Of a DNA stretch of 64,000 nucleotides, positions 1 through 64,000 are shown piece by piece (position 1 is the first letter of the stretch; each line of letters opens with the position of its first letter). The position numbers were made by a program, and so were the translations under genes. Where the stretch lies: contig JACPKS010000084.1 of NCBI GenBank assembly GCA_016186905.1, positions 2,261 through 66,260 of the forward strand, read 5' to 3'. The DNA is from Deltaproteobacteria bacterium (GTDB taxonomy: Bacteria; Bdellovibrionota; UBA1018; UBA923). The notes under the pieces are model-generated. The model had not been told where the DNA came from. It worked only from the letters and a program-made list of their open reading frames with translations, and did not search any database.

Positions 1-150
1 GTCTCGGGCCGGCCGTTCCTCAAAAAGAGCAGCGAAGGCTCCGGCGGGCCGCCGCTGGGTCAATCGCAGGAATCCGGCCCGGCGCCCGCTGCGCCGGCAG
101 GTGCTCCCGTGCCAGGCGCCTCCGCACCGACAAAGCCGGTTTTGGCGTAG
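1..150 (+). CDS. 3' end of an upstream gene (partial); Pro/Ala/Gly-rich C-terminal tail ...GPPLGQSQESGPAPAAPAGAPVPGASAPTKPVLA*
   Basis: Frame-1 open from position 1 to TAG at 148-150. Low-complexity tail only, no family assignment possible. Confidence 0.2.
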   Translation, partial: VSGRPFLKKSSEGSGGPPLGQSQESGPAPAAPAGAPVPGASAPTKPVLA

Positions 151-160
151 GTTTAAGGAA

Positions 161-994
161 TTGACTGAGCTTCTCTTCACGGTAGCCTCAAGCTTTCGTT
201 GGATCGATCTTCTCGACATTCTCGTCGTCTCGTATCTCGTCTACCGCGTCTTGCTCTTGATTCGCGGCACGCACGCCGTGCAGATGCTCACGGGTCTGGG
301 CGTGCTTGGCCTTGCGTTCATCGCGTCGCTGCGCTTCGAGCTCTTCACGCTCAACTGGCTGCTCGCGCACTTTTTCAACTCGATGATCCTCATCATCATC
401 GTGCTTTTTCAGGATGACCTGCGGCGCGCGCTCACCCATGTCGGAAAAAACCCGTTCTTCGCGGGCGTCAGGAGCGAAGAAGAGCAGGCCATTGTCGACG
501 AGGTCACGCGCGTGGCCATGCGCATGGCCAAGGAGCGCATCGGCGCGCTGATCGTATTTGAGCGCGAGACGGGTTTGAAGAACTTCATCGAAACGGGCGC
601 GAAGATCGACGCGAGGGTGCGCGGCGAGCTGATCTACAGCATCTTCATTCCCACGAGTCCCATTCACGACGGCGCCATGATCATCAGCAATGGCCGGATC
701 GCGGCCGCGGGATGTTTTCTCTCGCTCACTAAAAATCCGAACATCGACAAAAACCTCGGCACTCGCCACCGCGCCGCGATCGGCCTGACCGAAGAAACGG
801 ACGCCGTCGTAATTCTCGTTTCGGAAGAGGTCGGACAAGTCCACCTCGTGAAATCGGGCCGCATCACGTCCAACTTGAGCGAAGAAGAGCTTCGCAGCAG
901 TCTCGCTGTTTTGCTCGAGCTCTACGATGCCGCGCGCGTGAAGGCCGAGAAAGCCAAGGGCAAGGTCCGGGTCGAGGTCGGTAATGCTCGCTAA
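161..994 (+). CDS. cdaA: Diadenylate cyclase CdaA (c-di-AMP synthase, DAC domain with 3 N-terminal TM helices)
   Basis: N-terminus SSFRWIDLLDILVVSYLVYRVLLLIRGTHAVQMLTGL is CdaA-typical. DAC motifs DGAMII and RHRAAIGLTEETDAVVILVSEE are present. TTG at 161 is in frame and avoids overlap with the upstream ORF end; the ORF-track start at 101 is an alternative. Confidence 0.85.
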   Translation: MTELLFTVASSFRWIDLLDILVVSYLVYRVLLLIRGTHAVQMLTGLGVLGLAFIASLRFELFTLNWLLAHFFNSMILIIIVLFQDDLRRALTHVGKNPFFAGVRSEEEQAIVDEVTRVAMRMAKERIGALIVFERETGLKNFIETGAKIDARVRGELIYSIFIPTSPIHDGAMIISNGRIAAAGCFLSLTKNPNIDKNLGTRHRAAIGLTEETDAVVILVSEEVGQVHLVKSGRITSNLSEEELRSSLAVLLELYDAARVKAEKAKGKVRVEVGNAR

Positions 995-1886
995 GCTCTT
1001 TGCCAATTTTTCGCTCAAAATCTTGAGCATGCTGATCGCCATCGTGCTCTGGTTCGCGGTGCTCGGCTCGCGCAACGTGGAAGTGAGCAAGGAAGTTCCG
1101 ATCGAGCTTTTCACGCCGCCGGATCTCGTGGTTTCCAACGAAGTGCCCGATCGCGTGGCGTTTCGCATGTCGGGGCCGAAGGCTTTCCTGCGGAACGTGC
1201 TCAACCGCAAGGAAGAGCCCATCCGCATCAACTTCACGGCGTCGAAGCCCGGCATCATGACGTACCGCCTTTTTCAGGACAATATCCAGGTTCCCATCGG
1301 CGTTAAGGTGCTGTCGGTGAATCCCGCCGCGGTCGTCGTGAAGCTTGAGCCGGTGAAGTTCAAGGAAGTTCCCGTCAAGCTCGTCACGAAAGGACAGTCC
1401 TCGCCCGGCTACAACCTGGCCAGCATCGAGCTTGCGCGTCCGACGGTGCGGCTCAAAGGCGCGGAAGCCAAGATCGACATCATCGATAGCGTTTCGACTC
1501 AGCCGGTGGATCTCGGCGGGGTTTTCGAGTCGGGTGACCGCGAGGTCGCTTTGGATCTCGCCAATCTGACCGGCGTTCTCGTCGACGGTGAACTCCCGAA
1601 AATCCATTACGAAGTCTTTCAAACGGCAGCGAACTTCAAGATCCGGAATGCCGACGTGAAAGTCCTGACGGCTCGCAAGTACAAGGTTGAGCCCAAAGAA
1701 GTGACCATCTACGTTCGTTGCAGCCCCGAGGAGCTCAAGCAGGTGAACCGCCAGAAAGTTTACGGCATCGTGGATTTGCGCAACAAAACCGCGGGCAATT
1801 ACGAACCGCAGGTTTCAGTACAGCTCCCATCCCATATCAAGCTGCTCAAGGTCGTCCCCGCGAAAGTAAAAGTCGCGTTGCAGTAA
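984..1886 (+). CDS. cdaR: CdaA regulatory protein CdaR (YbbR-like domain protein)
   Basis: N-terminal TM segment followed by repeated YbbR-like beta-rich segments. Overlaps cdaA stop. Canonical cdaA-cdaR-glmM order. Confidence 0.7.
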   Translation: MLAKLFANFSLKILSMLIAIVLWFAVLGSRNVEVSKEVPIELFTPPDLVVSNEVPDRVAFRMSGPKAFLRNVLNRKEEPIRINFTASKPGIMTYRLFQDNIQVPIGVKVLSVNPAAVVVKLEPVKFKEVPVKLVTKGQSSPGYNLASIELARPTVRLKGAEAKIDIIDSVSTQPVDLGGVFESGDREVALDLANLTGVLVDGELPKIHYEVFQTAANFKIRNADVKVLTARKYKVEPKEVTIYVRCSPEELKQVNRQKVYGIVDLRNKTAGNYEPQVSVQLPSHIKLLKVVPAKVKVALQ

Positions 1887-2021
1887 GGGCTCGTTTGAAC
1901 TTACCGCGCAACCCGCTGCGACAAGCGGCGCCACGCGGTAAGCGGAGTAATCGCGCCGCTCAATCCAAACGTTCAGTCCGGGATTGCCTGAACCAGGCGC
2001 TTTCATCTATACTTTGCCGAT

Positions 2022-3431
2022 ATGGCTGAACAAAAAACCACCAAGCTTTTCGGCACCGACGGCATCCGTGGGAGGGCCAATGAATATCCCATGACGGGAG
2101 AGCTCGTGATGCAGGTCGGGCGTGCTACCGCGTATCTCTTTCGCAACCGGAAAGAAAAAAAACCGGTAGGCCTTGGGTCGCCGCTTTCGAACACTCGCCG
2201 TGCGAAGATTCTCATCGGAAAAGACACGCGTCTTTCGTGCTACATGATCGAGATGGCGCTCGCTTCCGGGATTTGCTCGCTCGGTGTTGACGTGCTGCTG
2301 ATCGGTCCGATGCCCACGCCCGGAATCGCGTTTCTCGCGCAGAGCATGCGCTGCGACGCGGGCATTCAGATCTCCGCGAGCCACAACGCGTTTGACGACA
2401 ACGGGGTCAAGATTTTCTCCGCCGACGGCTATAAGCTTCCCGATTCGACCGAGGCCGAAATCGAACGCCTCGTTTTTTCAAAAGAGGAACTCGAAAAATT
2501 CCGCCCGACCGCCGATCACGTCGGCAAGGCCTACCGTATCGAGGACGCCCTTGGCCGCTACATCGTGCACGTGAAGGATGCGTTTGACGAGGATCTCGAT
2601 CTGCAGGGCGTGCGACTTATTCTGGATTGCGCCAACGGTGCTTCCTATAAAGCCGCGCCACTTGTGTTCGAGGAGCTGGGCGCGGAGGTCGTTCGCAAAG
2701 GCGTCAATCCCACGGGCTTGAACATCAACGACAAGTGCGGCTCGCTTTATCCCGAAAACGTCGCTCGCGCGGTGGTCGAATACCGCGCCGACATCGGCAT
2801 CAGCCTCGACGGCGACGGCGATCGCGTGATTCTCTCGGACGAAACGGGCGAGATCGTCGACGGCGACCAGATCATGGCCATCTGCGCGCTCGAGATGAAG
2901 CGTCTGGGCACGCTCAAGAAAAACACCGTCGTCGTCACGCCGATGTCGAATATCGGGTTCGACCTTTCGCTGAAAGCAGCCGGGATCGACGTCGTGCGCG
3001 CGGGCGTCGGCGACCGCAACGTCGTCGAGGCGATGAAAAACGGCGGGTATAATTTCGGCGGCGAGCAGTCCGGTCATATCATCCTCATGGAGCACGCCAC
3101 GACGGGGGATGGCATCGTCGCAGCGCTCAAGGTTCTCGAGGTGATGCGCAGGACGGGCAAGCGCCTCTCCGAGCTCAAGAGATGCGTTAAGTTATTCCCG
3201 CAAGTGCGCGCCGACGTTCGGGTTTCGCGCAAGGAGCCGCTCAAGGACCTGAAGGAAGTGAACACCGAGATCGCCGCTGCCGAAAAAGCGCTGCAAGGAA
3301 AGGGGCGCGTGTTCGTGCGCGCTTCAGGCACTGAACCCATCGTGCGCGTGCTGCTCGAAGGCGAGGACCACGCGCAGATCCATCAGCTTTCCCGCAAGAT
3401 CGCGGCTTCGATCACGCGAGCGCTCGGATGA
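2022..3431 (+). CDS. glmM: Phosphoglucosamine mutase GlmM
   Basis: KLFGTDGIRG N-terminus and active-site SASHNAFDDNGVKIF. 469 aa. Confidence 0.92.
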   Translation: MAEQKTTKLFGTDGIRGRANEYPMTGELVMQVGRATAYLFRNRKEKKPVGLGSPLSNTRRAKILIGKDTRLSCYMIEMALASGICSLGVDVLLIGPMPTPGIAFLAQSMRCDAGIQISASHNAFDDNGVKIFSADGYKLPDSTEAEIERLVFSKEELEKFRPTADHVGKAYRIEDALGRYIVHVKDAFDEDLDLQGVRLILDCANGASYKAAPLVFEELGAEVVRKGVNPTGLNINDKCGSLYPENVARAVVEYRADIGISLDGDGDRVILSDETGEIVDGDQIMAICALEMKRLGTLKKNTVVVTPMSNIGFDLSLKAAGIDVVRAGVGDRNVVEAMKNGGYNFGGEQSGHIILMEHATTGDGIVAALKVLEVMRRTGKRLSELKRCVKLFPQVRADVRVSRKEPLKDLKEVNTEIAAAEKALQGKGRVFVRASGTEPIVRVLLEGEDHAQIHQLSRKIAASITRALG

Positions 3432-4189
3432 AGCCTGCCGCGGGGAAAATCCGCCTCGGAGTGAACATCGATCACGTCGCGACACTCAAGCGCCTGCGCG
3501 ACACGCCGTACCCCGACGTCGTCGCCGCCGCCAACGAATGCATCGCGGGCGGCGCCGACCAGATCACCGTGCACCTTCGCGAGGACCGGCGCCACATCGT
3601 CGACAGCGACGTCATCGATCTCAAGAAAGCGATCAAGGTCGATCTCAACCTCGAGATGGCCGCCACCGACGCGATGCTGAAGTTCGCGCTCGCGATCAAG
3701 CCCACGACCATCTGCCTCGTGCCCGAGAAGCGCGAGGAGCGCACGACCGAAGGCGGGCTCGATCTCACGAACGCCGAGCGCAACGCGGTCTACAAGAGAA
3801 TCGCCAACGAAGCTTCGAAGAAGGGAATCCGCACGAGTTTTTTCGTGGAACCCGATCCCGCCCACGTCGCGGCCGCCAAGCAGCTCGGCGCGAGCGCCGT
3901 CGAAATCCACACGGGCGGCCTTTGCATCGCGCATCAGATGGAAGACGAGTCGCGGCTGCTCGACGAGTGGACGCGTCTTCGTTCGACGCTTGACGCGTGC
4001 AAGACGCTTGGCATCCAGATCAACGCCGGGCACGGCATCGACTACCGCATCGCCGGCCAGCTCGCCGCACTCGGCACCATCGTCGAATTCAACATCGGGC
4101 ACGCGATCATCTGCGAAGCGGTGTCCTGCGGCCTTCGCGAGGCCGTGAAAAAAATGAAGACGGCGCTCACGACGCCACCGAAAAAATGA
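3428..4189 (+). CDS. pdxJ: Pyridoxine 5'-phosphate synthase PdxJ
   Basis: LGVNIDHVATLKRLR motif, about 250 aa. ATGA overlap with glmM stop. Confidence 0.9.
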   Translation: MKPAAGKIRLGVNIDHVATLKRLRDTPYPDVVAAANECIAGGADQITVHLREDRRHIVDSDVIDLKKAIKVDLNLEMAATDAMLKFALAIKPTTICLVPEKREERTTEGGLDLTNAERNAVYKRIANEASKKGIRTSFFVEPDPAHVAAAKQLGASAVEIHTGGLCIAHQMEDESRLLDEWTRLRSTLDACKTLGIQINAGHGIDYRIAGQLAALGTIVEFNIGHAIICEAVSCGLREAVKKMKTALTTPPKK

Positions 4190-4581
4190 TCTTCGGGATC
4201 GGCGTCGACATCGTCGAGATCCCGCGCTTCAAGAAGGCGCTTTCCGGCCACGCCGCGCGCCTGCTTGAAAGAGGCGCGCACGCCGAAGAGCTTAGGCTTG
4301 CGCCCCGGCCTAAAACCGCGCGCGCGGCCGAATATTGGGCCGCGCGCTTTGCCGCGAAAGAGGCGTTCGCGAAGGCGCTGGGCACGGGGTTTCCTGGTTT
4401 TTCCGCCAAGGCCGTCGGTGTTTCGAAAAACGCCGCCGGGAAGCCGCATCTCGTGTTTTCGCCGGCGCTGTCAAAGAAGCTTGAATTCATGGGCGTGCGC
4501 GGCACGCAGGTTTCGATTACGCACACCGGGCGTTACGCCGCCGCGTTCGTCGTCCTCGAGGGAAGAAAGGCCAGCCGATGA
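4186..4581 (+). CDS. acpS: Holo-[acyl-carrier-protein] synthase AcpS
   Basis: MIFGIGVDIVEIPRF start (ATG at 4186 overlapping pdxJ TGA). The 4'-phosphopantetheinyl transferase fold motifs FAAKEAFAKALGTG are present. The ORF-track extension from 3997 is spurious. Confidence 0.85.
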   Translation: MIFGIGVDIVEIPRFKKALSGHAARLLERGAHAEELRLAPRPKTARAAEYWAARFAAKEAFAKALGTGFPGFSAKAVGVSKNAAGKPHLVFSPALSKKLEFMGVRGTQVSITHTGRYAAAFVVLEGRKASR

Positions 4582-6158
4582 GAATCGTCAGCAACGAAGA
4601 AATGAGAAAGCTCGACGAGGCCGCGATCCGCGATCTCGGAGTTCCCGGCATCGTGCTCATGGAAAACGCGGGCATCGAGGCCGGCCGCAGGATCAGCGAA
4701 GCCTGCGTGAAGAAGAATTACAGCGGTGAAATCCTGGTTTTCTGCGGAAAAGGCAAGAACGGCGGCGACGGCCTGGTCGTCGCGAGGCGGCTTCTCGCGA
4801 GCGGCCATCGTGTCAGGATTTTTCTTCTTCAGCCCGCGGCGGATTACGCGGGAGAGGCCGGAATTCATCTCAAAGTGCTCAAAAACACGAAGGCCAAGAT
4901 CTCGGCCGTCGAATCGGCAACGGTGCTGAAGGAATATTTCGCGAGCGCGGTGCCCCCGTTCTTCGTCGTGGACGCGATTCTCGGTACCGGGCTCGTGCGC
5001 GACATCGAAGGCCTCTTCTACGACGTGATCGAGCTCATCAACCACAACGCCACCGAGATTTTCTCTCTCGACATCCCGAGCGGAGTTGCGGGCGACACGG
5101 GACGCATCGCGGGAACCGCGATCATGGCCAGCACGACGCTTTCTTTCGGGTATCCGCGGCTGGGCCATTTTCTTTCTCCCGGCGCGGCCCGGCGCGGCCA
5201 GCTCTGCAACGTGGACCTCACCTTTCCGCGCGAATGGGGGAGCCAGGGCGACAAATTCCTCCTCACGCGCAAAAACGTGGCGCCGCTTCTGCAGCAGCGC
5301 GACCGCTTCGGCCATAAGAACAGTTTCGGGCACTCCCTGCTCATCGGCGGCAGTCCCGGGCGCCTGGGCGCCATCGAGATGGCAAGCCAGAGCGCGCTTA
5401 AGATGGGAACCGGCCTCGTGACGGTTGCGAGCTGGGAAGATTCGTTTCCCTCGCTCGAGGTGAAGCTTTCGAGCGAGATCATGAACATCCGGATCACGCG
5501 CGAAGGCGACCGTTTCAAAATCCAAAAGCCGGGCCTTGCGATGTTCAACTCCGTCGTCGTCGGTCCGGGCTTGGGCTTGCGGCCTGAGGGCGCGCAGCTC
5601 TTGAAAGAGCTTCTCATGAGCTACGCCGGCCCCGTGGTGATCGACGCTGACGGCTTGAACTTGCTTGCCGACAACAAGTTCCACGATCTTCTTTCGGGCC
5701 GGTCGGCTCCGACCGTGCTGACTCCTCATCCGGGCGAGATGGCGCGTCTTCTTGGAAAATCCAAAGACGCTGTGACGGACGACCCGGTTGGAAGCGTGCG
5801 CGAAGCCGTTGAGCGCACGGGCGCGGTGGTGTTGCTCAAGGGCGCGACCACGCTGATCCATTCCTCCGAAGGCATCACGTGGCTCAATCATTACCCGAAC
5901 GACGGCATGGCCACGGCCGGAAGCGGCGACGTGCTTGCCGGCGTGATCGGCGGACTTCTCGGACAGAGGATGAGCGCGATCGAAGCCACTCAGCTCGGCG
6001 TTTATCTGCACAGCCTCTCCGGGCGCTTCGCGGCCGAGCAATGCGGCCATCGCTCGATGACCGCGCTCGACATCATCGGCAACATCCGCGAGGCGTTCCG
6101 CGATCTGCGCGAGTACCGCGCGAGCCGCGTTTCGCCCGCCTGCGAGGAAATTCTCTGA
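4578..6158 (+). CDS. nnr: Bifunctional NAD(P)H-hydrate epimerase / ADP-dependent (S)-NAD(P)H-hydrate dehydratase (YjeF-N + YjeF-C)
   Basis: YjeF-N motifs (FCGKGKNGGDGLVVARRL) and carbohydrate-kinase-like C-domain (GSGDVLAGVIGGLL). ATGA overlap with acpS. Confidence 0.88.
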   Translation: MRIVSNEEMRKLDEAAIRDLGVPGIVLMENAGIEAGRRISEACVKKNYSGEILVFCGKGKNGGDGLVVARRLLASGHRVRIFLLQPAADYAGEAGIHLKVLKNTKAKISAVESATVLKEYFASAVPPFFVVDAILGTGLVRDIEGLFYDVIELINHNATEIFSLDIPSGVAGDTGRIAGTAIMASTTLSFGYPRLGHFLSPGAARRGQLCNVDLTFPREWGSQGDKFLLTRKNVAPLLQQRDRFGHKNSFGHSLLIGGSPGRLGAIEMASQSALKMGTGLVTVASWEDSFPSLEVKLSSEIMNIRITREGDRFKIQKPGLAMFNSVVVGPGLGLRPEGAQLLKELLMSYAGPVVIDADGLNLLADNKFHDLLSGRSAPTVLTPHPGEMARLLGKSKDAVTDDPVGSVREAVERTGAVVLLKGATTLIHSSEGITWLNHYPNDGMATAGSGDVLAGVIGGLLGQRMSAIEATQLGVYLHSLSGRFAAEQCGHRSMTALDIIGNIREAFRDLREYRASRVSPACEEIL

Positions 6159-6628
6159 GCGCCCGAACCGCGCGCGATGAGGCCGCGACTCAGGATGCCG
6201 GCGCGCAACTCGCGGCGCGCCTGTTTGCCCGCGCAAGGCCTTGTTTCGTGCAGCTCGAAGGAACGCTCGGCGCCGGAAAAACCACGTTTGCGCGCGGTTT
6301 TATCCGCGAATGGCTCAGGCTCGCGGGCGCTGCAACGCCGGAGCTCGTCACGAGTCCCACGTACAACATCGTGAAATCGTACCCTTCGGGAGCGGGCACG
6401 GCCCTTGCGCACATCGATCTCTATCGCGTGGAAACCTTCGCGGAGCTCGAAGCGCTGGGCTACGAACAGTATGTTTTCGAGAGCGGATGCTGTCTCGTCG
6501 AATGGCTCGAGCGCATTCCCGAGGCGCTTGCCGCGCGTCCGCGCGATGCCGTCACGGTGCGGATCGAATTCGAAAGCGGCGGCAGCCGCCGCAAACTCAC
6601 AATTGAAGATCCGAAAAAATCTTCGTGA
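6041..6628 (+). CDS. tsaE: tRNA t6A37 threonylcarbamoyladenosine biosynthesis ATPase TsaE (YjeE); start uncertain
   Basis: P-loop LEGTLGAGKTTFARGF and C-terminal TsaE-like region. Conserved yjeF-yjeE adjacency. There is no ATG/GTG/TTG between the nnr stop and the P-loop; the nearest canonical start (ATG 6041) lies 118 nt inside nnr in the -1 frame. Confidence 0.6.
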   Translation: MRPSLDDRARHHRQHPRGVPRSARVPREPRFARLRGNSLSARTARDEAATQDAGAQLAARLFARARPCFVQLEGTLGAGKTTFARGFIREWLRLAGAATPELVTSPTYNIVKSYPSGAGTALAHIDLYRVETFAELEALGYEQYVFESGCCLVEWLERIPEALAARPRDAVTVRIEFESGGSRRKLTIEDPKKSS

Positions 6629-7514
6629 GTGTTTTGAGCTCTTTCGGGGAGAGCTCGACGGGGTTTCTGGCGCCGCAGACCCAGACGCCCAGAAATTTTT
6701 TCTTTTTGAGGACGGGGAAAATCCCTGCCGTCGCGCTGTTTCGCAGGCCGATGCCGTGAAGGACCTGCTGATCTTCGGCGCGGAACTGCTCGATCGATCC
6801 CAGAAAGCACGTGCCTTGCGACACGATCTCGAAGAGCGCGGGAAACTTCTCGGGCGTGACCATGCGCCTTCTCGCGCCGCTTACGAGCTCAGTACTTCCG
6901 AAGCCCAGCGTGCCCGCGAGCGCGCCGGTAGGCACTGTCGCGAAATAAACGATCTCCGCGAAACGGGTCGAAAGAAAACCCAGACAGTCGAGCTTTTTTA
7001 GTTTCACGGATTTGCGGTGCGCGCGAAGCTCCTTCGAAAATCGCTTCAGATCGATCGGATCGAGAATAAGTTTTTCCATGAACGGCGGAGGGACAACACC
7101 TGGCGTGCGCGCCGCGGACGCGCCGGACGCATCGGAGGCGCGGGCCGCTGGCGCTTCTTGCTGTATTTTTTCGTCGACCTTCACCGACGTCCAGGTGTTG
7201 TCCCGCTGCGTGATCGCGATCTCGGAGTTTACGACGACGACATTTCCGGGAGCAGGCGGCAGCGGAGTTGCTTGTTTCGGTGTTTCCGACGGCATCGGCT
7301 CCGCCGCGGTTTCAGTGGGCGAGGTTTGGGGGCCTAGTTTTTTTCTTCGCAATAGGGTGGTGACGGTCGGCATTTCCCGCACGGTGTTGGTCGCGTTTGT
7401 CGATTCTCGGGCCCCGTGTTGGGTGGAATCCGCGGAAGCCGGGGCCTTTGATAAATCCACATCAATTTCAATAGGTTGCACAGTAGATTTCTTGACTTCC
7501 GACGAATCAGCCAT
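6597..7514 (-). CDS. Hypothetical protein; Pro/Thr/Ala-rich N-terminal half and GAF-like C-terminal domain
   Basis: 305-aa ORF convergent with tsaE (32-nt 3' overlap). The C-terminal 150 aa has a GAF-like hydrophobic pattern (FAEIVYFATVP...FLGVWVCG). Confidence 0.4.
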   Translation of the reverse strand: MADSSEVKKSTVQPIEIDVDLSKAPASADSTQHGARESTNATNTVREMPTVTTLLRRKKLGPQTSPTETAAEPMPSETPKQATPLPPAPGNVVVVNSEIAITQRDNTWTSVKVDEKIQQEAPAARASDASGASAARTPGVVPPPFMEKLILDPIDLKRFSKELRAHRKSVKLKKLDCLGFLSTRFAEIVYFATVPTGALAGTLGFGSTELVSGARRRMVTPEKFPALFEIVSQGTCFLGSIEQFRAEDQQVLHGIGLRNSATAGIFPVLKKKKFLGVWVCGARNPVELSPKELKTLTKIFSDLQL

Positions 7515-7597
7515 ATTTTTGACCTCTATCCCTTGTTATCGGCTCGCTTCGGCAAAGAATGAGGCAGGCAACGACCGATAAAGATTAAAATCATTAG

Positions 7598-7626
7598 TTG
7601 ACGGACGTACTACGGTATGGTATTCA
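7598..7626 (+). promoter_or_regulatory. Candidate sigma70 promoter (TTGACG-N17-TATTCA) with near-palindrome CGTACTACG in the spacer; possible Rrf2 operator
   Basis: Seen about 55 nt upstream of the Rrf2 start codon. Assigned by eye. Confidence 0.25.
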
Positions 7627-7678
7627 CACTTTAAGTTTGTTTAATGGCGAGAACGCCAAAACAGGGAGGAAGTAAAAG

Positions 7679-8191
7679 ATGAGACTCACTTCAAAGGGAC
7701 GCTACGCCGTCCGTGCGATTCTGGATCTGACGTTCAGTTCCAATGGCCGTCCGGTGCGGTTGCAGGAAATTTCCGAGCGCCAGAAGATCTCTCTGCACTA
7801 TCTCGAACAACTTTTCCGCCGCCTCCGCAAGGGCTCGGTCGTGAAGTCGGTTCGCGGCCCGGGCGGCGGCTACGTGCTCGCGCGTTCGATGGACGAGATC
7901 TCGATCAAAGACGTGCTCTTAAGCGTTGGCGAAAACATCAATCCGGCCAAAGATCTCATCGGCTCGGACGACATCAAGAGCAATACGGTCGAGTTCGTTC
8001 TTACCAAGACGTACTTCGAGAACCTCGGCGTGCTCATGCAGGAATACCTGTCGACCACGAGCATCGGAGACCTCATCCGCAAGGCTCGCGGCCAGGACAT
8101 GCCGAAGAATACCACGTTGGAAGACGTGCGTGGCTTGACCAAGCCCGAAGCGCCGCGCCCGGATGCCAAGCTTGGCCGCGGTATATCTTGA
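7679..8191 (+). CDS. Rrf2-family transcriptional regulator (IscR/NsrR-like)
   Basis: MRLTSKGRYAVRAILDL winged-helix N-terminus. No obvious 3-Cys cluster in the C-terminal half, so possibly a non-Fe-S Rrf2. Confidence 0.8.
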   Translation: MRLTSKGRYAVRAILDLTFSSNGRPVRLQEISERQKISLHYLEQLFRRLRKGSVVKSVRGPGGGYVLARSMDEISIKDVLLSVGENINPAKDLIGSDDIKSNTVEFVLTKTYFENLGVLMQEYLSTTSIGDLIRKARGQDMPKNTTLEDVRGLTKPEAPRPDAKLGRGIS

Positions 8192-9341
8192 TCACAACGC
8201 GTCCGCGCCGGTTCCCGAGGAACTTTTTCCGGAATCCGAAAAACTCCTGAAGCAGGGGTTCGCGAATCCGTCCAGCATTCATGAGGCCGGACGGCGCTCG
8301 AGGCGCCTCATCAGCGAGGCGGCGGAGCACGCGGCCGCGTTCGTGGATTGCGATCCCGAAGACGTCTATTGGACCTCCGGCGCGTCGGAATCGAACAGCT
8401 GGGCCTTGCATTCCGCTGTTCAATCCGCGCTTGAAAAAAATCCATCGCGAGTCCCGCGCCTTCTGATCTCGGCGATCGAACACGAGTCCGTTCAGCTCGC
8501 CGCCAAAGCGCTCGCCGCGCGATCGGACAGCCGGGCTGAGCTGCATTCGATTCCCGTGGATGCCGACGGCGTGATTCGCGTCGAGGCGTTGAAAACACGC
8601 CTGGCGCGGGATGCCGACTGGGATTTGATTTCCGTGATGCACGTCAATAACGAGACGGGCGTGATTCAGCCGATTGAGGATGTGGTCGCGGCCGCGCGTT
8701 CACATGGCGTGCCCACGCACGTTGATTGCGTTCAGACGCTTGGTAAAATTCCAATATCGCTGAAGCGGCTGGGAGCCAACTACGCAACGTTTTCGGGGCA
8801 TAAGATAGGTGCGCCAAAGGGAGTAGGCTTTCTCGCGATCCAAGGCGAGGGAAAGCGCCTCACGGCGCTTGTTCATGGAAAGCAGCAAAAAGGCCTTCGT
8901 GGCGGGACCGAGAACCCGGTGTCGGTCGCGATGTTCGGATTGGTTTTAAGCGAAATGGGAAAGGGCCGGCTTGCGTATCCTAAAGGCCTGGAAGCCTGGC
9001 GGGACGAATTCGAGGCGAAAATGAGAGACGCCATTCCAGGCGCCGTGATCCACGGAAAGAGGGCACGACGCCTTCCCAATACGACGTACGTGGGATTCGA
9101 AGGCATCGACGGCGACGGGGTGTTGATGAATCTCGATCTCGAGGGAGTCGCCGCTTCGTCGGGGTCGGCATGCACGTCCGGAAGTGTCGATCCAAGCCAT
9201 GTGCTTCTCGCGATGGGTTGTGATAAAGCCATGGCACGCTCCTCGGTTCGTTTCAGCTCGGGAAGAAACACTGCATGGCCGGATTTCGAGAAAGTCCTTG
9301 AAGTGTTGCCGGGCATCGTCCGCAGGATGAGAGGATTATGA
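8163..9341 (+). CDS. Cysteine desulfurase (NifS/IscS family, class V aminotransferase)
   Basis: VYLDHNASAP start region, PLP-lysine context SGHKIGAPKGVGFL, and active-site Cys loop SSGSACTSG. Confidence 0.85.
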   Translation: MPSLAAVYLDHNASAPVPEELFPESEKLLKQGFANPSSIHEAGRRSRRLISEAAEHAAAFVDCDPEDVYWTSGASESNSWALHSAVQSALEKNPSRVPRLLISAIEHESVQLAAKALAARSDSRAELHSIPVDADGVIRVEALKTRLARDADWDLISVMHVNNETGVIQPIEDVVAAARSHGVPTHVDCVQTLGKIPISLKRLGANYATFSGHKIGAPKGVGFLAIQGEGKRLTALVHGKQQKGLRGGTENPVSVAMFGLVLSEMGKGRLAYPKGLEAWRDEFEAKMRDAIPGAVIHGKRARRLPNTTYVGFEGIDGDGVLMNLDLEGVAASSGSACTSGSVDPSHVLLAMGCDKAMARSSVRFSSGRNTAWPDFEKVLEVLPGIVRRMRGL

Positions 9342-10540
9342 CGACTCAGTTCAGTGGCGCCGCGGGTCGCGCGGCGCAGGGTAATGGAAAACGGGTTCTC
9401 GTGGCAATGAGCGGAGGAGTCGACAGCTCGGTTGCCGCGGCTTTGCTTAAGGTGCAGGGCTACGACGTCATCGGCGTGCACATGCAGCTCTGGGATCAGG
9501 CTGAAAAAATGCCTAAGAAGTCGAGCGGGAGCTGCTGCTCCATCGTCGACGCGGGCGACGCCCGACGCGTCTGCGATATCCTGGAAATCCCGTTTTACGT
9601 GATCAACGCGCGCGACCAGTTTCAGTCCGACGTGATCGATTATTTCGTCGGCGAGTACCTGCAGGCGCGCACGCCCAATCCGTGCGTGATGTGCAACAAC
9701 CGGCTGAAATTCAGTTTTCTGCTACGCAAGGCCGACGAGCTCAAGTGCGAGCTTGTGGGCACCGGCCACTACGCGAAGGTGATGCGCGACCATTCCACCG
9801 GCGAGATGCGGCTGTGCAAGGCGACCGATCCGCAAAAAGATCAGAGCTACTTTCTCTTCGGCCTCAAGCAGGAGGCGCTCGCGCGGGCCGTGATGCCGCT
9901 CGGCGATTTTTTGAAAGCCAACGTGCGCAGGCTTGCCGAGACTTTCAACCTTCCCGTCGCCGACAAAAAAGACAGCCAGGAAATCTGCTTCATCGACGAG
10001 GGCGGCTATAAGGGCTTCGTCGAAAGCCGTTCGGCCGAACACAACCGTCCGGGCGGACCGATCGTGAACCAGGAAGGCAACATCCTGGGGCATCACGCCG
10101 GACTTTATCGTTATACGATCGGCCAGCGAAAAGGGCTCGCCCTCGGTAGCCCCGACGCGCAGGATTTTTACGTGATCGGATACGATCTTGCGTTAAACGC
10201 GCTCATCGTCGGTCCGGAAAAAGAACTTTTTCGAAAGAGTCTTAATGCGAACAACTGCAACTGGATCGGCAGGCTCGATTTCACGAAGGGCATTCGCGCG
10301 ACGGCGAAAATCCGCTCGCGCCACGATGAGGCGCCATGCCTGATCACGGCTCTGAACAACGAAGGCGTCACGGCCGAGTTCGACGGGCCCCAGCGCGCAA
10401 TCACGCCGGGCCAGGCGATCGTGTTCTACCAAGGCGAAGTGCTGATCGGCGGCGGCTGGATCCAAGGGCTGACCGAGCCGGTGAGCACGAAACTCAAGGC
10501 GAGCGCCGGGCGTCAGCAAGGCGCGACAGCGCAGCTCTGA
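9338..10540 (+). CDS. mnmA: tRNA-specific 2-thiouridylase MnmA
   Basis: PP-loop VLVAMSGGVDSSVAA, catalytic Cys region, 400 aa. ATGA overlap with the desulfurase stop. Confidence 0.9.
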   Translation: MTTQFSGAAGRAAQGNGKRVLVAMSGGVDSSVAAALLKVQGYDVIGVHMQLWDQAEKMPKKSSGSCCSIVDAGDARRVCDILEIPFYVINARDQFQSDVIDYFVGEYLQARTPNPCVMCNNRLKFSFLLRKADELKCELVGTGHYAKVMRDHSTGEMRLCKATDPQKDQSYFLFGLKQEALARAVMPLGDFLKANVRRLAETFNLPVADKKDSQEICFIDEGGYKGFVESRSAEHNRPGGPIVNQEGNILGHHAGLYRYTIGQRKGLALGSPDAQDFYVIGYDLALNALIVGPEKELFRKSLNANNCNWIGRLDFTKGIRATAKIRSRHDEAPCLITALNNEGVTAEFDGPQRAITPGQAIVFYQGEVLIGGGWIQGLTEPVSTKLKASAGRQQGATAQL

Positions 10541-10570
10541 GTGAAACGCGGCTGCATGACAGGCACCCCG

Positions 10571-11956
10571 ATGTTCCGCTATTCCATCCGAACCCTGGGC
10601 TGCAAGGCCAACCTTTACGATTCGCTGGTGCTTGAGCGCGAACTCTCCGAACTTGGCGGCGAGCGCGACGACAAGAATCCCGATCTTTTTCTTCTCAATA
10701 GTTGCACCGTCACGCAATCGGCCGACAGCCAGTGCCTCTATGAAGTGCGCGCGCTCAAAAAACGTTCTCCCGAAGCCTGGACCGTCGTGACCGGCTGCTA
10801 CGCCGAGGTCGCCGAAGAAAAAATCCGCGCAAGCCTCGGAGTCGACGCGGTCATCAACAACCGCGGCAAGCGCGGCTTGAAGAAAATGGTCGCCGATCGT
10901 TTCGGTATCGCGCTCGTGAATGACCCCAGCGCGGCGGAATCGGATCTCGGCGCCGGAATTTATTGGGGGCAGCTTCCGGTATTCAAGGGGCGGGTGCGCG
11001 CGTTTTTGAAGATTCAGGAAGGCTGCAACGATTTCTGCACCTATTGCATTATTCCCTACGCGCGAGGCAAGAGCCGTTCGGTGCGGCCGGGACCTTTGAT
11101 TGCGGAAGCGCAGCGGCTTGCCGATGCCGGCGTGCGCGAGCTCGTGTTGACCGGAGTGAATATCGCGGATTACGGGCTCGATCACGGCTCCGATCCTCGT
11201 ACGTCGTTCGACGATCTCGTCGAGGCGCTGCTGGAGCGCACGACGATGCCGCGGATCCGCCTGAGCTCGCTCGATCCTTCGGAGATCAGCGATCGATTGC
11301 TTTCAATGATGACGGCGGGCGGGCGCCTCATGCCGCATTTCCACGTTTCGCTGCAAAGCGCGGTAAGCCGCGTGTTGCGCGCGATGAAGCGGGCGTACCG
11401 CGCCGAAGACGTCGAAGCGGCGCTCGAACGCATCCATGCCAGAAGCTCCGGGATTTTCGTGGGCATGGACGTGATCGCGGGTTTCGCTTCCGAGACCGAC
11501 GAGGAACATCGCGAGGGGCTTCGTCGCCTGGAGCGTCTTCCATGGACGCGGCTGCATGTGTTTCCCTACTCGGAGCGCGGGGGAACGCCTGCCGCGCGAA
11601 TCCCGGGCGCGGTCGAACCCCGCGCGCGCTTTGAGCGCGCAAGAGAGCTGCTGGAACTTTCCCGCGTTCGGCACGAGGCTTTCGTGAAGCGATATGTCGG
11701 GAAACGCGTCGACGGCGTTTTGTTCGAGAGTGCGTTCGAGGCCGGCGGCGACCATTTCGTGGCCGGGCATTCGCCGAATTACCTGCGCGTGATGGCGCGC
11801 ATGCCGTCGCGCACGGAAGAAGAGGCGAGGTCTCGTTCGAACACGATCGCTTCGGTGCGCGCTCTGGGCGCGCTTCCGAAGCCTGAGCAGGACTGGACGC
11901 TTGAAGCGGCGATCGAAAACGCGGTTTTCGACGCGGGGGAGGCGGGTCATGCCTGA
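10571..11956 (+). CDS. MiaB-family radical-SAM tRNA methylthiotransferase (MtaB-like)
   Basis: N-terminal MTTase domain (RTLGCKANLYDS), radical SAM CNDFCTYCIIPYARG, C-terminal TRAM-like region. ATG at 10571 gives the canonical MFRYSIRTLGCK start; the track start at 10541 is GTG. Confidence 0.8.
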   Translation: MFRYSIRTLGCKANLYDSLVLERELSELGGERDDKNPDLFLLNSCTVTQSADSQCLYEVRALKKRSPEAWTVVTGCYAEVAEEKIRASLGVDAVINNRGKRGLKKMVADRFGIALVNDPSAAESDLGAGIYWGQLPVFKGRVRAFLKIQEGCNDFCTYCIIPYARGKSRSVRPGPLIAEAQRLADAGVRELVLTGVNIADYGLDHGSDPRTSFDDLVEALLERTTMPRIRLSSLDPSEISDRLLSMMTAGGRLMPHFHVSLQSAVSRVLRAMKRAYRAEDVEAALERIHARSSGIFVGMDVIAGFASETDEEHREGLRRLERLPWTRLHVFPYSERGGTPAARIPGAVEPRARFERARELLELSRVRHEAFVKRYVGKRVDGVLFESAFEAGGDHFVAGHSPNYLRVMARMPSRTEEEARSRSNTIASVRALGALPKPEQDWTLEAAIENAVFDAGEAGHA

Positions 11957-12656
11957 GCGTGCCGGATTCGGCAAAAAACTGGGTTATCGTTTTCGCGACT
12001 TGAAGTGGCTTGAGCTGGCGCTCATCCACAAATCTTTCGGAAATGAAAACCGCGGGGACATCGCGATCGACGAGCGCGACAACGAACGCCTTGAATTTTT
12101 AGGCGACGCCGTTCTCGACCTCGTGATTTCCGAAATACTCCTGAGCGAATATCGGGATTGGTCCGAGGGCGAACTCTCGAAGATGCGGGCAAGCCTCGTG
12201 AACGAGCGCGTGCTGGCAAGCCTCGCGCGCGATCTGGGGCTTGGAAGCCTTCTGAAACTTGGAAAGGGCGAGGAGCAAACCGGAGGGCGCGACAAAGACA
12301 GTATTCTCGCGAGCACGCTCGAAGCCGTGATTGCGGCGATTTACATGGACGCGGGTTACAAGGCGGCGCGGACGTGGGTGCAGGCGAGTTTTCTCTCGCG
12401 CTTGCGCCGGGCCCCGGCCGACGAGTCGTACGGCGATTTCAAGACGCGCCTGCAGGAAATCGTTCAGGCTCGCTTTAAGTCCGCTCCACGGTATGAGCTT
12501 ATCCAGACCGAGGGGCCGGATCACGACAAGACGTTTGAGGTGCGGCTGATCGTCGATGGAAAGGCCGTCGCGTCGGCAAGCGGCAAGAGCAAGAAAGAAG
12601 CCGAACAAAACGCCGCGCGCGCGGCACTGGCCAATCTTATTGAAGATTCCGAATGA
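11949..12656 (+). CDS. rnc: Ribonuclease III
   Basis: RNase III signature ERLEFLGDAVLDLVISE plus C-terminal dsRBD (KTFEVRLIVDGKAVASASGKSKKEAEQNAARAAL). ATGCCTGA overlap with the upstream gene. Confidence 0.9.
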   Translation: MPERAGFGKKLGYRFRDLKWLELALIHKSFGNENRGDIAIDERDNERLEFLGDAVLDLVISEILLSEYRDWSEGELSKMRASLVNERVLASLARDLGLGSLLKLGKGEEQTGGRDKDSILASTLEAVIAAIYMDAGYKAARTWVQASFLSRLRRAPADESYGDFKTRLQEIVQARFKSAPRYELIQTEGPDHDKTFEVRLIVDGKAVASASGKSKKEAEQNAARAALANLIEDSE

Positions 12657-13789
12657 TCATCCCGATCTTCACGCCGCACGGCGGATGCCCCGAGCGTTGC
12701 CGGTTTTGCGACCAAAGTGTCAGCGGCGGCGATCCCGTAAGCCACGCGCGCGTTCGCGCCACGATCGAGGCGCATCTCGCGACCTCGCCCGACGGTCGGG
12801 CCGAAGAAATCGCTTTTTACGGCGGTACCTTCACCGCAATGACGAAAGAACGCCAGCTTGCTTATCTTTCCGCCGCGAAGCCATACCTTGACGGCGGCCT
12901 GATCGGCGCCGTTCGCGTGAGCACTCGCCCGGACGCGCTCGATCGCGATTGGCTCGCGCGCCTTCGCGATGGGTTTCGGCTGCGAACGGTGGAGCTTGGC
13001 GTGCAGTCAGTGAGTGCCACTGTTCTTGAACGGCTTGGCCGCTCCCATGGCGTAGAGTGCATCGAGCCCGCCTTGGATTTGCTTGGCGAGCTCGGGCTGG
13101 TTGCCGGTCTGCATTTCATGGTGGGCTGCCCGGGCGAGGCAGAGGACGATGACCGCCGTTGTCTGGAATTTCTCGCGCGCGTTCGCGCGCGCGTAAGGTA
13201 CGCGCGCCTTCATCCGCTTCTTGTTCTCGCGGATACGGCGCTTGAAAACGATTTCCGCGCGGGGCTGTTCGCGCCGATTCCGCTTGAGATCGCGGTTGAG
13301 CGTTGCGCGGCTCTCACCGAGAAAATCGAAGCACTTGGCATCCGAGTGATCAGGCTAGGGCTTCAGCCCAATGAAATCCTCGCGGAGTCGATTGTGGCCG
13401 GTCCTTTTCATCCCGCGTTCGGCGACTTGGTTCGAGGCCGAATCCTCAGAAATCGGGTCGCGGGGATGCTTGAGAATCGGGCTAAGAGCGCGGAAGGCAA
13501 GGGCGACCGCCGTCGCCCCCCGGGCCTGGACGTCGAAGTGAGAGTCCCTGAGGCCCTTCTGGGGCGGTTTAAGGGACCCAGGGCGGCCAATCTGGATTGG
13601 CTTAAGCGCCGCTTTAACCTATCCACGCTGCGGGTAGTCGTGGTACAGAAAGCGGCAACCCATGGCCACGAGAGTAATACCGAAAACGGCGGTGAAAACC
13701 GCCTCCAGTACGAGTGTTCCGGCGGTGCGATCGGGATTCGTGACGTTGCTCGGCCTTCCGAACGCCGGCAAATCGAGCTTTCTCAATAA
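12653..13789 (+). CDS. Radical SAM protein (ELP3/YhcC-like Fe-S oxidoreductase)
   Basis: Cx3Cx2C motif IFTPHGGCPERCRFCDQ at the N-terminus, about 378 aa. The 3' end overlaps the era start. Confidence 0.6.
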   Translation: MIIPIFTPHGGCPERCRFCDQSVSGGDPVSHARVRATIEAHLATSPDGRAEEIAFYGGTFTAMTKERQLAYLSAAKPYLDGGLIGAVRVSTRPDALDRDWLARLRDGFRLRTVELGVQSVSATVLERLGRSHGVECIEPALDLLGELGLVAGLHFMVGCPGEAEDDDRRCLEFLARVRARVRYARLHPLLVLADTALENDFRAGLFAPIPLEIAVERCAALTEKIEALGIRVIRLGLQPNEILAESIVAGPFHPAFGDLVRGRILRNRVAGMLENRAKSAEGKGDRRRPPGLDVEVRVPEALLGRFKGPRAANLDWLKRRFNLSTLRVVVVQKAATHGHESNTENGGENRLQYECSGGAIGIRDVARPSERRQIELSQ

Positions 13790-14681
13790 GCTCGTCGGCT
13801 GCGATCTCGCCATCGTTTCGCCCAAGGCGCAGACGACTTGGCGGATTTTGCGCGGGCACGTCGTTCGCCCCGGCCTCGAACTGGTTCTCGTCGACACTCC
13901 CGGCGTGCAGGAAGGCTCGAAGGCCCTGAACTTAGCGCTCGCCCGCAACGCCATCCGCGCGGTGACCGCGGCGAAAGAAGGCCGCGAGACCGTCGCGTTT
14001 CTCGTCGACGCGAAAGATTTGTTCGAGCGTCTTAAGGCCGGAAAGCCCGCGGCGCTCGAAGCGATTCCGCGGGTGCTGGAGCGCGAGGGCATTCGGCTGC
14101 CGCTCGCATTCGATCTCATCCCGACACTCAACAAATCGGATCTCGTCAAGAAGCCCGAAGACCGCGCGCGCGTTGAAGCTCACGTGGTTGAGGTCGCGCG
14201 CAAACTTGCCGCAGCACCAAAGCCGTGTCTGTGGGTCTCAAGCCGCGCAGGCGAGGGTCTTGAGAATTGGATTACCGCGGTCTCGGCGCTTTTCCCCCAA
14301 GTACTGCCCGGCGCGCTTTTTGAGCAGGACACGCTTTCCGATCGCAACGTGCGCGACTTCGCCGCCGAGTACGTGCGGGAGCAGTGCTTCTTGCAGCTGG
14401 GCGAAGAGCTGCCGTATTCGACGGCGGTTCAGATCGGGAATTTCGACGAGAAAGACCCCAAGATCATCCGCATCGAAGCCGTTCTGCACGTCGAGCAGGA
14501 AAGCCAAAAGAGGATCGTCGTGGGAAGCCACGGCTCGAAGATCAAATCGATCGGCACGCGCGCGCGCAACCGCATTGAAACTTTTTTGGGCCGAAAAGTC
14601 TTCCTGGGTTTGCGGGTGAAGGTTTCGCCGCGCTGGGCGCGCGAAGAGTCGCAGGTGAAGAGGTTTGGCTATGCGGAATAG
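13725..14681 (+). CDS. era: GTPase Era
   Basis: G1 GLPNAGKSS, AQTT, DTPG, NKSD, and C-terminal KH domain. GTG at 13725 gives a canonical M-RSGFVTLLG Era N-terminus; the ORF-track start at 13662 overlaps the upstream gene by 127 nt. Confidence 0.85.
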   Translation: MRSGFVTLLGLPNAGKSSFLNKLVGCDLAIVSPKAQTTWRILRGHVVRPGLELVLVDTPGVQEGSKALNLALARNAIRAVTAAKEGRETVAFLVDAKDLFERLKAGKPAALEAIPRVLEREGIRLPLAFDLIPTLNKSDLVKKPEDRARVEAHVVEVARKLAAAPKPCLWVSSRAGEGLENWITAVSALFPQVLPGALFEQDTLSDRNVRDFAAEYVREQCFLQLGEELPYSTAVQIGNFDEKDPKIIRIEAVLHVEQESQKRIVVGSHGSKIKSIGTRARNRIETFLGRKVFLGLRVKVSPRWAREESQVKRFGYAE

Positions 14682-16122
14682 CCCTCCACGCGTGGCTCTT
14701 TGCGGCCGTCCCAATGTGGGAAAAAGCACGCTTTTTAACCGGCTCGTCGGACGAAAAAAGGCGTTGGTGTTGGATGAGCCGGGAGTGACCCGCGACGTGC
14801 ATCGCGCGCGCGTTCGCTGGGACGGCGGCGGCGAGCTCGAGCTCGCGGATCTGGCGGGGCTGGAGCTCTGGCATGACCGCGATGCGGACCATCGCAAGAG
14901 CGGAACGCTTGCGGCGCGCGAACAACTCGAGCTCAAGCGCCTCGCGATCGACGCCGCGAAGGAATACTTAAAGCAAGCCGACCTCGTGCTCCTCTTGGTG
15001 GACGCGCGCGCGGGAGTTACGCCCGCTGACGAAGAGCTCGCGCGCCTCGTGCGCCGAACCGGAAGAGACGCCTTGGTGGTGCTCTCGAAAGTCGAGGGAA
15101 GTGTGGGCGAGCAGGCAAGCCTTGAGGCGGCAACACTCGGTTTTGACGACGCGATCAAGACGTCGGCCGAACATAACTTGGGAATCGACGAGCTTAAGGA
15201 AGCCGTGCTCGCGAACATCGACGTGGAAACAAACGTGGAGTCGGCCGAAGACGTCGCCGGCGGCGAGGCGGCGGGTGTTGCTGCTGGCGAAGCCGCGCGC
15301 GGACCGCGCGGGCTGACGGCGGATCGGCCCGTCAGGCTCGGCGTCTACGGCCGCCCGAACGTGGGAAAGAGCACGCTCGTCAACGCGCTCTTAGGCGAAA
15401 AGCGCATGATCACTTCGCATATCGCGGGAACGACCGTCGACACGGTTGATACGGACTTCACGGCCGACGGGCGATTTTACAGGATTCTCGACACCGCCGG
15501 CATCCGCAAGAAGTCGAAGACCGAGCAGGGGGTCGAGGTTTTAAGCGTTGTCCGCGCGCTCCATTCGCTTGCCGACGTCGACGTGGCGCTGTTTCTGATC
15601 GACGGCTATGAGGGCGTGACCGATCAAGACGAAAAAATAGCGGGCGAGATCGTGCGAAGCGGAAAGTCGGCCGTGCTCGTCGTCAATAAATGGGACCTCT
15701 GCGGCGTAACGGAAGAAGAGTACGCGGCGCGCGTGCGCGAGACGTTCGGATTTCTCGATTTCGCGCCGATTCTTTTCGTGAGCGCCGCGAAGGGGAAGGG
15801 CCTTGAGTCGCTCTGGGAACTGATCGCCGAGGTTCTCGGGCAGCGCCACGCGATGGCCGCCACACCCGAACTCAACCGCTTTCTTGAAGTCATCGAAGGC
15901 GAGAACAACCCCACCGGCGTGAAGCTGTATTACGCGAGCCAGATCTCGAAGAACCCGCCCACGATCGCGATGATCGTAAGCGATCCGCGCAAGGTGCATT
16001 TCGCGTACGAGCGGTTTCTCAAAAACGAGCTTCGAAAACGCTTCGGTTGGATGGGAACGCCGCTGCGCCTGTTGTTCCGCGCGAAAAAACGCAGCCCGAG
16101 CAAGAAAGATCGCAGAACTTGA
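14665..16122 (+). CDS. der: GTPase Der (EngA), double GTPase domain
   Basis: Two G domains (GRPNVGKSTLFN and GRPNVGKSTLVN) plus C-terminal KH-like domain, 485 aa. Confidence 0.9.
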   Translation: MAMRNSPPRVALCGRPNVGKSTLFNRLVGRKKALVLDEPGVTRDVHRARVRWDGGGELELADLAGLELWHDRDADHRKSGTLAAREQLELKRLAIDAAKEYLKQADLVLLLVDARAGVTPADEELARLVRRTGRDALVVLSKVEGSVGEQASLEAATLGFDDAIKTSAEHNLGIDELKEAVLANIDVETNVESAEDVAGGEAAGVAAGEAARGPRGLTADRPVRLGVYGRPNVGKSTLVNALLGEKRMITSHIAGTTVDTVDTDFTADGRFYRILDTAGIRKKSKTEQGVEVLSVVRALHSLADVDVALFLIDGYEGVTDQDEKIAGEIVRSGKSAVLVVNKWDLCGVTEEEYAARVRETFGFLDFAPILFVSAAKGKGLESLWELIAEVLGQRHAMAATPELNRFLEVIEGENNPTGVKLYYASQISKNPPTIAMIVSDPRKVHFAYERFLKNELRKRFGWMGTPLRLLFRAKKRSPSKKDRRT

Positions 16123-16137
16123 TTACCTGTTAATCAA

Positions 16138-16211
16138 ACGCCTATGCCGGTGCGCTTGCCGAACCCATAGCCCGAAGGGCGTGGTGAGTGCAAGCGCACC
16201 GGCATAGGCGT
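16138..16211. terminator. 21-bp perfect inverted repeat (ACGCCTATGCCGGTGCGCTTG / CAAGCGCACCGGCATAGGCGT) around a 32-nt loop that itself contains a GCCC-GAA-GGGC mini-hairpin. Bidirectional terminator or REP-like structured element.
   Basis: Base-by-base pairing checked: 16138-16158 pairs with 16191-16211. Sits exactly between the convergent der and OMP stops. No flanking U-run on either strand. Confidence 0.6.
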
Positions 16212-16216
16212 GTAAA

Positions 16217-16978
16217 TCACCAAGTAAACAACAACATCATGCCAAACGAGTACCAGGTGCCGGTCTTGTCGGCGATGCCCGAGGTCGCGAATTTCGTGTC
16301 GAACTGGTCGTTGAACGAGACGAAGTGCGCAGCCGCGTTGAGATCGAGGAAAGTTTTCTTGGGCTTGAGCGTGAGCTCGAACCCCAGTCCTGCGTTGAAG
16401 CCCACGGCTTGCTCTTCTTGGATGGTTCCGCCCGTCGTGGTGGCTCCGGTGCCTGAGCCGATATTGTCGGTGCGTTTGTAGATTCCCGCTCCCGCGAGCA
16501 GGTGAGGGCCGACGAACGCGAGCGGCGCCGAAAGATCGTGCGTGTCGAAGTAGTATCGAATCTGCGGGATGAACCGAAAGAGATTCACGCTGGTCAAGCC
16601 GTCGGGCTGAACGTCGTAACTATGTTTGCTGTTTTGAATCCCGAGCGAGAACGCGAAGTGAAAGTCGAACCAGTAGACGAGCTGAAAATCGAGCGTGGGA
16701 AAGCCGCCCTGATAAAGCCTGCCGGCGTTGCCGCTCGCCGACGTGAACCCTCCGCCGAGCCCCACGCCGAAGAACCGGCCATACTGAAAAAATTTCTCGT
16801 CCTCGGCCTCTTCCTCGGCCGATTCGAACTCGCCGTAGCCCGAGTAGGGGCTTTCGATGATTTCGTTTTCAGGGGGCGTTGCGGTTGGATTCTCGGCCGC
16901 GCGTGCCGGCGCAAGCGCGGGCGGCGCGGACGCGGCGGCCGCCGCCAGGATCGCGAGCCAGAGACGTCCGCGCCGGAA
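16217..16978 (-). CDS. Outer-membrane beta-barrel protein (OMP_b-brl family); start codon unresolved
   Basis: ORF-track part 16217..16765. The same frame stays open upstream and encodes a signal-peptide-like RRGRLWLAILAAAAASAPPALAPARAAE with no ATG. C-terminal aromatic ...LLFTW. Confidence 0.5.
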   Translation of the reverse strand, partial: FRRGRLWLAILAAAAASAPPALAPARAAENPTATPPENEIIESPYSGYGEFESAEEEAEDEKFFQYGRFFGVGLGGGFTSASGNAGRLYQGGFPTLDFQLVYWFDFHFAFSLGIQNSKHSYDVQPDGLTSVNLFRFIPQIRYYFDTHDLSAPLAFVGPHLLAGAGIYKRTDNIGSGTGATTTGGTIQEEQAVGFNAGLGFELTLKPKKTFLDLNAAAHFVSFNDQFDTKFATSGIADKTGTWYSFGMMLLFTW

Positions 16979-16991
16979 ACGCTCTGAGATC

Positions 16992-17504
16992 TCAGAAATA
17001 GAAGTGCATCCCCGCTTGCAGGAAAGTGAAGCCGACGGTTTTAATCCCGAACGATCCTGTCGCGTTGTTCGCGCTCACACCGGTTTCAAACGAGAAGCCG
17101 AGGCTTTCGATTCCCGGTATGAAGAACTCGGCGCCCAAGAGGCCCAGCAGCTCAACGCCCGAATTCGTTCCCTTCACGTACGCAAGGCCCAAAGCCGCGT
17201 AGAAGTTAAGGTTCTGTTCGAAAAAGAGGTTTCGGAAGAGCTTTCCGCCGAACGTCGCGGCTGTCGGCACCGAGGTATTGAAGCCCAGGATGCCCGAGAC
17301 CGCGAGATCCTTGGACAGGCCGTATTTGAGGCTGATCGCGGGCACGGTGCGCGCTCCGCTTGAGTTCGAGAACTCGTCGACGAAACCGGCGCCGAGCCTT
17401 GCCGACATATCGCGCGCGCGCGCCGCCTGCGCCCATCCCAAAAGCAGAAAGACCAGGAGCGGGCAAAGGCACTGGCTTCTGGAAAAGCCCTTGAAAAGGT
17501 TCAT
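16992..17504 (-). CDS. Small outer-membrane beta-barrel protein (OmpW/OmpX-like, 8-strand class)
   Basis: Signal peptide MNLFKGF...LLGWAQAARA, alternating amphipathic beta strands, C-terminal ...GMHFYF ending in Phe. Confidence 0.6.
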   Translation of the reverse strand: MNLFKGFSRSQCLCPLLVFLLLGWAQAARARDMSARLGAGFVDEFSNSSGARTVPAISLKYGLSKDLAVSGILGFNTSVPTAATFGGKLFRNLFFEQNLNFYAALGLAYVKGTNSGVELLGLLGAEFFIPGIESLGFSFETGVSANNATGSFGIKTVGFTFLQAGMHFYF

Positions 17505-17548
17505 GAAAGCAGGTTACTCGTAAAAGGGATACGCTGCAAGGGGGAACC

Positions 17549-18280
17549 ATGTCGACTTCGCATCTGGATCGCAAGGAACTTAAAGCACCCGACGCCTTTC
17601 TCGCGAAAACGGGCGCGCTTTTCAAAGTCGTGCGGCAGAACGCGCGCGCGCTGTTCGTGGCGGCGGCGGTAGCCTTGGTCGGTTCGGCTGGTTATATCCT
17701 TTATCAAAACGCGAAGGCTGAAAAAGAAATGAAGGCCGAGAACGAGCTCTATGCGGCCAAAAAGAGTTTCGTCGAGACGATGTCGAAGCTTCCGAAGGGC
17801 GATGCCAAAGCTGCCCAGGATTGGAAGGCGAATTCCAAGGCTGATTTCGAACGTTTTGAGGCGCTCGCGCGAAAGCTTCCGAACACGGCGGCGGCCTACG
17901 ATGCGTGGATGACCCTGGGAAACATCAACTTTGAATTGGGCTCATCCGATGCGGCCGCCGCGGAAAGAGCCGCGCAATATTTCGAGAAGGCATCCACGAT
18001 CGCGCAGGGGAAGAGCCTGCAGGCGACCGCACTTTACGCGAAGGCCTATGCGCTGGAGACTCTCGGGAAGTACGACGAGGCGATCGGAGCTCTCTCTCGC
18101 CTGCTGGACTCCGATTTCAAGGGACTCAAAGCCGATAGTCTGATCGCGCTGGCCAGAAATAACGAGCTCAAGGGCGACAAGGCGAACGCGGTGAAACTCT
18201 ACGAACAGTTCATGAAGGATTTCCCGGATTCCACCATGAATAAGAGCGTCGAGGCGATCCTCGCGCGGCTGAAGAAATGA
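17549..18280 (+). CDS. Membrane-anchored TPR protein (YfgM-like)
   Basis: Single N-terminal TM helix (ALFVAAAVALVGSAGYILY) followed by TPR-like helical repeats. Lies immediately upstream of a BamB-like gene, as in yfgM-bamB. Confidence 0.55.
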   Translation: MSTSHLDRKELKAPDAFLAKTGALFKVVRQNARALFVAAAVALVGSAGYILYQNAKAEKEMKAENELYAAKKSFVETMSKLPKGDAKAAQDWKANSKADFERFEALARKLPNTAAAYDAWMTLGNINFELGSSDAAAAERAAQYFEKASTIAQGKSLQATALYAKAYALETLGKYDEAIGALSRLLDSDFKGLKADSLIALARNNELKGDKANAVKLYEQFMKDFPDSTMNKSVEAILARLKK

Positions 18281-19446
18281 AATTATTTTTTAGGCTTCTC
18301 GCCGCGTCGGCGGCGCTTCCGATTCTTGTCGGGGGCGCTGGTTGCGGCGCGCGCAACATCTACCGGAATGCCAAATTCCAAAAACCGCCGCTGATTCCGG
18401 GTTACGTCCACACGACTCGCGACGGAACTTTCGAAGCCGGCGTCGAACCGGTCGAGGGCGGGCAGGTTCTCGCGACGGCCGACTCGATTTACGTCGCGAG
18501 CGAAACGAACGGCATCGAAGCGTTCGACCGCGCAGGTCGAGCGCGGCGCTGGCGGTTCGCCGTGAAAAACGGCGTTCCGGGGCAAGTGGTCCTCGAAGGC
18601 GGCACTCTCTATTTCGGCGCCGAAGACGGCGTATTCTACGCCGTCGACGCCGAGTTCGGCCGGCTCAACTGGAAATACGAGACGAAAGCGCCGGTGTTCG
18701 CCGCGGCTTCGATCTCGGGCGGAAAAATCTTCGTGTCGGCTTCAGACGACGTGCTCTACTGCCTCGACAAGGCGAGTGGAAAATGGATCTGGCATTACAA
18801 GCGCGGCGGCGACTACATCACGACCGTGAGGGGAAACTCCACCGCCGCGGTTTTCGAAAATCAGGCGCTCGTGGGCTTCAGCGACGGCTATCTCGTGGCA
18901 CTTGGCCTTGCCGACGGCAATCTCAAATGGGAGGTGAAAGTCCACTCCGGCACGAAGTTCACCGACGTCGACGCCCTTCCGATGATCGAGGACCGCCGGG
19001 TCTACGTTCCATCCTACGACGGCTCGCTTTACGCGCTCGAAGCCGCGAACGGAAAAACGCTCTGGCACGTCGACGTCGGCGGCTCGCGCAAGGTGGTCAT
19101 CGAGGACAAGACGCTCTATCTCGCTTCGAGCGACGGCCACGTTTACGCGCTCAACAAGGATTCAGGAAAGATCCTATGGAAGTTCGAGCTCGACCGCGGC
19201 GTGCCGACCGACCTCGTGCTCCGGCAGAATTACATCGCGTTCGGCGGCTCGCAGGAATATTTCTACGTCATCCACAAGGGCGACGGCTCGCTCGCGTACC
19301 GCTTCGACGCGGGATTGAGGAGCGGGTTCGTGTCGTCGCCCGCGCAATCCGGAAACGAGATTTTCATCCTTTCAGGTTACGGGAACGTTTACACGTTTCG
19401 CTGGCGCGAGGCCGCGCTCCACGGCCGATATTTTCAGTGGCAGTGA
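18277..19446 (+). CDS. bamB: PQQ-repeat beta-propeller lipoprotein, BamB-like outer membrane assembly factor
   Basis: Lipoprotein signal ...PILVGGAGC and repeated PQQ-like blades (LYFGAEDGVFYAVDAEFGRLNWKY, LYCLDKASGKWIWHY, LYALEAANGKTLWH, VYALNKDSGKILWKF). Confidence 0.6.
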   Translation: MKLFFRLLAASAALPILVGGAGCGARNIYRNAKFQKPPLIPGYVHTTRDGTFEAGVEPVEGGQVLATADSIYVASETNGIEAFDRAGRARRWRFAVKNGVPGQVVLEGGTLYFGAEDGVFYAVDAEFGRLNWKYETKAPVFAAASISGGKIFVSASDDVLYCLDKASGKWIWHYKRGGDYITTVRGNSTAAVFENQALVGFSDGYLVALGLADGNLKWEVKVHSGTKFTDVDALPMIEDRRVYVPSYDGSLYALEAANGKTLWHVDVGGSRKVVIEDKTLYLASSDGHVYALNKDSGKILWKFELDRGVPTDLVLRQNYIAFGGSQEYFYVIHKGDGSLAYRFDAGLRSGFVSSPAQSGNEIFILSGYGNVYTFRWREAALHGRYFQWQ

Positions 19447-19464
19447 GCTTAAGCGAAGCAGGTT

Positions 19465-21588
19465 TTATCTCCCCGCCGCTTCCTTCGCGCGTTTTTCCTT
19501 GTACGCCTTGACCATCTCTTCCTGCATCGTGCGCGGAACCTGCGAGTAGCGCAGGAACTCCATCGTGAACTCGCCCTTGCCCTGGGTGGCCGAGCGCAGA
19601 TCGGTGGAGTAGCCGAACATTTCGGTGAGGGGAACTTCGGCTTCGCAGACGAAATATTTCTCGAGCGTCTGGCTGTTCATGATGATGCCGCGGCGCTGGT
19701 TGACCTGGCCCATGACCGAACCCTGGAATTCCTCTGGTGCCTGCACTTCGAGCTTCATGATCGGCTCGAGTACGGCCGGAGAGGATCTCTCGTACCCTTC
19801 GCGGAAGGCCATGAGGGCCGCCGTTTTGAACGCCTGCTCCGACGAGTCGACGTCATGGTAGGCGCCGTCGTTCACCACGCAGCGAACGCCCACGATCGGA
19901 AAGCCGATGAGCGTGCCCTGTTTGATGGCTTCCTGAAAGCCCTTGTCGCAAGCGGGGATGAATTCCCTTGGAATCGTTCCGCCGAAGGTGTCGTTGACGA
20001 ACTCGTATGGCTCGACGGCATCTTTTGGCAGCGGCTCAAGATAGCCGATGACTTTCGCGAACTGACCCGAACCGCCGGTCTGCTTCTTGTGGGTGTAGTT
20101 GAATTCGCCCTTGCCCGTGATCGTTTCGCGGAACGCCACCTGTGGTTTTCCGACCACGACTTCGCAAGCGTACTCGCGCTTGATGCGCTCGCAGTAGATT
20201 TCCAAATGCAATTCGCCCATGCCGCTGATGATCGTCTGCGCCGACTCCTCGTCGCGATGAACGCGGAACGTGGGGTCTTCCTTCGTGAAGCGGTTGAGCG
20301 CTTTCGAGAAGTTCGCCTGACCGGCTTTGTCTTTCGGCGCGATGGCGAGCGAGATGACGGCGTTCGCGACGTGCATCGACCGCATGGTGTACTGAACCGC
20401 GCCGTCGGTGAACGTGTCGCCTGAGGCGCATTCCACGCCGAAGAGGGCCACGATGTCGCCCGCGCGCGCCGATTCGATGTCTTCCATGTCGCTCGCGTGC
20501 ATGCGCACGAGACGCGGAATTTTGACTTTCTTCTGGTTTGCCTGATTGAAGATGAAGTCGCCCTTTTTCACGGTGCCCTGATACACGCGCATATAGGTGA
20601 GCTGCCCGTAGCGGCCGTCTTCAAGCTTGAACGCGAAACCCACGAACGGCTTGCCCGGGTTGCTCTCGAGGATGACCTTTTCTTCCTTCTTGCTTTGGTC
20701 GAGGGCCTCGTTGGTGACATCCATCGGGGCGGGAAGATAAGAGCAAACCGCATCGAGAAGCGGCTGAACGCCTTTGTTTTTGAACGCCGAGCCCATCATC
20801 ACCGGAGTGAAATTAAGTGTCAGCGTGGCTTTGCGGATCGCCGGACGGAGCTCGTCAGCCGTCGGCTCTTCGCCGTTGAGATATTTTTCGGCGATCCCGT
20901 CGTCGAATTCGCCCAGCGCCGCCACGAGCTCCTCGCGGCGCTTCTTCGCTTCAACCATGAGGGCCGCGGGGACATCCTCAACCCGGATGTTTTCGCCGTT
21001 GTCGCCGTCATAATAGAAGGCCTTCATCGACACGAGATCGATCGTGCCCTGAAACTTGTCTTCGTAGCCGATCGGCATCGTGATCGCATGCGCGTTGTGG
21101 CCGAGCTTTTCGCGCAGCTGCTGGATTCCGCGCCACGGATTGGCGCCCGCGCGGTCCATCTTGTTGATGAAGCAGATGCGCGGAACCTTGTAGCGCTTCA
21201 TCTGGCGGTCGACGGTGATCGACTGCGACTGCACTCCCGCGACCGAGCAGAGAACCAGGATCGCGCCGTCCAAAACACGCAGCGAACGTTCGACCTCGAT
21301 CGTGAAATCGACGTGGCCGGGAGTATCGATGATGTTGATGTTGAAACCGTTCCAGAGGCAGTAGGTTGCGGCCGACTGAATCGTGATGCCCTTTTCGCGC
21401 TCGAGATCCATGAAGTCCATGGTGGCGCCCACGCCGTCTTTGCCTTTCACCTCGTGGATGGAGTGGATGCGTTGGGTATAAAACAAAACGCGCTCCGTCA
21501 GCGTAGTCTTGCCGGAATCGATGTGGGCCGAGATTCCGATGTTGCGTACGCGTTCAAGAGGGACAGTTACAGACGTGGGGGCAGCCAT
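19465..21588 (-). CDS. fusA: Elongation factor G family translational GTPase (EF-G paralog)
   Basis: G domain [31 protein letters not shown], and domains II-V. 707 aa. Confidence 0.85.
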
Positions 21589-21663
21589 TTTGCTCTCCTT
21601 CGAAATAGCAATTGAGGGTAATGTACTAACTTAATCCGGTTTTGACCGCAATCCTAAAAGCAC

Positions 21664-21690
21664 GAAAAAGCGCGGCAAATCGTGCGCTTC
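21664..21690 (-). terminator. Rho-independent terminator of the MFS gene (minus strand: GAAGCGC-acgatttgcc-GCGCTTTTTC)
   Basis: 6-7 bp GC stem plus a T-run on the minus strand, 35-60 nt downstream of the MFS stop. Confidence 0.45.
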
Positions 21691-21724
21691 GGTCAGACAT
21701 TCTCAAGCATTTCGGCAACAGTTC

Positions 21725-22936
21725 CTAAGATGCGTTTCTTGGCGATGCGCTCTCAAAATCAGAGATACGCGAAAATCCGGCGGCCGTGAGAAAAGCCAGG
21801 CCGTAGAGGGCGGCGGCGACCATGAACGGGGTGCTGGCTCCCAGGCGATCAAAGACGACTCCGCCGGCCAAGGGGCCGAGAACACGGGCCAAAGAACCCG
21901 CCGATTGGTAAATGCCCATCGTAACGCCTAAGCGAAGCGGGGGCGCGCCCTTGGAGGCGAGGCTTGAAAGCGAGGGGTTATTGAGTCCGTTTCCGATCGC
22001 GACCACCGCGATCGCGGCAATCACGCCGGTCAGGTGCCACGCGAGCGAGATTCCGGTCAGGCCGAGCGCCATGAGAATCGTTCCGCATAGAATGAGCTGA
22101 AGTTCGCCGAAACGGCGCGAGAGTTTTCCGACCAAACCGCCTTGGATGAACGCGCCGAGAAGGCCCATCAGAGCCAAAAGCCAGCCGGCTTGTTCGGGCC
22201 CGTATCCGAACCGGAAGAGCATGAAGAGCGCGAAGCTCACCTCGACCTGGGTAAAGGCAAATGTCGCGATGAAAAAGACGATGACGGCCGCGGCCGTGCG
22301 CGGATCGGCGAGAACCGAGTCGCGGAACGCCTCGCGATCAAAACGCCTGCTGAGATTCGTGGCGCGCTTGAATGCGCGGGATTTTTCGCTTGCAAGCGGT
22401 TCGGGCAGGCGCACGAGCGCGAAGAGCAGGTTGAGAAGCGCAAGGCCGGCGGCCGCGAACATCGGAGCCGCGAATCCGAACTTCGAGAGCACGCCGCCGA
22501 TGGCCGGGCCGAAGATGAATCCAAGCCCGAAGCTAGCGCCGATGATGCCCATTCCCTTGGTCCGGTCTTCGGGTGTGGTGATGTCGGCGATGTAAGCGCT
22601 CGCGGTGGAAATGTTCGCGCCGCAGATGCCGGCCAGCAGTCTTGCCGCGAAAAGCCACGCAAGCGAATGGGCCAGCCCCAGCATGCAGAGTGCCGTGATC
22701 GTGCCGGCAAGACTGACAAGAATCACCGGGCGGCGGCCGATGCGGTCGGAGAGGCGCCCCCAGAGCGGCGCGAAGAGAAACTGCATCGCGGAGTACGAGG
22801 CCATGAGCCAGCCAAGCACGGTTGCCGACGCGCCGAACGCGCGTGCGTAGTAGGGCATGATCGGAATGACGATTCCGAAGCCGACGAGGTCGATGAAGAC
22901 GACGAGGAAAATGATGAGAAGCGGGCTCTTCTTCAT
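21725..22936 (-). CDS. MFS transporter (DHA1/Tet-like, 12 TM)
   Basis: MFS motif A region GRLSDRIGRRPVIL, about 12 predicted hydrophobic helices, 403 aa. Confidence 0.85.
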   Translation of the reverse strand: MKKSPLLIIFLVVFIDLVGFGIVIPIMPYYARAFGASATVLGWLMASYSAMQFLFAPLWGRLSDRIGRRPVILVSLAGTITALCMLGLAHSLAWLFAARLLAGICGANISTASAYIADITTPEDRTKGMGIIGASFGLGFIFGPAIGGVLSKFGFAAPMFAAAGLALLNLLFALVRLPEPLASEKSRAFKRATNLSRRFDREAFRDSVLADPRTAAAVIVFFIATFAFTQVEVSFALFMLFRFGYGPEQAGWLLALMGLLGAFIQGGLVGKLSRRFGELQLILCGTILMALGLTGISLAWHLTGVIAAIAVVAIGNGLNNPSLSSLASKGAPPLRLGVTMGIYQSAGSLARVLGPLAGGVVFDRLGASTPFMVAAALYGLAFLTAAGFSRISDFESASPRNAS

Positions 22937-22993
22937 GGTTGTGCCCGGTTTTTTAGCTTTCTCGCGAAAAATTTGCTACCTTTTACGCAACAC

Positions 22994-24526
22994 ATGTCTG
23001 ACTTTCTTCAGCTGAAATCCACGGCCGACCGGCACGGCGAGTCGCGGGCTTTGAGTGCCTCGCATGCGTCGCCGCAGGCCTTCTCGGTCGATCTCAACGC
23101 ACTTGTCCGCCAGGGGGACGAGCGGTTTCAGTGGATCAAGAAAAACGCGTATTATTACGAGGATCTGAGGCGCTTCTTCACGTTTCACGTCGAAAAGGGA
23201 AAGCGCGTGCTCGAAATCGGATTCGGCACCGGGCGGCTTCTGGATGCGTGCGGTCCTTCAAAGGGGATGGGGCTCGATCTTTCCGAAGCCGTTTGCGAAC
23301 AGGCGCGCAGGCGCCACGCGGGCCACGCGTTTCATGTTTGGACAGGGCAGGGGAGGCTTCCGGAAGAGGTGATCCATGCTTTCCCGGGCGGCGTCGATTA
23401 CATCCTGCTCGTGAACGCGGTGGGTTTCTGGCCGGATATCCAGGAAGCGCTCAAACTTCTTCAGCCCATTTGCAATCGCGACACGCGCATTCTCGCGACG
23501 TATTACAATTTTCTCTGGGCGCCGCTTTTTCGCGTGGCGCAGGCGTTGCGTTTGAAAATGCCGCAGCCCGAGCAGAACTGGCTTTCGGCTGATGACGTGA
23601 AGAACCTCATGAGTCTATCGGGTTATCGCGTTTTGAAGCAGGGCTACCGCTGTCTTCTGCCTAAGAAGCTTTTCGGCCTGGCGGATTTGGTGAACCGCTT
23701 TTTTTCGCCGATTCCGGGATTGAATCGCCTGGGATGCACGCATTTCGTCATCGCGCGCGCGCCGTTTCGCCACAACCCCGAAGAGCTGCTCGTTTCGGTG
23801 GTGATTCCGGCCCGAAACGAGAGGGGGAATATCGAGGGGGCCGTGCGCCGCATGGCCATTGTCGCGCGCTCCAGGCGCGAGCGCTTCGAGATCATTTTCG
23901 TCGAGGGAAATTCCACCGACACGACCGCGGCCGAAATCGACCGCGTGATCGCCGATCCGTCGATTCCAAAGCCGTTTGCGGTTTCGGTTTTTAAGCAGAC
24001 CGGCAAGGGGAAAGGCGACGCGGTGAGATTGGGTTTTTCAAAGGCGAAGGGCGATCTGCTGATGATCCTCGACGCCGATCTCACCGTCACGCCCGAAGAT
24101 CTTCCGAAATTCATCGACGTGTATTGCGAAGGCCACGGCGAGTTCATCAACGGCTGCCGTCTCGTGTACAAGATGGAACAAGAGGCGATGCGGATCATCA
24201 ACCTCATGGGCAATAAATTTTTCGGGGTGGCGTTTAGCTGGCTTCTGGGCCAGCGGTTCAAAGACACGCTTTGCGGAACGAAGGTTGTCTCGCGCGCGAA
24301 TTACGCGCGGATCGCGGCGGGAAGGTCTTATTTCGGCGACTTCGATCCGTTCGGCGACTTCGATCTGATCTTCGGCGCCTCAAAGCTTGATCTTGAAATC
24401 GCCGAAGTGCCGATCCGGTATCGCGAGCGCGTTTACGGTCAGACCAACATCAGCCGGTGGAAACACGGCTGGCTCCTCCTCAAGATGTGCGTCTATGCTC
24501 TGGGCCGGATCAAGTTCGTTCCTTAG
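22994..24526 (+). CDS. Bifunctional class-I SAM methyltransferase / family-2 glycosyltransferase (DPM1-like polyprenyl-phosphate sugar synthase domain)
   Basis: N-terminal half has MTase motif I VLEIGFGTGRLLD. C-terminal half is GT2: VSVVIPARNERGNI...LMILDADLT (DxD). True start is ATG 22994; the ORF-track 5' extension to 22142 is antisense to the MFS gene. Confidence 0.75.
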   Translation: MSDFLQLKSTADRHGESRALSASHASPQAFSVDLNALVRQGDERFQWIKKNAYYYEDLRRFFTFHVEKGKRVLEIGFGTGRLLDACGPSKGMGLDLSEAVCEQARRRHAGHAFHVWTGQGRLPEEVIHAFPGGVDYILLVNAVGFWPDIQEALKLLQPICNRDTRILATYYNFLWAPLFRVAQALRLKMPQPEQNWLSADDVKNLMSLSGYRVLKQGYRCLLPKKLFGLADLVNRFFSPIPGLNRLGCTHFVIARAPFRHNPEELLVSVVIPARNERGNIEGAVRRMAIVARSRRERFEIIFVEGNSTDTTAAEIDRVIADPSIPKPFAVSVFKQTGKGKGDAVRLGFSKAKGDLLMILDADLTVTPEDLPKFIDVYCEGHGEFINGCRLVYKMEQEAMRIINLMGNKFFGVAFSWLLGQRFKDTLCGTKVVSRANYARIAAGRSYFGDFDPFGDFDLIFGASKLDLEIAEVPIRYRERVYGQTNISRWKHGWLLLKMCVYALGRIKFVP

Positions 24527-24576
24527 CCGCGCCGGCAGAGCGAGCAGATCCGCCGCCTCGTGCCAGGTCACGAAAT

Positions 24577-25857
24577 ATGCGCTCTGAAGACAGAGTTCCG
24601 GCCATTCTCCGCGACCCGATCGTGTGGGGAAATCTTCTATTGCGCGCGATGCTTTTCGCGCTCGCGGCCGGCGCTTGGCACTGGCACAGCGGCGATAGCG
24701 GGCATTATCTCCTGTCGGCCGAGCAAGTCTGTCGCGGCGAGTGGGGCGGCGAGCCCATCCGTGTACCGCTCTATGCCTGGTATCTCTGTCTTTCTTCTTT
24801 TGGCGCGGTTGCCCGAGGCGCGGGGGAGCTTGGCGGCTCAGGCGTCGTGCTTCCTCTTCTCGGCCAAACGCTTTTGCTCTTCGCGTGCGGGATCGTGTTG
24901 TATCGGCGCTTTGGCCGGGCGATCGCGGCGTGCTGGCTCTTTGATCCGGTGCTGCTCGTGTACGGATCTTTCGTCATGACGGATGCTTTTTTCGCGGTTT
25001 TCGTTCTGGCGATGGCGCTCACGGTATCAAGGGCATTGGAGGCACGTGCTTTGCCGCGAATCCGCGCGCGCACGCTGTATTTTTTCGGAGCGGCTCTCGG
25101 AGCGGCCATTTTGACCCGGCCGGTGGGTATTCCCTTAGGCGTCCTTTCCGCGGCGGTGCTGGGAATCCTCGCTTTGCGCGGCCGTTTCAAGGCACGAGAG
25201 ATCGCGGTGACGGCGTTGATCGTCGCGGCGTTGCTTGCGCCGCGACTGTATTGGAATCAGACCCGGCACGGCAGGCCCTTCATTGCCGAACAGGGAAGCG
25301 ACTGGATCAAGACCGTCGCGGGCGCGGTGGAATACCACGGCACGGGCCTGACGTTTCATGAGGCCGAGGAGAAATGGATGCGCGAACATCCCGCGCGTCC
25401 CGTTGCCGAGGCGTACGCCTCGATTTTCGCGCGGTTTCCGGCATGGGCGTGGCTGACATCGAAGGGCATGGCGCGCGTGCTGGTGGGCCACGTCAACGTG
25501 GAGTGGACGTATCTCTTCACGGGGCGCACCGTGCTCGGTCCGGGGTGGTTCAAAGTGGGAGAGGGCGGCGAGGGCTCGCCGGTCTCTGGAGTGTGGCTGG
25601 TTCCCTGGTTGTTCGGAATCGCGCTGGTTGCCGGCTATTACGCCTGGCTTTACCTGCGTGCGGCGCGGTCCGCGCTACCCGCGCTGAAAATGGATCGCGG
25701 ATTCGCGGCGTTCGCCGCATGGAGCCTTCTGTCCGCCGCGTTTCTGGCTTTTGCTCCGCAAGTTTTCGGAGACGCGCGCTTTCGCGCGCCGATCGTGCCG
25801 ATCGTGCTGGTGCTTTGGGGAGCCGCTCTGGAACATATTAGGAAAGCGCGCATATGA
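24577..25857 (+). CDS. Polytopic membrane glycosyltransferase, GT-C fold (PMT/ArnT, GT39/GT83-like)
   Basis: About 11 hydrophobic segments; N-terminal loop with conserved acidic/aromatic residues and the short FVMTDAFF motif typical of PMT_2/ArnT-like proteins. Start ATG 24577 (MRSEDR...). Confidence 0.55.
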   Translation: MRSEDRVPAILRDPIVWGNLLLRAMLFALAAGAWHWHSGDSGHYLLSAEQVCRGEWGGEPIRVPLYAWYLCLSSFGAVARGAGELGGSGVVLPLLGQTLLLFACGIVLYRRFGRAIAACWLFDPVLLVYGSFVMTDAFFAVFVLAMALTVSRALEARALPRIRARTLYFFGAALGAAILTRPVGIPLGVLSAAVLGILALRGRFKAREIAVTALIVAALLAPRLYWNQTRHGRPFIAEQGSDWIKTVAGAVEYHGTGLTFHEAEEKWMREHPARPVAEAYASIFARFPAWAWLTSKGMARVLVGHVNVEWTYLFTGRTVLGPGWFKVGEGGEGSPVSGVWLVPWLFGIALVAGYYAWLYLRAARSALPALKMDRGFAAFAAWSLLSAAFLAFAPQVFGDARFRAPIVPIVLVLWGAALEHIRKARI

Positions 25858-27170
25858 GGGATGCGCGCGTGATTTTCGGCGTGCTCGTCGTTTACATCCT
25901 CTCGGTTTACGGCTCGATGGCCGTGATGAGCGTGGGCAGTGGCGTGGTGTTTGCTGCGTGGATTTTTCTCTTCGCCAGGCCGCGCGTGTTTGCAGGCGAG
26001 GTCGCGGGGTGGACGCGTTCGCCGCTTTGGCGGCCGACGCTGGTTCTTTCGCTTGCTTGCGTCTGGTCGCTCGCGTGGGCGCGGATTTCTGGTCTTGAGT
26101 TTTTCGGCGCGCGGCCCGAGATCCGGTGGATCGAGGACACCCGCAAGCTATGGCATATTTTCTTTCCGTTCGTACTGAGTTCGTTTTTGATGCGGCTTTC
26201 GGATGAGGACTTCCGGAAAGCACTTTGGCTTTGGCTAGGAGCAGGCGCGGCGCTCGCGTGCTTCGGAATTCTTCAGTACTACGTTCCGATCTATAAGTCG
26301 CAGTACCTTCCGCACGTCACCTACGACACGTACGTGCGCGGAAGCGGGGCTCTCGATTTTCTGCGAGGCCGTTACCACGCGACCGGGCTTACCGGTTTTC
26401 ATTTGAGCTTCGCCTCTATTTTCGGGTTCCCGACCGGCGTGTGGTTCGCGCTTGCGGCGCTGCGGTGGCGCGAAGAAGGGTGGACGCAGCGCACGCGCTG
26501 GCTTGCAGCAGGCGCGATCTTGTTTTTTATCACCAACATTCTTACGTATTCGAAAACGACGTGGGTTGCCCTTCCTTTACTGGTGCTTGGTGTCGCGTTC
26601 GTGGCGATGAAGGGGCGCATTCGTTACATTTTGACCGCGGTCATGATCGTGTTCGCAGCGGTTGGAATGCAGACCTCCGAGTTTCGGCTGCGGTTTCAGG
26701 GGACGGACACGATTAAAGAGCGTCTTGAGGTCTGGTCGGCCAATCTCGAGATGCTCAAGCAGCATCCGTTATTCGGAGTGGGCTGGCATCACAACTCCGA
26801 TCTTTCGGAAGCGTATTACAAAGCGCGCGGGATGCACGGCTTCGTCTCGCATGCCCACAATAATTTTCTCGATCAGCTCGCGTCGACGGGCGCGTTCGGA
26901 CTTGCGGGCTTCGTGTGGTGGAACTTCATCGTGATCGCGGCTGCGTACCGGTTGTTTCGGCGGGGAGGAGTCGTTTCCCCGTCCGCCGACTCCGAGACGC
27001 GGCTTCTTTACCGCGCGCTGGGGCTGGGATTCTTCGGCGGTTGGTTTCTCTTGCACTTAAGCGGCATGACCCAAACCAATTTCTGGGACGCGAAGGTGCT
27101 GCACCAGATCGGGCTTGTCGCGGCGTTTACGTGCGAGGCGTGGCGGAGGACTTCCGCAAAGCGCACCTGA
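25854..27170 (+). CDS. O-antigen ligase / Wzy_C-family membrane protein (RfaL/PglL-like)
   Basis: Multi-TM protein with the Wzy_C periplasmic loop (TYSKTTWVALPLL ... GVGWHH...HAHNNFLDQLASTG). ATGA overlap with the upstream GT-C gene. Confidence 0.7.
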   Translation: MRDARVIFGVLVVYILSVYGSMAVMSVGSGVVFAAWIFLFARPRVFAGEVAGWTRSPLWRPTLVLSLACVWSLAWARISGLEFFGARPEIRWIEDTRKLWHIFFPFVLSSFLMRLSDEDFRKALWLWLGAGAALACFGILQYYVPIYKSQYLPHVTYDTYVRGSGALDFLRGRYHATGLTGFHLSFASIFGFPTGVWFALAALRWREEGWTQRTRWLAAGAILFFITNILTYSKTTWVALPLLVLGVAFVAMKGRIRYILTAVMIVFAAVGMQTSEFRLRFQGTDTIKERLEVWSANLEMLKQHPLFGVGWHHNSDLSEAYYKARGMHGFVSHAHNNFLDQLASTGAFGLAGFVWWNFIVIAAAYRLFRRGGVVSPSADSETRLLYRALGLGFFGGWFLLHLSGMTQTNFWDAKVLHQIGLVAAFTCEAWRRTSAKRT

Positions 27171-27275
27171 CTTTCTTATTCCATTCCTAATGTGATCTCG
27201 CGGCCGTTCGGCCTCCGTCTTGCATTCCACGTCATTTCAGTGGGTTCGGAAGCATTCCGTTGTGGATATGCACTT

Positions 27276-27289
27276 ATACATATATGTAT
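27276..27289. promoter_or_regulatory. Perfect 14-bp palindrome ATACATATATGTAT overlapping the brnT start codon (candidate BrnA/BrnT autoregulatory operator)
   Basis: Reverse complement is identical. The ATG of brnT lies at 27284-27286, inside the palindrome. Local AT-rich region. Confidence 0.45.
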
Positions 27290-27574
27290 GATATTATCTA
27301 TGAAGGGTTTGAGTGGTCGTCTAGCAAAGAGGAGCTCAATATCCTTAAACATGGCGTGAATTTTACCGAAGCGTCGACGTGCTTTAGCGATCCGAGAGGA
27401 TTTGGGTTTGATGATCTGAAGCATTCCGATGTCGAGCGACGAGAATGGTGGATTGGCATGTCGGAGCGGAAAAGAATTTTAATCACCTGGTTCACGCCTC
27501 GTGGGGAACGCATTCGGATTATCGGATCTGCGTCATTTCGTAAATTTCGGAGACTCTACAATGAAAGAACCTGA
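27284..27574 (+). CDS. brnT: BrnT toxin (DUF497, RelE/ParE-fold ribonuclease)
   Basis: MYDIIYEGFEWSSSKEELNILKHGVNFTEA...RIRIIGSASFRKF matches the BrnT pattern (F-EWD..K...N..KHGV.F.EA; RIISAR). The ORF-track TTG at 27260 is an alternative start. Confidence 0.75.
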   Translation: MYDIIYEGFEWSSSKEELNILKHGVNFTEASTCFSDPRGFGFDDLKHSDVERREWWIGMSERKRILITWFTPRGERIRIIGSASFRKFRRLYNERT

Positions 27575-27845
27575 CCTTAGAAAAATGAGATACAACAAGG
27601 AACTCACCCAACAGATCCGCAAGTCCTTCGCGGGAAAAAGGAAGACCCGCATCACGATTTACATCGACGATGATTCGCTGGAGGAGTTGAAGCGAAGTGC
27701 GGCTGACACCGGTGCGGCCTACCAATCACTGTTGAACCGTATGCTTCGCAACGCGCTTTTCAATGCCGAGGCGAACTCTACGGAAACTCGTTTGCGGCGG
27801 ATCGAACGGGAGCTCGCTCGGTTGAAGAAAAAGATTGCGGCGTAG
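27561..27845 (+). CDS. brnA: BrnA antitoxin (CopG/RHH-like)
   Basis: Overlaps the brnT 3' end by 14 nt. ITIYIDDDSLEELKRSAADTGAAYQSLLNRMLRNAL matches the BrnA signature (TIRLDDDVLEWFK...GYQTRIN..LR). Confidence 0.7.
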   Translation: MKEPDLRKMRYNKELTQQIRKSFAGKRKTRITIYIDDDSLEELKRSAADTGAAYQSLLNRMLRNALFNAEANSTETRLRRIERELARLKKKIAA

Positions 27846-27960
27846 GTAAGGCGAATCACCAGGTTTAGGCCATATTAATTCCGTGCAGGAGAGCCCAATC
27901 GTGACGCCTGAGTTGATGGTTGGAAGCGCCGGCTGGACATATGCAAGACGAACAACAAGG

Positions 27961-28293
27961 CTATCTTCGCGCCACGAGCTTTTTGATGCTGATCCGGCAA
28001 TACCCGTCGAAGACTTCCGCTTCGTCGAAAATCTCGGAAATGGAGCGAACCTGCGCGACATGATCGTTTGTCCCCAGGAGTAAGCTTTCAAACGACATGC
28101 CCAGCGCCTTCGCCAAGCGCGCGATCGCGCGCAAGTCGTGCGGATTCGCGCCGCTCACCCAATTCTGAACCACGCTGGTGCTCACGTCGGCCATCTCGGC
28201 GACATTGCGAAGAGTGAGATGGCGCTCTTTCATCACGGTCGAGAGAATCTTGCTGAACGGGAGCTTGTTCGTTCCGGCGTTTTTGCTCGGCAT
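27961..28293 (-). CDS. XRE-family helix-turn-helix transcriptional regulator
   Basis: HTH_3 core KERHLTLRNVAEMADVSTSVVQNWVSGANPHDLRAIARLAKALGMSFESLL. Start taken at the ATG giving MPSKNAG...; the ORF-track upstream extension lacks support. Confidence 0.7.
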   Translation of the reverse strand: MPSKNAGTNKLPFSKILSTVMKERHLTLRNVAEMADVSTSVVQNWVSGANPHDLRAIARLAKALGMSFESLLLGTNDHVAQVRSISEIFDEAEVFDGYCRISIKKLVARR

Positions 28294-28345
28294 GCGTCCC
28301 TCTATGTTCGTATCGCATGCGCAGACGAGAAAGAGGTTTGCCGAA

Positions 28346-28357
28346 AACTGTACAGTT
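28346..28357. promoter_or_regulatory. Perfect 12-bp palindrome AACTGTACAGTT about 55 nt upstream of the XRE start (candidate operator)
   Basis: Reverse complement is identical. Located in the XRE 5' region. Confidence 0.4.
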
Positions 28358-28452
28358 ACGTTTTGCAGTATTTGAGGCCGGCTTGGAAAGCGGTTCATCG
28401 AACGCATCGCGCGTGCAGCGATGCAAACGGTGTTCCGAGTCGCGGAGCGCCG

Positions 28453-28872
28453 TCAGTCTTGCCGGATCGTTACGGGATAGAGAACGGGCTTGGCTTGGCC
28501 ATCCTTGGGCTTAGGAAATTCAATTCGCCCAAGCGTTTTAAGAAGGCAGTACTGCAGATCGGGATCGGGGTCTGACATTCCAAGAACTTCAGCCTTTGAA
28601 GCGCGGCCATCGGGAGTTACGGTAAATTTCAGTTTTACGCGTTGCACGGAGCCGGTCTGAACCGAAACGCTGTCGCGTCCGCAGCGCGCGAAGCTCTCGG
28701 AGTGCCGGTTCATCGTGCGTCCGAGCGGGCCTTCGGAAGGCATGCCGGTCGCCGCCGCGTCGGGCGAGGCCCCGATGTTGGCGCAGCCCGGAAAACCGTA
28801 TATGGCAGCCAATATTACCACTGCGCCGGTCAGCAGTGTTCGCGGCTGAGCTTTAAGGAACATTTGAATCAT
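28453..28872 (-). CDS. Secreted/lipoprotein with TonB-C/AgmX-PglI-like C-terminal domain
   Basis: Signal peptide MIQMFLKAQPRTLLTGAVVILAAIYGFPGC. The C-terminal VKLKFTVTPDGRASKAEVLGMSDPDPDLQYCLLKTLGRIEFPKP resembles the TonB_C fold pattern. Confidence 0.5.
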   Translation of the reverse strand: MIQMFLKAQPRTLLTGAVVILAAIYGFPGCANIGASPDAAATGMPSEGPLGRTMNRHSESFARCGRDSVSVQTGSVQRVKLKFTVTPDGRASKAEVLGMSDPDPDLQYCLLKTLGRIEFPKPKDGQAKPVLYPVTIRQD

Positions 28873-28935
28873 TCTGAAAGCGTAGCATATTTTCCGCGTG
28901 GTTCCAGATCCTACGGAAGTCATGTACATGTCTTT

Positions 28936-29007
28936 TCCGCGCCTCGCGCAGAGGTTAAATCACGTGCGCATCTCTATCCGCGCCTCGCGCCCGCGCTAAA
29001 TCGTGAG
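28936..29007. repeat. Two direct copies (period 41 bp) of an about 31-bp element TCCGCGCCTCGCGC-N5-TAAATC(A/G)TG at the 3' end of the Y1 transposase gene (REP-like or IS200-end-like)
   Basis: Copy 1 is 28936-28966 and copy 2 is 28977-29007, with an identical 14-nt core. Copy 1 contains the GCGCA...TGCGC inverted repeat. Confidence 0.55.
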
Positions 29008-29553
29008 ACGGCCGTTTCGGATGAAGAATCGCCTCACCGTCCCATTGGCGGTCAGCAGTTCGATGCCCTCGCCCTCGAAAGCATTCTTCGTGAAGTAATG
29101 GTGCAGACCGAGCAGGTCTTTTCCCCAGTTCACGACGCGGGAGTAGGCGAGGGAGTCCCAGAATTTCCGTTTTACGTCGCTTGCGTGCCCGTGTTCGCCG
29201 GCGGCATTCCTTCCGGCGAGATTCACGCCTTCGGTCCGCGGCGCAACGGCCTTTCCTTTCTTCGCCCCGGTGACGCGCGTGGCGATTTGCGCCGGTACTG
29301 TGCGCATGAACGACTGAAAATCTCCGCGACGGCTTGCCCGCACCAGCAAATGCACGTGATTCCCGACGTTTTCAAAGTGCATGACTCGCACCCTGAATCG
29401 GTGCGCAAATTTATAGACGATGCTGTCGATCGATTTCTTGTGCGCTAGGCTCAGAAGTGACCATGAACCGCGTGCTCGCGAGGAGCGCATGACGATATGG
29501 ACCGGGCGCTTCGTGTCGAGCGGGCGAAACGTCTTGCGGCGTCCGCGTTCCAA
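28996..29553 (-). mobile_element. IS200/IS605-type Y1 HuH transposase (TnpA, or REP-associated tyrosine transposase RAYT), orphan with no tnpB
   Basis: HuH motif GNHVHLLVRAS and catalytic Tyr region KFWDSLAYSRVVNWG, 185 aa. Flanked at its 3' end by the direct repeats above. Confidence 0.75.
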
Positions 29554-29784
29554 TCCGCCAAAACACTAACAGGGCAATAGAATTTTACGCGCTAGCGGCC
29601 AATTCTCGATTGAAGTGCGACAGGAGAAAGGATCAGCCGGCGGTAAAATCAGGGAGTGCCGCTAAGGGAGGAAGCTATAGCGTCATTGAAGACGGCTTAA
29701 TGGGCGAGGGAACGGCCCCAGAGTGCTCTAAAGGGAGATCTGCACGGGCGCGGCGAAGTTCAAGGCCGAATCGCCCCGCGAAGG

Positions 29785-32199
<2,415 letters not shown>

Positions 32200-32229
32200 A
32201 TCTTTAAGTTGGGGACGAATCCCGCGCGG

Positions 32230-33285
32230 TCAAGCGAGAAATCCCAGCGCCTCTTTGACGTGTTCCATGGTTTTGGCCGCTCGCACGCGTGCCGCGTCCG
32301 CCCCCTTTTTGAGGATGCGATCGAGCTCGCCGCGATCCGCCAGAAGCCCCTTGAACTTTTCGCGCAGCGGGCGGATGCATTCCACGACGATTTCAGCCGT
32401 CTCAGCTTTGAGGTGCCCGTACTGCTTTCCCGCGTAGCTTGCCACGATCTCGTCGGGAGCTTTTCCGGTAATCGCCGATTGAATCGAGATGAGATTTTTC
32501 ACGCCGGGTTTTTCGCCGGTGTAGGCGATCTCAGTGCCCGAATCGGTCACGGCTTTTTTGATTTTTCTTGAAATCTCGTCGTCGGAATCGCCGAGAAATA
32601 CGGTCGCGTTGGGAATCGGATCCGACTTCGACATCTTGGCCGTCGGCTCCTGCAGGCTCATGATCCGGGCGCCCACCGCCGGAATGAACGGCTCAGGAAC
32701 GACGAAGAGGGGAAGTGCCTCTTTGACCTCTTTGTTTTGCGTGACTTGACTGGGCCCCGGAAATTTTTCCGCATACATCCCATTCATCCGGATCGCGATG
32801 TCGCGCGCGAGCTCGATGTGCTGTTTCTGGTCGTGTCCGACCGGAACGAGATTGGCCTGATAAAGCAGGATGTCGGCGGCCATGAGCACCGGATAGAAAA
32901 ACAATCCCGCGCCCACGCTTTTTTTCTTGGCACTCTTGTCTTTGAACTGGGTCATGCGCTCGAGCTCGCCCAGCCAGGTGTGGCAGCCCAAAATCCAGGC
33001 CAGTTCGGCGTGTTCCGGAACCTGTGACTGCACGAAGATGAGGCTCTTGCGCGGATCGATTCCGGACGCAAGATAGATCGCAAGCGTCTCGCGCGTGCGT
33101 GCGCGCAGTTCCGCCGGGTCTTGCGGCACCGTGATCGCGTGAAGATCGACGATGCAGTAGATGCACTCGTGCGTCTGCTGGAGTCCCGCCCAGCTGCGGA
33201 GCGCGCCGAGGTAATTTCCCAGCATGAGGTTTCCCGAGGGTTGAATCCCCGAGAGCACGATCGGTTTTTTCGCGGAAGCGCCCAT
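32230..33285 (-). CDS. trpS: Tryptophan--tRNA ligase
   Basis: SGIQPSGNLMLGNYLGAL N-terminus (HIGH-region equivalent) and KMSKS (AKMSKSD). 351 aa. Confidence 0.88.
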   Translation of the reverse strand: MGASAKKPIVLSGIQPSGNLMLGNYLGALRSWAGLQQTHECIYCIVDLHAITVPQDPAELRARTRETLAIYLASGIDPRKSLIFVQSQVPEHAELAWILGCHTWLGELERMTQFKDKSAKKKSVGAGLFFYPVLMAADILLYQANLVPVGHDQKQHIELARDIAIRMNGMYAEKFPGPSQVTQNKEVKEALPLFVVPEPFIPAVGARIMSLQEPTAKMSKSDPIPNATVFLGDSDDEISRKIKKAVTDSGTEIAYTGEKPGVKNLISIQSAITGKAPDEIVASYAGKQYGHLKAETAEIVVECIRPLREKFKGLLADRGELDRILKKGADAARVRAAKTMEHVKEALGFLA

Positions 33286-33294
33286 CGAAAGAGG

Positions 33295-33612
33295 TTATTT
33301 TTTCTGGACGAGCTCCTGCAGCTCGCCGCGCTCGTACATCTCGCACACGATGTCGCAGCCGCCGACGAATTTTCCGTTCACGAAAATCTGCGGCACCGTC
33401 GGCCAGTTCGTGAGCTCCTCGAGCGCGCCCCACATGGGATCGTCCGAGAGCACGTCAAACGCGCCAAGGTCGGCGGCGCCGGCCATCTTGAGCACCTGTA
33501 CGGCGCGGGCCGAGAACCCGCACTGCGGAAAGTCGGGCGTGCCCTTCATGAAAATGAAAACCGGCTTCGACTTCGAGAGCTCTTCGACTTTGGAAACGAG
33601 GGAATTGGCCAT
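33295..33612 (-). CDS. grxD: Monothiol glutaredoxin (Grx4/GrxD family, CGFS active site)
   Basis: PQCGFS active site. 105 aa. Confidence 0.9.
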   Translation of the reverse strand: MANSLVSKVEELSKSKPVFIFMKGTPDFPQCGFSARAVQVLKMAGAADLGAFDVLSDDPMWGALEELTNWPTVPQIFVNGKFVGGCDIVCEMYERGELQELVQKK

Positions 33613-33625
33613 GTTCAGCTCCTCC

Positions 33626-33880
33626 TTATGCTTTTTGCGTTTTTTCGTACTGCGCGGGCGTAAACGTTTTCAGCGTTAACGCGTGGACTTGATCGGACTT
33701 GATCTCCTTGTCGAGAAGCGCGTAAACCATGCGGTGCCGCTCAACCATGAGCATTCCTTCGAACGCCGGCGAGACGACGATCGCCTGCCAGTGGTCTTGG
33801 GTGCCGGTGAGATCGATAAGCTCGGCCGTCGTGCCTGGGGCAAGCTCCTCGATGCGGCCTTTAAGCTGTGTTGCGGTCAT
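33626..33880 (-). CDS. bolA: BolA-family protein
   Basis: 84-aa BolA fold; conserved His (DHW) and class pattern. Immediately upstream of the monothiol Grx gene (BolA-Grx pair). Confidence 0.75.
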   Translation of the reverse strand: MTATQLKGRIEELAPGTTAELIDLTGTQDHWQAIVVSPAFEGMLMVERHRMVYALLDKEIKSDQVHALTLKTFTPAQYEKTQKA

Positions 33881-33977
33881 GGCGCCCTCTTAAGTTGGAA
33901 ACTGAGCGTGAGTCTGTTAATCGTTATCGTTATCGTTCATAACACAGCCACAATGGGAATCGAAGCGCGGAATCAGG

Positions 33978-34316
33978 GTGAGTGCAATGGAAGAAAAAGA
34001 ATATCGTGAACTTGTTTCTCGCGAATTTAAGAAAATCGAAAAGGCCTTCGATGACGTCGATCCTGACCGGGCCGAATTCGACCTCGCGCAAGGGGCGGCA
34101 ACGATCGTGTTCCCGGACGGGATGAAGCTGATTCTCAGCCAGCAGCCCTCCGTGCGGCAGATCTGGGTCGCCGCCGCGACAAAGGGTGTCGCGCACCATT
34201 TCGGGTACGATGCGACCGCGGAAAAGTGGATGGACGACAAGGGGAAGGGGATCGAGCTTCTCGCGTTCGTGGGCGAGATGGTGCGGGACGCAGCGGGAAT
34301 CGCGCTGACGTTCTGA
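33978..34316 (+). CDS. cyaY: Frataxin homolog CyaY (Fe-S assembly iron-binding protein)
   Basis: Acidic helix-1 EEKEYRELVSREFKKIEKAFDD, and LILSQQPSVRQIWVAAATKGVAHHF compared with E. coli [22 protein letters not shown]. Confidence 0.8.
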   Translation: MSAMEEKEYRELVSREFKKIEKAFDDVDPDRAEFDLAQGAATIVFPDGMKLILSQQPSVRQIWVAAATKGVAHHFGYDATAEKWMDDKGKGIELLAFVGEMVRDAAGIALTF

Positions 34317-34325
34317 GCCGCGCTC

Positions 34326-34925
34326 TCAAGCCGGCCGAGAGCGACGGGCTTCAAGCATCGCTTTAAATCTCGCGCGCAACTCTTCGGCGGCAGTGGGGTT
34401 TTCCTCGATATGCTCCAAGACCTCGGCCACCGATTCGAGGGACGAAAGACATTGCCTGCGCGGCTCGCGTCTTAATTTTCCGTATTGTGAGGGCTGAGCC
34501 GGTTTTAGGAGAAGGCGATTGAGTTTCAACATCCATGCGTTTCGCCACCAAAGCGCTTTGGCTTGCGACCAGTTTCCGTCCAGTACGATGATGCCCTCGA
34601 GACGAGCCTCTTTAGCCGAGAGAAGCTCGCCGTTTCGGGTTGATATTAGAACGGTTCCTTGCGGTGCTTTCTTGATTTCTTCGAGTGCCGGGCCTTTGAG
34701 AGATCCGAGAAAGAGCACGGCCCAGCGTTTCGGATCCGCAATGTGACCAACTGCTTTAGCGAGGTTGGGCCACGAAAGACCGGTGCGCACGGTGATGTGT
34801 GCTATCGACTCCTCAAGAACGGGAACGCTCGCGAGCTCCACGCCTTTTTCGCGCGGATGCCGCAGAACGAGAACCTGCAGGCGGTTTTGAATCCGGTTAC
34901 TCGGATTTGGTCGTGAGGAGGTCAA
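34326..34925 (-). CDS. DTW-domain protein (tRNA-uridine aminocarboxypropyltransferase family)
   Basis: LVLRHPREK ... IVLDGNWSQAK motif (DTW-like DGNW). Confidence 0.6.
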   Translation of the reverse strand: MTSSRPNPSNRIQNRLQVLVLRHPREKGVELASVPVLEESIAHITVRTGLSWPNLAKAVGHIADPKRWAVLFLGSLKGPALEEIKKAPQGTVLISTRNGELLSAKEARLEGIIVLDGNWSQAKALWWRNAWMLKLNRLLLKPAQPSQYGKLRREPRRQCLSSLESVAEVLEHIEENPTAAEELRARFKAMLEARRSRPA

Positions 34926-35089
34926 ACGTCTTCTTTTTTTATTTTAGTTTCAAAAGAAATGCACCTAGCGCTTTTCGTTGTTCCGCCGTTAGTTGCGGCT
35001 TCCCCCATAAAAACCGTTCTGAGGTTTACTTAAACAAGCTAAATGTGTTACGTTCAAGAGCTATAGCTAAGGATGACAAGGAGAACGTA

Positions 35090-35488
35090 ATGCTAGGACA
35101 CCAATCCCACATCAGAAAAATATTGTTCACCGGAGCTTTTCTGGGCTTCTGGACCGCTGGCAGCGCGTTTGCCGATGCGGGGCCGGGGACGACGCCTGAG
35201 CGTGTTGCCCAAGGCCAGGCGCTTTATCAGGCGAAATGCGCCTTTTGCCACGGGGATAAAGCCGACGGGAAAGGCCCCGCCGGCAAAGCCATGAAGCCTG
35301 CTCCCAGGAATTTGCTGACAGGAAAGTTCGAAAAAGGCGACCAGCCTCAAAATATTTTTCAGACGATTACGAAGGGACTCCCGAAAACCTCGATGCCGGG
35401 GTACCCCAACCTGTCTCCGGACGAGAGTTGGAATCTCACTTATTACGTCTCGTCACTGAGAAGCAAAAAAGCGAAAAATAAGAAATAA
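35090..35488 (+). CDS. Class I c-type cytochrome (monoheme, CAFCHG), secreted
   Basis: Signal peptide, single CxxCH, Met ligand region (TSMPGY). Good RBS AAGGAGAA 6 nt upstream of ATG 35090. Confidence 0.75.
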   Translation: MLGHQSHIRKILFTGAFLGFWTAGSAFADAGPGTTPERVAQGQALYQAKCAFCHGDKADGKGPAGKAMKPAPRNLLTGKFEKGDQPQNIFQTITKGLPKTSMPGYPNLSPDESWNLTYYVSSLRSKKAKNKK

Positions 35489-35512
35489 AGAAAACCAGGA
35501 AGAAGATCTTCA

Positions 35513-36262
35513 TTGAAAGCGAATCCCGATTTTCTTCAAAACGCGTTCAGCTATCTGCCGCTTTCCAGTAACGGGCTTTTCAGCTTAGCGTGCCTCCTTA
35601 TCGCTTTCGCGCTGCTTGATTTGTTTTTCACGAGAGCGATAAGGTTCAAGGCCGTTCATGGATTGGTGCTGCTGGCCGGTTCGGCGCTTGTCGTTAAAAT
35701 CGCCGTCGGAGAAGCCGTGTTGTTGGGCAGAAGCCAGGGGTACGAACCTGACCAGCCGATCAAATTTTCGCATCGAATCCATGCGGGCGAAAATAAGATC
35801 AACTGCGTTTATTGCCATACCGGAGTCAATGACAGCAGGTATGCCGGAATACCGCCCGCGAGTTTATGCTTGAATTGTCACAACGTCATCCGCAGCGGCA
35901 CGAATACCGGCAAGACAGAAATAGACAAGATCCACCAATCTGTCGACTCGGGGACGGCGATCCGATGGGTTAAAGTGCACACGCTGCCGGACTTCGTGTA
36001 TTTCAGCCATGCGCAACACGTGAACGTGGGCAAGATTCAATGCAAGAAATGTCACGGTGACGTCGAGAACATGGGCCGCATTCAGCAGGTTTCTGATTTA
36101 AGCATGGGTTGGTGCATTCAATGCCACAGGGAAACCAACGTAAATTTCGACAATAAATATTATGCTAGTTACAAACAGCACAAAGCTTTGGAGTCCGGCA
36201 AAATTTCAAAAGTAACTGCACAGGATATTGGAGGCAATAACTGCTCCAAATGCCACTACTAG
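35513..36262 (+). CDS. actA: Alternative complex III subunit ActA (pentaheme cytochrome c, membrane-anchored)
   Basis: Five CxxCH motifs (CVYCH, CLNCH, CKKCH, CIQCH, CSKCH) after an N-terminal TM anchor. Confidence 0.85.
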   Translation: MKANPDFLQNAFSYLPLSSNGLFSLACLLIAFALLDLFFTRAIRFKAVHGLVLLAGSALVVKIAVGEAVLLGRSQGYEPDQPIKFSHRIHAGENKINCVYCHTGVNDSRYAGIPPASLCLNCHNVIRSGTNTGKTEIDKIHQSVDSGTAIRWVKVHTLPDFVYFSHAQHVNVGKIQCKKCHGDVENMGRIQQVSDLSMGWCIQCHRETNVNFDNKYYASYKQHKALESGKISKVTAQDIGGNNCSKCHY

Positions 36263-36291
36263 TGAATTACTGATCAGGAATTATTATTTTT

Positions 36292-39200
36292 ATGAGTACA
36301 AACGAGTACAAAAAACACTGGGGCAGTATTGAAGAATTCGAAGTCGTTGCAGGTGTAAACACTCAAACTGAAATCAATGCATCGGATAACTCCAGGAAAA
36401 TAACAAAAGAGAACGAATCAATCAGCAGGCGTGATTTTCTGAAGGCAAGCGGGTTTAGTCTGGTTGCCGCAAGCCTGACCTTATCCGGATGTAAAAACGC
36501 GATCAATAAAGCGATTCCGTATCTGATCAAACCTGAATCGATCACTCCCGGTGTCTCCACCTTTTATGCGTCAACTTTTTTTGACGGCCATGATTACTGC
36601 AGCATTCTTGTCAAAACCACTGAAGGCCGTCCGATAAAGATCGAAGGCAACACGCTTTCAAGGGTCTCGACCGGCGGGACAAATGCGAAGGTTCAGGCAT
36701 CCGTTCTCAGCCTTTATGATGATTTCCGGATCAAGTCACCTCTTAAAGCGAAACAAAAAACAACTTGGGATACCGTTGACGCCGAGATTATTTCGAAGCT
36801 CGAAGAGCTGACGAAGAAAGGGAATAAAATCGTTATTCTCACGTCTTCAATCATCAGTCCGTCGACTAAAAACGTATTTAAGGATTTCCTTAAGAAATAT
36901 CCCACCACCGAAGTCATCTCTTATGACGCTATTTCCTCATCAGGGATGATCGAAGCAAATAAAATGACTTTTGGTAAAGAGGTTCTGCCGACCTATAAGT
37001 TCAATCGTGCGGATCTCATCGTCAGTTTCGGGGCGGATTTCCTGGGCACTTGGATTGCGCCGATTGAATTTACAAAGCAGTATGCAAGCAGAAGAACGCC
37101 CAGGTCAAAAACAGGCAAGGCAAATGCCGGCATTTCCAAGCATGTTCAATTTGAATCCACTTTATCCCTGACCGGCTCTAACGCCGATTACAGGATCCCC
37201 ATCAATCCATCCGAGGAAGGGCCGGTCCTTTTAGAAATCTACAATAAGCTTGCGACTCGCGCAGGAAAGAAGCCGGTTGCGGTATCCGATTCGAAGGTCG
37301 CCAATTCACAAATCGACGCTGGAACTCTTCCGGACGAACTCTGGGCGAAAAAAGGAAGGGCTTTAGTCGTTTCCGGCTCGAACGATGTTCACATTCAGAT
37401 ATTGGTGAATAAGATCAACAGCCTCATTGGGAGCTATGGGGCAACCATTGACCTTGGAAATCCCACTTATTACAGGCAAGGCATTGACGGCAAGATGGCT
37501 GAGTTGATTGAGCGCCTGGAAAAAGGAGAGGTAAAAGGGATGATTCTGTACCATGTTAATCCTGCTTACGATTATCCTCAGGCGGATCGATTCATCAACG
37601 CTTTAGCCAAGACGACTTTATCAGTATCATTCTCCGAGACCATGGATGAAACCGCGAGTCTGGTGAACTACATTTGTCCTGACAACCATTTCCTGGAATC
37701 ATGGAACGATGCCGAGCCAAGAAAAGGGAGTTTTAGTTTAGGCCAGCCCACCATCGGTAAATTGTTTGATACCCGGCAAGCTCAGGAAAGCTTGCTTAAA
37801 TGGACGGGCTTGACCGGCAGTCAGGGCGGAGAGGCGACTGAAGGAGAGAGTGCTTACTATCTCTATATTAAAAAATATTGGGAAAAGGCTTTATATCCCT
37901 TACAGTCAGGTCATCATTCTTTCGCATCGTTTTGGACCGCCGCTCTTCAGAACGGAGTCTACGAGCCGCCGGCGGCCCATTCTAAATCGCCACATACATT
38001 CTTACTGTCTGATCATGAGTTCAGCAAAACCGTTTCATCCGTATTATCGGAGAAAACCGAGGGATTTGAGTATTCGCTATATGAAAGTATTGGAATCGGC
38101 ACAGGCAGGCATGCGAACAATCCCTGGTTGCAGGAATTGCCCGATCCGGTCTCAAAGGTTTGCTGGGATAATTATCTGGCTGTTTCTTACGGTACCGCTA
38201 AAAAATTAAACCTCAAACTCGGGGATAATGTAAAAATTAATGATTTGTTCGAGCTCCCGGTTTTAATCCAGCCCGGCCAGTCGGATCATACGGTTTCAAT
38301 CGCGTTAGGTTACGGAAGAACCCACGCGGGAAAAGTCGCTGATCATGTCGGAAAAAACGCTTACAAATTAGTTAGCCTGCAAAAACGCAAAAACGGCATA
38401 CAACGGATATATAGCGGTGGCGGGATTACCTTTAAACCCACGGGTCGGAATTATATTTTTGCCCTTACGCAGACCCATCACACGATGGAAGGGCGAAACC
38501 ACGTAAGGCGCGGACGTCTTTCCGAATATGCCAAAAATCCGTATACAGGAAACGAACAACGCATCGAGGATCTGAAGCATAAAGTCTCGTTGTACAAAGC
38601 AAGAGTTTTCGAAGGGCACCACTGGGGTTTAGCCGTGGATCTGAGCCGCTGTACGGGTTGCAGCGCCTGCGTGATCGCCTGCACGGCGGAAAATAATGTT
38701 CCGGTCGTGGGTCGCGATGAGGTCCGGCAAAAGCGCATCATGCATTGGCTCAGGGTCGACAGGTACTATTCCGAGCAGCCGGTAAGACCGGAGGTCTATT
38801 TTCAGCCGGTCATGTGCATGCAATGCAATCATGCTCCCTGTGAAAACGTATGCCCGGTCGGGGCGACCCAAAATAGCAAGGAAGGGTTGAATGAGATGGC
38901 GTACAATCGATGCGTCGGAACCCGTTATTGCATGAACAATTGCCCATACCATGTCAGGAGATTCAACTGGCTCGCATACAGCAATAACAATAAATTTGAT
39001 TACAATACGAACAGCGAGCTGGGCAAAATGGTGCTTAACCCTGATGTGGTGGTCAGGTCCAGGGGTGTTGTTGAAAAATGCACGTTCTGCGTTCAGCGTA
39101 TTCAAGAATCCAAACTTGTGGCCAAAACAGAAAACAGGGAACTCCTTGACGGCGAAATCAAGACAGCGTGCGTGCAAGCCTGTCCGGCCGGCGCAATGGT

Positions 39201-39348
39201 GTTTGGTGACCTGAACAAAAAAGACAGTGCAGTGTCCAAAGCTTTTTTAGACGAGAGAAATTATTTCTTACTCGAAGAATTACACACCGTACCTGCAGTC
39301 GGGTATTTGACAAAAATTAAGAATGACGAGCCTCTCGCAAAATCCTGA
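36292..39348 (+). CDS. actB: Alternative complex III subunit ActB (molybdopterin-oxidoreductase-like domain fused to 4Fe-4S ferredoxin domain, Tat signal)
   Basis: Tat motif SRRDFLKASG. 1018 aa. C-terminal Cys clusters CTGCSACVIAC...CMQCNHAPCENVCP...CPYHVRRFN. Confidence 0.85.
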   Translation: MSTNEYKKHWGSIEEFEVVAGVNTQTEINASDNSRKITKENESISRRDFLKASGFSLVAASLTLSGCKNAINKAIPYLIKPESITPGVSTFYASTFFDGHDYCSILVKTTEGRPIKIEGNTLSRVSTGGTNAKVQASVLSLYDDFRIKSPLKAKQKTTWDTVDAEIISKLEELTKKGNKIVILTSSIISPSTKNVFKDFLKKYPTTEVISYDAISSSGMIEANKMTFGKEVLPTYKFNRADLIVSFGADFLGTWIAPIEFTKQYASRRTPRSKTGKANAGISKHVQFESTLSLTGSNADYRIPINPSEEGPVLLEIYNKLATRAGKKPVAVSDSKVANSQIDAGTLPDELWAKKGRALVVSGSNDVHIQILVNKINSLIGSYGATIDLGNPTYYRQGIDGKMAELIERLEKGEVKGMILYHVNPAYDYPQADRFINALAKTTLSVSFSETMDETASLVNYICPDNHFLESWNDAEPRKGSFSLGQPTIGKLFDTRQAQESLLKWTGLTGSQGGEATEGESAYYLYIKKYWEKALYPLQSGHHSFASFWTAALQNGVYEPPAAHSKSPHTFLLSDHEFSKTVSSVLSEKTEGFEYSLYESIGIGTGRHANNPWLQELPDPVSKVCWDNYLAVSYGTAKKLNLKLGDNVKINDLFELPVLIQPGQSDHTVSIALGYGRTHAGKVADHVGKNAYKLVSLQKRKNGIQRIYSGGGITFKPTGRNYIFALTQTHHTMEGRNHVRRGRLSEYAKNPYTGNEQRIEDLKHKVSLYKARVFEGHHWGLAVDLSRCTGCSACVIACTAENNVPVVGRDEVRQKRIMHWLRVDRYYSEQPVRPEVYFQPVMCMQCNHAPCENVCPVGATQNSKEGLNEMAYNRCVGTRYCMNNCPYHVRRFNWLAYSNNNKFDYNTNSELGKMVLNPDVVVRSRGVVEKCTFCVQRIQESKLVAKTENRELLDGEIKTACVQACPAGAMVFGDLNKKDSAVSKAFLDERNYFLLEELHTVPAVGYLTKIKNDEPLAKS

Positions 39349-39356
39349 CATCAAAT

Positions 39357-40724
39357 ATGTACGACACAAGAATCAGAGGTGAACTAGTCGAGGGGGGAGT
39401 GACGTATTCAGATATTACCAGGGATATCCTTGCCCCGATAGAGCAGCCCGCGCCGGCATGGTGGTATGCCGCCATGTCGGTCAGCCTCTGCGCCATCGCT
39501 TTCGGCGGCTGGGCAGGCTACATGACGATCAGTCGCGGGATAGGAACCTGGGGGCTTAACAATACGCAAGCCTGGGGTTGGGATATCATCAATTTCATCT
39601 GGTGGATCGGTATCGGGCATGCCGGTACGGCGTTTTCGATTTTCCTGCTGATCTTACGGCAAAAATGGAGAACTTCGATCAACCGCGCGGCTGAGGCGAT
39701 GACGGTTGCCGCGGTCATGTGCGCGGGAATTTTTCCGCTTATTCACATGGGACGCCCATGGATGGCATTTTACGTCATACCTTATCCCAATACCCGCGGG
39801 CCGCTCTGGGTTAATTTCAATTCCCCTTTGTTCTGGGATGTGATCGCAATCAGCACTTATTTGACTGCTTCCGCGACGTTCTGGTACGTGGGAATGATTC
39901 CTGATTTCGCCACGGTTCGGGATAAAACAAACTCTAAAGTAAAAAAACTGATCTATGGAATTCTCAGTTTTGGCTGGGTCGGCTCAGCGAAAGGCTGGCT
40001 GAGATTTGAAGCGTTATCAATGATCCTAGGCGGACTCACCGCGCCTTTGGTCATTTCCGTCCATTCCATCGTCTCAATGGACTTTGCCACCTCTGTAATC
40101 CCCGGCTGGCACACGACCATCTTTCCCCCCTATTTCGTCGTAGGCGCTATTTTTTCCGGCTTTGGCATGGTGCTCACCCTGATGATCATCATCAGGAATA
40201 TTTACAACTATCATCACTATGTCACTGACGGACATATCGATGCCATTGCCAGAATCTTGGTTTTCATCAGTTTGATCATGGGCTCCGCCTATGCGACTGA
40301 AATTTTCATCGCATCGTACTCGGGCAGTGAATATGAATACTTCACTTTCTACAACAACCGGATTACCGGCGACCACATGATCGGATTCTGGGGAATGATC
40401 CTTTGCAATGCCGTCATTCCACAGTTGTTCTGGTTCAAGGCAGTCAGGAGAAACACCGCGCTCGTATTCATCATTTCCCTGTTCGTCAATCTTGGGATGT
40501 GGTTTGAGAGGTTCACCATCATCGTCACCTCCCTGTCGAAGGATTATATGCCTTCGAACTGGACTGACTATTCTCCGACACTAGTTGAAATCGGTCTTTA
40601 CGTCGGAACACTTGGAATATTCACAACGTGCATATTATTGTTTTTCAAAAATATTCCCATGATCGCGATCAGTGAAGTAAAGGGAATTTTAAAACACACG
40701 AGCATAAAAAATGCTAAAAACTGA
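39357..40724 (+). CDS. actC: Alternative complex III subunit ActC (NrfD/PsrC-like polytopic membrane subunit)
   Basis: 455 aa, about 10 TM, NrfD-family pattern. Follows actB. Confidence 0.8.
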   Translation: MYDTRIRGELVEGGVTYSDITRDILAPIEQPAPAWWYAAMSVSLCAIAFGGWAGYMTISRGIGTWGLNNTQAWGWDIINFIWWIGIGHAGTAFSIFLLILRQKWRTSINRAAEAMTVAAVMCAGIFPLIHMGRPWMAFYVIPYPNTRGPLWVNFNSPLFWDVIAISTYLTASATFWYVGMIPDFATVRDKTNSKVKKLIYGILSFGWVGSAKGWLRFEALSMILGGLTAPLVISVHSIVSMDFATSVIPGWHTTIFPPYFVVGAIFSGFGMVLTLMIIIRNIYNYHHYVTDGHIDAIARILVFISLIMGSAYATEIFIASYSGSEYEYFTFYNNRITGDHMIGFWGMILCNAVIPQLFWFKAVRRNTALVFIISLFVNLGMWFERFTIIVTSLSKDYMPSNWTDYSPTLVEIGLYVGTLGIFTTCILLFFKNIPMIAISEVKGILKHTSIKNAKN

Positions 40725-41253
40725 TACGAATGAAAACATAGTGGGCGTTTTCGATACAGAGGAGGCTTTGATTAATGCCATCAAAAACATTAAGAAAAGC
40801 AGCTTTAAAATCAAGAATGTTTTTACTCCGTACCCGATCCATGAAGTATTTCATGAATTGGGTCTGACCACGCGGCTGCCTTGGCTCGCCTTTTTCTATG
40901 CCGTAGGCGGGACGATCCTGGTTTTCGCGTTTCTCTACTGGACGTCAGTGATCGATTATCCGATTTCCATCGGCGGCAAGCCGGATTTGTCCCCGTCGTT
41001 CATCATCGTCATGTTTGTCATGACGATTTTATTCGGGATCGTATTATCTTTAGTGACGTTTTTCACCGTCCAGAGGTTATATCCGGGAAAAGTTCCAGTC
41101 ATTATCCATGAAGACATCGTGGACGATAAATATGTAATCGTCATTGAAAAGAGTAATGCAATGACTGAACGTGATGTCGTGGCAATCAATAAATTATTCG
41201 TTTCAAACATGGCGATCGAAATAGGCCTTAAAAACGATGTCGAGGCGATATAA
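40711..41253 (+). CDS. actD: Alternative complex III subunit ActD (DUF3341)
   Basis: 180 aa with VGVFDTEEALINAIKNIK start, two TM segments. Position between actC and actE. Confidence 0.7.
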   Translation: MLKTDTNENIVGVFDTEEALINAIKNIKKSSFKIKNVFTPYPIHEVFHELGLTTRLPWLAFFYAVGGTILVFAFLYWTSVIDYPISIGGKPDLSPSFIIVMFVMTILFGIVLSLVTFFTVQRLYPGKVPVIIHEDIVDDKYVIVIEKSNAMTERDVVAINKLFVSNMAIEIGLKNDVEAI

Positions 41254-41255
41254 AC

Positions 41256-41828
41256 TTGAAAGACTTTAATTCAAAACATCTTTTGTTTTGCTGCCTGCTC
41301 TCAGTGTCTCTGGGGGCTTGTCAAAGGGATAGAAATCATCCGGGTTATAGATACCTGGATGATATGGTTCATTCCCCGGCCTATAGGTATTATTCTGAAA
41401 ACCCGAACTTCAAAGACGGCAAAACCGCGCAACCTCCCGTTCCAGGCACGATTGCGCGGGGGGCGGTTCCTTATCCCTATGCGAATACGATCGACGAGCA
41501 GAAAAGGGCTGGAAGAGAACTTGTCAATCCCATCGGCCATTCGCCGGAAGATATAAAAATAGGAAAAGAGAAATACGCAGTATACTGCGCCATGTGTCAC
41601 GGCGCTAAAGGTAAAGGGGACGGGAATCTGGTTCAGAGCGGGAAATTCGGAATGCCCGCTCCGCCGTTAGTCGCGGACTATGTTCAAAATGAGCCTGACG
41701 GCGCGATCTTTCACACGATCACTGTGGGTACGGTTTCCGGCTTGATGGGTTCGCATAGTCTCCAGCTAAAACCCTATGACCGTTGGCGTGTCGTAAAATA
41801 CATTAAAACCGGGCTAAAAAACGAATGA
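41256..41828 (+). CDS. actE: Alternative complex III subunit ActE (monoheme cytochrome c, lipoprotein-type signal)
   Basis: CAMCHGAKGKGDG heme site. Signal with LGAC. 190 aa. Confidence 0.8.
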   Translation: MKDFNSKHLLFCCLLSVSLGACQRDRNHPGYRYLDDMVHSPAYRYYSENPNFKDGKTAQPPVPGTIARGAVPYPYANTIDEQKRAGRELVNPIGHSPEDIKIGKEKYAVYCAMCHGAKGKGDGNLVQSGKFGMPAPPLVADYVQNEPDGAIFHTITVGTVSGLMGSHSLQLKPYDRWRVVKYIKTGLKNE

Positions 41829-42979
41829 ACTCCTCCGTGACCATGGACGATTCACGATTCAAAATCCCGCCTAAGTTAACGGCGGTATCCGTAATTTTGT
41901 TGGGTATCGGGATTGTTTCGGCCATTTCCGGATTTGCCAGTGACCCTGTCAGAATCTGGGGGAATGTTCTGATCTGCAATTACTATTTTATATGCCTGGT
42001 GATCGGAGCCACTTTTTTCGCGGCAATCCAGCGGATCACTCAAGCAGGCTGGTCAGCAATGTTTGAAAGAATCCCCGGGGCAATAAGCGGTTACATGCCA
42101 TTCGCGGCCGTTCTTACGCTGCTCATGGTTTTCTTCGGTACTCATTCCATCTATCATTGGTCGCCGCATAAAGCCTGGTACTTGAATTTTCCGTTTTTTT
42201 CGCTCAGGGCGGTCATTTTTCTCGGGGCCTGGCAATTCTTCATGCGCTTGCAGAGAAAGTTCTCGGTCAACGAAGATAAAGTGGGCGGACTGCAGAACTT
42301 CAAGAAGGCTGAATTCTACTCGCGAGTATATATTTTTGTTTTAGCGCCGACCTTTTCTTTAGCCTCGTTTGACTGGATCATGTCCATCGACAGCCACTGG
42401 TTCAGCACCATCTTCGCGATTATTAATTTTGTATCCGCTTTTTTACATGGTTCCGCTGCCATTATTTTAATAACGCTTATTTTACATAAAATGGGCTATT
42501 TCCCGCAGCTCAACTCCGCTCATCTTCACGACTTCTCCAAATATTTATTCATGTTATCCATCATGTGGGTTTATGTTTGGTTCAGCCAATATTTTCTGAT
42601 TTGGTACGGTAATATACCCGAAGAAACTATTTATTATGTTTCAAGAACCAGCCGTGAGTGGAATGCGACGTTCTTGGCCAACGTGATCATCAACTGGTGT
42701 TTTCCGTTCCTGTTTTTGATGAATAACCGGGTCGCGGGAAACATCAACGCGCTGATCGTGACTTCAGTGGTTTTACTCGTGGGCATGTGGCTTGATATTT
42801 ATATGCAGGTTATGCCCGGTTTAACAGGCAAGAACTCTTTCGGTATGATTGAATTAGGGATGTTTTTAGGCTTTTTGGGGATTTTCATCTTTGCTGTAAC
42901 AAGATCATTGAGTAAGGCTAATATTATCCCGGCAAATCACCCTTACCTGAATGAAAGTTTTTTGCATAAAGCACACTAA
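41825..42979 (+). CDS. actF: Alternative complex III subunit ActF (second NrfD-like membrane subunit)
   Basis: 384 aa polytopic membrane protein homologous in pattern to ActC. Overlaps the actE stop. Confidence 0.75.
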   Translation: MNSSVTMDDSRFKIPPKLTAVSVILLGIGIVSAISGFASDPVRIWGNVLICNYYFICLVIGATFFAAIQRITQAGWSAMFERIPGAISGYMPFAAVLTLLMVFFGTHSIYHWSPHKAWYLNFPFFSLRAVIFLGAWQFFMRLQRKFSVNEDKVGGLQNFKKAEFYSRVYIFVLAPTFSLASFDWIMSIDSHWFSTIFAIINFVSAFLHGSAAIILITLILHKMGYFPQLNSAHLHDFSKYLFMLSIMWVYVWFSQYFLIWYGNIPEETIYYVSRTSREWNATFLANVIINWCFPFLFLMNNRVAGNINALIVTSVVLLVGMWLDIYMQVMPGLTGKNSFGMIELGMFLGFLGIFIFAVTRSLSKANIIPANHPYLNESFLHKAH

Positions 42980-43013
42980 TTAATGTGAACGATCAAAGGA
43001 TTCAGGGTGTTTC

Positions 43014-43790
43014 ATGATGAACCATTTAATCAGAATTTTTTTTATTTGCACCATGTCTTCGTCGCTTGCTTGGAGCGCGGGCGGCCCTTCCCTGGATCAG
43101 CGAATCGGGAATACGCTGCCGGGCGACCTGGCCTTCCACGACGAGACGGGCGTAAACGTGAGGTTCCGCGAGCTGCTTACGAAGCCGACCGTCTTTGTGC
43201 CCGTCTATTTGACCTGTCCCCAGATGTGTCCGCTCATTCTGAATGCGGTCGCCCAGGCTCTCGGCAATATCAAATGGACGGTTCCGGGGCGAGACTTTCA
43301 GGTGATCACCGTGAGCTTCAACGACCGCGATACTCCCAATGACGCCCGGACAAAAAAGAAAAATTTCCTGGCGGCAATCGGGAAACCCTACCCCGAGTCC
43401 GCTTGGAAATTTCTGACGGGAGACCAACAGAACATCCAGCGTTTTCTCGACGCCGCCGGGTACCAGGTTGCGAAAAACGGCATGGACTTCGAGCATCCTG
43501 CCGCGATTTTCGTGACGTCGGACAAGGGCCGGATCATACGCTACTTACACGGCGTCAACTATGGCTCGTTCGATCTTGAGATGGCGGTCGGCGAGGCGGC
43601 GCGCGGTCGACTGGGGCTGGTTACCAGCCGGATCATCGGATATTGCTTCACATATGATCCAACCCGGAGGGCTTACGTTTTTAATATCCTTCAGGCCGTT
43701 GGTCTGGTAATGGGTGCACTTTTAGTTGGGTTCATCGGATATCTCCGATTCGGTGCCTCGAAGAAGGGTGCGGCGGCATGGAAAAAATAG
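43014..43790 (+). CDS. SCO1/SenC-family copper chaperone (thioredoxin-fold, CxxxC)
   Basis: TCPQMCP CxxxC motif and downstream conserved His. C-terminal TM helix. Sits between ACIII and cox genes. Confidence 0.7.
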   Translation: MMNHLIRIFFICTMSSSLAWSAGGPSLDQRIGNTLPGDLAFHDETGVNVRFRELLTKPTVFVPVYLTCPQMCPLILNAVAQALGNIKWTVPGRDFQVITVSFNDRDTPNDARTKKKNFLAAIGKPYPESAWKFLTGDQQNIQRFLDAAGYQVAKNGMDFEHPAAIFVTSDKGRIIRYLHGVNYGSFDLEMAVGEAARGRLGLVTSRIIGYCFTYDPTRRAYVFNILQAVGLVMGALLVGFIGYLRFGASKKGAAAWKK

Positions 43791-45394
43791 AAGCGAGTTA
43801 CCTGTCGGCTTACGGGCAAAGGAAGGGGCTTGCAGGGTGGCTTACCTCTACTGACCACAAACGCATCGCGCTGCTTTATATGAGCGCGATGTCCGTCTTC
43901 TTCCTCGTCGCGACCTTTCTGGGAGTATTGATGAGACTGAACCTCATCGCGCCGGGTTCCCATGTCGTCTCGCCTCGCGCCTATAATTCCTTATTTACGG
44001 TTCACGGCGTGATCATGATTTTTCTGTTCATTATTCCCGGAATCCCCGCGGTGCTGGGCAATTTCGTGCTTCCTCTGCAGCTGGGCGCCAGAGACGTTTC
44101 TTTTCCAAGGCTCAACCTGTTCTCCTGGTATTTTTACATGGGCGGCGCCCTGTGCGCGCTTTTGTCGTTGTTCACCGGAGGAGGCGCCCCCGATACCGGC
44201 TGGACTTTCTACGTTCCCTACAGCGTGAAAACCGGGACGAATGTTTCACTCGCCGTTTTTGGGGCTTTTTTGCTGGGCATGTCCTCGATGCTGACTGGGT
44301 TGAATTTTCTCACAACGATTCATCGCATGCGGGCTCCTGGAATGACATGGTTTCGCATGCCGTTGTTCGTATGGGCTCTTTACGCCACGGGTTGGGTGCA
44401 GCTTCTGGCAACGCCGGTTCTTGGCATCACTTTGCTGCTGGTCATTTTCGAACGTGCCTTTGGAATCGGGGTGTTCGATCCGGCCAGAGGCGGCGATCCG
44501 ATTCTTTTCCAACACCTCTTTTGGATCTATTCCCACCCAGCGGTGTACATCATGATTCTTCCCGCCATGGGAGTGATTTCAGAGATCATTCCCGTTTTCG
44601 CGCGCCGGACGATTTTTGGTTACAAGGCGATCGCGTTTTCCAGCCTCGCGATCGCGATCGTGGGCTATATCGTATGGGGACATCATATGTTCACGAGCGG
44701 GATGAGCGATATGGCCCGCGTGGTTTTTTCGCTTCTTACCTTCGTTGTCGCCGTGCCCAGCGGAGTGAAAATCTTCAACTGGACGGCCAGCTTGTACAAG
44801 GGTTCGATTACGGTTAGTTCGCCGCTTCTTTTCGTGCTGGCATTCATATTCCTGTTTTCAATCGGGGGGCTCACGGGGTTGATCAACGGCGCCCTCTCAA
44901 CGAACATCCAAATTCATGGCACTTACTTCATTGTCGCGCATTTTCACTACGTGATGTTCGGCGGGACGGGCTTCGCGTTTTTCGCGGGACTGCACTACTG
45001 GTTCCCGAAAATGTTCGGACGGATGGTTGATGAGAAACGGGCGAAAGCGGCGTGCATCCTGATGTTCGTGGGTTTCAACGTGCTGTATTTTCCGATGTTC
45101 ATTTTGGGTTGGCAGGGAATGCCGCGACGATATTACGACTATCCGGCCCACTTCCAGCCGCTCCACTCGCTGGCGACCGTGGGGTCGTGGATCCTCGTGG
45201 CCGGGTTGCTGTTGATGCTCCATAATCTGATTCGCACGATTCGCCATGGCCTCCCGGCTTCGGCAAATCCGTGGCAAGGGACCACGCTGGAATGGCACGC
45301 GAGCTCGCCGCCCTCCATTGAGAATTTTGACGTTATTCCCACGGTGACGACGGGCCCTTACGCGTATCCGCAAAACAACGGAGTATCGTCATGA
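43778..45394 (+). CDS. coxA: Cytochrome c oxidase subunit I (heme-copper oxidase, A-type)
   Basis: 12 TM; His ligands in GHPEVYIMILP-equivalent (SHPAVYIMILPAMG); D-channel start. 538 aa. Confidence 0.92.
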   Translation: MEKIEASYLSAYGQRKGLAGWLTSTDHKRIALLYMSAMSVFFLVATFLGVLMRLNLIAPGSHVVSPRAYNSLFTVHGVIMIFLFIIPGIPAVLGNFVLPLQLGARDVSFPRLNLFSWYFYMGGALCALLSLFTGGGAPDTGWTFYVPYSVKTGTNVSLAVFGAFLLGMSSMLTGLNFLTTIHRMRAPGMTWFRMPLFVWALYATGWVQLLATPVLGITLLLVIFERAFGIGVFDPARGGDPILFQHLFWIYSHPAVYIMILPAMGVISEIIPVFARRTIFGYKAIAFSSLAIAIVGYIVWGHHMFTSGMSDMARVVFSLLTFVVAVPSGVKIFNWTASLYKGSITVSSPLLFVLAFIFLFSIGGLTGLINGALSTNIQIHGTYFIVAHFHYVMFGGTGFAFFAGLHYWFPKMFGRMVDEKRAKAACILMFVGFNVLYFPMFILGWQGMPRRYYDYPAHFQPLHSLATVGSWILVAGLLLMLHNLIRTIRHGLPASANPWQGTTLEWHASSPPSIENFDVIPTVTTGPYAYPQNNGVSS

Positions 45395-46002
45395 GTACTT
45401 CCGTTGCTTCCCATCATTCCGATTACACGGGTGCAAAAATCGGGATGTGGCTTTTCCTTTTCACCGAGATTTTGCTGTTCGGAGGTTTGTTCCTGCTTTA
45501 CGCGGTTTACCGGGCGAAAAGTCCGGCGGAGTTTCACGAGGCGACCAAACACCTTCATTTGGCCCTGGGTTTGAGCAACACGCTGATTCTTTTGACGAGC
45601 AGCTTGACGGCAGCACTTTCGGTTTCCGCGATTCGAAGAGGACAGAAGTACTGGGCTCTCTGGGGGATAGGCGTTACGGTCGTCCTGGCGCTTGCGTTTC
45701 TCGTGAACAAATATTTTGAATGGAAAGAGCATATCGGCAACGGCATGTTTCCGGGCTCCCCAGCCCTCACGTCGCTCTCCCATGGCGAGAATCTGTTTTT
45801 TGGCCTCTATTACACGATGACGGGGCTCCACGGCGTTCACGTTTTGGCCGGGGCGGCCTTGCTTTGTGTCGTGTATGTTTTTGTTAATCGAGAAAAAGTG
45901 AACCAGCACAGCTATTCGCTTTTGGAAAACGCCTGTCTTTTTTGGCATCTTGTGGACCTGATTTGGATTTACCTTTTTCCGCTTTTTTATTTGGTGACTT
46001 GA
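45391..46002 (+). CDS. coxC: Cytochrome c oxidase subunit III
   Basis: 203 aa, 5-7 TM. Conserved MWLFLFTEILLFGGLF. Confidence 0.85.
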   Translation: MSTSVASHHSDYTGAKIGMWLFLFTEILLFGGLFLLYAVYRAKSPAEFHEATKHLHLALGLSNTLILLTSSLTAALSVSAIRRGQKYWALWGIGVTVVLALAFLVNKYFEWKEHIGNGMFPGSPALTSLSHGENLFFGLYYTMTGLHGVHVLAGAALLCVVYVFVNREKVNQHSYSLLENACLFWHLVDLIWIYLFPLFYLVT

Positions 46003-46004
46003 AA

Positions 46005-46289
46005 ATGGAACATGACACTCATCCGGCCGTACGGAATAAAACATTTATTAGCGTGTGGGCGATTCTTGTCGCTCTTACGATGGCTTCGGTAGGCGCGTCG
46101 AGTGTCCACGCGGGCACGGCGAGCCTCTTGGTTCCCTTGTTGATTGCCACCGTTAAAGCGAGTTTAGTGCTTTGGTTTTTCATGCATTTGAAATACGAAC
46201 GCGCTCTTTTCAAGGTCATGCTGCTCTTCCCGCTGGGTACGTTGGCCGTTATCATGGGTTTGACGTTCGTGGACACTTGGTTCAGGTAG
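46005..46289 (+). CDS. coxD: Cytochrome c oxidase subunit IV (caa3-type small subunit)
   Basis: 94 aa, two TM helices. Start ATG 46005; the ORF-track extension to 45942 overlaps coxC. Confidence 0.6.
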   Translation: MEHDTHPAVRNKTFISVWAILVALTMASVGASSVHAGTASLLVPLLIATVKASLVLWFFMHLKYERALFKVMLLFPLGTLAVIMGLTFVDTWFR

Positions 46290-46295
46290 GAGAAC

Positions 46296-47222
46296 ATGAT
46301 TACCGGGTGGCCAAATCTCTGGAATTCGACCGATAACGCCTTCTATTTCATCATTGCCATATCCATCGTTCTTTTGCTCGGGATCATGGCAACAATGATT
46401 TTTTTCGTGTTTCGATATTCTCGCAGCCGAAACCCGCGACCAACCAACATCGAACACAACGCCTGGCTTGAGATCTTGTGGACGGCCATCCCCACGGTTC
46501 TGGTGCTCGCGATGTTTTGGGTCGGCTGGAAGGGTTTCATTTACAAAAGGACTGTTCCCGCGGGGGCCATGCAAGTCAAGGTAACCGGACGGATGTGGTC
46601 GTGGTCGTTCGAATACGAAAACGGCAAAATCAGTTCGGTATTAAAGCTGCCATTCGGAAAGCCCGTAAAACTTCTGATTACTTCGGCGGACGTGGTGCAC
46701 GGCGTTTTTATTCCCGCGTTTCGCGTAAAAGAAGACGCCGTTCCCGGCAGAGACACCTACTTGTGGTTTCAACCCGATAAGACCGGGGAGTTCGAGCTTT
46801 TCTGCAGCGAATTTTGCGGGACTGGCCATACAAAGATGGTGAGCACAGTAGAGATTATTCCCGAAAATGAGTTTGCGGTCTGGCTTCAGCAAAAAGAGAC
46901 CCCCGCTTTGGCGCAAGGCTTGTCGCAAGCGGGGCTCGGTGCCGAGCTGGTGCGCGCGAAGGGTTGCGTTGCTTGTCACAGTACCGACGGAACCGCGGCC
47001 ACTGGCCCGACGTTCAAGGGGCTATGGGGCAAGAAGGAGACCGTGCTCAGGGGATCTCAGGAAGCGCAGGTGACCGTGGATGAGAGCTTTGCGAGGAGCA
47101 AGATTTTTTCTCCTGAAAAGGAGCGCATCAAGGGATTTCCGCCCATCATGCCGTCGCAACGGGGCGTTCTATCCGAAAAAGAGGCGGCAGCGATCGTGGA
47201 GTATTTCAAAACACTGCGATGA
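46296..47222 (+). CDS. coxB: Cytochrome c oxidase subunit II fused to a C-terminal cytochrome c domain (caa3-type)
   Basis: CuA site FCSEFCGTGHTKM plus C-terminal CVACHSTDG heme c site. Confidence 0.9.
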   Translation: MITGWPNLWNSTDNAFYFIIAISIVLLLGIMATMIFFVFRYSRSRNPRPTNIEHNAWLEILWTAIPTVLVLAMFWVGWKGFIYKRTVPAGAMQVKVTGRMWSWSFEYENGKISSVLKLPFGKPVKLLITSADVVHGVFIPAFRVKEDAVPGRDTYLWFQPDKTGEFELFCSEFCGTGHTKMVSTVEIIPENEFAVWLQQKETPALAQGLSQAGLGAELVRAKGCVACHSTDGTAATGPTFKGLWGKKETVLRGSQEAQVTVDESFARSKIFSPEKERIKGFPPIMPSQRGVLSEKEAAAIVEYFKTLR

Positions 47223-48076
47223 GGAACCTTCTCGTTTTCACCAAAGCCCGCATCTCCTTGCTGGCCGGGTTCTCGGCCGCGACTGGGTACCTTCTTTCTC
47301 CCGGGAGATCTTCAGGCGATCTATTCTTGCTCTTCGCGGGAGTCGTGATCCTGGCGGGCGGCTCGTCCGCGCTCAATCAGTGGCAAGAATGGCGAACGGA
47401 CGCTTTGATGGAGCGGACGCGGAATCGCCCGATCCCAAGAAAAGCGTATTCTCCTGATCATGGCTTTCTGGTCGCGGCCGTGTTTTTGCTGCTGGGAATC
47501 TCGCTCGTCCAGATCGTGAGCGCGGGAGCCGCCACCGCGCTCGGCGCATTGGCGGTTCTTTGGTACAACGGCGTCTACACTCCGTTGAAACGCGTGACCG
47601 CGTTTGCCGCGGTTCCCGGGGGATTGGTCGGCGCGATTCCGCCGGCGATCGGTTTTGTCACGGGCGGCGGCGCCCTTGGCGATCCACGCATTCTCGGCGT
47701 GGCCGCCGTTCTTTTTATCTGGCAGATTCCGCATTTCTGGCTGTTGCTGCTGAGATTCGGCCCCGACTACGAGCAAGCCGGATTTCCGACGCTGACTCAG
47801 GCGCTGGGAGAAAATGGCGTGAAGCGGGTTACCGTGACGTGGTTGTTCGCTACCGTGGCTTTCATGTTCGCGCTCCCGCTTTTTGGAGTCGTGCCGGCGG
47901 GTTATTTGCTCGTTTCAGTCAGTCCGGTTGCCATCTGGTTATTGGTCAGGGCTTGGAAGCTCCTGCGCGAAACCGAGGAAATGTCCGCGAAACTGGGTGG
48001 CCAGGCGTTTCATGCCATTAACCTGCTGCTTCTGGTACTGATGGGATCGCTGTCTTTGTCGCGGTGGCTTTCCTGA
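47219..48076 (+). CDS. ctaB: Protoheme IX farnesyltransferase (heme O synthase, UbiA family)
   Basis: UbiA prenyltransferase TM pattern, DAxxDR-like RNRPIPRK region. Downstream of cox genes with ATGA overlap. Confidence 0.85.
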   Translation: MRNLLVFTKARISLLAGFSAATGYLLSPGRSSGDLFLLFAGVVILAGGSSALNQWQEWRTDALMERTRNRPIPRKAYSPDHGFLVAAVFLLLGISLVQIVSAGAATALGALAVLWYNGVYTPLKRVTAFAAVPGGLVGAIPPAIGFVTGGGALGDPRILGVAAVLFIWQIPHFWLLLLRFGPDYEQAGFPTLTQALGENGVKRVTVTWLFATVAFMFALPLFGVVPAGYLLVSVSPVAIWLLVRAWKLLRETEEMSAKLGGQAFHAINLLLLVLMGSLSLSRWLS

Positions 48077-48118
48077 AAATAGATGATTTCGTCTTAACTG
48101 TCGTGGTAATGATTTTCC

Positions 48119-49273
48119 ATGCCTTCAGAGACGCATCTTGCTCAAAAGCTTGTTCAAAAGAGTGTCCGAAAATTTCTCCAGACCGAACTGCTTCCCAATG
48201 TTGATCAGTGTAACGAAGAGGGCATTTTTCAGGAAAAGGCCTTCCGCGATTTTTTTAAAACGGGTTTTGGCGCGTCTTTCATGCCCGAGGAATGGGGCGG
48301 AGACGGCGACCTTCTTTCCTATCTGGATATCGCGACGGAAATGGGCCGGGTGGATCTCGGATTCGCCCTGTCGGTCATGGCCAGCGCCGTGCTCTTCGGG
48401 AACAACGTGCTTCTGCACGGAACCTCGGAACAGAAAAGGAAATACCTGCCCGGAATCGTCGACGGTTCGAAGATCGGCTGCTGGGCGCTTACCGAGCCTT
48501 CGGGCGGCTCTGACGCCGTCGGCATCAAAGCCACGGCGGAAAGGAAGGGCGATCATTATCTGATCAACGGAGCAAAGACCTTTATCACCAACGCGCCGGT
48601 TGCCGATTACTTTATCGTTCTCGCGCGTCTGAAGGGAACTGAGAACAAAGGAATCGCGGGTGGCTGCGCCTTCATTCTGGAGAAAGGGATGAAGGGCTTG
48701 AGCACCGGAAAGCCGCTCAAGAAAATGGGCCATAAGACGAGTCCCACGGGCGAAATTTTTCTGGAAAACGTGGAGGCGCCGGAAAGCTCGCTCCTGGGCG
48801 CCGAAGGCCAGGCTTTTCAAGACATGAAGCGTTCGCTGGATCTCGAGCGAGCCACTTTTTCACAAATCGGCTTCGGGTTGATCGATGAACTGCTCTCGAT
48901 CATGGTGAAGTATGCGGCCAGCCGAAAATCTTTTGGCCGCGCGATCCTCGAGTATCAGCTGATTCAGGAAAAAATCGCGCGGATCGGCGCGGAGTTTGAA
49001 GTGCTTAAAGCCTATGGCATCCAGCTTCGCGAGAAGCTCGTTCGCGGCGAGAAGATCACCAAGGAAGCCGCGATCATGAAATTGCTCCTTTCGAAGCTCT
49101 CGGTGCGCGCCGCCGACGAGGCGATTCAGATCCTGGGCGGCTACGGCTACATGACGGAATACCGGGTCGAGCGGTTTTATCGTGACGCCAAACTCTATGA
49201 AATCGGCGGCGGGACGAGTGAAATCCAGAAGCTTGTCATCGCAAAAGAGATCGCAAAGGAATACCTCGCATGA
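48119..49273 (+). CDS. Acyl-CoA dehydrogenase
   Basis: ACAD motifs WALTEPSGGSDA, KTFITNAP, and C-terminal YEIGGGTSEIQKLVIAKEI. Confidence 0.9.
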   Translation: MPSETHLAQKLVQKSVRKFLQTELLPNVDQCNEEGIFQEKAFRDFFKTGFGASFMPEEWGGDGDLLSYLDIATEMGRVDLGFALSVMASAVLFGNNVLLHGTSEQKRKYLPGIVDGSKIGCWALTEPSGGSDAVGIKATAERKGDHYLINGAKTFITNAPVADYFIVLARLKGTENKGIAGGCAFILEKGMKGLSTGKPLKKMGHKTSPTGEIFLENVEAPESSLLGAEGQAFQDMKRSLDLERATFSQIGFGLIDELLSIMVKYAASRKSFGRAILEYQLIQEKIARIGAEFEVLKAYGIQLREKLVRGEKITKEAAIMKLLLSKLSVRAADEAIQILGGYGYMTEYRVERFYRDAKLYEIGGGTSEIQKLVIAKEIAKEYLA

Positions 49274-50820
49274 CCGCCGGTTTGTTTAAAATGGAAGCGC
49301 TCAACCGGATTCAGGAAGAGAAAAAGAGAAATCTCAAGATGGGCGGCGTTGATGCGGTCGCAAGGCAAAAGGCGCATGGAAAACTCAACGTGCGTGAGAG
49401 GATCGATTTGCTGGCGGACCCCGCCTCCTTTTTGGAGTTCGGCCTGCTGGCGGATCATGCTTCTTCGAATCTCGAACTGAGCGGCAAGCTCGCCCCTGCC
49501 GACGGGGTCATCACCGGCACCTGTCTGGTCGAGGGACGCCCGGTCGCGGTGGCCGCTTATGATTTTACGGTGCTCGCGGGTTCGATGGGAGAAGTCGGCG
49601 AACGCAAAGTGGAACGCATACGCAGGCTAGCACTTGAGAGCCGCATTCCCATGGTCTGGCTTTTGGATTCGGCGGGCGCGAGAATTCAGGAAATAGCCGG
49701 CGCGCGCTTCGCGGAAACCGGCGGCCTCTTTTACGAACAGGTGGAACTCTCGGGCGTGGTCCCCCAAGTCGCCGCGGTCATGGGGCCAACTGCTGCCGGC
49801 ACCTCCTACATCGCCGCTCTGGCCGACTATACGCCGATGGTCAAAGGAGCCGGAAGCATGGCGCTTGCCGGGCCTCCGCTCGTCAAAGCCGCTATCGGCG
49901 AGGACGTCACCACCGAGGACCTGGGCGGTTCCAAAATCCACTGCCAGATCAGCGGCTGCGCCGACGGCGAGTTTCAAAGCGACGGGGATTGCATCGCCGC
50001 CGTGAGGAAATATCTGGGATTTTTCCCCTCCCACTGCAAAGACAAGCCGCCGGTTCGCAGGGATGTGCGCGGGCTGAAACTGCCGATCGCCGATGACATC
50101 TTGGCGGTCCTGCCGGAGGAGCCGCGCAAGGCGTACGACATGAAGAAGATCGTGGGGCTGATTTCCGACCACGGGGATTTCTTTGAGATCAAACCCGACT
50201 TCGCGAAAAACATCATCACCGGTTTCGCCCGGATCATGGGACATCCGATCGGCGTTTTGGCGAATCAGCCTTCGCAGATGGGCGGAGCCATCGACGTGGA
50301 TGCGAGCGACAAGGCGACCCGGTTTTTACTCACGTGCGACGCATTCCGGATTCCCGTGCTCTTCCTGCATGACTGTCCCGGATTTCTCGTGGGTTCCAGG
50401 GCCGAGAAAATGGGAATCATCCGGCACGGCGCCAAGTTCCTTCACGTGGTCGCGAGCCTTACCGTGCCCAAGCTCAGTGTTGTCGTGCGCAAAAGTTACG
50501 GCGCGGGCTACTATGTCATGTGCGGCAAGGGCTTGAAGCCGGACTTGATCGTGGGCTGGCCGAGCGCGGAAATTTCGCTGATGGGCGCGGAAGGCGCGGT
50601 CAACATCGTCATGAAAAACAAGAATGACGCCGATGCCAAGGCCGCGAAAGTCGCCGAGTACAAAGCCAATATCGGGGGACTCCTTTCGGCAAGGCAAGCC
50701 CACATCGATGACCTGATCGACCCTCGCGAAACGAGACAAGTCCTCTTTCGCGCGCTCACGTATACCTTGAACAAGCGGCAGCCCCGGTCCTGGCGCAAAC
50801 ATGGCGTGATGCCGGTATGA
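49270..50820 (+). CDS. Acyl-CoA carboxyltransferase-domain protein (PccB/AccD5/GcdA family)
   Basis: Two carboxyltransferase half-domains (AYDFTVLAGSMGEVGERKVERIRRLA...). No biotin-carboxylase or BCCP gene adjacent. Confidence 0.85.
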   Translation: MTAGLFKMEALNRIQEEKKRNLKMGGVDAVARQKAHGKLNVRERIDLLADPASFLEFGLLADHASSNLELSGKLAPADGVITGTCLVEGRPVAVAAYDFTVLAGSMGEVGERKVERIRRLALESRIPMVWLLDSAGARIQEIAGARFAETGGLFYEQVELSGVVPQVAAVMGPTAAGTSYIAALADYTPMVKGAGSMALAGPPLVKAAIGEDVTTEDLGGSKIHCQISGCADGEFQSDGDCIAAVRKYLGFFPSHCKDKPPVRRDVRGLKLPIADDILAVLPEEPRKAYDMKKIVGLISDHGDFFEIKPDFAKNIITGFARIMGHPIGVLANQPSQMGGAIDVDASDKATRFLLTCDAFRIPVLFLHDCPGFLVGSRAEKMGIIRHGAKFLHVVASLTVPKLSVVVRKSYGAGYYVMCGKGLKPDLIVGWPSAEISLMGAEGAVNIVMKNKNDADAKAAKVAEYKANIGGLLSARQAHIDDLIDPRETRQVLFRALTYTLNKRQPRSWRKHGVMPV

Positions 50821-50836
50821 AAAGCGGCCTCCAAAT

Positions 50837-51706
50837 ATGAGTGCCGGCGATAAAGTCATTCTCACCTGCGCCATTACCGGAGTGCTCACGGATCCCAAGT
50901 TTCATCGAGTCCCCGTCACTGCTGAAGAAATGGCCGATGCGGCTGAAGAAGCCTACAACGCTGGCGCAGCCGTGGTGCATTGTCATTTTCGAGAGCAGGA
51001 ACCCGGTCAGGGGGCAAAGCCTACGTGGGACGTCCCGGTGGTAAGCGAGATTTGCAGCGCCATCCGGCGGCGAGTTCCAAAAATCATTCTCAATATGTCC
51101 ACGGGTGTCGTGGGGCCCGATATCTCAGGGCCAGCGGCCTGTCTGAGGGAAATCAAACCCGAACTAGCGGCGCTCAACGCGGGTTCCTTGAATTATCTGA
51201 AAACCAGAAAAGACGGAAGCTGGGCTTGGCCTCCGATTCTCTTCGATAATCCGATCGAGAAAATTTCGTCTTTTCTGAAGGTCATGAAAGAAAACGGGAT
51301 TCGCGCGGAGTGCGAATGTTTCGATACGGGGATTTTGCGCGGTGTCGGCATGATGAGGGCGAATGGTTTATTGGAAGATCCGCTTGAGATCTCGCTCGTC
51401 ATGGGCGTGAGCAGCGGGATGCCCGCCAAGCCTGCCTGGTTGCCGCTGCTTTTAGAGGAAATGCCGGAGGGCGCGCAGTGGCAGGTGATTGCCATAGGTC
51501 AAAAAGAAGTTTGGGATCTGCACCGCAAGGCCTGTGGGCTTGGCGGAAATTTGCGGACCGGGGTTGAGGATACGTTTTATCTTCCGAGCGGTGAGAAAAC
51601 CTACTCCAATGGAAAGTTGATCGAGGCCCTGGCCGAAGTCGTAAGAGAGCAGGGGCGCGAGGTGGCCACCGCGGATGAAGCACGGAAGCTTTATCAGTTG
51701 GCTTAG
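50837..51706 (+). CDS. BKACE-family beta-keto acid cleavage enzyme (3-keto-5-aminohexanoate cleavage enzyme-like, DUF849)
   Basis: VILTCAITGVLTD N-terminus, TIM-barrel BKACE pattern (HCHFRE, ILNMSTG, ECECFDTG). Confidence 0.8.
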   Translation: MSAGDKVILTCAITGVLTDPKFHRVPVTAEEMADAAEEAYNAGAAVVHCHFREQEPGQGAKPTWDVPVVSEICSAIRRRVPKIILNMSTGVVGPDISGPAACLREIKPELAALNAGSLNYLKTRKDGSWAWPPILFDNPIEKISSFLKVMKENGIRAECECFDTGILRGVGMMRANGLLEDPLEISLVMGVSSGMPAKPAWLPLLLEEMPEGAQWQVIAIGQKEVWDLHRKACGLGGNLRTGVEDTFYLPSGEKTYSNGKLIEALAEVVREQGREVATADEARKLYQLA

Positions 51707-51714
51707 GGTGACGC

Positions 51715-52473
51715 ATGCCCGCTGAATTGGTTTTCGAAATCAAGGATTCCACCGCATTCCTGGCCTTGAACAGGACGGCGAAGAAAAACGCCCTGGATGG
51801 CGCATTGCTGCGGATGCTCCTTGACCGCCTCGATGAAATCGAAAAAAACACCGAAATTAAAGTTGTGGTTTTAAAATCCGCCTCGCGCGATTTTTTCTGC
51901 GCGGGCGCCGATTTAAGTGGGATGAAAAACATGGAGCAGGCCGCGGCCGATCTGAAGCTCTTTGCCGCCGTTCTGAAACGACTCTACGGCTTGAATAAAC
52001 CGAGCATTGCCCAGGTGAGCGGCGTCTGCATGGGCGGTGGGTTGGGGCTCGCGTTGGCCTGTTCGCTCACGGTCGCGAGCAGGGATGCGGTCTTCAGCAC
52101 GCCGGAGATTCATCTGGGCTTGTATCCTTTGATGATTTCCCCCCTGATCCATGCCCATTGCAACAGCCGAAAAAAGGCCGATCAGTTCATCATGACCGGA
52201 GAGAGATTTTCAGCGGCGCAAGCTTTGGGTTTGGGAATGTTAAATGACGTCGTCGCGGATATCGATCTGGAGCGCCGGGTTGATGAGCTGATCCAGGCGT
52301 TGGGGAAAGCCGATCCGGAAGTCATCGATCTCGGGAAAAAAGCGGTCCGAGATTCGGAAGGGCGTTCTTTCGGTGAAGCAGTTGACGGGCTTTGCTTGAG
52401 ACTCCAGGACTTGCTTGCGCTTCCCGGCACTCAAAAGCGGATCCTTGCATTCTTGAAACCAGGGATATCGTGA
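51715..52473 (+). CDS. Enoyl-CoA hydratase/isomerase (crotonase) family protein
   Basis: ALNRTAKKNALD ... FFCAGADLSGM oxyanion-hole motifs. Confidence 0.85.
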   Translation: MPAELVFEIKDSTAFLALNRTAKKNALDGALLRMLLDRLDEIEKNTEIKVVVLKSASRDFFCAGADLSGMKNMEQAAADLKLFAAVLKRLYGLNKPSIAQVSGVCMGGGLGLALACSLTVASRDAVFSTPEIHLGLYPLMISPLIHAHCNSRKKADQFIMTGERFSAAQALGLGMLNDVVADIDLERRVDELIQALGKADPEVIDLGKKAVRDSEGRSFGEAVDGLCLRLQDLLALPGTQKRILAFLKPGIS

Positions 52474-52496
52474 GCCAGAAAATCTGGCGGGGCGGA

Positions 52497-55400
52497 TTAC
52501 CGCAACGGGATGGCAGGCAGGCCGTTTCCGAGCGAAAGAGGCGTTAGGCCGATATTCTGGCTGTGTCCTAATCCTAGCTGGCCGTATCCATTGTAGCCCC
52601 AGCATTTGATCTGGTTGTCGTCGAGAGTCGCGCAGGTGTGGTGTGTGCCGGCCGCGATGTCGATGGCTTTGAGCGTTCTGCCGCCCGCGGCGGTTCCTGC
52701 GCCAGTATCGGTTCCGAGGTCCACCGCGACAAGCCGGTCACCCATGTCGCCCGAGTAGTAGCCGTGGTTTTGGCCGCCGTCGGGAATGCCAAGTTGGCCG
52801 TTAACGCCGTAGCCCCAGCACTTCACCCGTCCGTTGTCGAGCAGCGCGCAGGAATGGTAGAAACCAAGTGCTAGTTTTTTGGCCGTACGATTCGTGCCGA
52901 GATCGACATAAGGAAGAGAATCGCCCATCTCGTGGCCGGACGTCCCGCTATCGCCGCGGTTTACCGAATTGCCGGTTCCGAGCTGACCGTAGCCGTTGTA
53001 TCCCCAGCACTTCACTTTGCTGTTGCCCAAAATCGCGCAATTGTGCCCATACCCTGAGTCGACTTGAACCGCGGTAAGCGCGCCTCCCGTGCCGTCGCCA
53101 TTTACGGTGCCGAGATTAACGTACGGAAGGTTATCGCCCATCTGGTGGCCGGCGGCAGCACTATCGCCGCGCGGGGTGGTATCGCCAAGGCCTAGCTCCC
53201 CGTTGGAATTGTAGCCCCAGCACTTCACGCGGCCATTGCTCAGGATCGCGCAGTTATTGAGCACGCCGGAAGCCTGCACGGCCACGAGCGCGCCGCCCGT
53301 GCCGTCGCCGCCCACCGTTCCGAGGTTGACGTATGGAAGATTATCGCCCATCGTGCCGCCTTGGCCGCGATAGTCGGTATTTTCGTAGCCAAGCGAGCCC
53401 CAAGCGCCGTAGCCCCAGCATTTCAGGTGCGAGCCGGAAGCACTGTCATCCAAGATCGCGCACGCGTGATAAGCGGTTTGCTTGATGGACTTCACCGTGC
53501 GCCCGGTTCCGAGATCGACGTAGGAAAGCGCATCGCCCATCTGGTGGCCCGCGGCCGGCGAGTCGCCGCGGTTGGTTCCGTCGCCAAGGCCCAAATTGTA
53601 ATATCCGGTGTTGTAGCCGAAGCATTTCATTTTTCCGCTGTTCATCAGCGTGCAAACGGATTGGGCGCCGGCTCCCATTTTCACGTCGATGGCGTAATCA
53701 GTGCTCGAAAGATTGATGGACTCAAGGCTTGGCCCCATCTCGCCAGGCTCATCGCCGACCCATGGATTGCGCGAAACCGAGTGGTAGGAATCGTTGCCTG
53801 AGGCCTGACCCCAGCACTTCACGCGCCCGCTCTGCAGCAGCGCGCAGGTGTGGGAGTTGCCGGTTGAGATCATCGCTGGTTTGTCGTTTACGCCGCTGCC
53901 TAAGTTTATTTGCGGAAGGTCGTCGCCCATCAGGTGCCCGGCGCTCATGTTGTCTCCGCGATTGACGGTGTCGCCAAGGCCTAGCTGGCCGTAGGCGTTG
54001 TAGCCCCAGCACTTCATCCCCCCGTCATCCAGAATCACGCAGCTGTGGTTTGCGCCCATGGCGATCGCGGTGGCCGTGCGCCCAGTGCCCAGGCTCACGT
54101 ACGGAAGATTATCGCCCATCGTGCCGGCGGCATTTCCGTAATTGGTGGTGTTGCCAAGGCCAAGCTCGCCGCTTCCGTTGTTGCCCCAGCATTTAACGAG
54201 ATCATTGTCGAGAATCGCGCAAGCCTGGAGGTGGCCTACGGCAAGATGCTTTGCCGTGCGCCCCGTGCCAAGGCTCACGTAGGGGAGGTTGTCTCCCATC
54301 GTGCCCAGGCTACCGCCGCGATCAGTCGTATTTTCGTAGCCAAGATTGCCCCAGTCGTTTCGGCCCCAGCATTTCACGCGCGAGCCTGCTGCGCCGCTAT
54401 CGAGGAGCGCGCAGGTGAAATCGTAGCCTGCCGCGATTTCGACCGCGGTGCGGCCGGTTCCAAGATCGACGGGGCCTGTCGGAGTGGTGCGGGTCGCGGT
54501 GTCGCCAAGACCTAGCTCACCGTAGCCGTTGTAGCCCCAGCACTTCACGGTGCCGTCATCCAGGAGCGCGCAGGCATGGAGGCGGCCTACGGCAACCTGG
54601 ACTGCCGTGCGTCCGGCTCCCAGGTTCAAAAACGGCATGTTGTCGCCCGAAGTGCTTAGGTAGTAGCCGTAAGCCGTAGTGTCGCCCGTGCCAAGATTGC
54701 TGTAGTAGTTGGGACCCCAGCATTTCACTTTCCCGGCATTTGCACCCGAGAAAATCGCGCAGTTAAAACCGTTGTAGTCGTTGGTGAGACTGCTTTTGAT
54801 CGAGGCCACGGTTTTTCCGGCGCCAAAGAGCGCGAAGGGAAGGAGATTTCCCATGCTCCAGAGACTCGCACCGTAGCTCGTGGCATTGGTGGCGTTTGCT
54901 AGAGCGCCGTAGCCGTTGTAGCCAAAGCATTTGACATTTCCGTCGGTGAGCACGGCACAGGTGTAGTATTGGCCGGCCAGGATGGATGTCGCAAGCCACG
55001 GGTTGTTCAAGCTATCCGTGCCGAAATCGACTGCCGGCAAATTATCGCCCATTTGTGAGGACTTTGCTCCGAGATAAGCTTTCTCGTTTCCGAGCTGGCC
55101 GTAATTATTTCGGCCAAAGCATTTCGTGTTGCTTGAAGTCGAGGAAGTCGGGTCGACAACACACGTGGAAGCGTCGCCGGCGGCGATTTTTCGGGGAAGA
55201 AAAACGTGGATCGTGATGGTCGTCACGTGACTGTTGGAATCGGAAACCTGCACGGTAGTACTCGCGGGGCTTGAGGTGAGGGTCGCGGGCGCCGTGAATT
55301 GCGCCGTGTTTGTGCCGGTGTTGAGTGTGCCGCCGCCTGCGAGCAGCGTGAACGAGTAGGGCGCGCTCCCACCTGAAAGCTCGAGGGTAAGCGTGCCTCC

Positions 55401-58400
55401 AGCCACGAGCGAGCGGGCGGTGGTGACAGGCTGATCGAAATCGTAGACCAGATTATCGCTGCTGGTCGCGCCGGCATAGACGTTGTCTTGCGGAACGGTG
55501 GGGGATAGCGTGTAAGGAAGATAATCGCCCAAGGTAAGCGGGTTGTCGCCCGTGTTGGCTGTTGCCATTCCGATTCCAAGCTGGCCCCAGGCGTTGTAAC
55601 CCCAGCATTTGACGCCATTGTTGTCGAGAACGGCGCAGGTGTAATAGTTACCGGCGAAAACGTCGAGCGCGGTTCTTCCGGTGCCAAGATTTACGGCACG
55701 AAGATTATCGCCCATCTCGCCGGCCTGATTGCCGATGTTGTCGTTATTGCCGCTCTTATCGCCAAGGCCTAGCTGGCCCCAGGCGTTGTAGCCCCAGCAC
55801 TTGATCTGATTGTTGTCGAGTACGGCGCAGGTGTGATAAATGCCGGTCACGACTTTTTTGGCGGTTCTTCCGGTTCCGAGATCGACAAAGGGAAGGGCGT
55901 TTCCCATCAGGTGGCCGGCGGCAGTGCTGTCGCCGCGATTGACGGTGTCGCCAATGCCTAGCTGGCCGTAGATGTTGTAGCCCCAGCACTTGATTTTGCC
56001 GCCCGCGATGAGCGCGCAAGAGTGGGTATAGGAGGTGGAAAGCTGCGTCACCTGCCAGGGATTGTTCGAGCCATCAGTGCCCAGATTCACGAAAGGAAGG
56101 TTGTCGCCCATCGTATTAGGAGCATTACCTCGTGGGTCGCTGTTGCCATACCCGAGGTTTCCCCAAGGATTCGGACCGTAGGGACTGTTGCCCCAGCACT
56201 TCACACCTCCGTTTGAAAGTAGCGCGCAGTGATACGCGTAATAACCGCTGCTGACTTGCTTTGCGACCAGGGGCGTGCCGCCGATTCCGTCCACCGTTCC
56301 GAGATTCACGTAGGGAAGAGTGACGAGATCTTGAAAATAATAATAACCATTCGTGTTCTCAAGGCCTAGCTGTCCGTATTCGTTTGCGCCCCAGCATTTC
56401 AGATGCGAATTCTGGCCTGCCCCGTCGTCTAGAATCGCGCATGTGCTTGAATTATTGGACGCACCCGTGGCAACCTGTTTTACGGTGCGGCCAAAACCCA
56501 CGAACGCGGTGGGGAGCCCGTCGCCCATCGTGCCTAGCTTGTCGCCATGGTAGGGAAAGCTGTTGGCTGGCGGCTCGCCGCCGGTTCCAAGCTGGCCGGC
56601 GCTGTTTGCGCCCCAACATTTGAGTTCTCCGGTGTTGAGAATCGAACAGGTGTACTGGTCGTTGCTGGAGTTGGCTTCGATGTCGGTGGCATAGCGGTTT
56701 GTTCCAAGATTGACCGTCTTGCTGCCGGCCATCTCGCCGGGTGCGTCGCCAAGTGTCGCGTTCTCATTGCCAAGCGCTCCGTAGTCGGTCGTGTCGGTTT
56801 GCACCGAGCCCCAGCACTTGACCGTGTTGTTGTCGAGAAGCGCGCAGGTGTTGTCGTGCTGGGGAGCGATGTCTTTGACCGTACGGCCCGAACCGAGGTC
56901 CACGTAGGCAAGGTTGTCGCCCATATTGTTTAAGCTTCCACCGACGTTATTTAAGTGGCCAAGACCTAGCTGGGCGAAAGTATTGAGGCCCCAGCATTTC
57001 AGATGCGAGTTTAAGCCTGCGGCGTCGTCCAGAATCGCGCAGGTGTGGTGGTTGCCCAGTTTTATTTTCTTCACGGTGCGGCCTGTACCCAGGCTTACGT
57101 AGGGGAGCTGATCGCCCATCTCGCCGGCTACCGCGCCGATGCTATACCAAGGGCTCGGGTACTGGGAGGAGCTGGAATTGATGCCGCTTCCAACCTGCCC
57201 GTAATTGTTGTTGCCCCAGCATTTGAGTTTATCGTTATCGAGGATCGCGCAGGTGTGCTCGGAGCCGCATGAAATCGCCTTAGCCGTGCGGCCCGTCCCA
57301 AGATCGACAAACGCAAGCGCGTTGCCCATTTCGCCGGCTTCGTCTCCGATGTTGGCTTTGCTTGCGGAATTATCTCCAAGACCTAGCTGGCCGTAGTTGT
57401 TTCTTCCCCAGCACTTGACCTTGTCGTTGTTCAAAATCGCGCAGGTGTGGCCAAAACCCGCGGCGATGGCTTTGGCGTAGTAGGGATTGCCGCTTCCATT
57501 TCCGGCATCATCGCCGAGATCGACGATGGGCCCTGGCGAGAAGCGGTTGGCCGTGTCGCCGTATCCAAGCTGGCCTTGGTAACCGTTGTACCCCCAGCAC
57601 GTCACGCGCGAGCCTGAGGCACCGCTGTCCAGGATCGCGCAGGCATGAAGCGAGCCGTAGGCCAGGTCCGTTGCCGTGCGGCCCAAGCCGAGATTTACGA
57701 ACGGGATATTGTCGCCGCTTATGAAAGGATAATAACCGTAACCGTAAGAGTAATACCAACTGGTGCTGTCCCCAACGCCTACGGTTCCGTAGGAGTTATT
57801 GCCCCAACATCGCACCTTGCCAAGATCGGTGCCATTCAAGATCGCGCAGCCGCCGCTGCCCTGGGGATTTGCGGCGATTTTGAACGCCGTTTTTCCGGTT
57901 CCCAAAAGCAGATACGGAAGATGATCGCCCATCTCGTTGGGAAAGAGTCCGAAGTTCCGGCCAGAGCTGGCGTTTCCAAGCGCGCCGCTACCGTTGTAGC
58001 CCCAGCCCTTGGCCGTGCCGCTCGTGAACTTCACGAACGCTCCCGCATACCCGCCCACGATTGAATCCGGCACGAGGCCTGTGCCGAGTTTTATGGGAGA
58101 AAGCGCATCCCCCATTTCGCCCGCTTGATCGCCGATCGCGAAGGTTTCATCCCCGCGCTGGCCATACTGGGAACGTCCCCAGCAGTTGACCGTGCTTGAC
58201 GTGAGGCTCGCGCGCGTGAGCGCGCACGCGTGCTCGGAACCCAGTGCCAGTTTTCTCGGAACGAACGCGTGGACCGTGGTGTCTGAGGTATTCCCCCCGC
58301 CGTCGGTTACGCGAATCACGCTGTCTCCCGGAGCGGCGCCGGCGGTAAACGTCGTGCTTGTAGGGCCCGAGCTCAAAAACCCGCCGCCCAGCACGATCGA

Positions 58401-59321
58401 AAACGCGTAGGGCGAGATTCCGCCGGTCACCGCAAACTGCGCGTTCTCGCCCACGGCCACGTATTTTACCGCGGGAGAGACGGCCGGCCCCTGATAACTG
58501 TACACGGTGGCGTCGGCTGTGGAACCCGCCGCATCGGTCACGCGCAAAGCCGAAGTGGACGTGGCGGCCGCCGCGGTGAAAAGTCCGCCTGAGGCCACGG
58601 TGCCGCCGCCCGCGACCAATGTGTAGGTGTACGGCCCCGTACCTCCGGTAGCCGCAAACTGCGCGGTCTGGCCAAACGGCACGTAGCGCGGAGTCGGAGA
58701 AATCGAGAGCACGGGTGTTACCGCGACGTTTGATGAGGCAGAGGCTCCCCCAAAATCGGTCACGCGAATGACGACACTGCTGCTGGTTGCGGGCGCGGTG
58801 TACGCTCCGGTGTTCGGATTAATCGCGCCGAGGCCTGAAACGACCGTAAACGTATACGGAGCAAGACCGCCGCTTGCCGTGAACGTGAAGCTGGCGTTCG
58901 TGCCCAGGGTTTTCGACGTGGGATTGATGGTCAGAAGCTCGCCTACGTAGACGACGGCGTAAGCCGTGTTGGCGGCCGCGTCGGCGACCTTGATCATCGC
59001 CTGTCCCGGATTGGCCGGCGCCTGGTAAAGACCGGCGCTCGAGACGGTTCCGATGCCCGAGGAAATCGAAAACGCATAAGGAGGGGTTCCTCCGGTGACG
59101 ACGAATTGCTGGGATTGATTGACCGAAAGATTCCTGGCCGCGGGCACGATCTGCAGAAGAGTGACGGTGACGGTTGCTTTCGAGGATGATCCAAGATTCC
59201 TGGTCGAAGCGGCCGAGGGGGAAGAGACGCTGGTCACCTCATCTTGTGTTGCGAGGCTGCAAGCTTGAAAGAGCGTTGCAATCATGAGGACCGCCGCGAT
59301 GGCGGCGCAACGCGTATTCAT
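52497..59321 (-). CDS. Giant secreted/lipoprotein-type RCC1-repeat protein (2274 aa): signal peptide, about 5 He_PIG/Ig-like domains, about 14 RCC1 blades, 1-2 Ig-like domains, about 14 RCC1 blades
   Basis: Start taken at MNTRCAAIAAVLMIATLFQAC (ATG 59321-59319, overlapping the stop of the upstream gene as ATGA). Repeated TGGT/SPYxF/S Ig-like motif. About 28 repeats of the VKCWGxNxxGQLGxGD consensus counted in the translation. Confidence 0.8.
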   Translation of the reverse strand: MNTRCAAIAAVLMIATLFQACSLATQDEVTSVSSPSAASTRNLGSSSKATVTVTLLQIVPAARNLSVNQSQQFVVTGGTPPYAFSISSGIGTVSSAGLYQAPANPGQAMIKVADAAANTAYAVVYVGELLTINPTSKTLGTNASFTFTASGGLAPYTFTVVSGLGAINPNTGAYTAPATSSSVVIRVTDFGGASASSNVAVTPVLSISPTPRYVPFGQTAQFAATGGTGPYTYTLVAGGGTVASGGLFTAAAATSTSALRVTDAAGSTADATVYSYQGPAVSPAVKYVAVGENAQFAVTGGISPYAFSIVLGGGFLSSGPTSTTFTAGAAPGDSVIRVTDGGGNTSDTTVHAFVPRKLALGSEHACALTRASLTSSTVNCWGRSQYGQRGDETFAIGDQAGEMGDALSPIKLGTGLVPDSIVGGYAGAFVKFTSGTAKGWGYNGSGALGNASSGRNFGLFPNEMGDHLPYLLLGTGKTAFKIAANPQGSGGCAILNGTDLGKVRCWGNNSYGTVGVGDSTSWYYSYGYGYYPFISGDNIPFVNLGLGRTATDLAYGSLHACAILDSGASGSRVTCWGYNGYQGQLGYGDTANRFSPGPIVDLGDDAGNGSGNPYYAKAIAAGFGHTCAILNNDKVKCWGRNNYGQLGLGDNSASKANIGDEAGEMGNALAFVDLGTGRTAKAISCGSEHTCAILDNDKLKCWGNNNYGQVGSGINSSSSQYPSPWYSIGAVAGEMGDQLPYVSLGTGRTVKKIKLGNHHTCAILDDAAGLNSHLKCWGLNTFAQLGLGHLNNVGGSLNNMGDNLAYVDLGSGRTVKDIAPQHDNTCALLDNNTVKCWGSVQTDTTDYGALGNENATLGDAPGEMAGSKTVNLGTNRYATDIEANSSNDQYTCSILNTGELKCWGANSAGQLGTGGEPPANSFPYHGDKLGTMGDGLPTAFVGFGRTVKQVATGASNNSSTCAILDDGAGQNSHLKCWGANEYGQLGLENTNGYYYFQDLVTLPYVNLGTVDGIGGTPLVAKQVSSGYYAYHCALLSNGGVKCWGNSPYGPNPWGNLGYGNSDPRGNAPNTMGDNLPFVNLGTDGSNNPWQVTQLSTSYTHSCALIAGGKIKCWGYNIYGQLGIGDTVNRGDSTAAGHLMGNALPFVDLGTGRTAKKVVTGIYHTCAVLDNNQIKCWGYNAWGQLGLGDKSGNNDNIGNQAGEMGDNLRAVNLGTGRTALDVFAGNYYTCAVLDNNGVKCWGYNAWGQLGIGMATANTGDNPLTLGDYLPYTLSPTVPQDNVYAGATSSDNLVYDFDQPVTTARSLVAGGTLTLELSGGSAPYSFTLLAGGGTLNTGTNTAQFTAPATLTSSPASTTVQVSDSNSHVTTITIHVFLPRKIAAGDASTCVVDPTSSTSSNTKCFGRNNYGQLGNEKAYLGAKSSQMGDNLPAVDFGTDSLNNPWLATSILAGQYYTCAVLTDGNVKCFGYNGYGALANATNATSYGASLWSMGNLLPFALFGAGKTVASIKSSLTNDYNGFNCAIFSGANAGKVKCWGPNYYSNLGTGDTTAYGYYLSTSGDNMPFLNLGAGRTAVQVAVGRLHACALLDDGTVKCWGYNGYGELGLGDTATRTTPTGPVDLGTGRTAVEIAAGYDFTCALLDSGAAGSRVKCWGRNDWGNLGYENTTDRGGSLGTMGDNLPYVSLGTGRTAKHLAVGHLQACAILDNDLVKCWGNNGSGELGLGNTTNYGNAAGTMGDNLPYVSLGTGRTATAIAMGANHSCVILDDGGMKCWGYNAYGQLGLGDTVNRGDNMSAGHLMGDDLPQINLGSGVNDKPAMISTGNSHTCALLQSGRVKCWGQASGNDSYHSVSRNPWVGDEPGEMGPSLESINLSSTDYAIDVKMGAGAQSVCTLMNSGKMKCFGYNTGYYNLGLGDGTNRGDSPAAGHQMGDALSYVDLGTGRTVKSIKQTAYHACAILDDSASGSHLKCWGYGAWGSLGYENTDYRGQGGTMGDNLPYVNLGTVGGDGTGGALVAVQASGVLNNCAILSNGRVKCWGYNSNGELGLGDTTPRGDSAAAGHQMGDNLPYVNLGTVNGDGTGGALTAVQVDSGYGHNCAILGNSKVKCWGYNGYGQLGTGNSVNRGDSGTSGHEMGDSLPYVDLGTNRTAKKLALGFYHSCALLDNGRVKCWGYGVNGQLGIPDGGQNHGYYSGDMGDRLVAVDLGTDTGAGTAAGGRTLKAIDIAAGTHHTCATLDDNQIKCWGYNGYGQLGLGHSQNIGLTPLSLGNGLPAIPLR

Positions 59322-62300
59322 AGCCCCTCCAGCGCCGGCAGAAAGTCGCCGATGCCAAGCGGGGTCGTTCCCCTGAAAATCGTGTCTCCAAGTCCAAGCC
59401 TTCCGTCGGCGTTCCATCCCCAGCACTTGACCGAGTTGTCGTCGAGCACCGCGCAGGTTCTGCTTCCGCTGCTTGCGAAAATATCGAGAGCGGTTCTTCC
59501 GGTTCCGAGATTGACGAAGGGAAGGTGATCGCCGATCTGGGCGGCCGCGCAGCCGCGGTTTGTGGTGTCGCCAAGACCTAGCTCGCCATAAGAGTTGTAG
59601 CCCCAGCACTTTAGCTGGCCGTTTTTTTGGCCGCCCGAAGTGATCGCACAGGCATACGAATTGCCCGCGGAAATTTTTGTCGCAAGCAGCGGGCCTCCCG
59701 TACCGTCGCCGTTTATCGTTCCAAGATCGCCGTAGGCAAGATTAGCGCCCATATCGCCTGCTTCATCGCCGATAGCAGCTTTGCTTGCGCTGCAGTTGCC
59801 GAGGAGGCTTGTGTCGTAGCCGTTGTAGCCCCAGCATTTGAATCTGCCGCTGTCGAAAAGGGCACATGTATTGTAGTAACCCACGGAAAGCTGCGTGACC
59901 TTAAGCGGGTTGCTCCCATCAGTGCCAAGATCGACAAACGGAAGATTGTTTCCCATTGTGCCGCTAACGTGTCCCATGTAGCTATTCGTGGTTCCGATCC
60001 CAAGCTGGCCGTAATTATTGTAGCCCCAGCATTTCACGCGCTGGTTGTTCAAAAGCGCGCACGTAAAGGCGCTGGTGCCCGAGCCGATCTGGGTGGCGTA
60101 GTATGGATTTCCCGTTCCATTTCCGGCATCATCGCCAAGATTCACAGTGTCTAGATAATCGCCAAGCTGGTTTCCGTAGGTGCGGTTATTCGTATCTTCA
60201 TAGCCAAGATTGCCGTAGCCGTTGTAGCCAAAGCACTTCACGCGTGACTTGGCCGCCCCGCTATCCAGGATCACGCAGGTGTAGCTACCTGCTGTCGCGA
60301 CCGCTTTGACCGTTCTTCCAGTCCCCACCAGGGCGATAGGCAGCGCGTCCCCCATGTCTCCTGTGCCGGGGCGGTCGCCACGGTTATTGGTGTCGCCCGT
60401 CCCGAGATTGCCGTAACTGGCGTTGTAGCCCCAGCACTTCATGTTCCCGTCATCGAGAATCGCGCAGGTTGAATACACATCGCTTTTAATCGAAGTGGCG
60501 TAGCGACTGGTTCCCAGATCTACTGTACTCAAACGCGCCATTTCGCCCGGAGCGTCTCCCATTGAGAGCGCTTCGTTTCCCAGGTTTCCGTACTGGGGAC
60601 CGTCAAATCCGCCCCAGCATTTGACCGTGCGGTCGTTTAGGAGCGCGCAAGTGTCGAGGCCGCCGGCCTTGATGTCGAGCGCGGTTTTTCCTGTTCCTAG
60701 CTCCACGTACGGCAGAAAATCCCCCATCGTGAGCGGACTCGTGCCCATCGAGGCGTTGTGGCCAAGGCCTAGCTGGCCGTAGTAGTTGTAGCCCCAGCAT
60801 TTGGCTTTGGAGTTGTTCAACGTCGCGCAAACGTGGCTCACGCCAGCGGATATTTTCACGGCGTAAAGAGATCCTCCCGTGCCGTCGCCGTTTATCGTTC
60901 CAAGATCGACGGTGGACAGAGCATCGCCAAGGCTTGCCGGTGAATTGCCGTGATCGTTACTATCCCCAAGGCCAAGCTGTCCGTAGGGGTTGTAGCCGAA
61001 ACATTTCACGCGCGAGCCTCCCGCGCCACTGTCGAGAATCGCGCAGGTAAAACTGTTGCCCGTCACAAGCTGGACTACGGTTCTTCCCGCGCCAAGATCC
61101 ACGTACGGAAGAGCATCGCCCATCTCATGACCGACAGCACCGCTGTCGCCGCGATTTACAGTATCGCCCGTGCCGAGATGACCATAGCCGTTATAGCCCC
61201 AACATTTCATTTTTCCGTTCGTGAAGGCGGCGCACGAGTGATTGCTACCCACGGCGACTTGGACGACGCTGAGATCTCCGCCCGTGCCGTTGCCGTTCAC
61301 CGTTCCGAGATTGATACCGGGAAGATTGTCGTCCATCTGGTGGCCGGCGGCAGTACTGTCGCCACGGTTGGTGGTGTCTCCAAGGCCTAGCTGTCCGTAA
61401 CCGTTGTAGCCCCAGCATTTGGCGCGACCGTTGTCGAGTGCCGCACAGCTATGAACGCCGCCGACTGCGATGTCGATAGCCGTGCGGCCAGCTCCCAGAT
61501 TCACGAATGGCATGTTGTCACCGGTGTTGGCTGGAATGGCACCGTAGTGCGTCGTGTTCTCGGTGCCAAGCGAACCGTAATCATTGTAGCCAAAGCACTT
61601 GACCTTTCCCGCATCGGCGCCACCCAGAATCGCGCAGCTATGAGAGTTGGCGTTGTAGCTGGGGCTGCTTACGAGTTTGGTAACTGTCACTCCGGTGCCC
61701 AGATCGGAGTACCAGAGGTTATCGCCCATCTGGTCTGTATAGGCTCCGCGGTGCTGACTTTCTGAATCCGGTGGATGCGCGTAGATGCCCTCGGAGCCTT
61801 GCCCAAGCACTCCGTAGGAATTGTAGCCCCAGCACTTGAATCTTCCGTTCGAGAGAAGCGCGCAGTTGTTTTCGTAGCCCGCGACAATCGCGGCAACACT
61901 TACTCCCGTGTCGAAGTTTCCGAGGTTGATCGGAGCAATACTGTCTCCCATTTCGCCGGGTGCGTCCCCGACGTAAAGATTGGCAGTGCCGAGCTGACCG
62001 TAGGTATTTCGTCCCCAGCACTTTACGGTGCTTGAGGTGGGACTATCCCAGATGAGCGCGCAGGAGTGGTAGTAGCCAAGCGCTAGACTTTTGGGAAGAA
62101 ACACGTCCACCTGCGCGTCCGAAATATACGAATTCGCGTCGGTCACGCGAACGGTGACCTGGGCGGGCACGGCAGGCGCGGTGTACGCGCCGGTTCCCGC
62201 ATTGATCGTCCCGCCGGAGCCGATGATCGAATACGCGTAAGGGCCGGTGCCGCCGCTGGCGCTGAAGGTAAACGAAGTGCCCGCCGCGAGTTTTTTAGCC

Positions 62301-63154
62301 GCGGGCGAGATCTGCGGGCCGGCATAGACGTTGACGGTGGCGTCGGCTGTGAGGTTTTGCGAATCGGTTACGCGCACAAGACTTGTTTGTGGCGTGCTTG
62401 GCGCGCTGAAGACTCCGCTAGGGCTTACCGTTCCTCCGCCGGCAACCAGCGTGTAGATGTAGGGAGGAATTCCGCCGGTCGCCGCGAACGTGACGGAATG
62501 GCCCGTCGCTGCGTAGGTGAGTGCTGGCAAAATCGAAAGCGGAGCCGCGATGAGTGCCGAGCCGTAGGCACGGTTGCCGGCCGAGTCGGTGACTTCGATG
62601 ATGTCGGTGCCGGCGGTACCCGGCGCGGTATACGCTCCGGCCGCGGTGATCGTGCCGGTTCCGGCGGCGACTTTGTAGGTGTACGGGGACATTCCACCCG
62701 TGGCGCCGAAGGTGAACAGCGCGCCGGCGGCCAGCGTCTTCGAGGTTGGCGAAAGAGCAAGGGTCGTGGTGATGCTGATGACGGCAAACGCGCTGTTTGC
62801 GCGCGAGTCGGAGATGCGCAAAACCGTGATGCCGGCCACATTGGGCGCGGTATAGATCCCGCCCGAGGTGATCGTTCCCAAACCGCTGTCGACGGAGTAG
62901 GCGTAAGGGGCGCTTCCGCCACTAGCCGTGAAGGTGGCGCTCTCGTTTAAGTAAAGTGTTTTTGAAGCGGGAGTGACCAGAAGAAGGCTGACCGAGAGGC
63001 TTGCGTCGGTGGTGGCGGGCTCCTGGGTCGAAGTGGCGGAAGAAACACCCGTTACATTATTCAAGTCAGTTTGAGACGGGGACTTGCACCCTTGTAAAAA
63101 CAAAAGCAAAAGCGATGTCATCGCAATGAAAAGGGTGGGATGAATGGAGCCCAT
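59318..63154 (-). CDS. Giant secreted/lipoprotein-type RCC1-repeat protein (about 1278 aa): signal peptide, about 5 He_PIG/Ig-like domains, about 14 RCC1 blades
   Basis: Start taken at the ATG giving MGSIHPTLFIAMTSLLLLFLQGCK (GGAGG 11 nt upstream); the ORF-track ATG 63217 is an alternative. About 14 CWGYNxYGQLGLG-type repeats. Confidence 0.8.
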   Translation of the reverse strand: MGSIHPTLFIAMTSLLLLFLQGCKSPSQTDLNNVTGVSSATSTQEPATTDASLSVSLLLVTPASKTLYLNESATFTASGGSAPYAYSVDSGLGTITSGGIYTAPNVAGITVLRISDSRANSAFAVISITTTLALSPTSKTLAAGALFTFGATGGMSPYTYKVAAGTGTITAAGAYTAPGTAGTDIIEVTDSAGNRAYGSALIAAPLSILPALTYAATGHSVTFAATGGIPPYIYTLVAGGGTVSPSGVFSAPSTPQTSLVRVTDSQNLTADATVNVYAGPQISPAAKKLAAGTSFTFSASGGTGPYAYSIIGSGGTINAGTGAYTAPAVPAQVTVRVTDANSYISDAQVDVFLPKSLALGYYHSCALIWDSPTSSTVKCWGRNTYGQLGTANLYVGDAPGEMGDSIAPINLGNFDTGVSVAAIVAGYENNCALLSNGRFKCWGYNSYGVLGQGSEGIYAHPPDSESQHRGAYTDQMGDNLWYSDLGTGVTVTKLVSSPSYNANSHSCAILGGADAGKVKCFGYNDYGSLGTENTTHYGAIPANTGDNMPFVNLGAGRTAIDIAVGGVHSCAALDNGRAKCWGYNGYGQLGLGDTTNRGDSTAAGHQMDDNLPGINLGTVNGNGTGGDLSVVQVAVGSNHSCAAFTNGKMKCWGYNGYGHLGTGDTVNRGDSGAVGHEMGDALPYVDLGAGRTVVQLVTGNSFTCAILDSGAGGSRVKCFGYNPYGQLGLGDSNDHGNSPASLGDALSTVDLGTINGDGTGGSLYAVKISAGVSHVCATLNNSKAKCWGYNYYGQLGLGHNASMGTSPLTMGDFLPYVELGTGKTALDIKAGGLDTCALLNDRTVKCWGGFDGPQYGNLGNEALSMGDAPGEMARLSTVDLGTSRYATSIKSDVYSTCAILDDGNMKCWGYNASYGNLGTGDTNNRGDRPGTGDMGDALPIALVGTGRTVKAVATAGSYTCVILDSGAAKSRVKCFGYNGYGNLGYEDTNNRTYGNQLGDYLDTVNLGDDAGNGTGNPYYATQIGSGTSAFTCALLNNQRVKCWGYNNYGQLGIGTTNSYMGHVSGTMGNNLPFVDLGTDGSNPLKVTQLSVGYYNTCALFDSGRFKCWGYNGYDTSLLGNCSASKAAIGDEAGDMGANLAYGDLGTINGDGTGGPLLATKISAGNSYACAITSGGQKNGQLKCWGYNSYGELGLGDTTNRGCAAAQIGDHLPFVNLGTGRTALDIFASSGSRTCAVLDDNSVKCWGWNADGRLGLGDTIFRGTTPLGIGDFLPALEGL

Positions 63155-63340
63155 TGAAAAAAGCGCCTCCAGGTACTTAACTATCGGTCTTTTTATGTAA
63201 ATACTTGATATAAACACTGTACTATTTTATCTGCAAGCGATGTGGAATCTCAAAAAAACATGACTTTGATACTCAAAGGGTTTTTAAAATTTGTTAATTT
63301 ATATGAACTATCACCGTGCTTCGCCCTGAAAAACCAAGAA

Positions 63341-63368
63341 TTGCACTTGAAGGCGAGTTTGATATAAT
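63341..63368 (+). promoter_or_regulatory. Sigma70-type promoter TTGCAC-N16-TATAAT for phd/vapC, followed by GTTACC-N5-GTTACC direct repeat and GGAGG RBS
   Basis: -35 at 63341-63346, -10 at 63363-63368. ATG of phd at 63402. Confidence 0.5.
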
Positions 63369-63401
63369 CTAGACAGGCTAGCTGTTACCGGGAGGTTACC
63401 G

Positions 63402-63677
63402 ATGTCGGGAATATGGCAACTACAGGATGCGAAAAACCGCTTTAGTGAAGTCGTCGACAAGGCCATCGATGAAGGCCCGCAGACCGTCACGCGCAGAGGC
63501 GAGGAGGCTGTTGTCGTGATCGCGGCGCGCGAATTCCGCGATCTTGTTCGCCCCAAAACTCCGCTTGCCGAGTTCTTCGCGCGTTCGCCGCTCGTGAAAT
63601 TCGCGGTCGAGCTGGAAAAGGAATTGCAAAAGGAATTGCAGAGGAGCCGTGATGTGGGAAGGAACCTGAAGTTTTGA
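63402..63677 (+). CDS. Phd/YefM-family antitoxin
   Basis: WQLQDAKNRFSEVVDKAIDEGPQTVTRRGEEAVVVIAARE matches the Phd/YefM N-terminal fold pattern. 91 aa. Confidence 0.8.
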   Translation: MSGIWQLQDAKNRFSEVVDKAIDEGPQTVTRRGEEAVVVIAAREFRDLVRPKTPLAEFFARSPLVKFAVELEKELQKELQRSRDVGRNLKF

Positions 63678-64000
63678 AATACCTGCTCGATACGTGCCTC
63701 ATCTCGGAGCTCATGCGAACCCGCCCTGATGCAGGGGTTTTGGACTGGGTTCGCAACCACGACGAGATCGCGCTCTACTTGAGCGCGCTCACGCTCGGGG
63801 AGATCGAAAAGGGGATCGCAAAGCTCGCTGCCGGTCAGAAAGCTGATCAGAAGGCCAAAAGAGCAAAGCTCGAGACATGGTTGCGCGATGACCTGCGAAT
63901 GCGTTTCGAAGGCCGAATCCTGCCGGTTTCGGATGAGATTTGTCTTCGTTGGGGGAGAGTCTCAGCCGACGCCGAACTTCGAGGCGAGAAGATACCGGTC
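63673..64000 (+). CDS. vapC: VapC PIN-domain toxin (3'-truncated by window end)
   Basis: LKYLLDTCLISEL... (first PIN Asp in LLDT). TTGA overlap with the phd stop. Runs open to the window end. Confidence 0.7.

Follow-up and report, generated by a model that had tools for sequence, protein, structure and literature searches.

[quoted passage not shown] On the basis of sequence comparisons, we tentatively propose that they form a compact version of a recurrent acyl-CoA catabolic module that is linked to a biotin carboxylase and follows Liu/Atu logic. The substrates of this module would most likely be branched fatty acyl-CoAs rather than glutarate.

The four plus-strand open reading frames are co-directional and nearly abutting, and Pfam typing bore out the gene content given in a first-pass annotation of this DNA. 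The features are:

48077..48118, plus strand: 42-nt spacer between ctaB and the ACAD gene, read directly from the sequence
48119..49273, plus strand: ACAD, 384 aa, IVD-type catalytic architecture (Pfam ACAD N/M/C, E 1e-24 to 1e-39)
49270..50820, plus strand: acyl-CoA carboxylase beta subunit (CT), 516 aa, 'GAGYYVM' family (Pfam Carboxyl_trans, full-length, E 6e-139)
50837..51706, plus strand: BKACE (Pfam PF05853, E 6e-80)
51715..52473, plus strand: crotonase-superfamily protein, 252 aa, single-Glu type (Pfam ECH_1, E 2e-39)

The CT start overlaps the ACAD stop by 4 nt (ATGA), and gaps of 16 nt and 8 nt separate CT from BKACE and BKACE from the crotonase gene; given these close junctions, a single operon is very likely. 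Upstream, ctaB (heme O synthase) ends 42 nt before the ACAD gene. A scan of positions 45900-52800 detected no sigma-70-like promoter or terminator-like site in the spacer, and the cox/ctaB and ACAD genes may lie on one transcript. Downstream, 23 nt past the crotonase gene, lies the end of a giant RCC1-repeat gene in convergent orientation. Three further sequencing runs independently gave assemblies with the identical four-gene order, so an assembly chimera is excluded. The window belongs to the core chromosome, and its other large open reading frames were typed by Pfam as housekeeping and respiratory genes only. The genomic setting is aerobic, with ACIII and caa3 oxidase genes in the neighbourhood. 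The CT had been described as lacking an adjacent BC/BCCP; this was confirmed for the full 64 kb, where tblastn with BC/BCCP alpha subunits found none. None of the four operon proteins reached an NCBIfam equivalog cut-off.

By overall similarity, the CT is assigned to the alpha-carboxylating PCC/MmdA/12S class and not to MCC/GCC. Its PDB matches were 1vrg (435 bits), PCC (407), 12S (397) and ScPccB (394), with MCC/GCC types at 270-285 bits and no GcdA chain at E<=1e-30, so that the suggested GcdA type was not recovered. Locally, shifts in the oxyanion and acyl-pocket motifs (AAGT; GAGYYVMCG) make the CT resemble MccB: the acyl-pocket motif SYGAGYYVMCGKG is closer to MccB SYGAGNYGMCGRA than to PccB FGGAYDVMGSKH, and the position of ScPccB D422, the PccB specificity residue, is occupied by Tyr. 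The CT clade is tight (66-88% identity), and has members from Bdellovibrionota and 'Deltaproteobacteria' MAGs; in every context examined, an IVD-type ACAD, a BKACE or both were linked to it.

The best PDB matches of the ACAD were IVD (4o5m, 240 bits) and butyryl-CoA DH (4l1f, 239 bits), GcdH structures reaching only ~150 bits. Its motifs SLDLER and LYEIGGGTSEI align with LDYER and LYEIGAGTSEI of IVD, the BCD/SCAD-type counterparts being LDGGR and IYEGT. The canonical base position holds no Glu (GGGTSE), which is the base arrangement of IVD, the classic example of an ACAD acting on a beta-branched substrate. Orthologues with 64-79% identity were located in ACAD-CT-BKACE triads (L042-L049), and the same base arrangement is common to the ACADs of triads and of MCC-type clusters.

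In the crotonase, the oxyanion hole (FFCAGADL) and the second hydratase Glu (TPEIHLG) are kept, and Gly stands at the first (GGGLGLALAC). Because this Glu is missing, a plain crotonyl-CoA hydratase is unlikely; first-Glu-less crotonases include non-hydratase C-C-bond enzymes. In a set of 5.8 billion proteins its next best homologue shares 48% identity with it, making it a near-orphan. The single-Glu signature was found at the other loci too, in every BKACE-linked ECH.

These signatures were compared with the scheme originally put forward for the operon, in which a non-decarboxylating glutaryl-CoA dehydrogenase (GDH) would form glutaconyl-CoA, a GcdA/MmdA-type CT would decarboxylate it to crotonyl-CoA and the crotonase would hydrate this to 3-hydroxybutyryl-CoA. 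BKACE, which had no role in that scheme, might supply glutaryl-CoA from 3-oxopimelate. The lack of a local BC/BCCP is in keeping with such a decarboxylase, as are the NCBIfam rankings, with mmdA the best match of the CT (494 bits, far under the cut-off of 999) and the Desulfococcus non-decarboxylating GDH model third for the ACAD (235 against a cut-off of 470). However, all three enzymes carry contrary signatures: PccB-type enzymes dominate the CT matches, the ACAD base position is IVD-type (LDLER, GGGTSE) rather than GDH-type, and the crotonase lacks one hydratase Glu. In addition, no gcdB/C/D-like membrane decarboxylase subunits are found nearby, the neighbours being aerobic respiratory genes (ACIII, caa3 oxidase), and homologous systems have BCCP and BC, i.e. 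are carboxylases. We consider the glutaryl-CoA scheme extremely improbable, and it was set aside on the grouping of the CT and the ACAD.

BKACE scored 199 bits against the NCBIfam Kce equivalog, under the cut-off of 382. A check of its active site showed that it retains every catalytic and Zn residue of Kce (H46, H48, R50, S82, N108, E141, E143, R226, E230, D231), while Leu, Ala and Phe replace E14, T106 and Y145, respectively. Leu at the amine-binding Glu14 of Kce, together with the full catalytic set, would fit a neutral alkyl beta-keto acid as substrate. The protein is 72-74% identical to BKACEs of Bdellovibrionales MCC/liu-like clusters and 58-67% identical to those of double-CT clusters, but only 36-41% identical to the BKACE filling the same slot in orthologous triads. 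Two BKACE subfamilies, about 38% identical, alternate in this one slot; that of the window is subfamily A, whose other occurrences are in carboxylase operons of the MCC/liu-like and double-CT kinds.

Gene neighbourhoods were compared in 11 distinct CT-anchored contexts and 40 BKACE-anchored loci. CT and BKACE were linked in 10 of the former (L042-L044, L046, L048-L051, L056), L052 being the only one without BKACE, and in 24 of the latter, covering several phyla and three CT classes. Of all links in the module, that between neighbouring CT and BKACE genes is the best conserved, and the stop of one often overlaps the start of the other. In Bdellovibrionota relatives, ACAD-CT-BKACE is a portable three-gene core, conserved in otherwise unrelated neighbourhoods. 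The triad is intact in L042, L043, L044, L048 and L049; in L046 and L051 the ACAD is missing and a single unrelated gene stands between CT and BKACE, and in L050 BKACE lies ~6 kb from ACAD-CT, beyond toxin-antitoxin and other inserted genes. The families that recur across phyla are CT, BCCP/BC, single-Glu crotonase, IVD-type or AidB-like ACAD, SDR and BKACE. A housekeeping juxtaposition, with the CT as propionyl-/acetyl-CoA carboxylase beta subunit, ACAD and crotonase as generic beta-oxidation enzymes and BKACE as an unrelated neighbour, is strongly disfavoured by this synteny. The core-chromosome location and the PCC class of the CT would suit it, and other bacteria commonly share an alpha subunit in trans, e.g. 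mycobacterial AccA3. Nevertheless, the translational coupling of the genes and the family-specific signatures (GAGYYVM in the CT, IVD-type base in the ACAD, single-Glu crotonase) also speak against it, and we judge it highly unlikely.

Subfamily-A BKACEs also occur in bona fide Liu/Atu-like operons. In Bdellovibrionales, the order is MerR(LiuR-like)-MccB-MccA-ACAD-BKACE-ACAD-SDR, with a CT that scores 535 bits against human MCC beta. A Haematobacter plasmid cluster carries an MCC/GCC-type CT, alpha subunit, single-Glu ECH, two-Glu hydratase, ACAD, GST and BKACE, along with a CoA ligase and an SDR. No HMG-CoA-lyase-like gene was found among the typed neighbours of module loci (Pfam lists, annotation). 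Homologous clusters of three other architectures include BCCP and/or BC, which points to biotin-dependent carboxylation, and not a decarboxylase, for the homologous system. L056 has BCCP and no BC, and neither was found within about 10 kb of the Bdellovibrionota triad contexts (L042-L050, L052).

In the pathway we propose, the IVD-type ACAD would desaturate a short acyl-CoA, probably with a beta (3-) branch, and the CT beta subunit would carboxylate the resulting CoA ester with carboxy-biotin from a BC/BCCP encoded elsewhere in the genome. The single-Glu crotonase would act on the carboxylated enoyl-CoA by hydration and possibly by HCHL-like retro-aldol cleavage, or a housekeeping hydratase/lyase would perform part of this step, giving acetyl-CoA and a free beta-keto acid, R-CO-CH2-COO-. 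Most triads have no adjacent crotonase, and there this step would therefore rely on genes elsewhere. By its canonical reaction, BKACE would convert the beta-keto acid and acetyl-CoA to R-CO-SCoA and acetoacetate, so that the carbon skeleton re-enters the CoA pool at no cost in ATP. The triad-native BKACE would, in the window lineage, have been replaced by the other carboxylase-associated subfamily and the crotonase added. Because the HMG-CoA lyase reaction yields acetyl-CoA and a free beta-keto acid, Liu/Atu-type cleavage releases both together; this hydration/cleavage is the sole known point of acyl-CoA catabolism that co-yields the two BKACE substrates. The Atu/Liu steps are summarised in PMC4097962. 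With leucine as substrate, the beta-keto acid would be acetoacetate and the BKACE reaction degenerate, so the true substrate must be another.

The Liu/Atu-like reading is suggested by the operon packing, the conserved triad, the IVD-type ACADs, the subfamily-A BKACEs in Liu/Atu-like operons, the MCC-like acyl-pocket motif of the CT, the hydrophobic residue of BKACE at the amine-binding position of Kce, the BCCP and/or BC of other architectures, the joint release of both BKACE substrates by Liu/Atu-type cleavage and the failure to find HMG-CoA-lyase-like genes among typed neighbours. Against it stand the overall PCC/MmdA/12S class of the CT, gamma-carboxylation by this family being only putative, the absence of BC/BCCP within 64 kb here and ~10 kb of the Bdellovibrionota triads, the lack of an adjacent crotonase in most triads and the degenerate BKACE reaction in the case of leucine. 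Double-CT ('type II') clusters, in which the catalytic motif is PCC-like and an ACAD is lacking, also suit it poorly.

Alternatively, BKACE could be the entry step, converting a free hydrophobic beta-keto acid (3-oxopentanoate, beta-ketoisocaproate or 5-methyl-3-oxohexanoate) and acetyl-CoA to a short acyl-CoA and acetoacetate. The acid would perhaps come from an SDR acting on a 3-hydroxy acid or an aminotransferase acting on a beta-amino acid; ACAD and crotonase would oxidise the acyl-CoA, and CT with a shared alpha subunit would carboxylate propionyl-CoA (PCC-type clusters) or methylcrotonyl-CoA (MCC-type clusters), pulling the reversible BKACE reaction forward. This agrees with the global PCC similarity of the CT, the CT-BKACE adjacency and the SDRs and class-V aminotransferases that recur beside the clusters. 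One promiscuous hydrophobic BKACE would suit both kinds of partner, and BKACE group G1 is tied by context to valine/leucine interconversion via beta-ketoisocaproate. Yet it gives no source of the free beta-keto acid and leaves unexplained the IVD-type signature of ACADs beside PCC-class CTs and the missing hydratase Glu of linked crotonases; the clusters hold none of the other enzymes of the valine/isoleucine pathway (hydrolase, dehydrogenases, thiolase). We regard BKACE as an entry step as doubtful.

A biosynthetic, chain-extending role appears improbable. Here the carboxylase would make (alkyl)malonyl-CoA, and crotonase and BKACE would form C-C bonds with it or with acetoacetate, by CarB-like decarboxylative condensation or reverse BKACE chemistry (acyl-CoA + acetoacetate to a longer beta-keto acid + acetyl-CoA), towards a specialised lipid or metabolite. 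The non-hydratase C-C-bond enzymes among first-Glu-less crotonases would allow this, and a fatty-acid desaturase adjoins the L049 triad and GNAT acyltransferases lie 3' of double-CT clusters. The BKACE reaction is reversible, the reverse direction serving as an assay in PMC11961710, and NetSyn labels the proteobacterial counterpart 'probably fatty acid biosynthesis', with a fatty-acid desaturase among its neighbours (bioRxiv 10.1101/2023.02.15.528638). However, neither desaturase nor GNATs are conserved across architectures, the window cluster has no carrier protein, thioesterase or condensing enzyme, and the IVD-type ACADs, LiuR-like MerR regulator, CoA ligases and FadB/thiolase neighbours have a catabolic appearance.

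Among known systems, the Liu/Atu pathways of Pseudomonas likewise place an ACAD (LiuA/AtuD), the CT subunit of a biotin-dependent carboxylase (LiuBD/AtuCF) and a crotonase-family hydratase (LiuC/AtuE) in one operon, with LiuE as lyase (PMC4097962). The window ACAD shares the IVD-type catalytic arrangement, and sister clusters with the same BKACE subfamily have genuine MCC/GCC-type CTs, alpha subunits and a MerR/LiuR-like regulator. In contrast, the window operon has BKACE in place of an HMG-CoA-lyase-type gene, its CT is PCC-class overall rather than MccB/AtuC-class with no alpha subunit nearby, and its crotonase is without one of the two hydratase glutamates. PccB/MmdA/12S enzymes (PDB 1VRG, 3N6R, 1ON3, 1XNY) are the best overall matches of the CT and share its full-length architecture, but the CT differs in Tyr at D422, shifted AAGT/GAGYYVMCG motifs, the lack of an adjacent alpha subunit and the linkage of its family to IVD-type ACAD and/or BKACE. 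Kce (PDB 2Y7D-G), which cleaves 3-keto-5-aminohexanoate in lysine fermentation, has fold, family, Zn ligands and catalytic residues in common with the window BKACE, which however scores only about 127 bits to it, has Leu for the amine-binding Glu14 and has no lysine-fermentation genes nearby. A described counterpart is BKACE 'G3 / NetSyn cluster 1', flagged 'Pathway to discover' in a supplementary table, with acyl-CoA dehydrogenase, carboxyl transferase, 'carbamoyl-phosphate synthase', enoyl-CoA hydratase, CoA ligase, SDR, GST and fatty-acid desaturase as neighbours (bioRxiv 10.1101/2023.02.15.528638); the earlier remark that a BKACE in such a cluster fits no known pathway therefore holds. The 'carbamoyl-phosphate synthase' is the biotin carboxylase ATP-grasp domain, and all the listed families also surround the BKACEs examined here. 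That group was described from alpha- and beta-proteobacteria, together with a small number of actinobacteria, that have full carboxylases, whereas the window holds a minimal four-gene form without BC/BCCP, in a Bdellovibrionota-like MAG, with another CT family and a swapped BKACE subfamily. The operon is one version of a widespread bacterial module that pairs a biotin-type carboxyltransferase with a beta-keto acid cleavage enzyme.

Four genes on the forward strand (48119-52473) lie precisely where the first-pass annotation had placed them and form a genuine operon:

48119-49273, + strand: three-domain acyl-CoA dehydrogenase, ACAD (Pfam)
49270-50820, + strand: carboxyltransferase, CT, full-length Carboxyl_trans domain (Pfam, E 6e-139)
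50837-51706, + strand: BKACE/DUF849 protein (Pfam, E 6e-80)
51715-52473, + strand: crotonase-family protein, ECH, domain ECH_1 (Pfam, E 2e-39)

The CT start overlaps the ACAD stop (ATGA), and gaps of 16 and 8 nt separate CT from BKACE and BKACE from ECH. Genes for alternative complex III, a caa3-type oxidase and heme O synthase (ctaB) precede the cluster on the same strand, ctaB ending 42 nt before ACAD, and a convergent RCC1-repeat gene (2,370 aa) ends 23 nt past ECH. Promoter and terminator scans of the cluster region gave no usable operon boundary. The remainder of the window is core chromosome, and the nearest relatives of the ACAD and CT are found in Bdellovibrionota MAGs. We considered an assembly artefact as the origin of the odd BKACE and ruled it out, as the identical gene order was assembled independently in three other sequencing runs.

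Some features of the surroundings were recorded separately. The G+C content of the alternative complex III genes (36000-43000) is 43-50%, compared with ~58-62% for the rest of the window, and the cox/ctaB genes and the four-gene cluster, at 52-60%, fall in between; the low value of the complex III block could reflect either horizontal acquisition or membrane-protein composition. On the reverse strand, RCC1/RLD repeats make up almost the whole of two giant ORFs (52497-63217; 2,370 and 1,299 aa); both also match the SprB repeat model, weakly and below threshold. The ORFs share 292 nt (59318-59609), read in different frames. They may be tandem paralogues, or else one gene of >3,600 aa interrupted by a frameshift or sequencing error.

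The ACAD resembles isovaleryl-CoA dehydrogenase (IVD). Its best structure matches are IVD (240 bits) and, by a marginal difference, butyryl-CoA dehydrogenase (239 bits), against ~150 bits for GcdH structures and 210 bits for Desulfococcus Gdh; the NCBIfam Gdh model gives 235 bits, with a cut-off of 470. At the canonical C-terminal base position (equivalent to MCAD E376) it has Gly (GGGTSE), which sets it apart from glutaryl-CoA dehydrogenase, and together with the Glu in helix-G LDLER this is the base arrangement of IVD/LiuA. In the alignment, SLDLER / LYEIGGGTSEI of the window protein corresponds to LDYER / LYEIGAGTSEI of the IVDs 4o5m and 4kto; the motifs at these places in 4l1f and 5lnx are LDGGR or LNVGR / IYEGT. 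In SCAD, MCAD and BCD the catalytic base lies within YEGT. NCBIfam lends no support to IVD orthology, because NF008594/PRK11561, the sole IVD-named model among those matching the ACAD at E<=1e-10, scores 51 bits against a cut-off of 545. Equivalog cut-offs of NCBIfam were reached by none of the four window proteins or eight homologues.

The CT is full-length and closest to the PCC/MmdA/12S class: structures of PCC beta, MmdA-like proteins and transcarboxylase 12S match it at 395-435 bits and those of MCC/GCC beta at just 270-285 bits, which places it outside the MCC/GCC clade. The Asp that marks PccB specificity (ScPccB D422 in GGAYDVM; position read by alignment to 3ib9/1xnw, D422 mutants) is replaced by Tyr in GAGYYVM. 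Its acyl-pocket motif, SYGAGYYVMCGKG, is closer to SYGAGNYGMCGRA of MccB than to FGGAYDVMGSKH of PccB, and the MCC-like character is confined to the local motif GAG-x-Y-x-MCG(R/K). By these residues the protein is not a canonical PccB. We asked whether the altered motifs were specific to a BKACE-linked clade and rejected this, since GAGYYVM and AAGT are common to all 120 closest homologues; for the same reason we regard the CT as a member of a distinct family without a solved structure. Only secondary positions (F49A, G85C, A179S, P182A, V188T, R449K, K450N, R457K) are clade-specific in BKACE-linked CTs. A plasmid-database search with the window CT returned only generic PccBs at <=42% identity. 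As the first-pass annotation had noted, no biotin carboxylase (BC) or biotin carrier (BCCP) adjoins the CT, and tblastn finds neither anywhere in the 64-kb window.

Hydratases of the crotonase family use two catalytic glutamates (GGGxE...PE; E144/E164 in rat ECH). In the window crotonase the oxyanion hole is intact and the second Glu is present (TPEIHLG), but Gly takes the place of the first (GGGLGLALAC), so that the two-Glu arrangement of enoyl-CoA and methylglutaconyl-CoA hydratases is lacking; a second crotonase in a related Haematobacter cluster (ECH2) has the canonical two-Glu form. The window protein is thus predicted to be something other than a plain hydratase. It is also nearly unique: among 5.8 billion proteins the best non-self match is 48% identical and all others <=44%, in contrast to the accompanying ACAD and CT, which have relatives at 70-88% identity.

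These properties bear directly on the scheme of the first-pass annotation, in which a GcdH-like ACAD, a GcdA-type decarboxylase and a crotonase would convert glutaryl-CoA via glutaconyl-CoA to crotonyl-CoA and beyond. On that annotation's own terms the scheme fails, with a PccB-like CT, an IVD-like ACAD, and a crotonase that is apparently no plain hydratase. No GcdA chain occurs among the 44 PDB sequences matching the CT at E<=1e-30, and the sister systems of the cluster are biotin-dependent carboxylases with BCCP and BC. The subunits encoded by gcdB/C/D (membrane Na+-pumping beta subunit and small biotin carriers) were searched for and are absent from the 64 kb, the neighbours being alternative complex III, caa3 oxidase, ctaB and RCC1-repeat proteins. 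We now consider this route the least credible of the readings weighed here.

The BKACE is full-length and has the Zn ligands H46, H48 and E230 (Kce numbering), together with the catalytic E143, D231, R226 and S82. Relative to Kce, the BKACE of lysine fermentation, it has Leu at the amine-binding Glu14 and the changes T106A and Y145F. Retention of the catalytic and Zn residues with loss of Glu14 identifies it as a genuine BKACE whose substrate is probably a hydrophobic, non-aminated beta-keto acid, which it is predicted to cleave with acetyl-CoA to acetoacetate and an acyl-CoA. It is not Kce itself: the NCBIfam equivalog gives 199 bits (cut-off 382), the amine-binding Glu is missing, and the lysine-fermentation genes kam, kdd and kal are absent from the window. 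To our knowledge, acetyl-CoA and acetoacetate are the two ligands that every BKACE binds. In the published mechanism the nucleophile is the beta-keto acid rather than acetyl-CoA; because of this, and because all canonical residues are retained, a role as an HMG-CoA lyase analogue, which this ligand pair had suggested, is kept only as a sub-variant. An acetoacetate-activating role was rejected, as the reaction on acetoacetate and acetyl-CoA is degenerate. The substrates of the BKACE groups have been summarised, and some members (group G6) are reported to decarboxylate rather than cleave (PMC4922564).

BKACE-anchored scans of genomes and metagenomes yielded 40 non-self loci with BKACEs 58-74% identical to that of the window. 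Carboxylase parts adjoin the BKACE in 24 of them, and 32 of the 40 have at least one of CT, BC, ECH and ACAD. Type I clusters (Bdellovibrionales and others) comprise a MerR/LiuR-like regulator, an MccB-type CT (535 bits to human MCC beta), a BC-BCCP alpha subunit, ACAD, BKACE, a 584-aa ACAD and an SDR. Type II clusters (Poribacteria, Myxococcota and uncultured lineages) contain a CoA ligase, two CTs (CTa and CTb), BKACE, ECH, BCCP (LETMKV), BC and GNATs. CTa and CTb are both PCC-class, and the motif of CTb, the second tandem paralogue (8079-9635 in the type II locus L016, and homologues), is degenerate (AYSSGSMILSGKGL, compared with SYGGSNIVMGASKM in CTa), which points to a partner subunit with a specialised role or no catalytic one. 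A few kb from the L016 cluster with its Zn-dependent BKACE lie genes for zinc uptake (ZnuA, ABC-3 permease; 16545-18588), probably by coincidence. In cultured Haematobacter massiliensis OT1, plasmid pOT1-4 (locus HmaOT1_RS18800-18830) has genes for an MCC/GCC-type CT, an alpha subunit, a single-Glu ECH, a two-Glu hydratase, a 588-aa ACAD, a GST and a BKACE of the window's subfamily (A), with a divergent operon encoding an IVD-type ACAD, SDR, CoA ligase, FadB homologue and thiolase. Unlike the window CT, those of the type I and Haematobacter clusters fall within the MCC/GCC clade.

CT-anchored look-ups showed that the window ACAD (64-79% identity) and CT (70-83%) are orthologous to those of a portable ACAD-CT-BKACE triad, whose carriers include the genomes GCA_040754655.1, GCA_964364175.1 and GCA_051382295.1. 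In Bdellovibrionota relatives the triads occupy unrelated neighbourhoods, in every case without BC or BCCP; no BC-BCCP alpha subunit lies within ~10 kb in contexts L042-L050 and L052. Accessory genes differ from triad to triad, one having an SDR and another a fatty-acid desaturase; ECH is usually absent. The CT-BKACE linkage persists in other lineages at 56-61% CT identity. The triad BKACE belongs to a second subfamily (B), at just 36-41% identity to the window protein, and we therefore conclude that in the window lineage the third gene of the triad was displaced by a BKACE of the type I/II kind and a crotonase was added. The active-site signatures of subfamilies A and B are identical. In Bdellovibrionota bacterium FG-1 (L050, 11659-17900), ~6 kb with AAA_14/DUF4143 ATPase, methyltransferase and ParE/Phd toxin-antitoxin genes parts the ACAD-CT pair from BKACE, so this triad appears split by insertion.

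A further context, L056, combines a single-Glu ECH, a CT with GAGYFVM, a B-type BKACE, a 74-aa BCCP, an AidB-like ACAD and a class-V aminotransferase. The BCCP gene (ESMKM; 11427-11651, also in L057) overlaps the BKACE stop codon and lies beside the CT; within 9 kb there is no biotin carboxylase. Class-V aminotransferase genes adjoin BKACE-carboxylase clusters in unrelated lineages (L001-L004, 2650-3900; L056, 13475-14608), perhaps a sign that the pathway takes in or releases an amino or keto acid. The class-V aminotransferase of the window itself (8163-9341) lies beside mnmA; it is probably a cysteine desulfurase of the IscS type, unrelated to these clusters.

Across the triad, type I/II, Haematobacter and L056 loci, the linked ACADs carry the IVD-type base, a signature conserved in triad and type I ACADs, and the linked ECHs lack the first Glu; IVD-type ACAD and single-Glu crotonase are the two unusual signatures of the module. 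An HMG-CoA-lyase-type enzyme is consistently absent, none having been found among the typed neighbours of ~20 loci. The window and roughly 55 related loci show that the BKACE-CT link is ancient and modular, spanning three CT classes, two BKACE subfamilies and several phyla, and the module is predicted to be biotin-dependent. That four such genes came together by chance is highly improbable.

We tentatively favour a route like the Liu/Atu pathways of leucine/isovalerate and acyclic-terpene utilisation, whose canonical steps have been described (PMC4097962). The IVD-type ACAD would desaturate a beta-branched acyl-CoA, the carboxylase, with an alpha subunit supplied in trans, would add CO2, a crotonase-family step would hydrate and/or cleave the product to acetyl-CoA and a free beta-keto acid, and BKACE would turn these into a shortened acyl-CoA and acetoacetate. 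Such a route would explain the co-occurrence of the families, the lack of an HMGL-type lyase, the adjacency of BKACE to both ECH and CT, and the source of a free beta-keto acid. Against it stand the PCC-class scaffold of the window CT, the absence of ECH from most triads and the absence of ACAD from type II clusters. Its main rival, which we think rather unlikely, reverses the order: BKACE would be the entry step, making an acyl-CoA that ACAD, ECH and CT then process.

A NetSyn preprint (bioRxiv 10.1101/2023.02.15.528638) describes exactly this neighbour set for BKACE G3 'cluster 1' of alpha- and beta-proteobacteria (ACAD, carboxyl transferase, 'carbamoyl-phosphate synthase', ECH, CoA ligase, SDR, GST and fatty-acid desaturase), under the label 'Pathway to discover, probably fatty acid biosynthesis'. 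A biosynthetic role for the window cluster seems to us quite unlikely; like the glutaryl-CoA scheme and chance juxtaposition, we rank it below the Liu/Atu-like route and the BKACE-entry order. Literature searches on BKACE (DUF849, Kce) in connection with carboxylases, MCC or ACAD turned up no solved pathway. The view of the first-pass annotation that with a BKACE present the pathway cannot be predicted from known schemes still stands.

BKACE/DUF849 is a large family whose carboxylase-associated context is explicitly on record as a pathway yet to be discovered, and the window operon is a minimal, re-tooled member of this widespread, unsolved module. The comparative signatures narrow the candidate chemistries to a small testable set, headed by Liu/Atu-like branch removal ending in acetoacetate and a shortened acyl-CoA. 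A solution would say what thousands of proteins annotated as 'acyl-CoA carboxylase beta' or '3-keto-5-aminohexanoate cleavage protein' do, and could show how predatory and environmental bacteria break down branched or isoprenoid acids.

The other, less likely candidate is a new kind of transcarboxylase, an idea that arose because L056 is a BCCP cluster without BC. Here CT, a small biotin carrier and a BKACE-fold protein would form an ATP-independent, biotin-dependent enzyme: by decarboxylation, the BKACE homologue would move the carboxyl of a Zn-chelated beta-keto acid such as acetoacetate to biotin, from which the CT would hand it to an acyl- or enoyl-CoA. Such an enzyme would account for the many clusters of CT and BKACE without biotin carboxylase, for the BCCP gene of L056, and for the interchangeability of BKACEs of two subfamilies beside the same CT. 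Decarboxylation is reported for some members of the BKACE family (group G6; PMC4922564). Against the idea, the residues needed for the canonical acetyl-CoA-dependent reaction are all retained, BC is present in other architectures, and BKACE and the 5S subunit have unrelated folds; we judge it very unlikely. Compared with the 12S/5S/1.3S enzyme of Propionibacterium, such a transcarboxylase would have a Zn TIM-barrel BKACE homologue in the place of the 5S subunit.

What the first reader, a model, noticed from the sequence alone, without database searches (positions are those of the whole stretch)
52497..63217. Tandem, translationally coupled giant RCC1-propeller / Ig-domain cell-surface proteins (about 10.7 kb, roughly 42 RCC1 blades)
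Two adjacent minus-strand genes are joined by an ATGA start/stop overlap at 59318-59321. Both products have N-terminal signal/lipoprotein-like peptides, then about 5 He_PIG-type Ig-like domains (repeated 'TASGG(S/T)xPY(A/T)(F/Y)S' motif), then long arrays of RCC1-type blades with a very regular VKCWGYNxYGQLGLGDT consensus. By my count of the translation, gene 1 has about 28 blades split 14+14 by an internal Ig-like segment and gene 2 has about 14; these are multiples of 7 consistent with 4+2 seven-bladed propellers. Gene 1 looks like an ancient fusion of two gene-2-like units. No recognisable C-terminal sorting domain (no LPXTG, PEP-CTERM or T9SS CTD) is present. The locus has its own AT-rich 5' region (63218-63400) and is bracketed by an ACAD/BKACE metabolic cluster and a phd/vapC TA pair. 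RCC1 repeats are eukaryote-typical; in bacteria they occur in effectors and in uncharacterised giant surface proteins. This arrangement (propeller count, coupling, lipid anchor) is not a described system, and could be a predatory/adhesive surface apparatus or an S-layer-like array.
Basis: partly seen in the sequence, partly recalled or inferred. Interest (0 to 1): 0.8.

Follow-up and report, generated by a model that had tools for sequence, protein, structure and literature searches.

The report
Paired giant RCC1-propeller lipoproteins
Two overlapping genes encode very large envelope-anchored lipoproteins, each an Ig-like stalk carrying seven-bladed RCC1-type propellers (six in all); this protein pair is widespread but unstudied in Bdellovibrio-like bacteria, so the locus is real and tidy but not a new kind of system.

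Summary

Two details fail. The Ig domains are not He_PIG by HMM. There are four N-terminal Ig domains per protein, not about five.

The locus is already in GenBank as two hypothetical proteins of a "Deltaproteobacteria" MAG, and gene A's deposited start omits the signal peptide. It belongs to a large uncharacterised family in Bdellovibrionota: pairs of about 1190 and 1176 aa with the same ATGA overlap. The three 14-blade units here are lineage-specific duplicates, and B is an in-frame fusion of two of them.

In seven relatives the pair lies beside a conserved operon: TPR lipoprotein, MotA/PomA-like, MotB-like, an unknown 570-660 aa protein and a small outer-membrane barrel. That operon is absent from this window.

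Most likely function, by inference only: envelope-tethered multivalent binding proteins. Nothing was tested experimentally. I rate it a new variant of a known kind, of moderate interest.

The parts
63224..63253 (-). Promoter-like site (TTGAGA, 18 nt spacer, TAAAAT) in the lower-GC spacer upstream of gene A
   Evidence: Consensus scan, 10 of 12 matches; only 1 site found against 0.8 expected in shuffles, so this is weak evidence. GC is 0.51-0.54 here against about 0.58-0.62 in the genes.
63166..63170 (-). Shine-Dalgarno GGAGG, 11 nt before the ATG of gene A
   Evidence: Read from the sequence.
59318..63154 (-). Gene A, 1278 aa. Order of parts: signal peptide with lipobox Cys23, disordered tether, four Ig-like domains, 14 RCC1 blades. 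GenBank MBI2606672.1 is annotated 30 aa too short.
   Evidence: Homologues keep the lipobox Cys.
63086..63154 (-). Gene A signal peptide and lipobox (MGSIHPTLFIAMTSLLLLFLQG|C); the +2 residue is Lys
   Evidence: Sequence. Matching leaders occur in 14 relatives' genes. No dedicated SPII predictor was available.
62108..62980 (-). Gene A: four tandem Ig-like beta-sandwich domains (aa ~59-349), each with the xGGxxPYxYS motif. They follow a disordered Ser/Thr/Pro tether (aa ~27-53).
   Evidence: AF2 pLDDT 88.7, four beta-sandwich units, tether pLDDT below 50. Foldseek hits are cadherin/Ig tandem arrays. No He_PIG hit.
60665..62107 (-). Gene A propeller 1 (blades 1-7, aa ~350-830)
59321..60664 (-). 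Gene A propeller 2 (blades 8-14, aa ~831-1278); it ends at the stop codon
59318..59321 (-). ATGA stop/start overlap between genes A and B. GGAGG lies at 59330-59326, just upstream.
   Evidence: The same ATGA junction is found in L001, L004, L069, L070 and L071.
52497..59321 (-). Gene B, 2274 aa (GenBank MBI2606671.1). Order of parts: lipoprotein signal (Cys21), tether, four Ig-like domains, 14 blades, linker plus one Ig-like domain, 14 blades.
58287..59153 (-). Gene B N-terminal Ig-like stalk (four domains, aa ~57-345)
   Evidence: 45% identical to gene A's stalk. Motifs at aa 76, 150, 225 and 299. Sub-threshold SprB and BiPBP_C hits. Not modelled directly.
55536..58286 (-). Gene B first 14-blade unit (aa ~346-1262), inferred to be two propellers. 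Blade 2 is degenerate (AKGWG, both Cys lost).
   Evidence: 52% identical to gene A's 14-blade unit, with blade-for-blade correspondence. Not modelled directly.
55227..55535 (-). Gene B internal linker plus a single Ig-like domain (aa ~1263-1365). It is the remnant of the stalk of the fused downstream unit.
   Evidence: Aligns to Ig4 of gene A at 37% identity. SprB-repeat hit E 2e-5, below threshold.
52500..55226 (-). Gene B second 14-blade unit (aa ~1366-2274), inferred to be two propellers
   Evidence: 46-50% identical to the other two units. Blade list.

Best explanation
This is a two-gene operon for two very large lipoproteins exported by the Sec pathway. After signal-peptidase II cleavage, each protein would hang from a membrane by its N-terminal lipidated cysteine. 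The parts then follow in order: a roughly 30-residue disordered Ser/Thr/Pro tether, a rod of four Ig-like domains, and rigid seven-bladed RCC1-like propellers. Protein A has two propellers. Protein B has four, with one Ig-like domain between the second and third.

Each blade keeps two cysteines about 10-15 residues apart. They are probably one disulfide per blade, which fits folding outside the cytoplasm. The ATGA overlap, with a ribosome-binding site inside the end of gene A, would keep the two proteins co-expressed.

The three 14-blade units arose by duplication within this lineage. Gene B formed when one duplicate lost its stop codon, signal peptide and first three Ig domains and fused in frame.

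Inferred function, not shown: envelope-anchored multivalent binding modules built as stalk plus head. They would most probably be displayed from the outer membrane of a Bdellovibrionota-like bacterium, and the propeller faces would bind a surface, polymer or partner protein.
For: Shown:
- Gene structure and overlap.
- RCC1 HMM hits far above threshold.
- 42 blades with consensus CWGYN.YGqLGlGdt.nrGd.pg.MGDnLPyVnLGTGrTA..Ia.G..htCAiLdnG.VK.
- Four Ig-like domains after a disordered tether.
- Lipobox-type leaders conserved in all 14 relatives' genes examined, with the Cys nearly invariant in the alignments.
- Two invariant Cys per blade across 29 proteins. Mature A has 30 Cys, an even number.
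- The ATGA junction is conserved in five relatives.
- Units A, B1 and B2 cluster together at 46-52% identity. Their blades correspond position for position in 32 of 84 comparisons, against 6 expected by chance.
- Nucleotide repeats are only 60-80% identical, so the duplications are old and the assembly is not collapsed.

Supporting the binding or display reading:
- The same Ig-like repeat forms the stalk of other Bdellovibrionota lipoproteins that carry different C-terminal heads.
- Tandem duplication of such genes recurs independently in several lineages.
- An RCC1-repeat protein was found specifically in Myxococcus outer-membrane vesicles (PMC4158809).
- The structural neighbours that act outside the cell are binders: BLIP-II, and the plant CRINKLY4 ectodomain.
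Against: - No ligand, localisation or expression data exist for any family member. Literature searches found none.
- The lipoboxes are non-canonical at position -2 (LQGC, FQAC), and no SPII predictor was run.
- Which membrane holds each protein is unknown. Gene A has Lys at +2, which marks inner-membrane retention in Myxococcus (PMC3222651). Surface exposure is therefore an assumption.
- In relatives the pair sits beside a flagellar-type MotAB operon. That could point to a periplasmic or structural role rather than adhesion.
- Only gene A's propellers were modelled. Gene B's four propellers are inferred from homology.
Confidence: 0.5

Rival explanations
1. The pair is a periplasmic or outer-membrane accessory (scaffold, ring or cargo) of a MotAB-type, proton-driven envelope machine. 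That machine could be the flagellar motor or an unknown device. Here it would be encoded elsewhere in the genome.
For: - In seven distinct relatives (L001, L004, L006, L007, L069 partly, L070, L071) the Ig + 14-blade pair lies next to a conserved operon. Its genes are a TPR lipoprotein, a MotA/PomA-like protein, a MotB-like protein with an OmpA domain, a 570-660 aa unknown, and a ~200 aa outer-membrane beta-barrel.
- The remaining flanks differ between these relatives, and the gene order is rearranged in L006/L007.
- The MotA-like profile is closest to solved flagellar stators (E 1e-50) rather than TolQ (6e-5).
- Gene A's +2 Lys is compatible with inner-membrane retention.
Against: - The window has no homologue of any of the five genes (tblastn at E<=1).
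- None of the 120 best MotA-like proteins lies on a 66,838-bp contig.
- The operon also exists without an adjacent RCC1 pair on a 2.9-Mb scaffold (L147).
- Longer or single-gene family members lack it.
- Gene proximity is not proof of a shared function.
Confidence: 0.22
2. The propellers are tight-binding protein inhibitors like BLIP-II. They would neutralise hydrolases, either the cell's own lytic enzymes or a competitor's, in the periplasm or at the surface.
Against: - BLIP-II is a single small soluble propeller. Nothing explains why an inhibitor would need a lipid anchor, a stalk and two to four propellers.
- No conserved hydrolase partner gene accompanies the family.
Confidence: 0.07
3. 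The proteins tile the cell surface as an S-layer-like lattice.
For: They are large, acidic (pI ~5-5.5), repetitive and exported, and there are two co-expressed paralogues.
Against: - There is no SLH or other S-layer anchoring domain and no Pfam hit beyond RCC1 and the weak Ig matches.
- Lipid anchoring through a flexible tether is not typical of lattice proteins.
- Copy number and architecture vary widely between relatives.
Confidence: 0.04
4. The locus is an artefact: one gene split by a sequencing frameshift, or a repeat mis-assembly that created the 28-blade gene.
For: The source is a short-read MAG contig containing highly repetitive protein motifs.
Against: - Gene B opens with its own signal peptide exactly at the overlap, and five relatives have the same junction.
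- The out-of-frame upstream extension of ORF B is Arg-rich nonsense.
- Repeats are only 60-80% identical at the DNA level, too divergent to collapse.
- The B1/B2 junction is a clean in-frame linker plus Ig domain.
Confidence: 0.02
5. These are RCC1-repeat effectors injected into eukaryotic hosts, as in Legionella, that act on Ran GTPase.
For: They share the RCC1 repeat family. Legionella RCC1 effectors are the best-studied bacterial examples (citing Swart 2020).
Against: - Sec/lipoprotein leaders, a paired Cys in every blade and an Ig stalk indicate an envelope location.
- No secretion-system genes are nearby.
- The family is concentrated in Bdellovibrionota and other free-living groups.
Confidence: 0.01

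Closest known systems
Uncharacterised 'RCC1 domain-containing protein / alpha-tubulin suppressor-like RCC1 family protein' lipoprotein pairs of Bdellovibrionota (e.g. P0052 and its neighbour; A2X86_17995 of Bdellovibrionales GWA2_49_15; HYV97_15515/15520 of Bdellovibrio sp.)
   Same: - Same architecture: lipobox, tether, three or four Ig-like domains and 14 RCC1 blades.
- 36-41% identity over 96-100% of gene A.
- Arranged in tandem, with the ATGA overlap in five lineages.
   Different: - Here the second gene is a double-length fusion (28 blades plus an internal Ig). No other protein with that layout was found at high coverage.
- The three units are lineage-specific paralogues rather than the old g1/g2 pair.
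- The neighbouring MotAB operon is missing.
Eukaryotic RCC1-like domains (UVR8, HERC1/HERC2 RLDs, RPGR, RCC1)
   Different: - The eukaryotic domains are cytosolic or nuclear single propellers without paired cysteines.
- Here the propellers are exported, lipid-anchored, in twos and fours, with a Cys pair and a GD..EMGD.LP insertion in nearly every blade.
BLIP-II (Streptomyces beta-lactamase inhibitor protein II)
   Different: BLIP-II is a small soluble single propeller with short blades, no lipid anchor and no stalk. No inhibitor role is indicated here.
Plant CRINKLY4/ACR4 ectodomain propeller
   Different: It is part of a eukaryotic receptor kinase, with one propeller and no Ig stalk or lipid anchor.
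Giant RCC1-repeat proteins of Oscillospiraceae (bioRxiv 10.1101/2023.11.21.568195) and other multi-propeller giants (P0122 3872 aa; Bacteriovorax L012 3819 aa; Poseidoniaceae archaeon L031 3528 aa with 39 blades)
   Same: Very long extracellular chains of RCC1 blades, predicted to lie outside the cell.
   Different: Those are single, much larger genes built almost wholly of RCC1 repeats. Here there are modest multiples of a defined 14-blade unit on an Ig stalk, with a lipid anchor.
Legionella RCC1-repeat effectors (LegG1/PieG/PpgA)
   Same: Bacterial proteins with RCC1 repeats.
   Different: They are T4SS-translocated cytosolic effectors acting on Ran. Here the proteins have Sec/lipoprotein leaders and cysteine-paired blades.

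Membership tests
RCC1-like domain (RLD) beta-propeller superfamily (Pfam PF00415, PF13540, PF25390) | HMM match above the curated gathering score | tested here: met
   A: PF25390 275.5 bits (cut-off 150), PF13540 260.6 (22), PF00415 138 (21.7). B: 628.7, 482 and 200.1 bits.
RCC1-like domain (RLD) beta-propeller superfamily (Pfam PF00415, PF13540, PF25390) | Closed seven-bladed propeller fold | tested here: met
RCC1-like domain (RLD) beta-propeller superfamily (Pfam PF00415, PF13540, PF25390) | Tandem repeats of ~50-70 residues with the G-x-N-x-x-GQLG signature, in multiples of seven | tested here: met
   42 blades of 57-79 residues, arranged 14+14+14.
Bacterial lipoproteins (signal peptidase II substrates) | N-terminal signal peptide ending in a lipobox with an invariant Cys at +1 | tested here: inconclusive
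   The leaders end LQG|C (A) and FQA|C (B). Both have basic and hydrophobic regions, but Gln at -2 is non-canonical. The Cys is conserved in homologues. No SPII predictor was available.
Bacterial lipoproteins (signal peptidase II substrates) | Lipidation and membrane attachment | not testable with these tools
   Needs globomycin sensitivity, palmitate labelling or mass spectrometry.
He_PIG putative Ig domain (PF05345) | HMM match to PF05345 | tested here: not met
   No hit at E<=10 on any of the three Ig segments. Only SprB repeat (21.8-27.6 bits, cut-off 28) and BiPBP_C (22.5 bits, cut-off 26.8) appear, both below threshold. An Ig-like beta-sandwich fold is confirmed by AF2 and Foldseek.
Bdellovibrionota paired 'Ig-stalk + 14-blade RCC1' lipoprotein operon (defined here from relatives) | Two adjacent same-strand genes with an ATGA overlap, each with a lipoprotein leader, an Ig stalk and RCC1 blades | tested here: met
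Bdellovibrionota paired 'Ig-stalk + 14-blade RCC1' lipoprotein operon (defined here from relatives) | Each product ~1100-1220 aa with exactly 14 blades | tested here: not met
   Gene A fits (1278 aa, 14 blades). Gene B is a fusion of 2274 aa with 28 blades.
Bdellovibrionota paired 'Ig-stalk + 14-blade RCC1' lipoprotein operon (defined here from relatives) | Adjacent operon of TPR lipoprotein, MotA-like, MotB-like, 570-660 aa protein and outer-membrane barrel | tested here: not met
   No homologue in the 64-kb window. Upstream lies a Phd/VapC pair. About 2.8 kb of the source contig lies outside the window and could not be retrieved.
Legionella-type RCC1-repeat effectors | Cytosolic protein without a Sec signal, delivered by a type IV secretion system | tested here: not met
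   Sec/lipoprotein leaders and paired Cys in each blade. No T4SS genes were seen among the neighbours tested.
Surface proteins with a C-terminal sorting signal (T9SS CTD, LPXTG, PEP-CTERM/MYXO-CTERM) | Recognisable C-terminal sorting domain or motif | tested here: not met
   Both proteins end with the last blade (…GDFLPALEGL*, …GNGLPAIPLR*). Pfam and NCBIfam find nothing there.
S-layer proteins | S-layer anchoring or lattice domain (e.g. SLH) | tested here: not met
   No such Pfam or NCBIfam match. Lattice formation itself cannot be tested here.

The most novel reading that the evidence does not exclude
The translationally coupled RCC1-propeller lipoprotein pair is the envelope or surface component of a so far undescribed machine in Bdellovibrionota. 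The machine would be powered by a flagellar-type MotA/MotB stator and built with a TPR lipoprotein, a small outer-membrane barrel and a 570-660 aa protein that gives faint FliG/MgtE_N-like signals. Possible forms are a motor-associated periplasmic scaffold or a stator-driven surface adhesin. The window's pair would be a fused variant that works with such an operon encoded elsewhere in the genome.
Probability: 0.2. Interest if true: 0.75.

Novelty: new variant of a known kind. Interest (0 to 1): 0.42.

Why it matters
Bacterial RCC1-repeat proteins are abundant, yet apart from Legionella effectors and BLIP-II almost none has a known function.

This locus gives a clean, well-modelled example of a recurrent design: a lipid anchor, a tether, an Ig rod and twin RCC1 propellers, made as a co-translated pair. 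It also shows how such genes grow, by duplication and in-frame fusion of whole 14-blade units.

For Bdellovibrio-like bacteria, which must recognise surfaces and prey, these are plausible candidates for binding proteins. The link between the pair and a MotAB-type operon in relatives gives a concrete, testable lead to function.

A practical point: the public annotation of gene A omits its signal peptide, which would mislead localisation predictions.

Tried and rejected
- **He_PIG assignment.** I scanned the three Ig segments at E<=10 and found no PF05345 hit. Rejected.
- **NCBIfam naming of both proteins.** No family matched.
- **Recent duplication or gene conversion.** The DNA repeats are only 60-80% identical. 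Rejected.
- **Frameshift or single-gene artefact.** Rejected.
- **Orthology of A to the relatives' first gene and of B to their second.**
  - Propeller trees place A, B1 and B2 together.
  - Stalk comparison is ambiguous. A is slightly closer to the first-gene type and shares its +2 Lys.
- **Retrieving the remaining ~2.8 kb of the source contig.** Exact-protein look-ups of gene A, P0001, P0121 and Phd gave nothing, or only 1-kb contigs.
- **Finding close relatives.** Genome and metagenome scans gave at best ~37-45% identity at full length.
- **Taxonomy beyond 'Deltaproteobacteria bacterium'.** Cluster look-ups of housekeeping proteins added nothing. Assignment to Bdellovibrionota rests only on where the full-length family occurs.
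- **Searching for the MotAB operon.** Absent from the window and from the source contig among the top MotA-like hits.
- **AFDB fold search.** The library was unavailable.
- **Literature on this family.** Searches found no functional study.
- **tRNA scan of the window.** None found.

Full report
**1. What is there**

The region holds two long minus-strand ORFs. The upstream one, gene A, runs to a TGA at 59320-59318. The downstream one, gene B, has its ATG at 59321-59319, so the four bases ATGA at 59318-59321 are shared. A GGAGG lies at 59330-59326.

ORF B is open for a further 96 codons upstream, but that stretch translates to Arg-rich nonsense. The ATG, by contrast, is followed at once by a signal peptide, MNTRCAAIAAVLMIATLFQAC.

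ORF A is open from a GTG at 63217. Three things point instead to the ATG at 63154 (MGSIHPTLFIAMTSLLLLFLQGC):
- GGAGG at 63170-63166;
- a -35/-10-like site at 63253-63224 (weak evidence);
- the leaders of homologues.

Gene A is then 1278 aa and gene B is 2274 aa. Both are in GenBank as hypothetical proteins of a 'Deltaproteobacteria bacterium' MAG, on a 66,838-bp contig (MBI2606672.1 and MBI2606671.1). The deposited gene A starts 30 residues too late and lacks its signal peptide.

**2. Domains**

Pfam matches RCC1-like families far above threshold in both proteins.

Counting the C[WF]G core gives 14 blades in A. In B it gives 27 plus one degenerate blade, so 28. These are split 14+14 by a segment that carries the Ig motif. 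The 42-blade consensus is CWGYN.YGqLGlGdt.nrGd.pg.MGDnLPyVnLGTGrTA..Ia.G..htCAiLdnG.VK, with blades of 57-79 residues.

An AlphaFold2 model of gene A residues 346-1278, built with 28 homologues, is confident (pLDDT 87.9, pTM 0.83). Its best structural matches are complete seven-bladed RCC1-like propellers:

| Match | Score |
|---|---|

These come; Foldseek agrees with TM-target ~0.8. Fourteen blades therefore make two propellers. The high pTM for the whole 933-residue model suggests a fixed mutual orientation.

A second model, residues 24-350, has pLDDT 88.7. It shows a disordered tether (about residues 27-53) followed by four beta-sandwich domains. These resemble tandem Ig/cadherin arrays.

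PF05345 is not hit even at E<=10, and only sub-threshold SprB-repeat and BiPBP_C matches appear. NCBIfam has no model for either protein. Neither protein has anything after the last blade.

**3. Signs of an extracytoplasmic life**

Alignment of 29 family members shows two invariant or nearly invariant cysteines in every blade (…xCAxL…KCWG…). Mature A has 30 Cys, which is 28 blade cysteines plus two extra. Mature B has 55. One disulfide per blade is the natural reading, though inferred, and it fits export.

All 14 relatives' genes examined also open with lipobox-type leaders.

Which membrane holds each protein cannot be decided. Gene A has Lys at +2 and gene B has Ser. In Myxococcus, +2 Lys goes with inner-membrane retention (PMC3222651). 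The rule in Bdellovibrionota is unknown.

**4. Evolution**

The six propeller-sized segments are 38-50% identical to one another. DNA repeats are only 60-80% identical. The duplications are therefore old, and assembly collapse is unlikely.

In a neighbour-joining tree, the three 14-blade units of this window (A, B1, B2) group together at 46-52% identity. They sit apart from the older first-gene and second-gene paralogues of relatives.

Blade-by-blade comparison supports duplication of whole units. The best match in another unit sits at the same position of 14 in 32 of 84 cases, against 6 expected by chance. Within a unit, an offset of 7 is not enriched.

B's internal Ig aligns with the fourth Ig of A. 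B's first unit ends where A and B themselves end (…GDYLPYTL…). Gene B is therefore an in-frame fusion in which a third copy lost its stop codon, leader and first three Ig domains.

No other protein with this exact layout was found, although larger multi-propeller proteins exist.

**5. The family**

Gene A has more than 1000 homologues at E<=1e-10 among the candidates scored. Full-length matches (36-41% identity, 96-100% coverage, 1100-1220 aa) come from Bdellovibrionota MAGs: Bdellovibrionales, Bdellovibrio sp., Bacteriovoracaceae, Pseudobdellovibrio and Oligoflexia. The propeller part alone matches proteins in many phyla and in archaea.

In L001, L004, L069, L070 and L071 the same two-gene arrangement occurs with the same ATGA overlap. 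L006 and L007 have tandem pairs separated by 7-12 nt.

Tandem 14-blade RCC1 lipoproteins also occur in a Myxococcota MAG (three copies) and a Pseudomonadota MAG (two copies).

The same Ig-like repeat builds 10-20-domain stalks in other Bdellovibrionota lipoproteins that carry unrelated C-terminal heads. This supports a 'stalk presents head' design.

**6. Context**

In this window the pair stands alone.
- Downstream, a convergent cluster of acyl-CoA dehydrogenase, carboxyltransferase, BKACE and enoyl-CoA hydratase ends 23 nt from gene B's stop.
- Upstream, a divergent Phd/VapC pair follows a 247-nt spacer.
- The rest of the window is ordinary chromosome, with EF-G, Lon and respiratory complexes.

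In all seven relatives with a tandem pair and enough flank, the pair lies beside a conserved operon. Its genes are:
- a ~200 aa TPR lipoprotein;
- a MotA/PomA-like protein;
- a MotB-like protein with plug and OmpA domains;
- a 570-660 aa protein without family assignment;
- a ~200 aa outer-membrane barrel.

The other flanks differ between relatives, and L006/L007 have a rearranged order. The stator protein is of the flagellar type (E 1e-50 to solved MotA/PomA, against 6e-5 to TolQ).

None of these five genes has a homologue in the window. No top MotA-like hit lies on the source contig. The operon can also occur without a neighbouring pair (L147). The link is therefore frequent but not obligatory, and it cannot be claimed for this locus. 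About 2.8 kb of the contig lies outside the window and could not be fetched.

**7. Mechanism**

Shown: the gene structure, the domain order and the propeller and Ig folds (gene A modelled, gene B by homology). Also shown are the conserved leaders and Cys pairs, the conserved coupling and the duplication history.

Inferred: lipidation, one disulfide per blade, co-translation at near-equal amounts, and a role as envelope-tethered multivalent binders.

I favour display from the outer membrane and binding of an external or envelope ligand (confidence about 0.5 for the whole statement). The reasons are:
- the tether-stalk-head design;
- the reuse of the stalk with other heads;
- the repeated lineage-specific duplication;
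- the presence of an RCC1-repeat protein in Myxococcus outer-membrane vesicles (PMC4158809);
- the fact that the extracellular structural neighbours are binders.

The main rival is an accessory role in a MotAB-type machine (about 0.2). A BLIP-II-like inhibitor, an S-layer, an artefact and a eukaryote-directed effector are all unlikely.

**8. Novelty and score**

The fold, the repeat family and the existence of large exported bacterial RCC1 proteins are known (Stevens & Paoli 2008 and Swart 2020, as cited; PMC9218822). The proteins are already deposited.

What is not described in the papers searched:
- the conserved, translationally coupled pair in Bdellovibrionota;
- its frequent neighbourhood with a stator operon;
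- the fused four-propeller variant here.

I rate this a new variant of a known kind, with interest 0.42. The most novel reading still open is that the pair belongs to an undescribed stator-linked envelope machine. I give that a probability of about 0.2, and it would deserve about 0.75 if true.

Noticed in passing
window 63065-63154 (-): The GenBank record for gene A (MBI2606672.1, 1248 aa, starting 'MNNVTG') begins 30 codons after the likely ATG. It therefore lacks the signal peptide and lipobox that all homologues have.
   Followed up: yes
L001 5238-9759; L004 5324-9748; L070 5478-9842; L071 1560-6048; L006 4875-8386 and 15383-16593; L007 914-4428 and 12045-13318; L147 9390-13755: A conserved five-gene operon lies next to the RCC1 pair in seven relatives but also occurs alone (L147). 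Its genes are a TPR lipoprotein, a MotA/PomA-like protein, a MotB-like protein with OmpA, an unassigned 570-660 aa protein and a ~200 aa outer-membrane barrel. It is absent from this window.
   Followed up: partly
L006 4875-6857 (-) and alignment A4: The 570-660 aa operon protein gives two independent but sub-threshold hits to the MgtE_N domain: Pfam PF03448 at E 0.0055, and PDB 8gps MgtE at E 0.061. From my own knowledge, not checked here, that domain is related to FliG. This hints at a stator-interacting domain.
   Followed up: no
L071 16913-17875 (-): A flagellin gene lies about 3.5 kb downstream of the RCC1 pair in one relative. This may be coincidence.
   Followed up: no
P0061, P0146, P0147 (proteins): The same Ig-like repeat (xGGxxPYxYS) forms stalks of roughly 10-20 domains in other lipobox-bearing Bdellovibrionota proteins. 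These carry unrelated C-terminal modules, such as an Lcl domain or a glycine-rich end. The stalk looks like a shared scaffold for variable heads.
   Followed up: partly
window 63086-63088 and 59259-59261 (lipobox Cys codons) and the following codons: Gene A has Lys at +2 after the lipobox Cys (C-K-S-P), as do the first genes of the pairs in L004, L069 and L070. Gene B has Ser (C-S-L-A). In Myxococcus, +2 Lys marks inner-membrane lipoproteins (PMC3222651), so the two products might sit in different membranes.
   Followed up: partly
window 63402-63677 (+) and 63674-64000 (+): A Phd/YefM antitoxin (PF02604, E 2e-13) is followed by an overlapping PIN/VapC toxin (PF01850, E 9e-8) that runs off the window end. 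The pair occupies the position where relatives have the MotAB-type operon.
   Followed up: partly
L017 806-12400; L027 4136-11699; L031 6953-17539; L012 5381-16840: Similar genes occur outside this family. They include three tandem 14-blade RCC1 lipoproteins in a Myxococcota MAG and two in a Pseudomonadota MAG. There is also a 3528-aa protein with 39 blades in a Poseidoniaceae archaeon and a 3819-aa protein in Bacteriovorax.
   Followed up: no
window gene A aa 379, 846; gene B aa 380, 836, 1401, 1836: The first blade of each inferred propeller (blades 1 and 8 of A; 1, 8, 15 and 22 of B) lacks the usual GLGDT turn. Most of them carry a 'GDAPGEM'-like motif instead. This period-7 signature is consistent with seven-bladed units.
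   Followed up: partly
window 36292-48076 (+): A respiratory gene block lies upstream of the acyl-CoA cluster. It comprises a molybdopterin/4Fe-4S protein (1018 aa), NrfD-like, SCO1/SenC, cytochrome oxidase subunits I and II and a UbiA-family prenyltransferase. The context is ordinary chromosome.
   Followed up: partly
window 4533-6236 (-) and 41825-42979 (+): Two sizeable ORFs (567 aa and 384 aa) have no Pfam match at E<=0.001.
   Followed up: no
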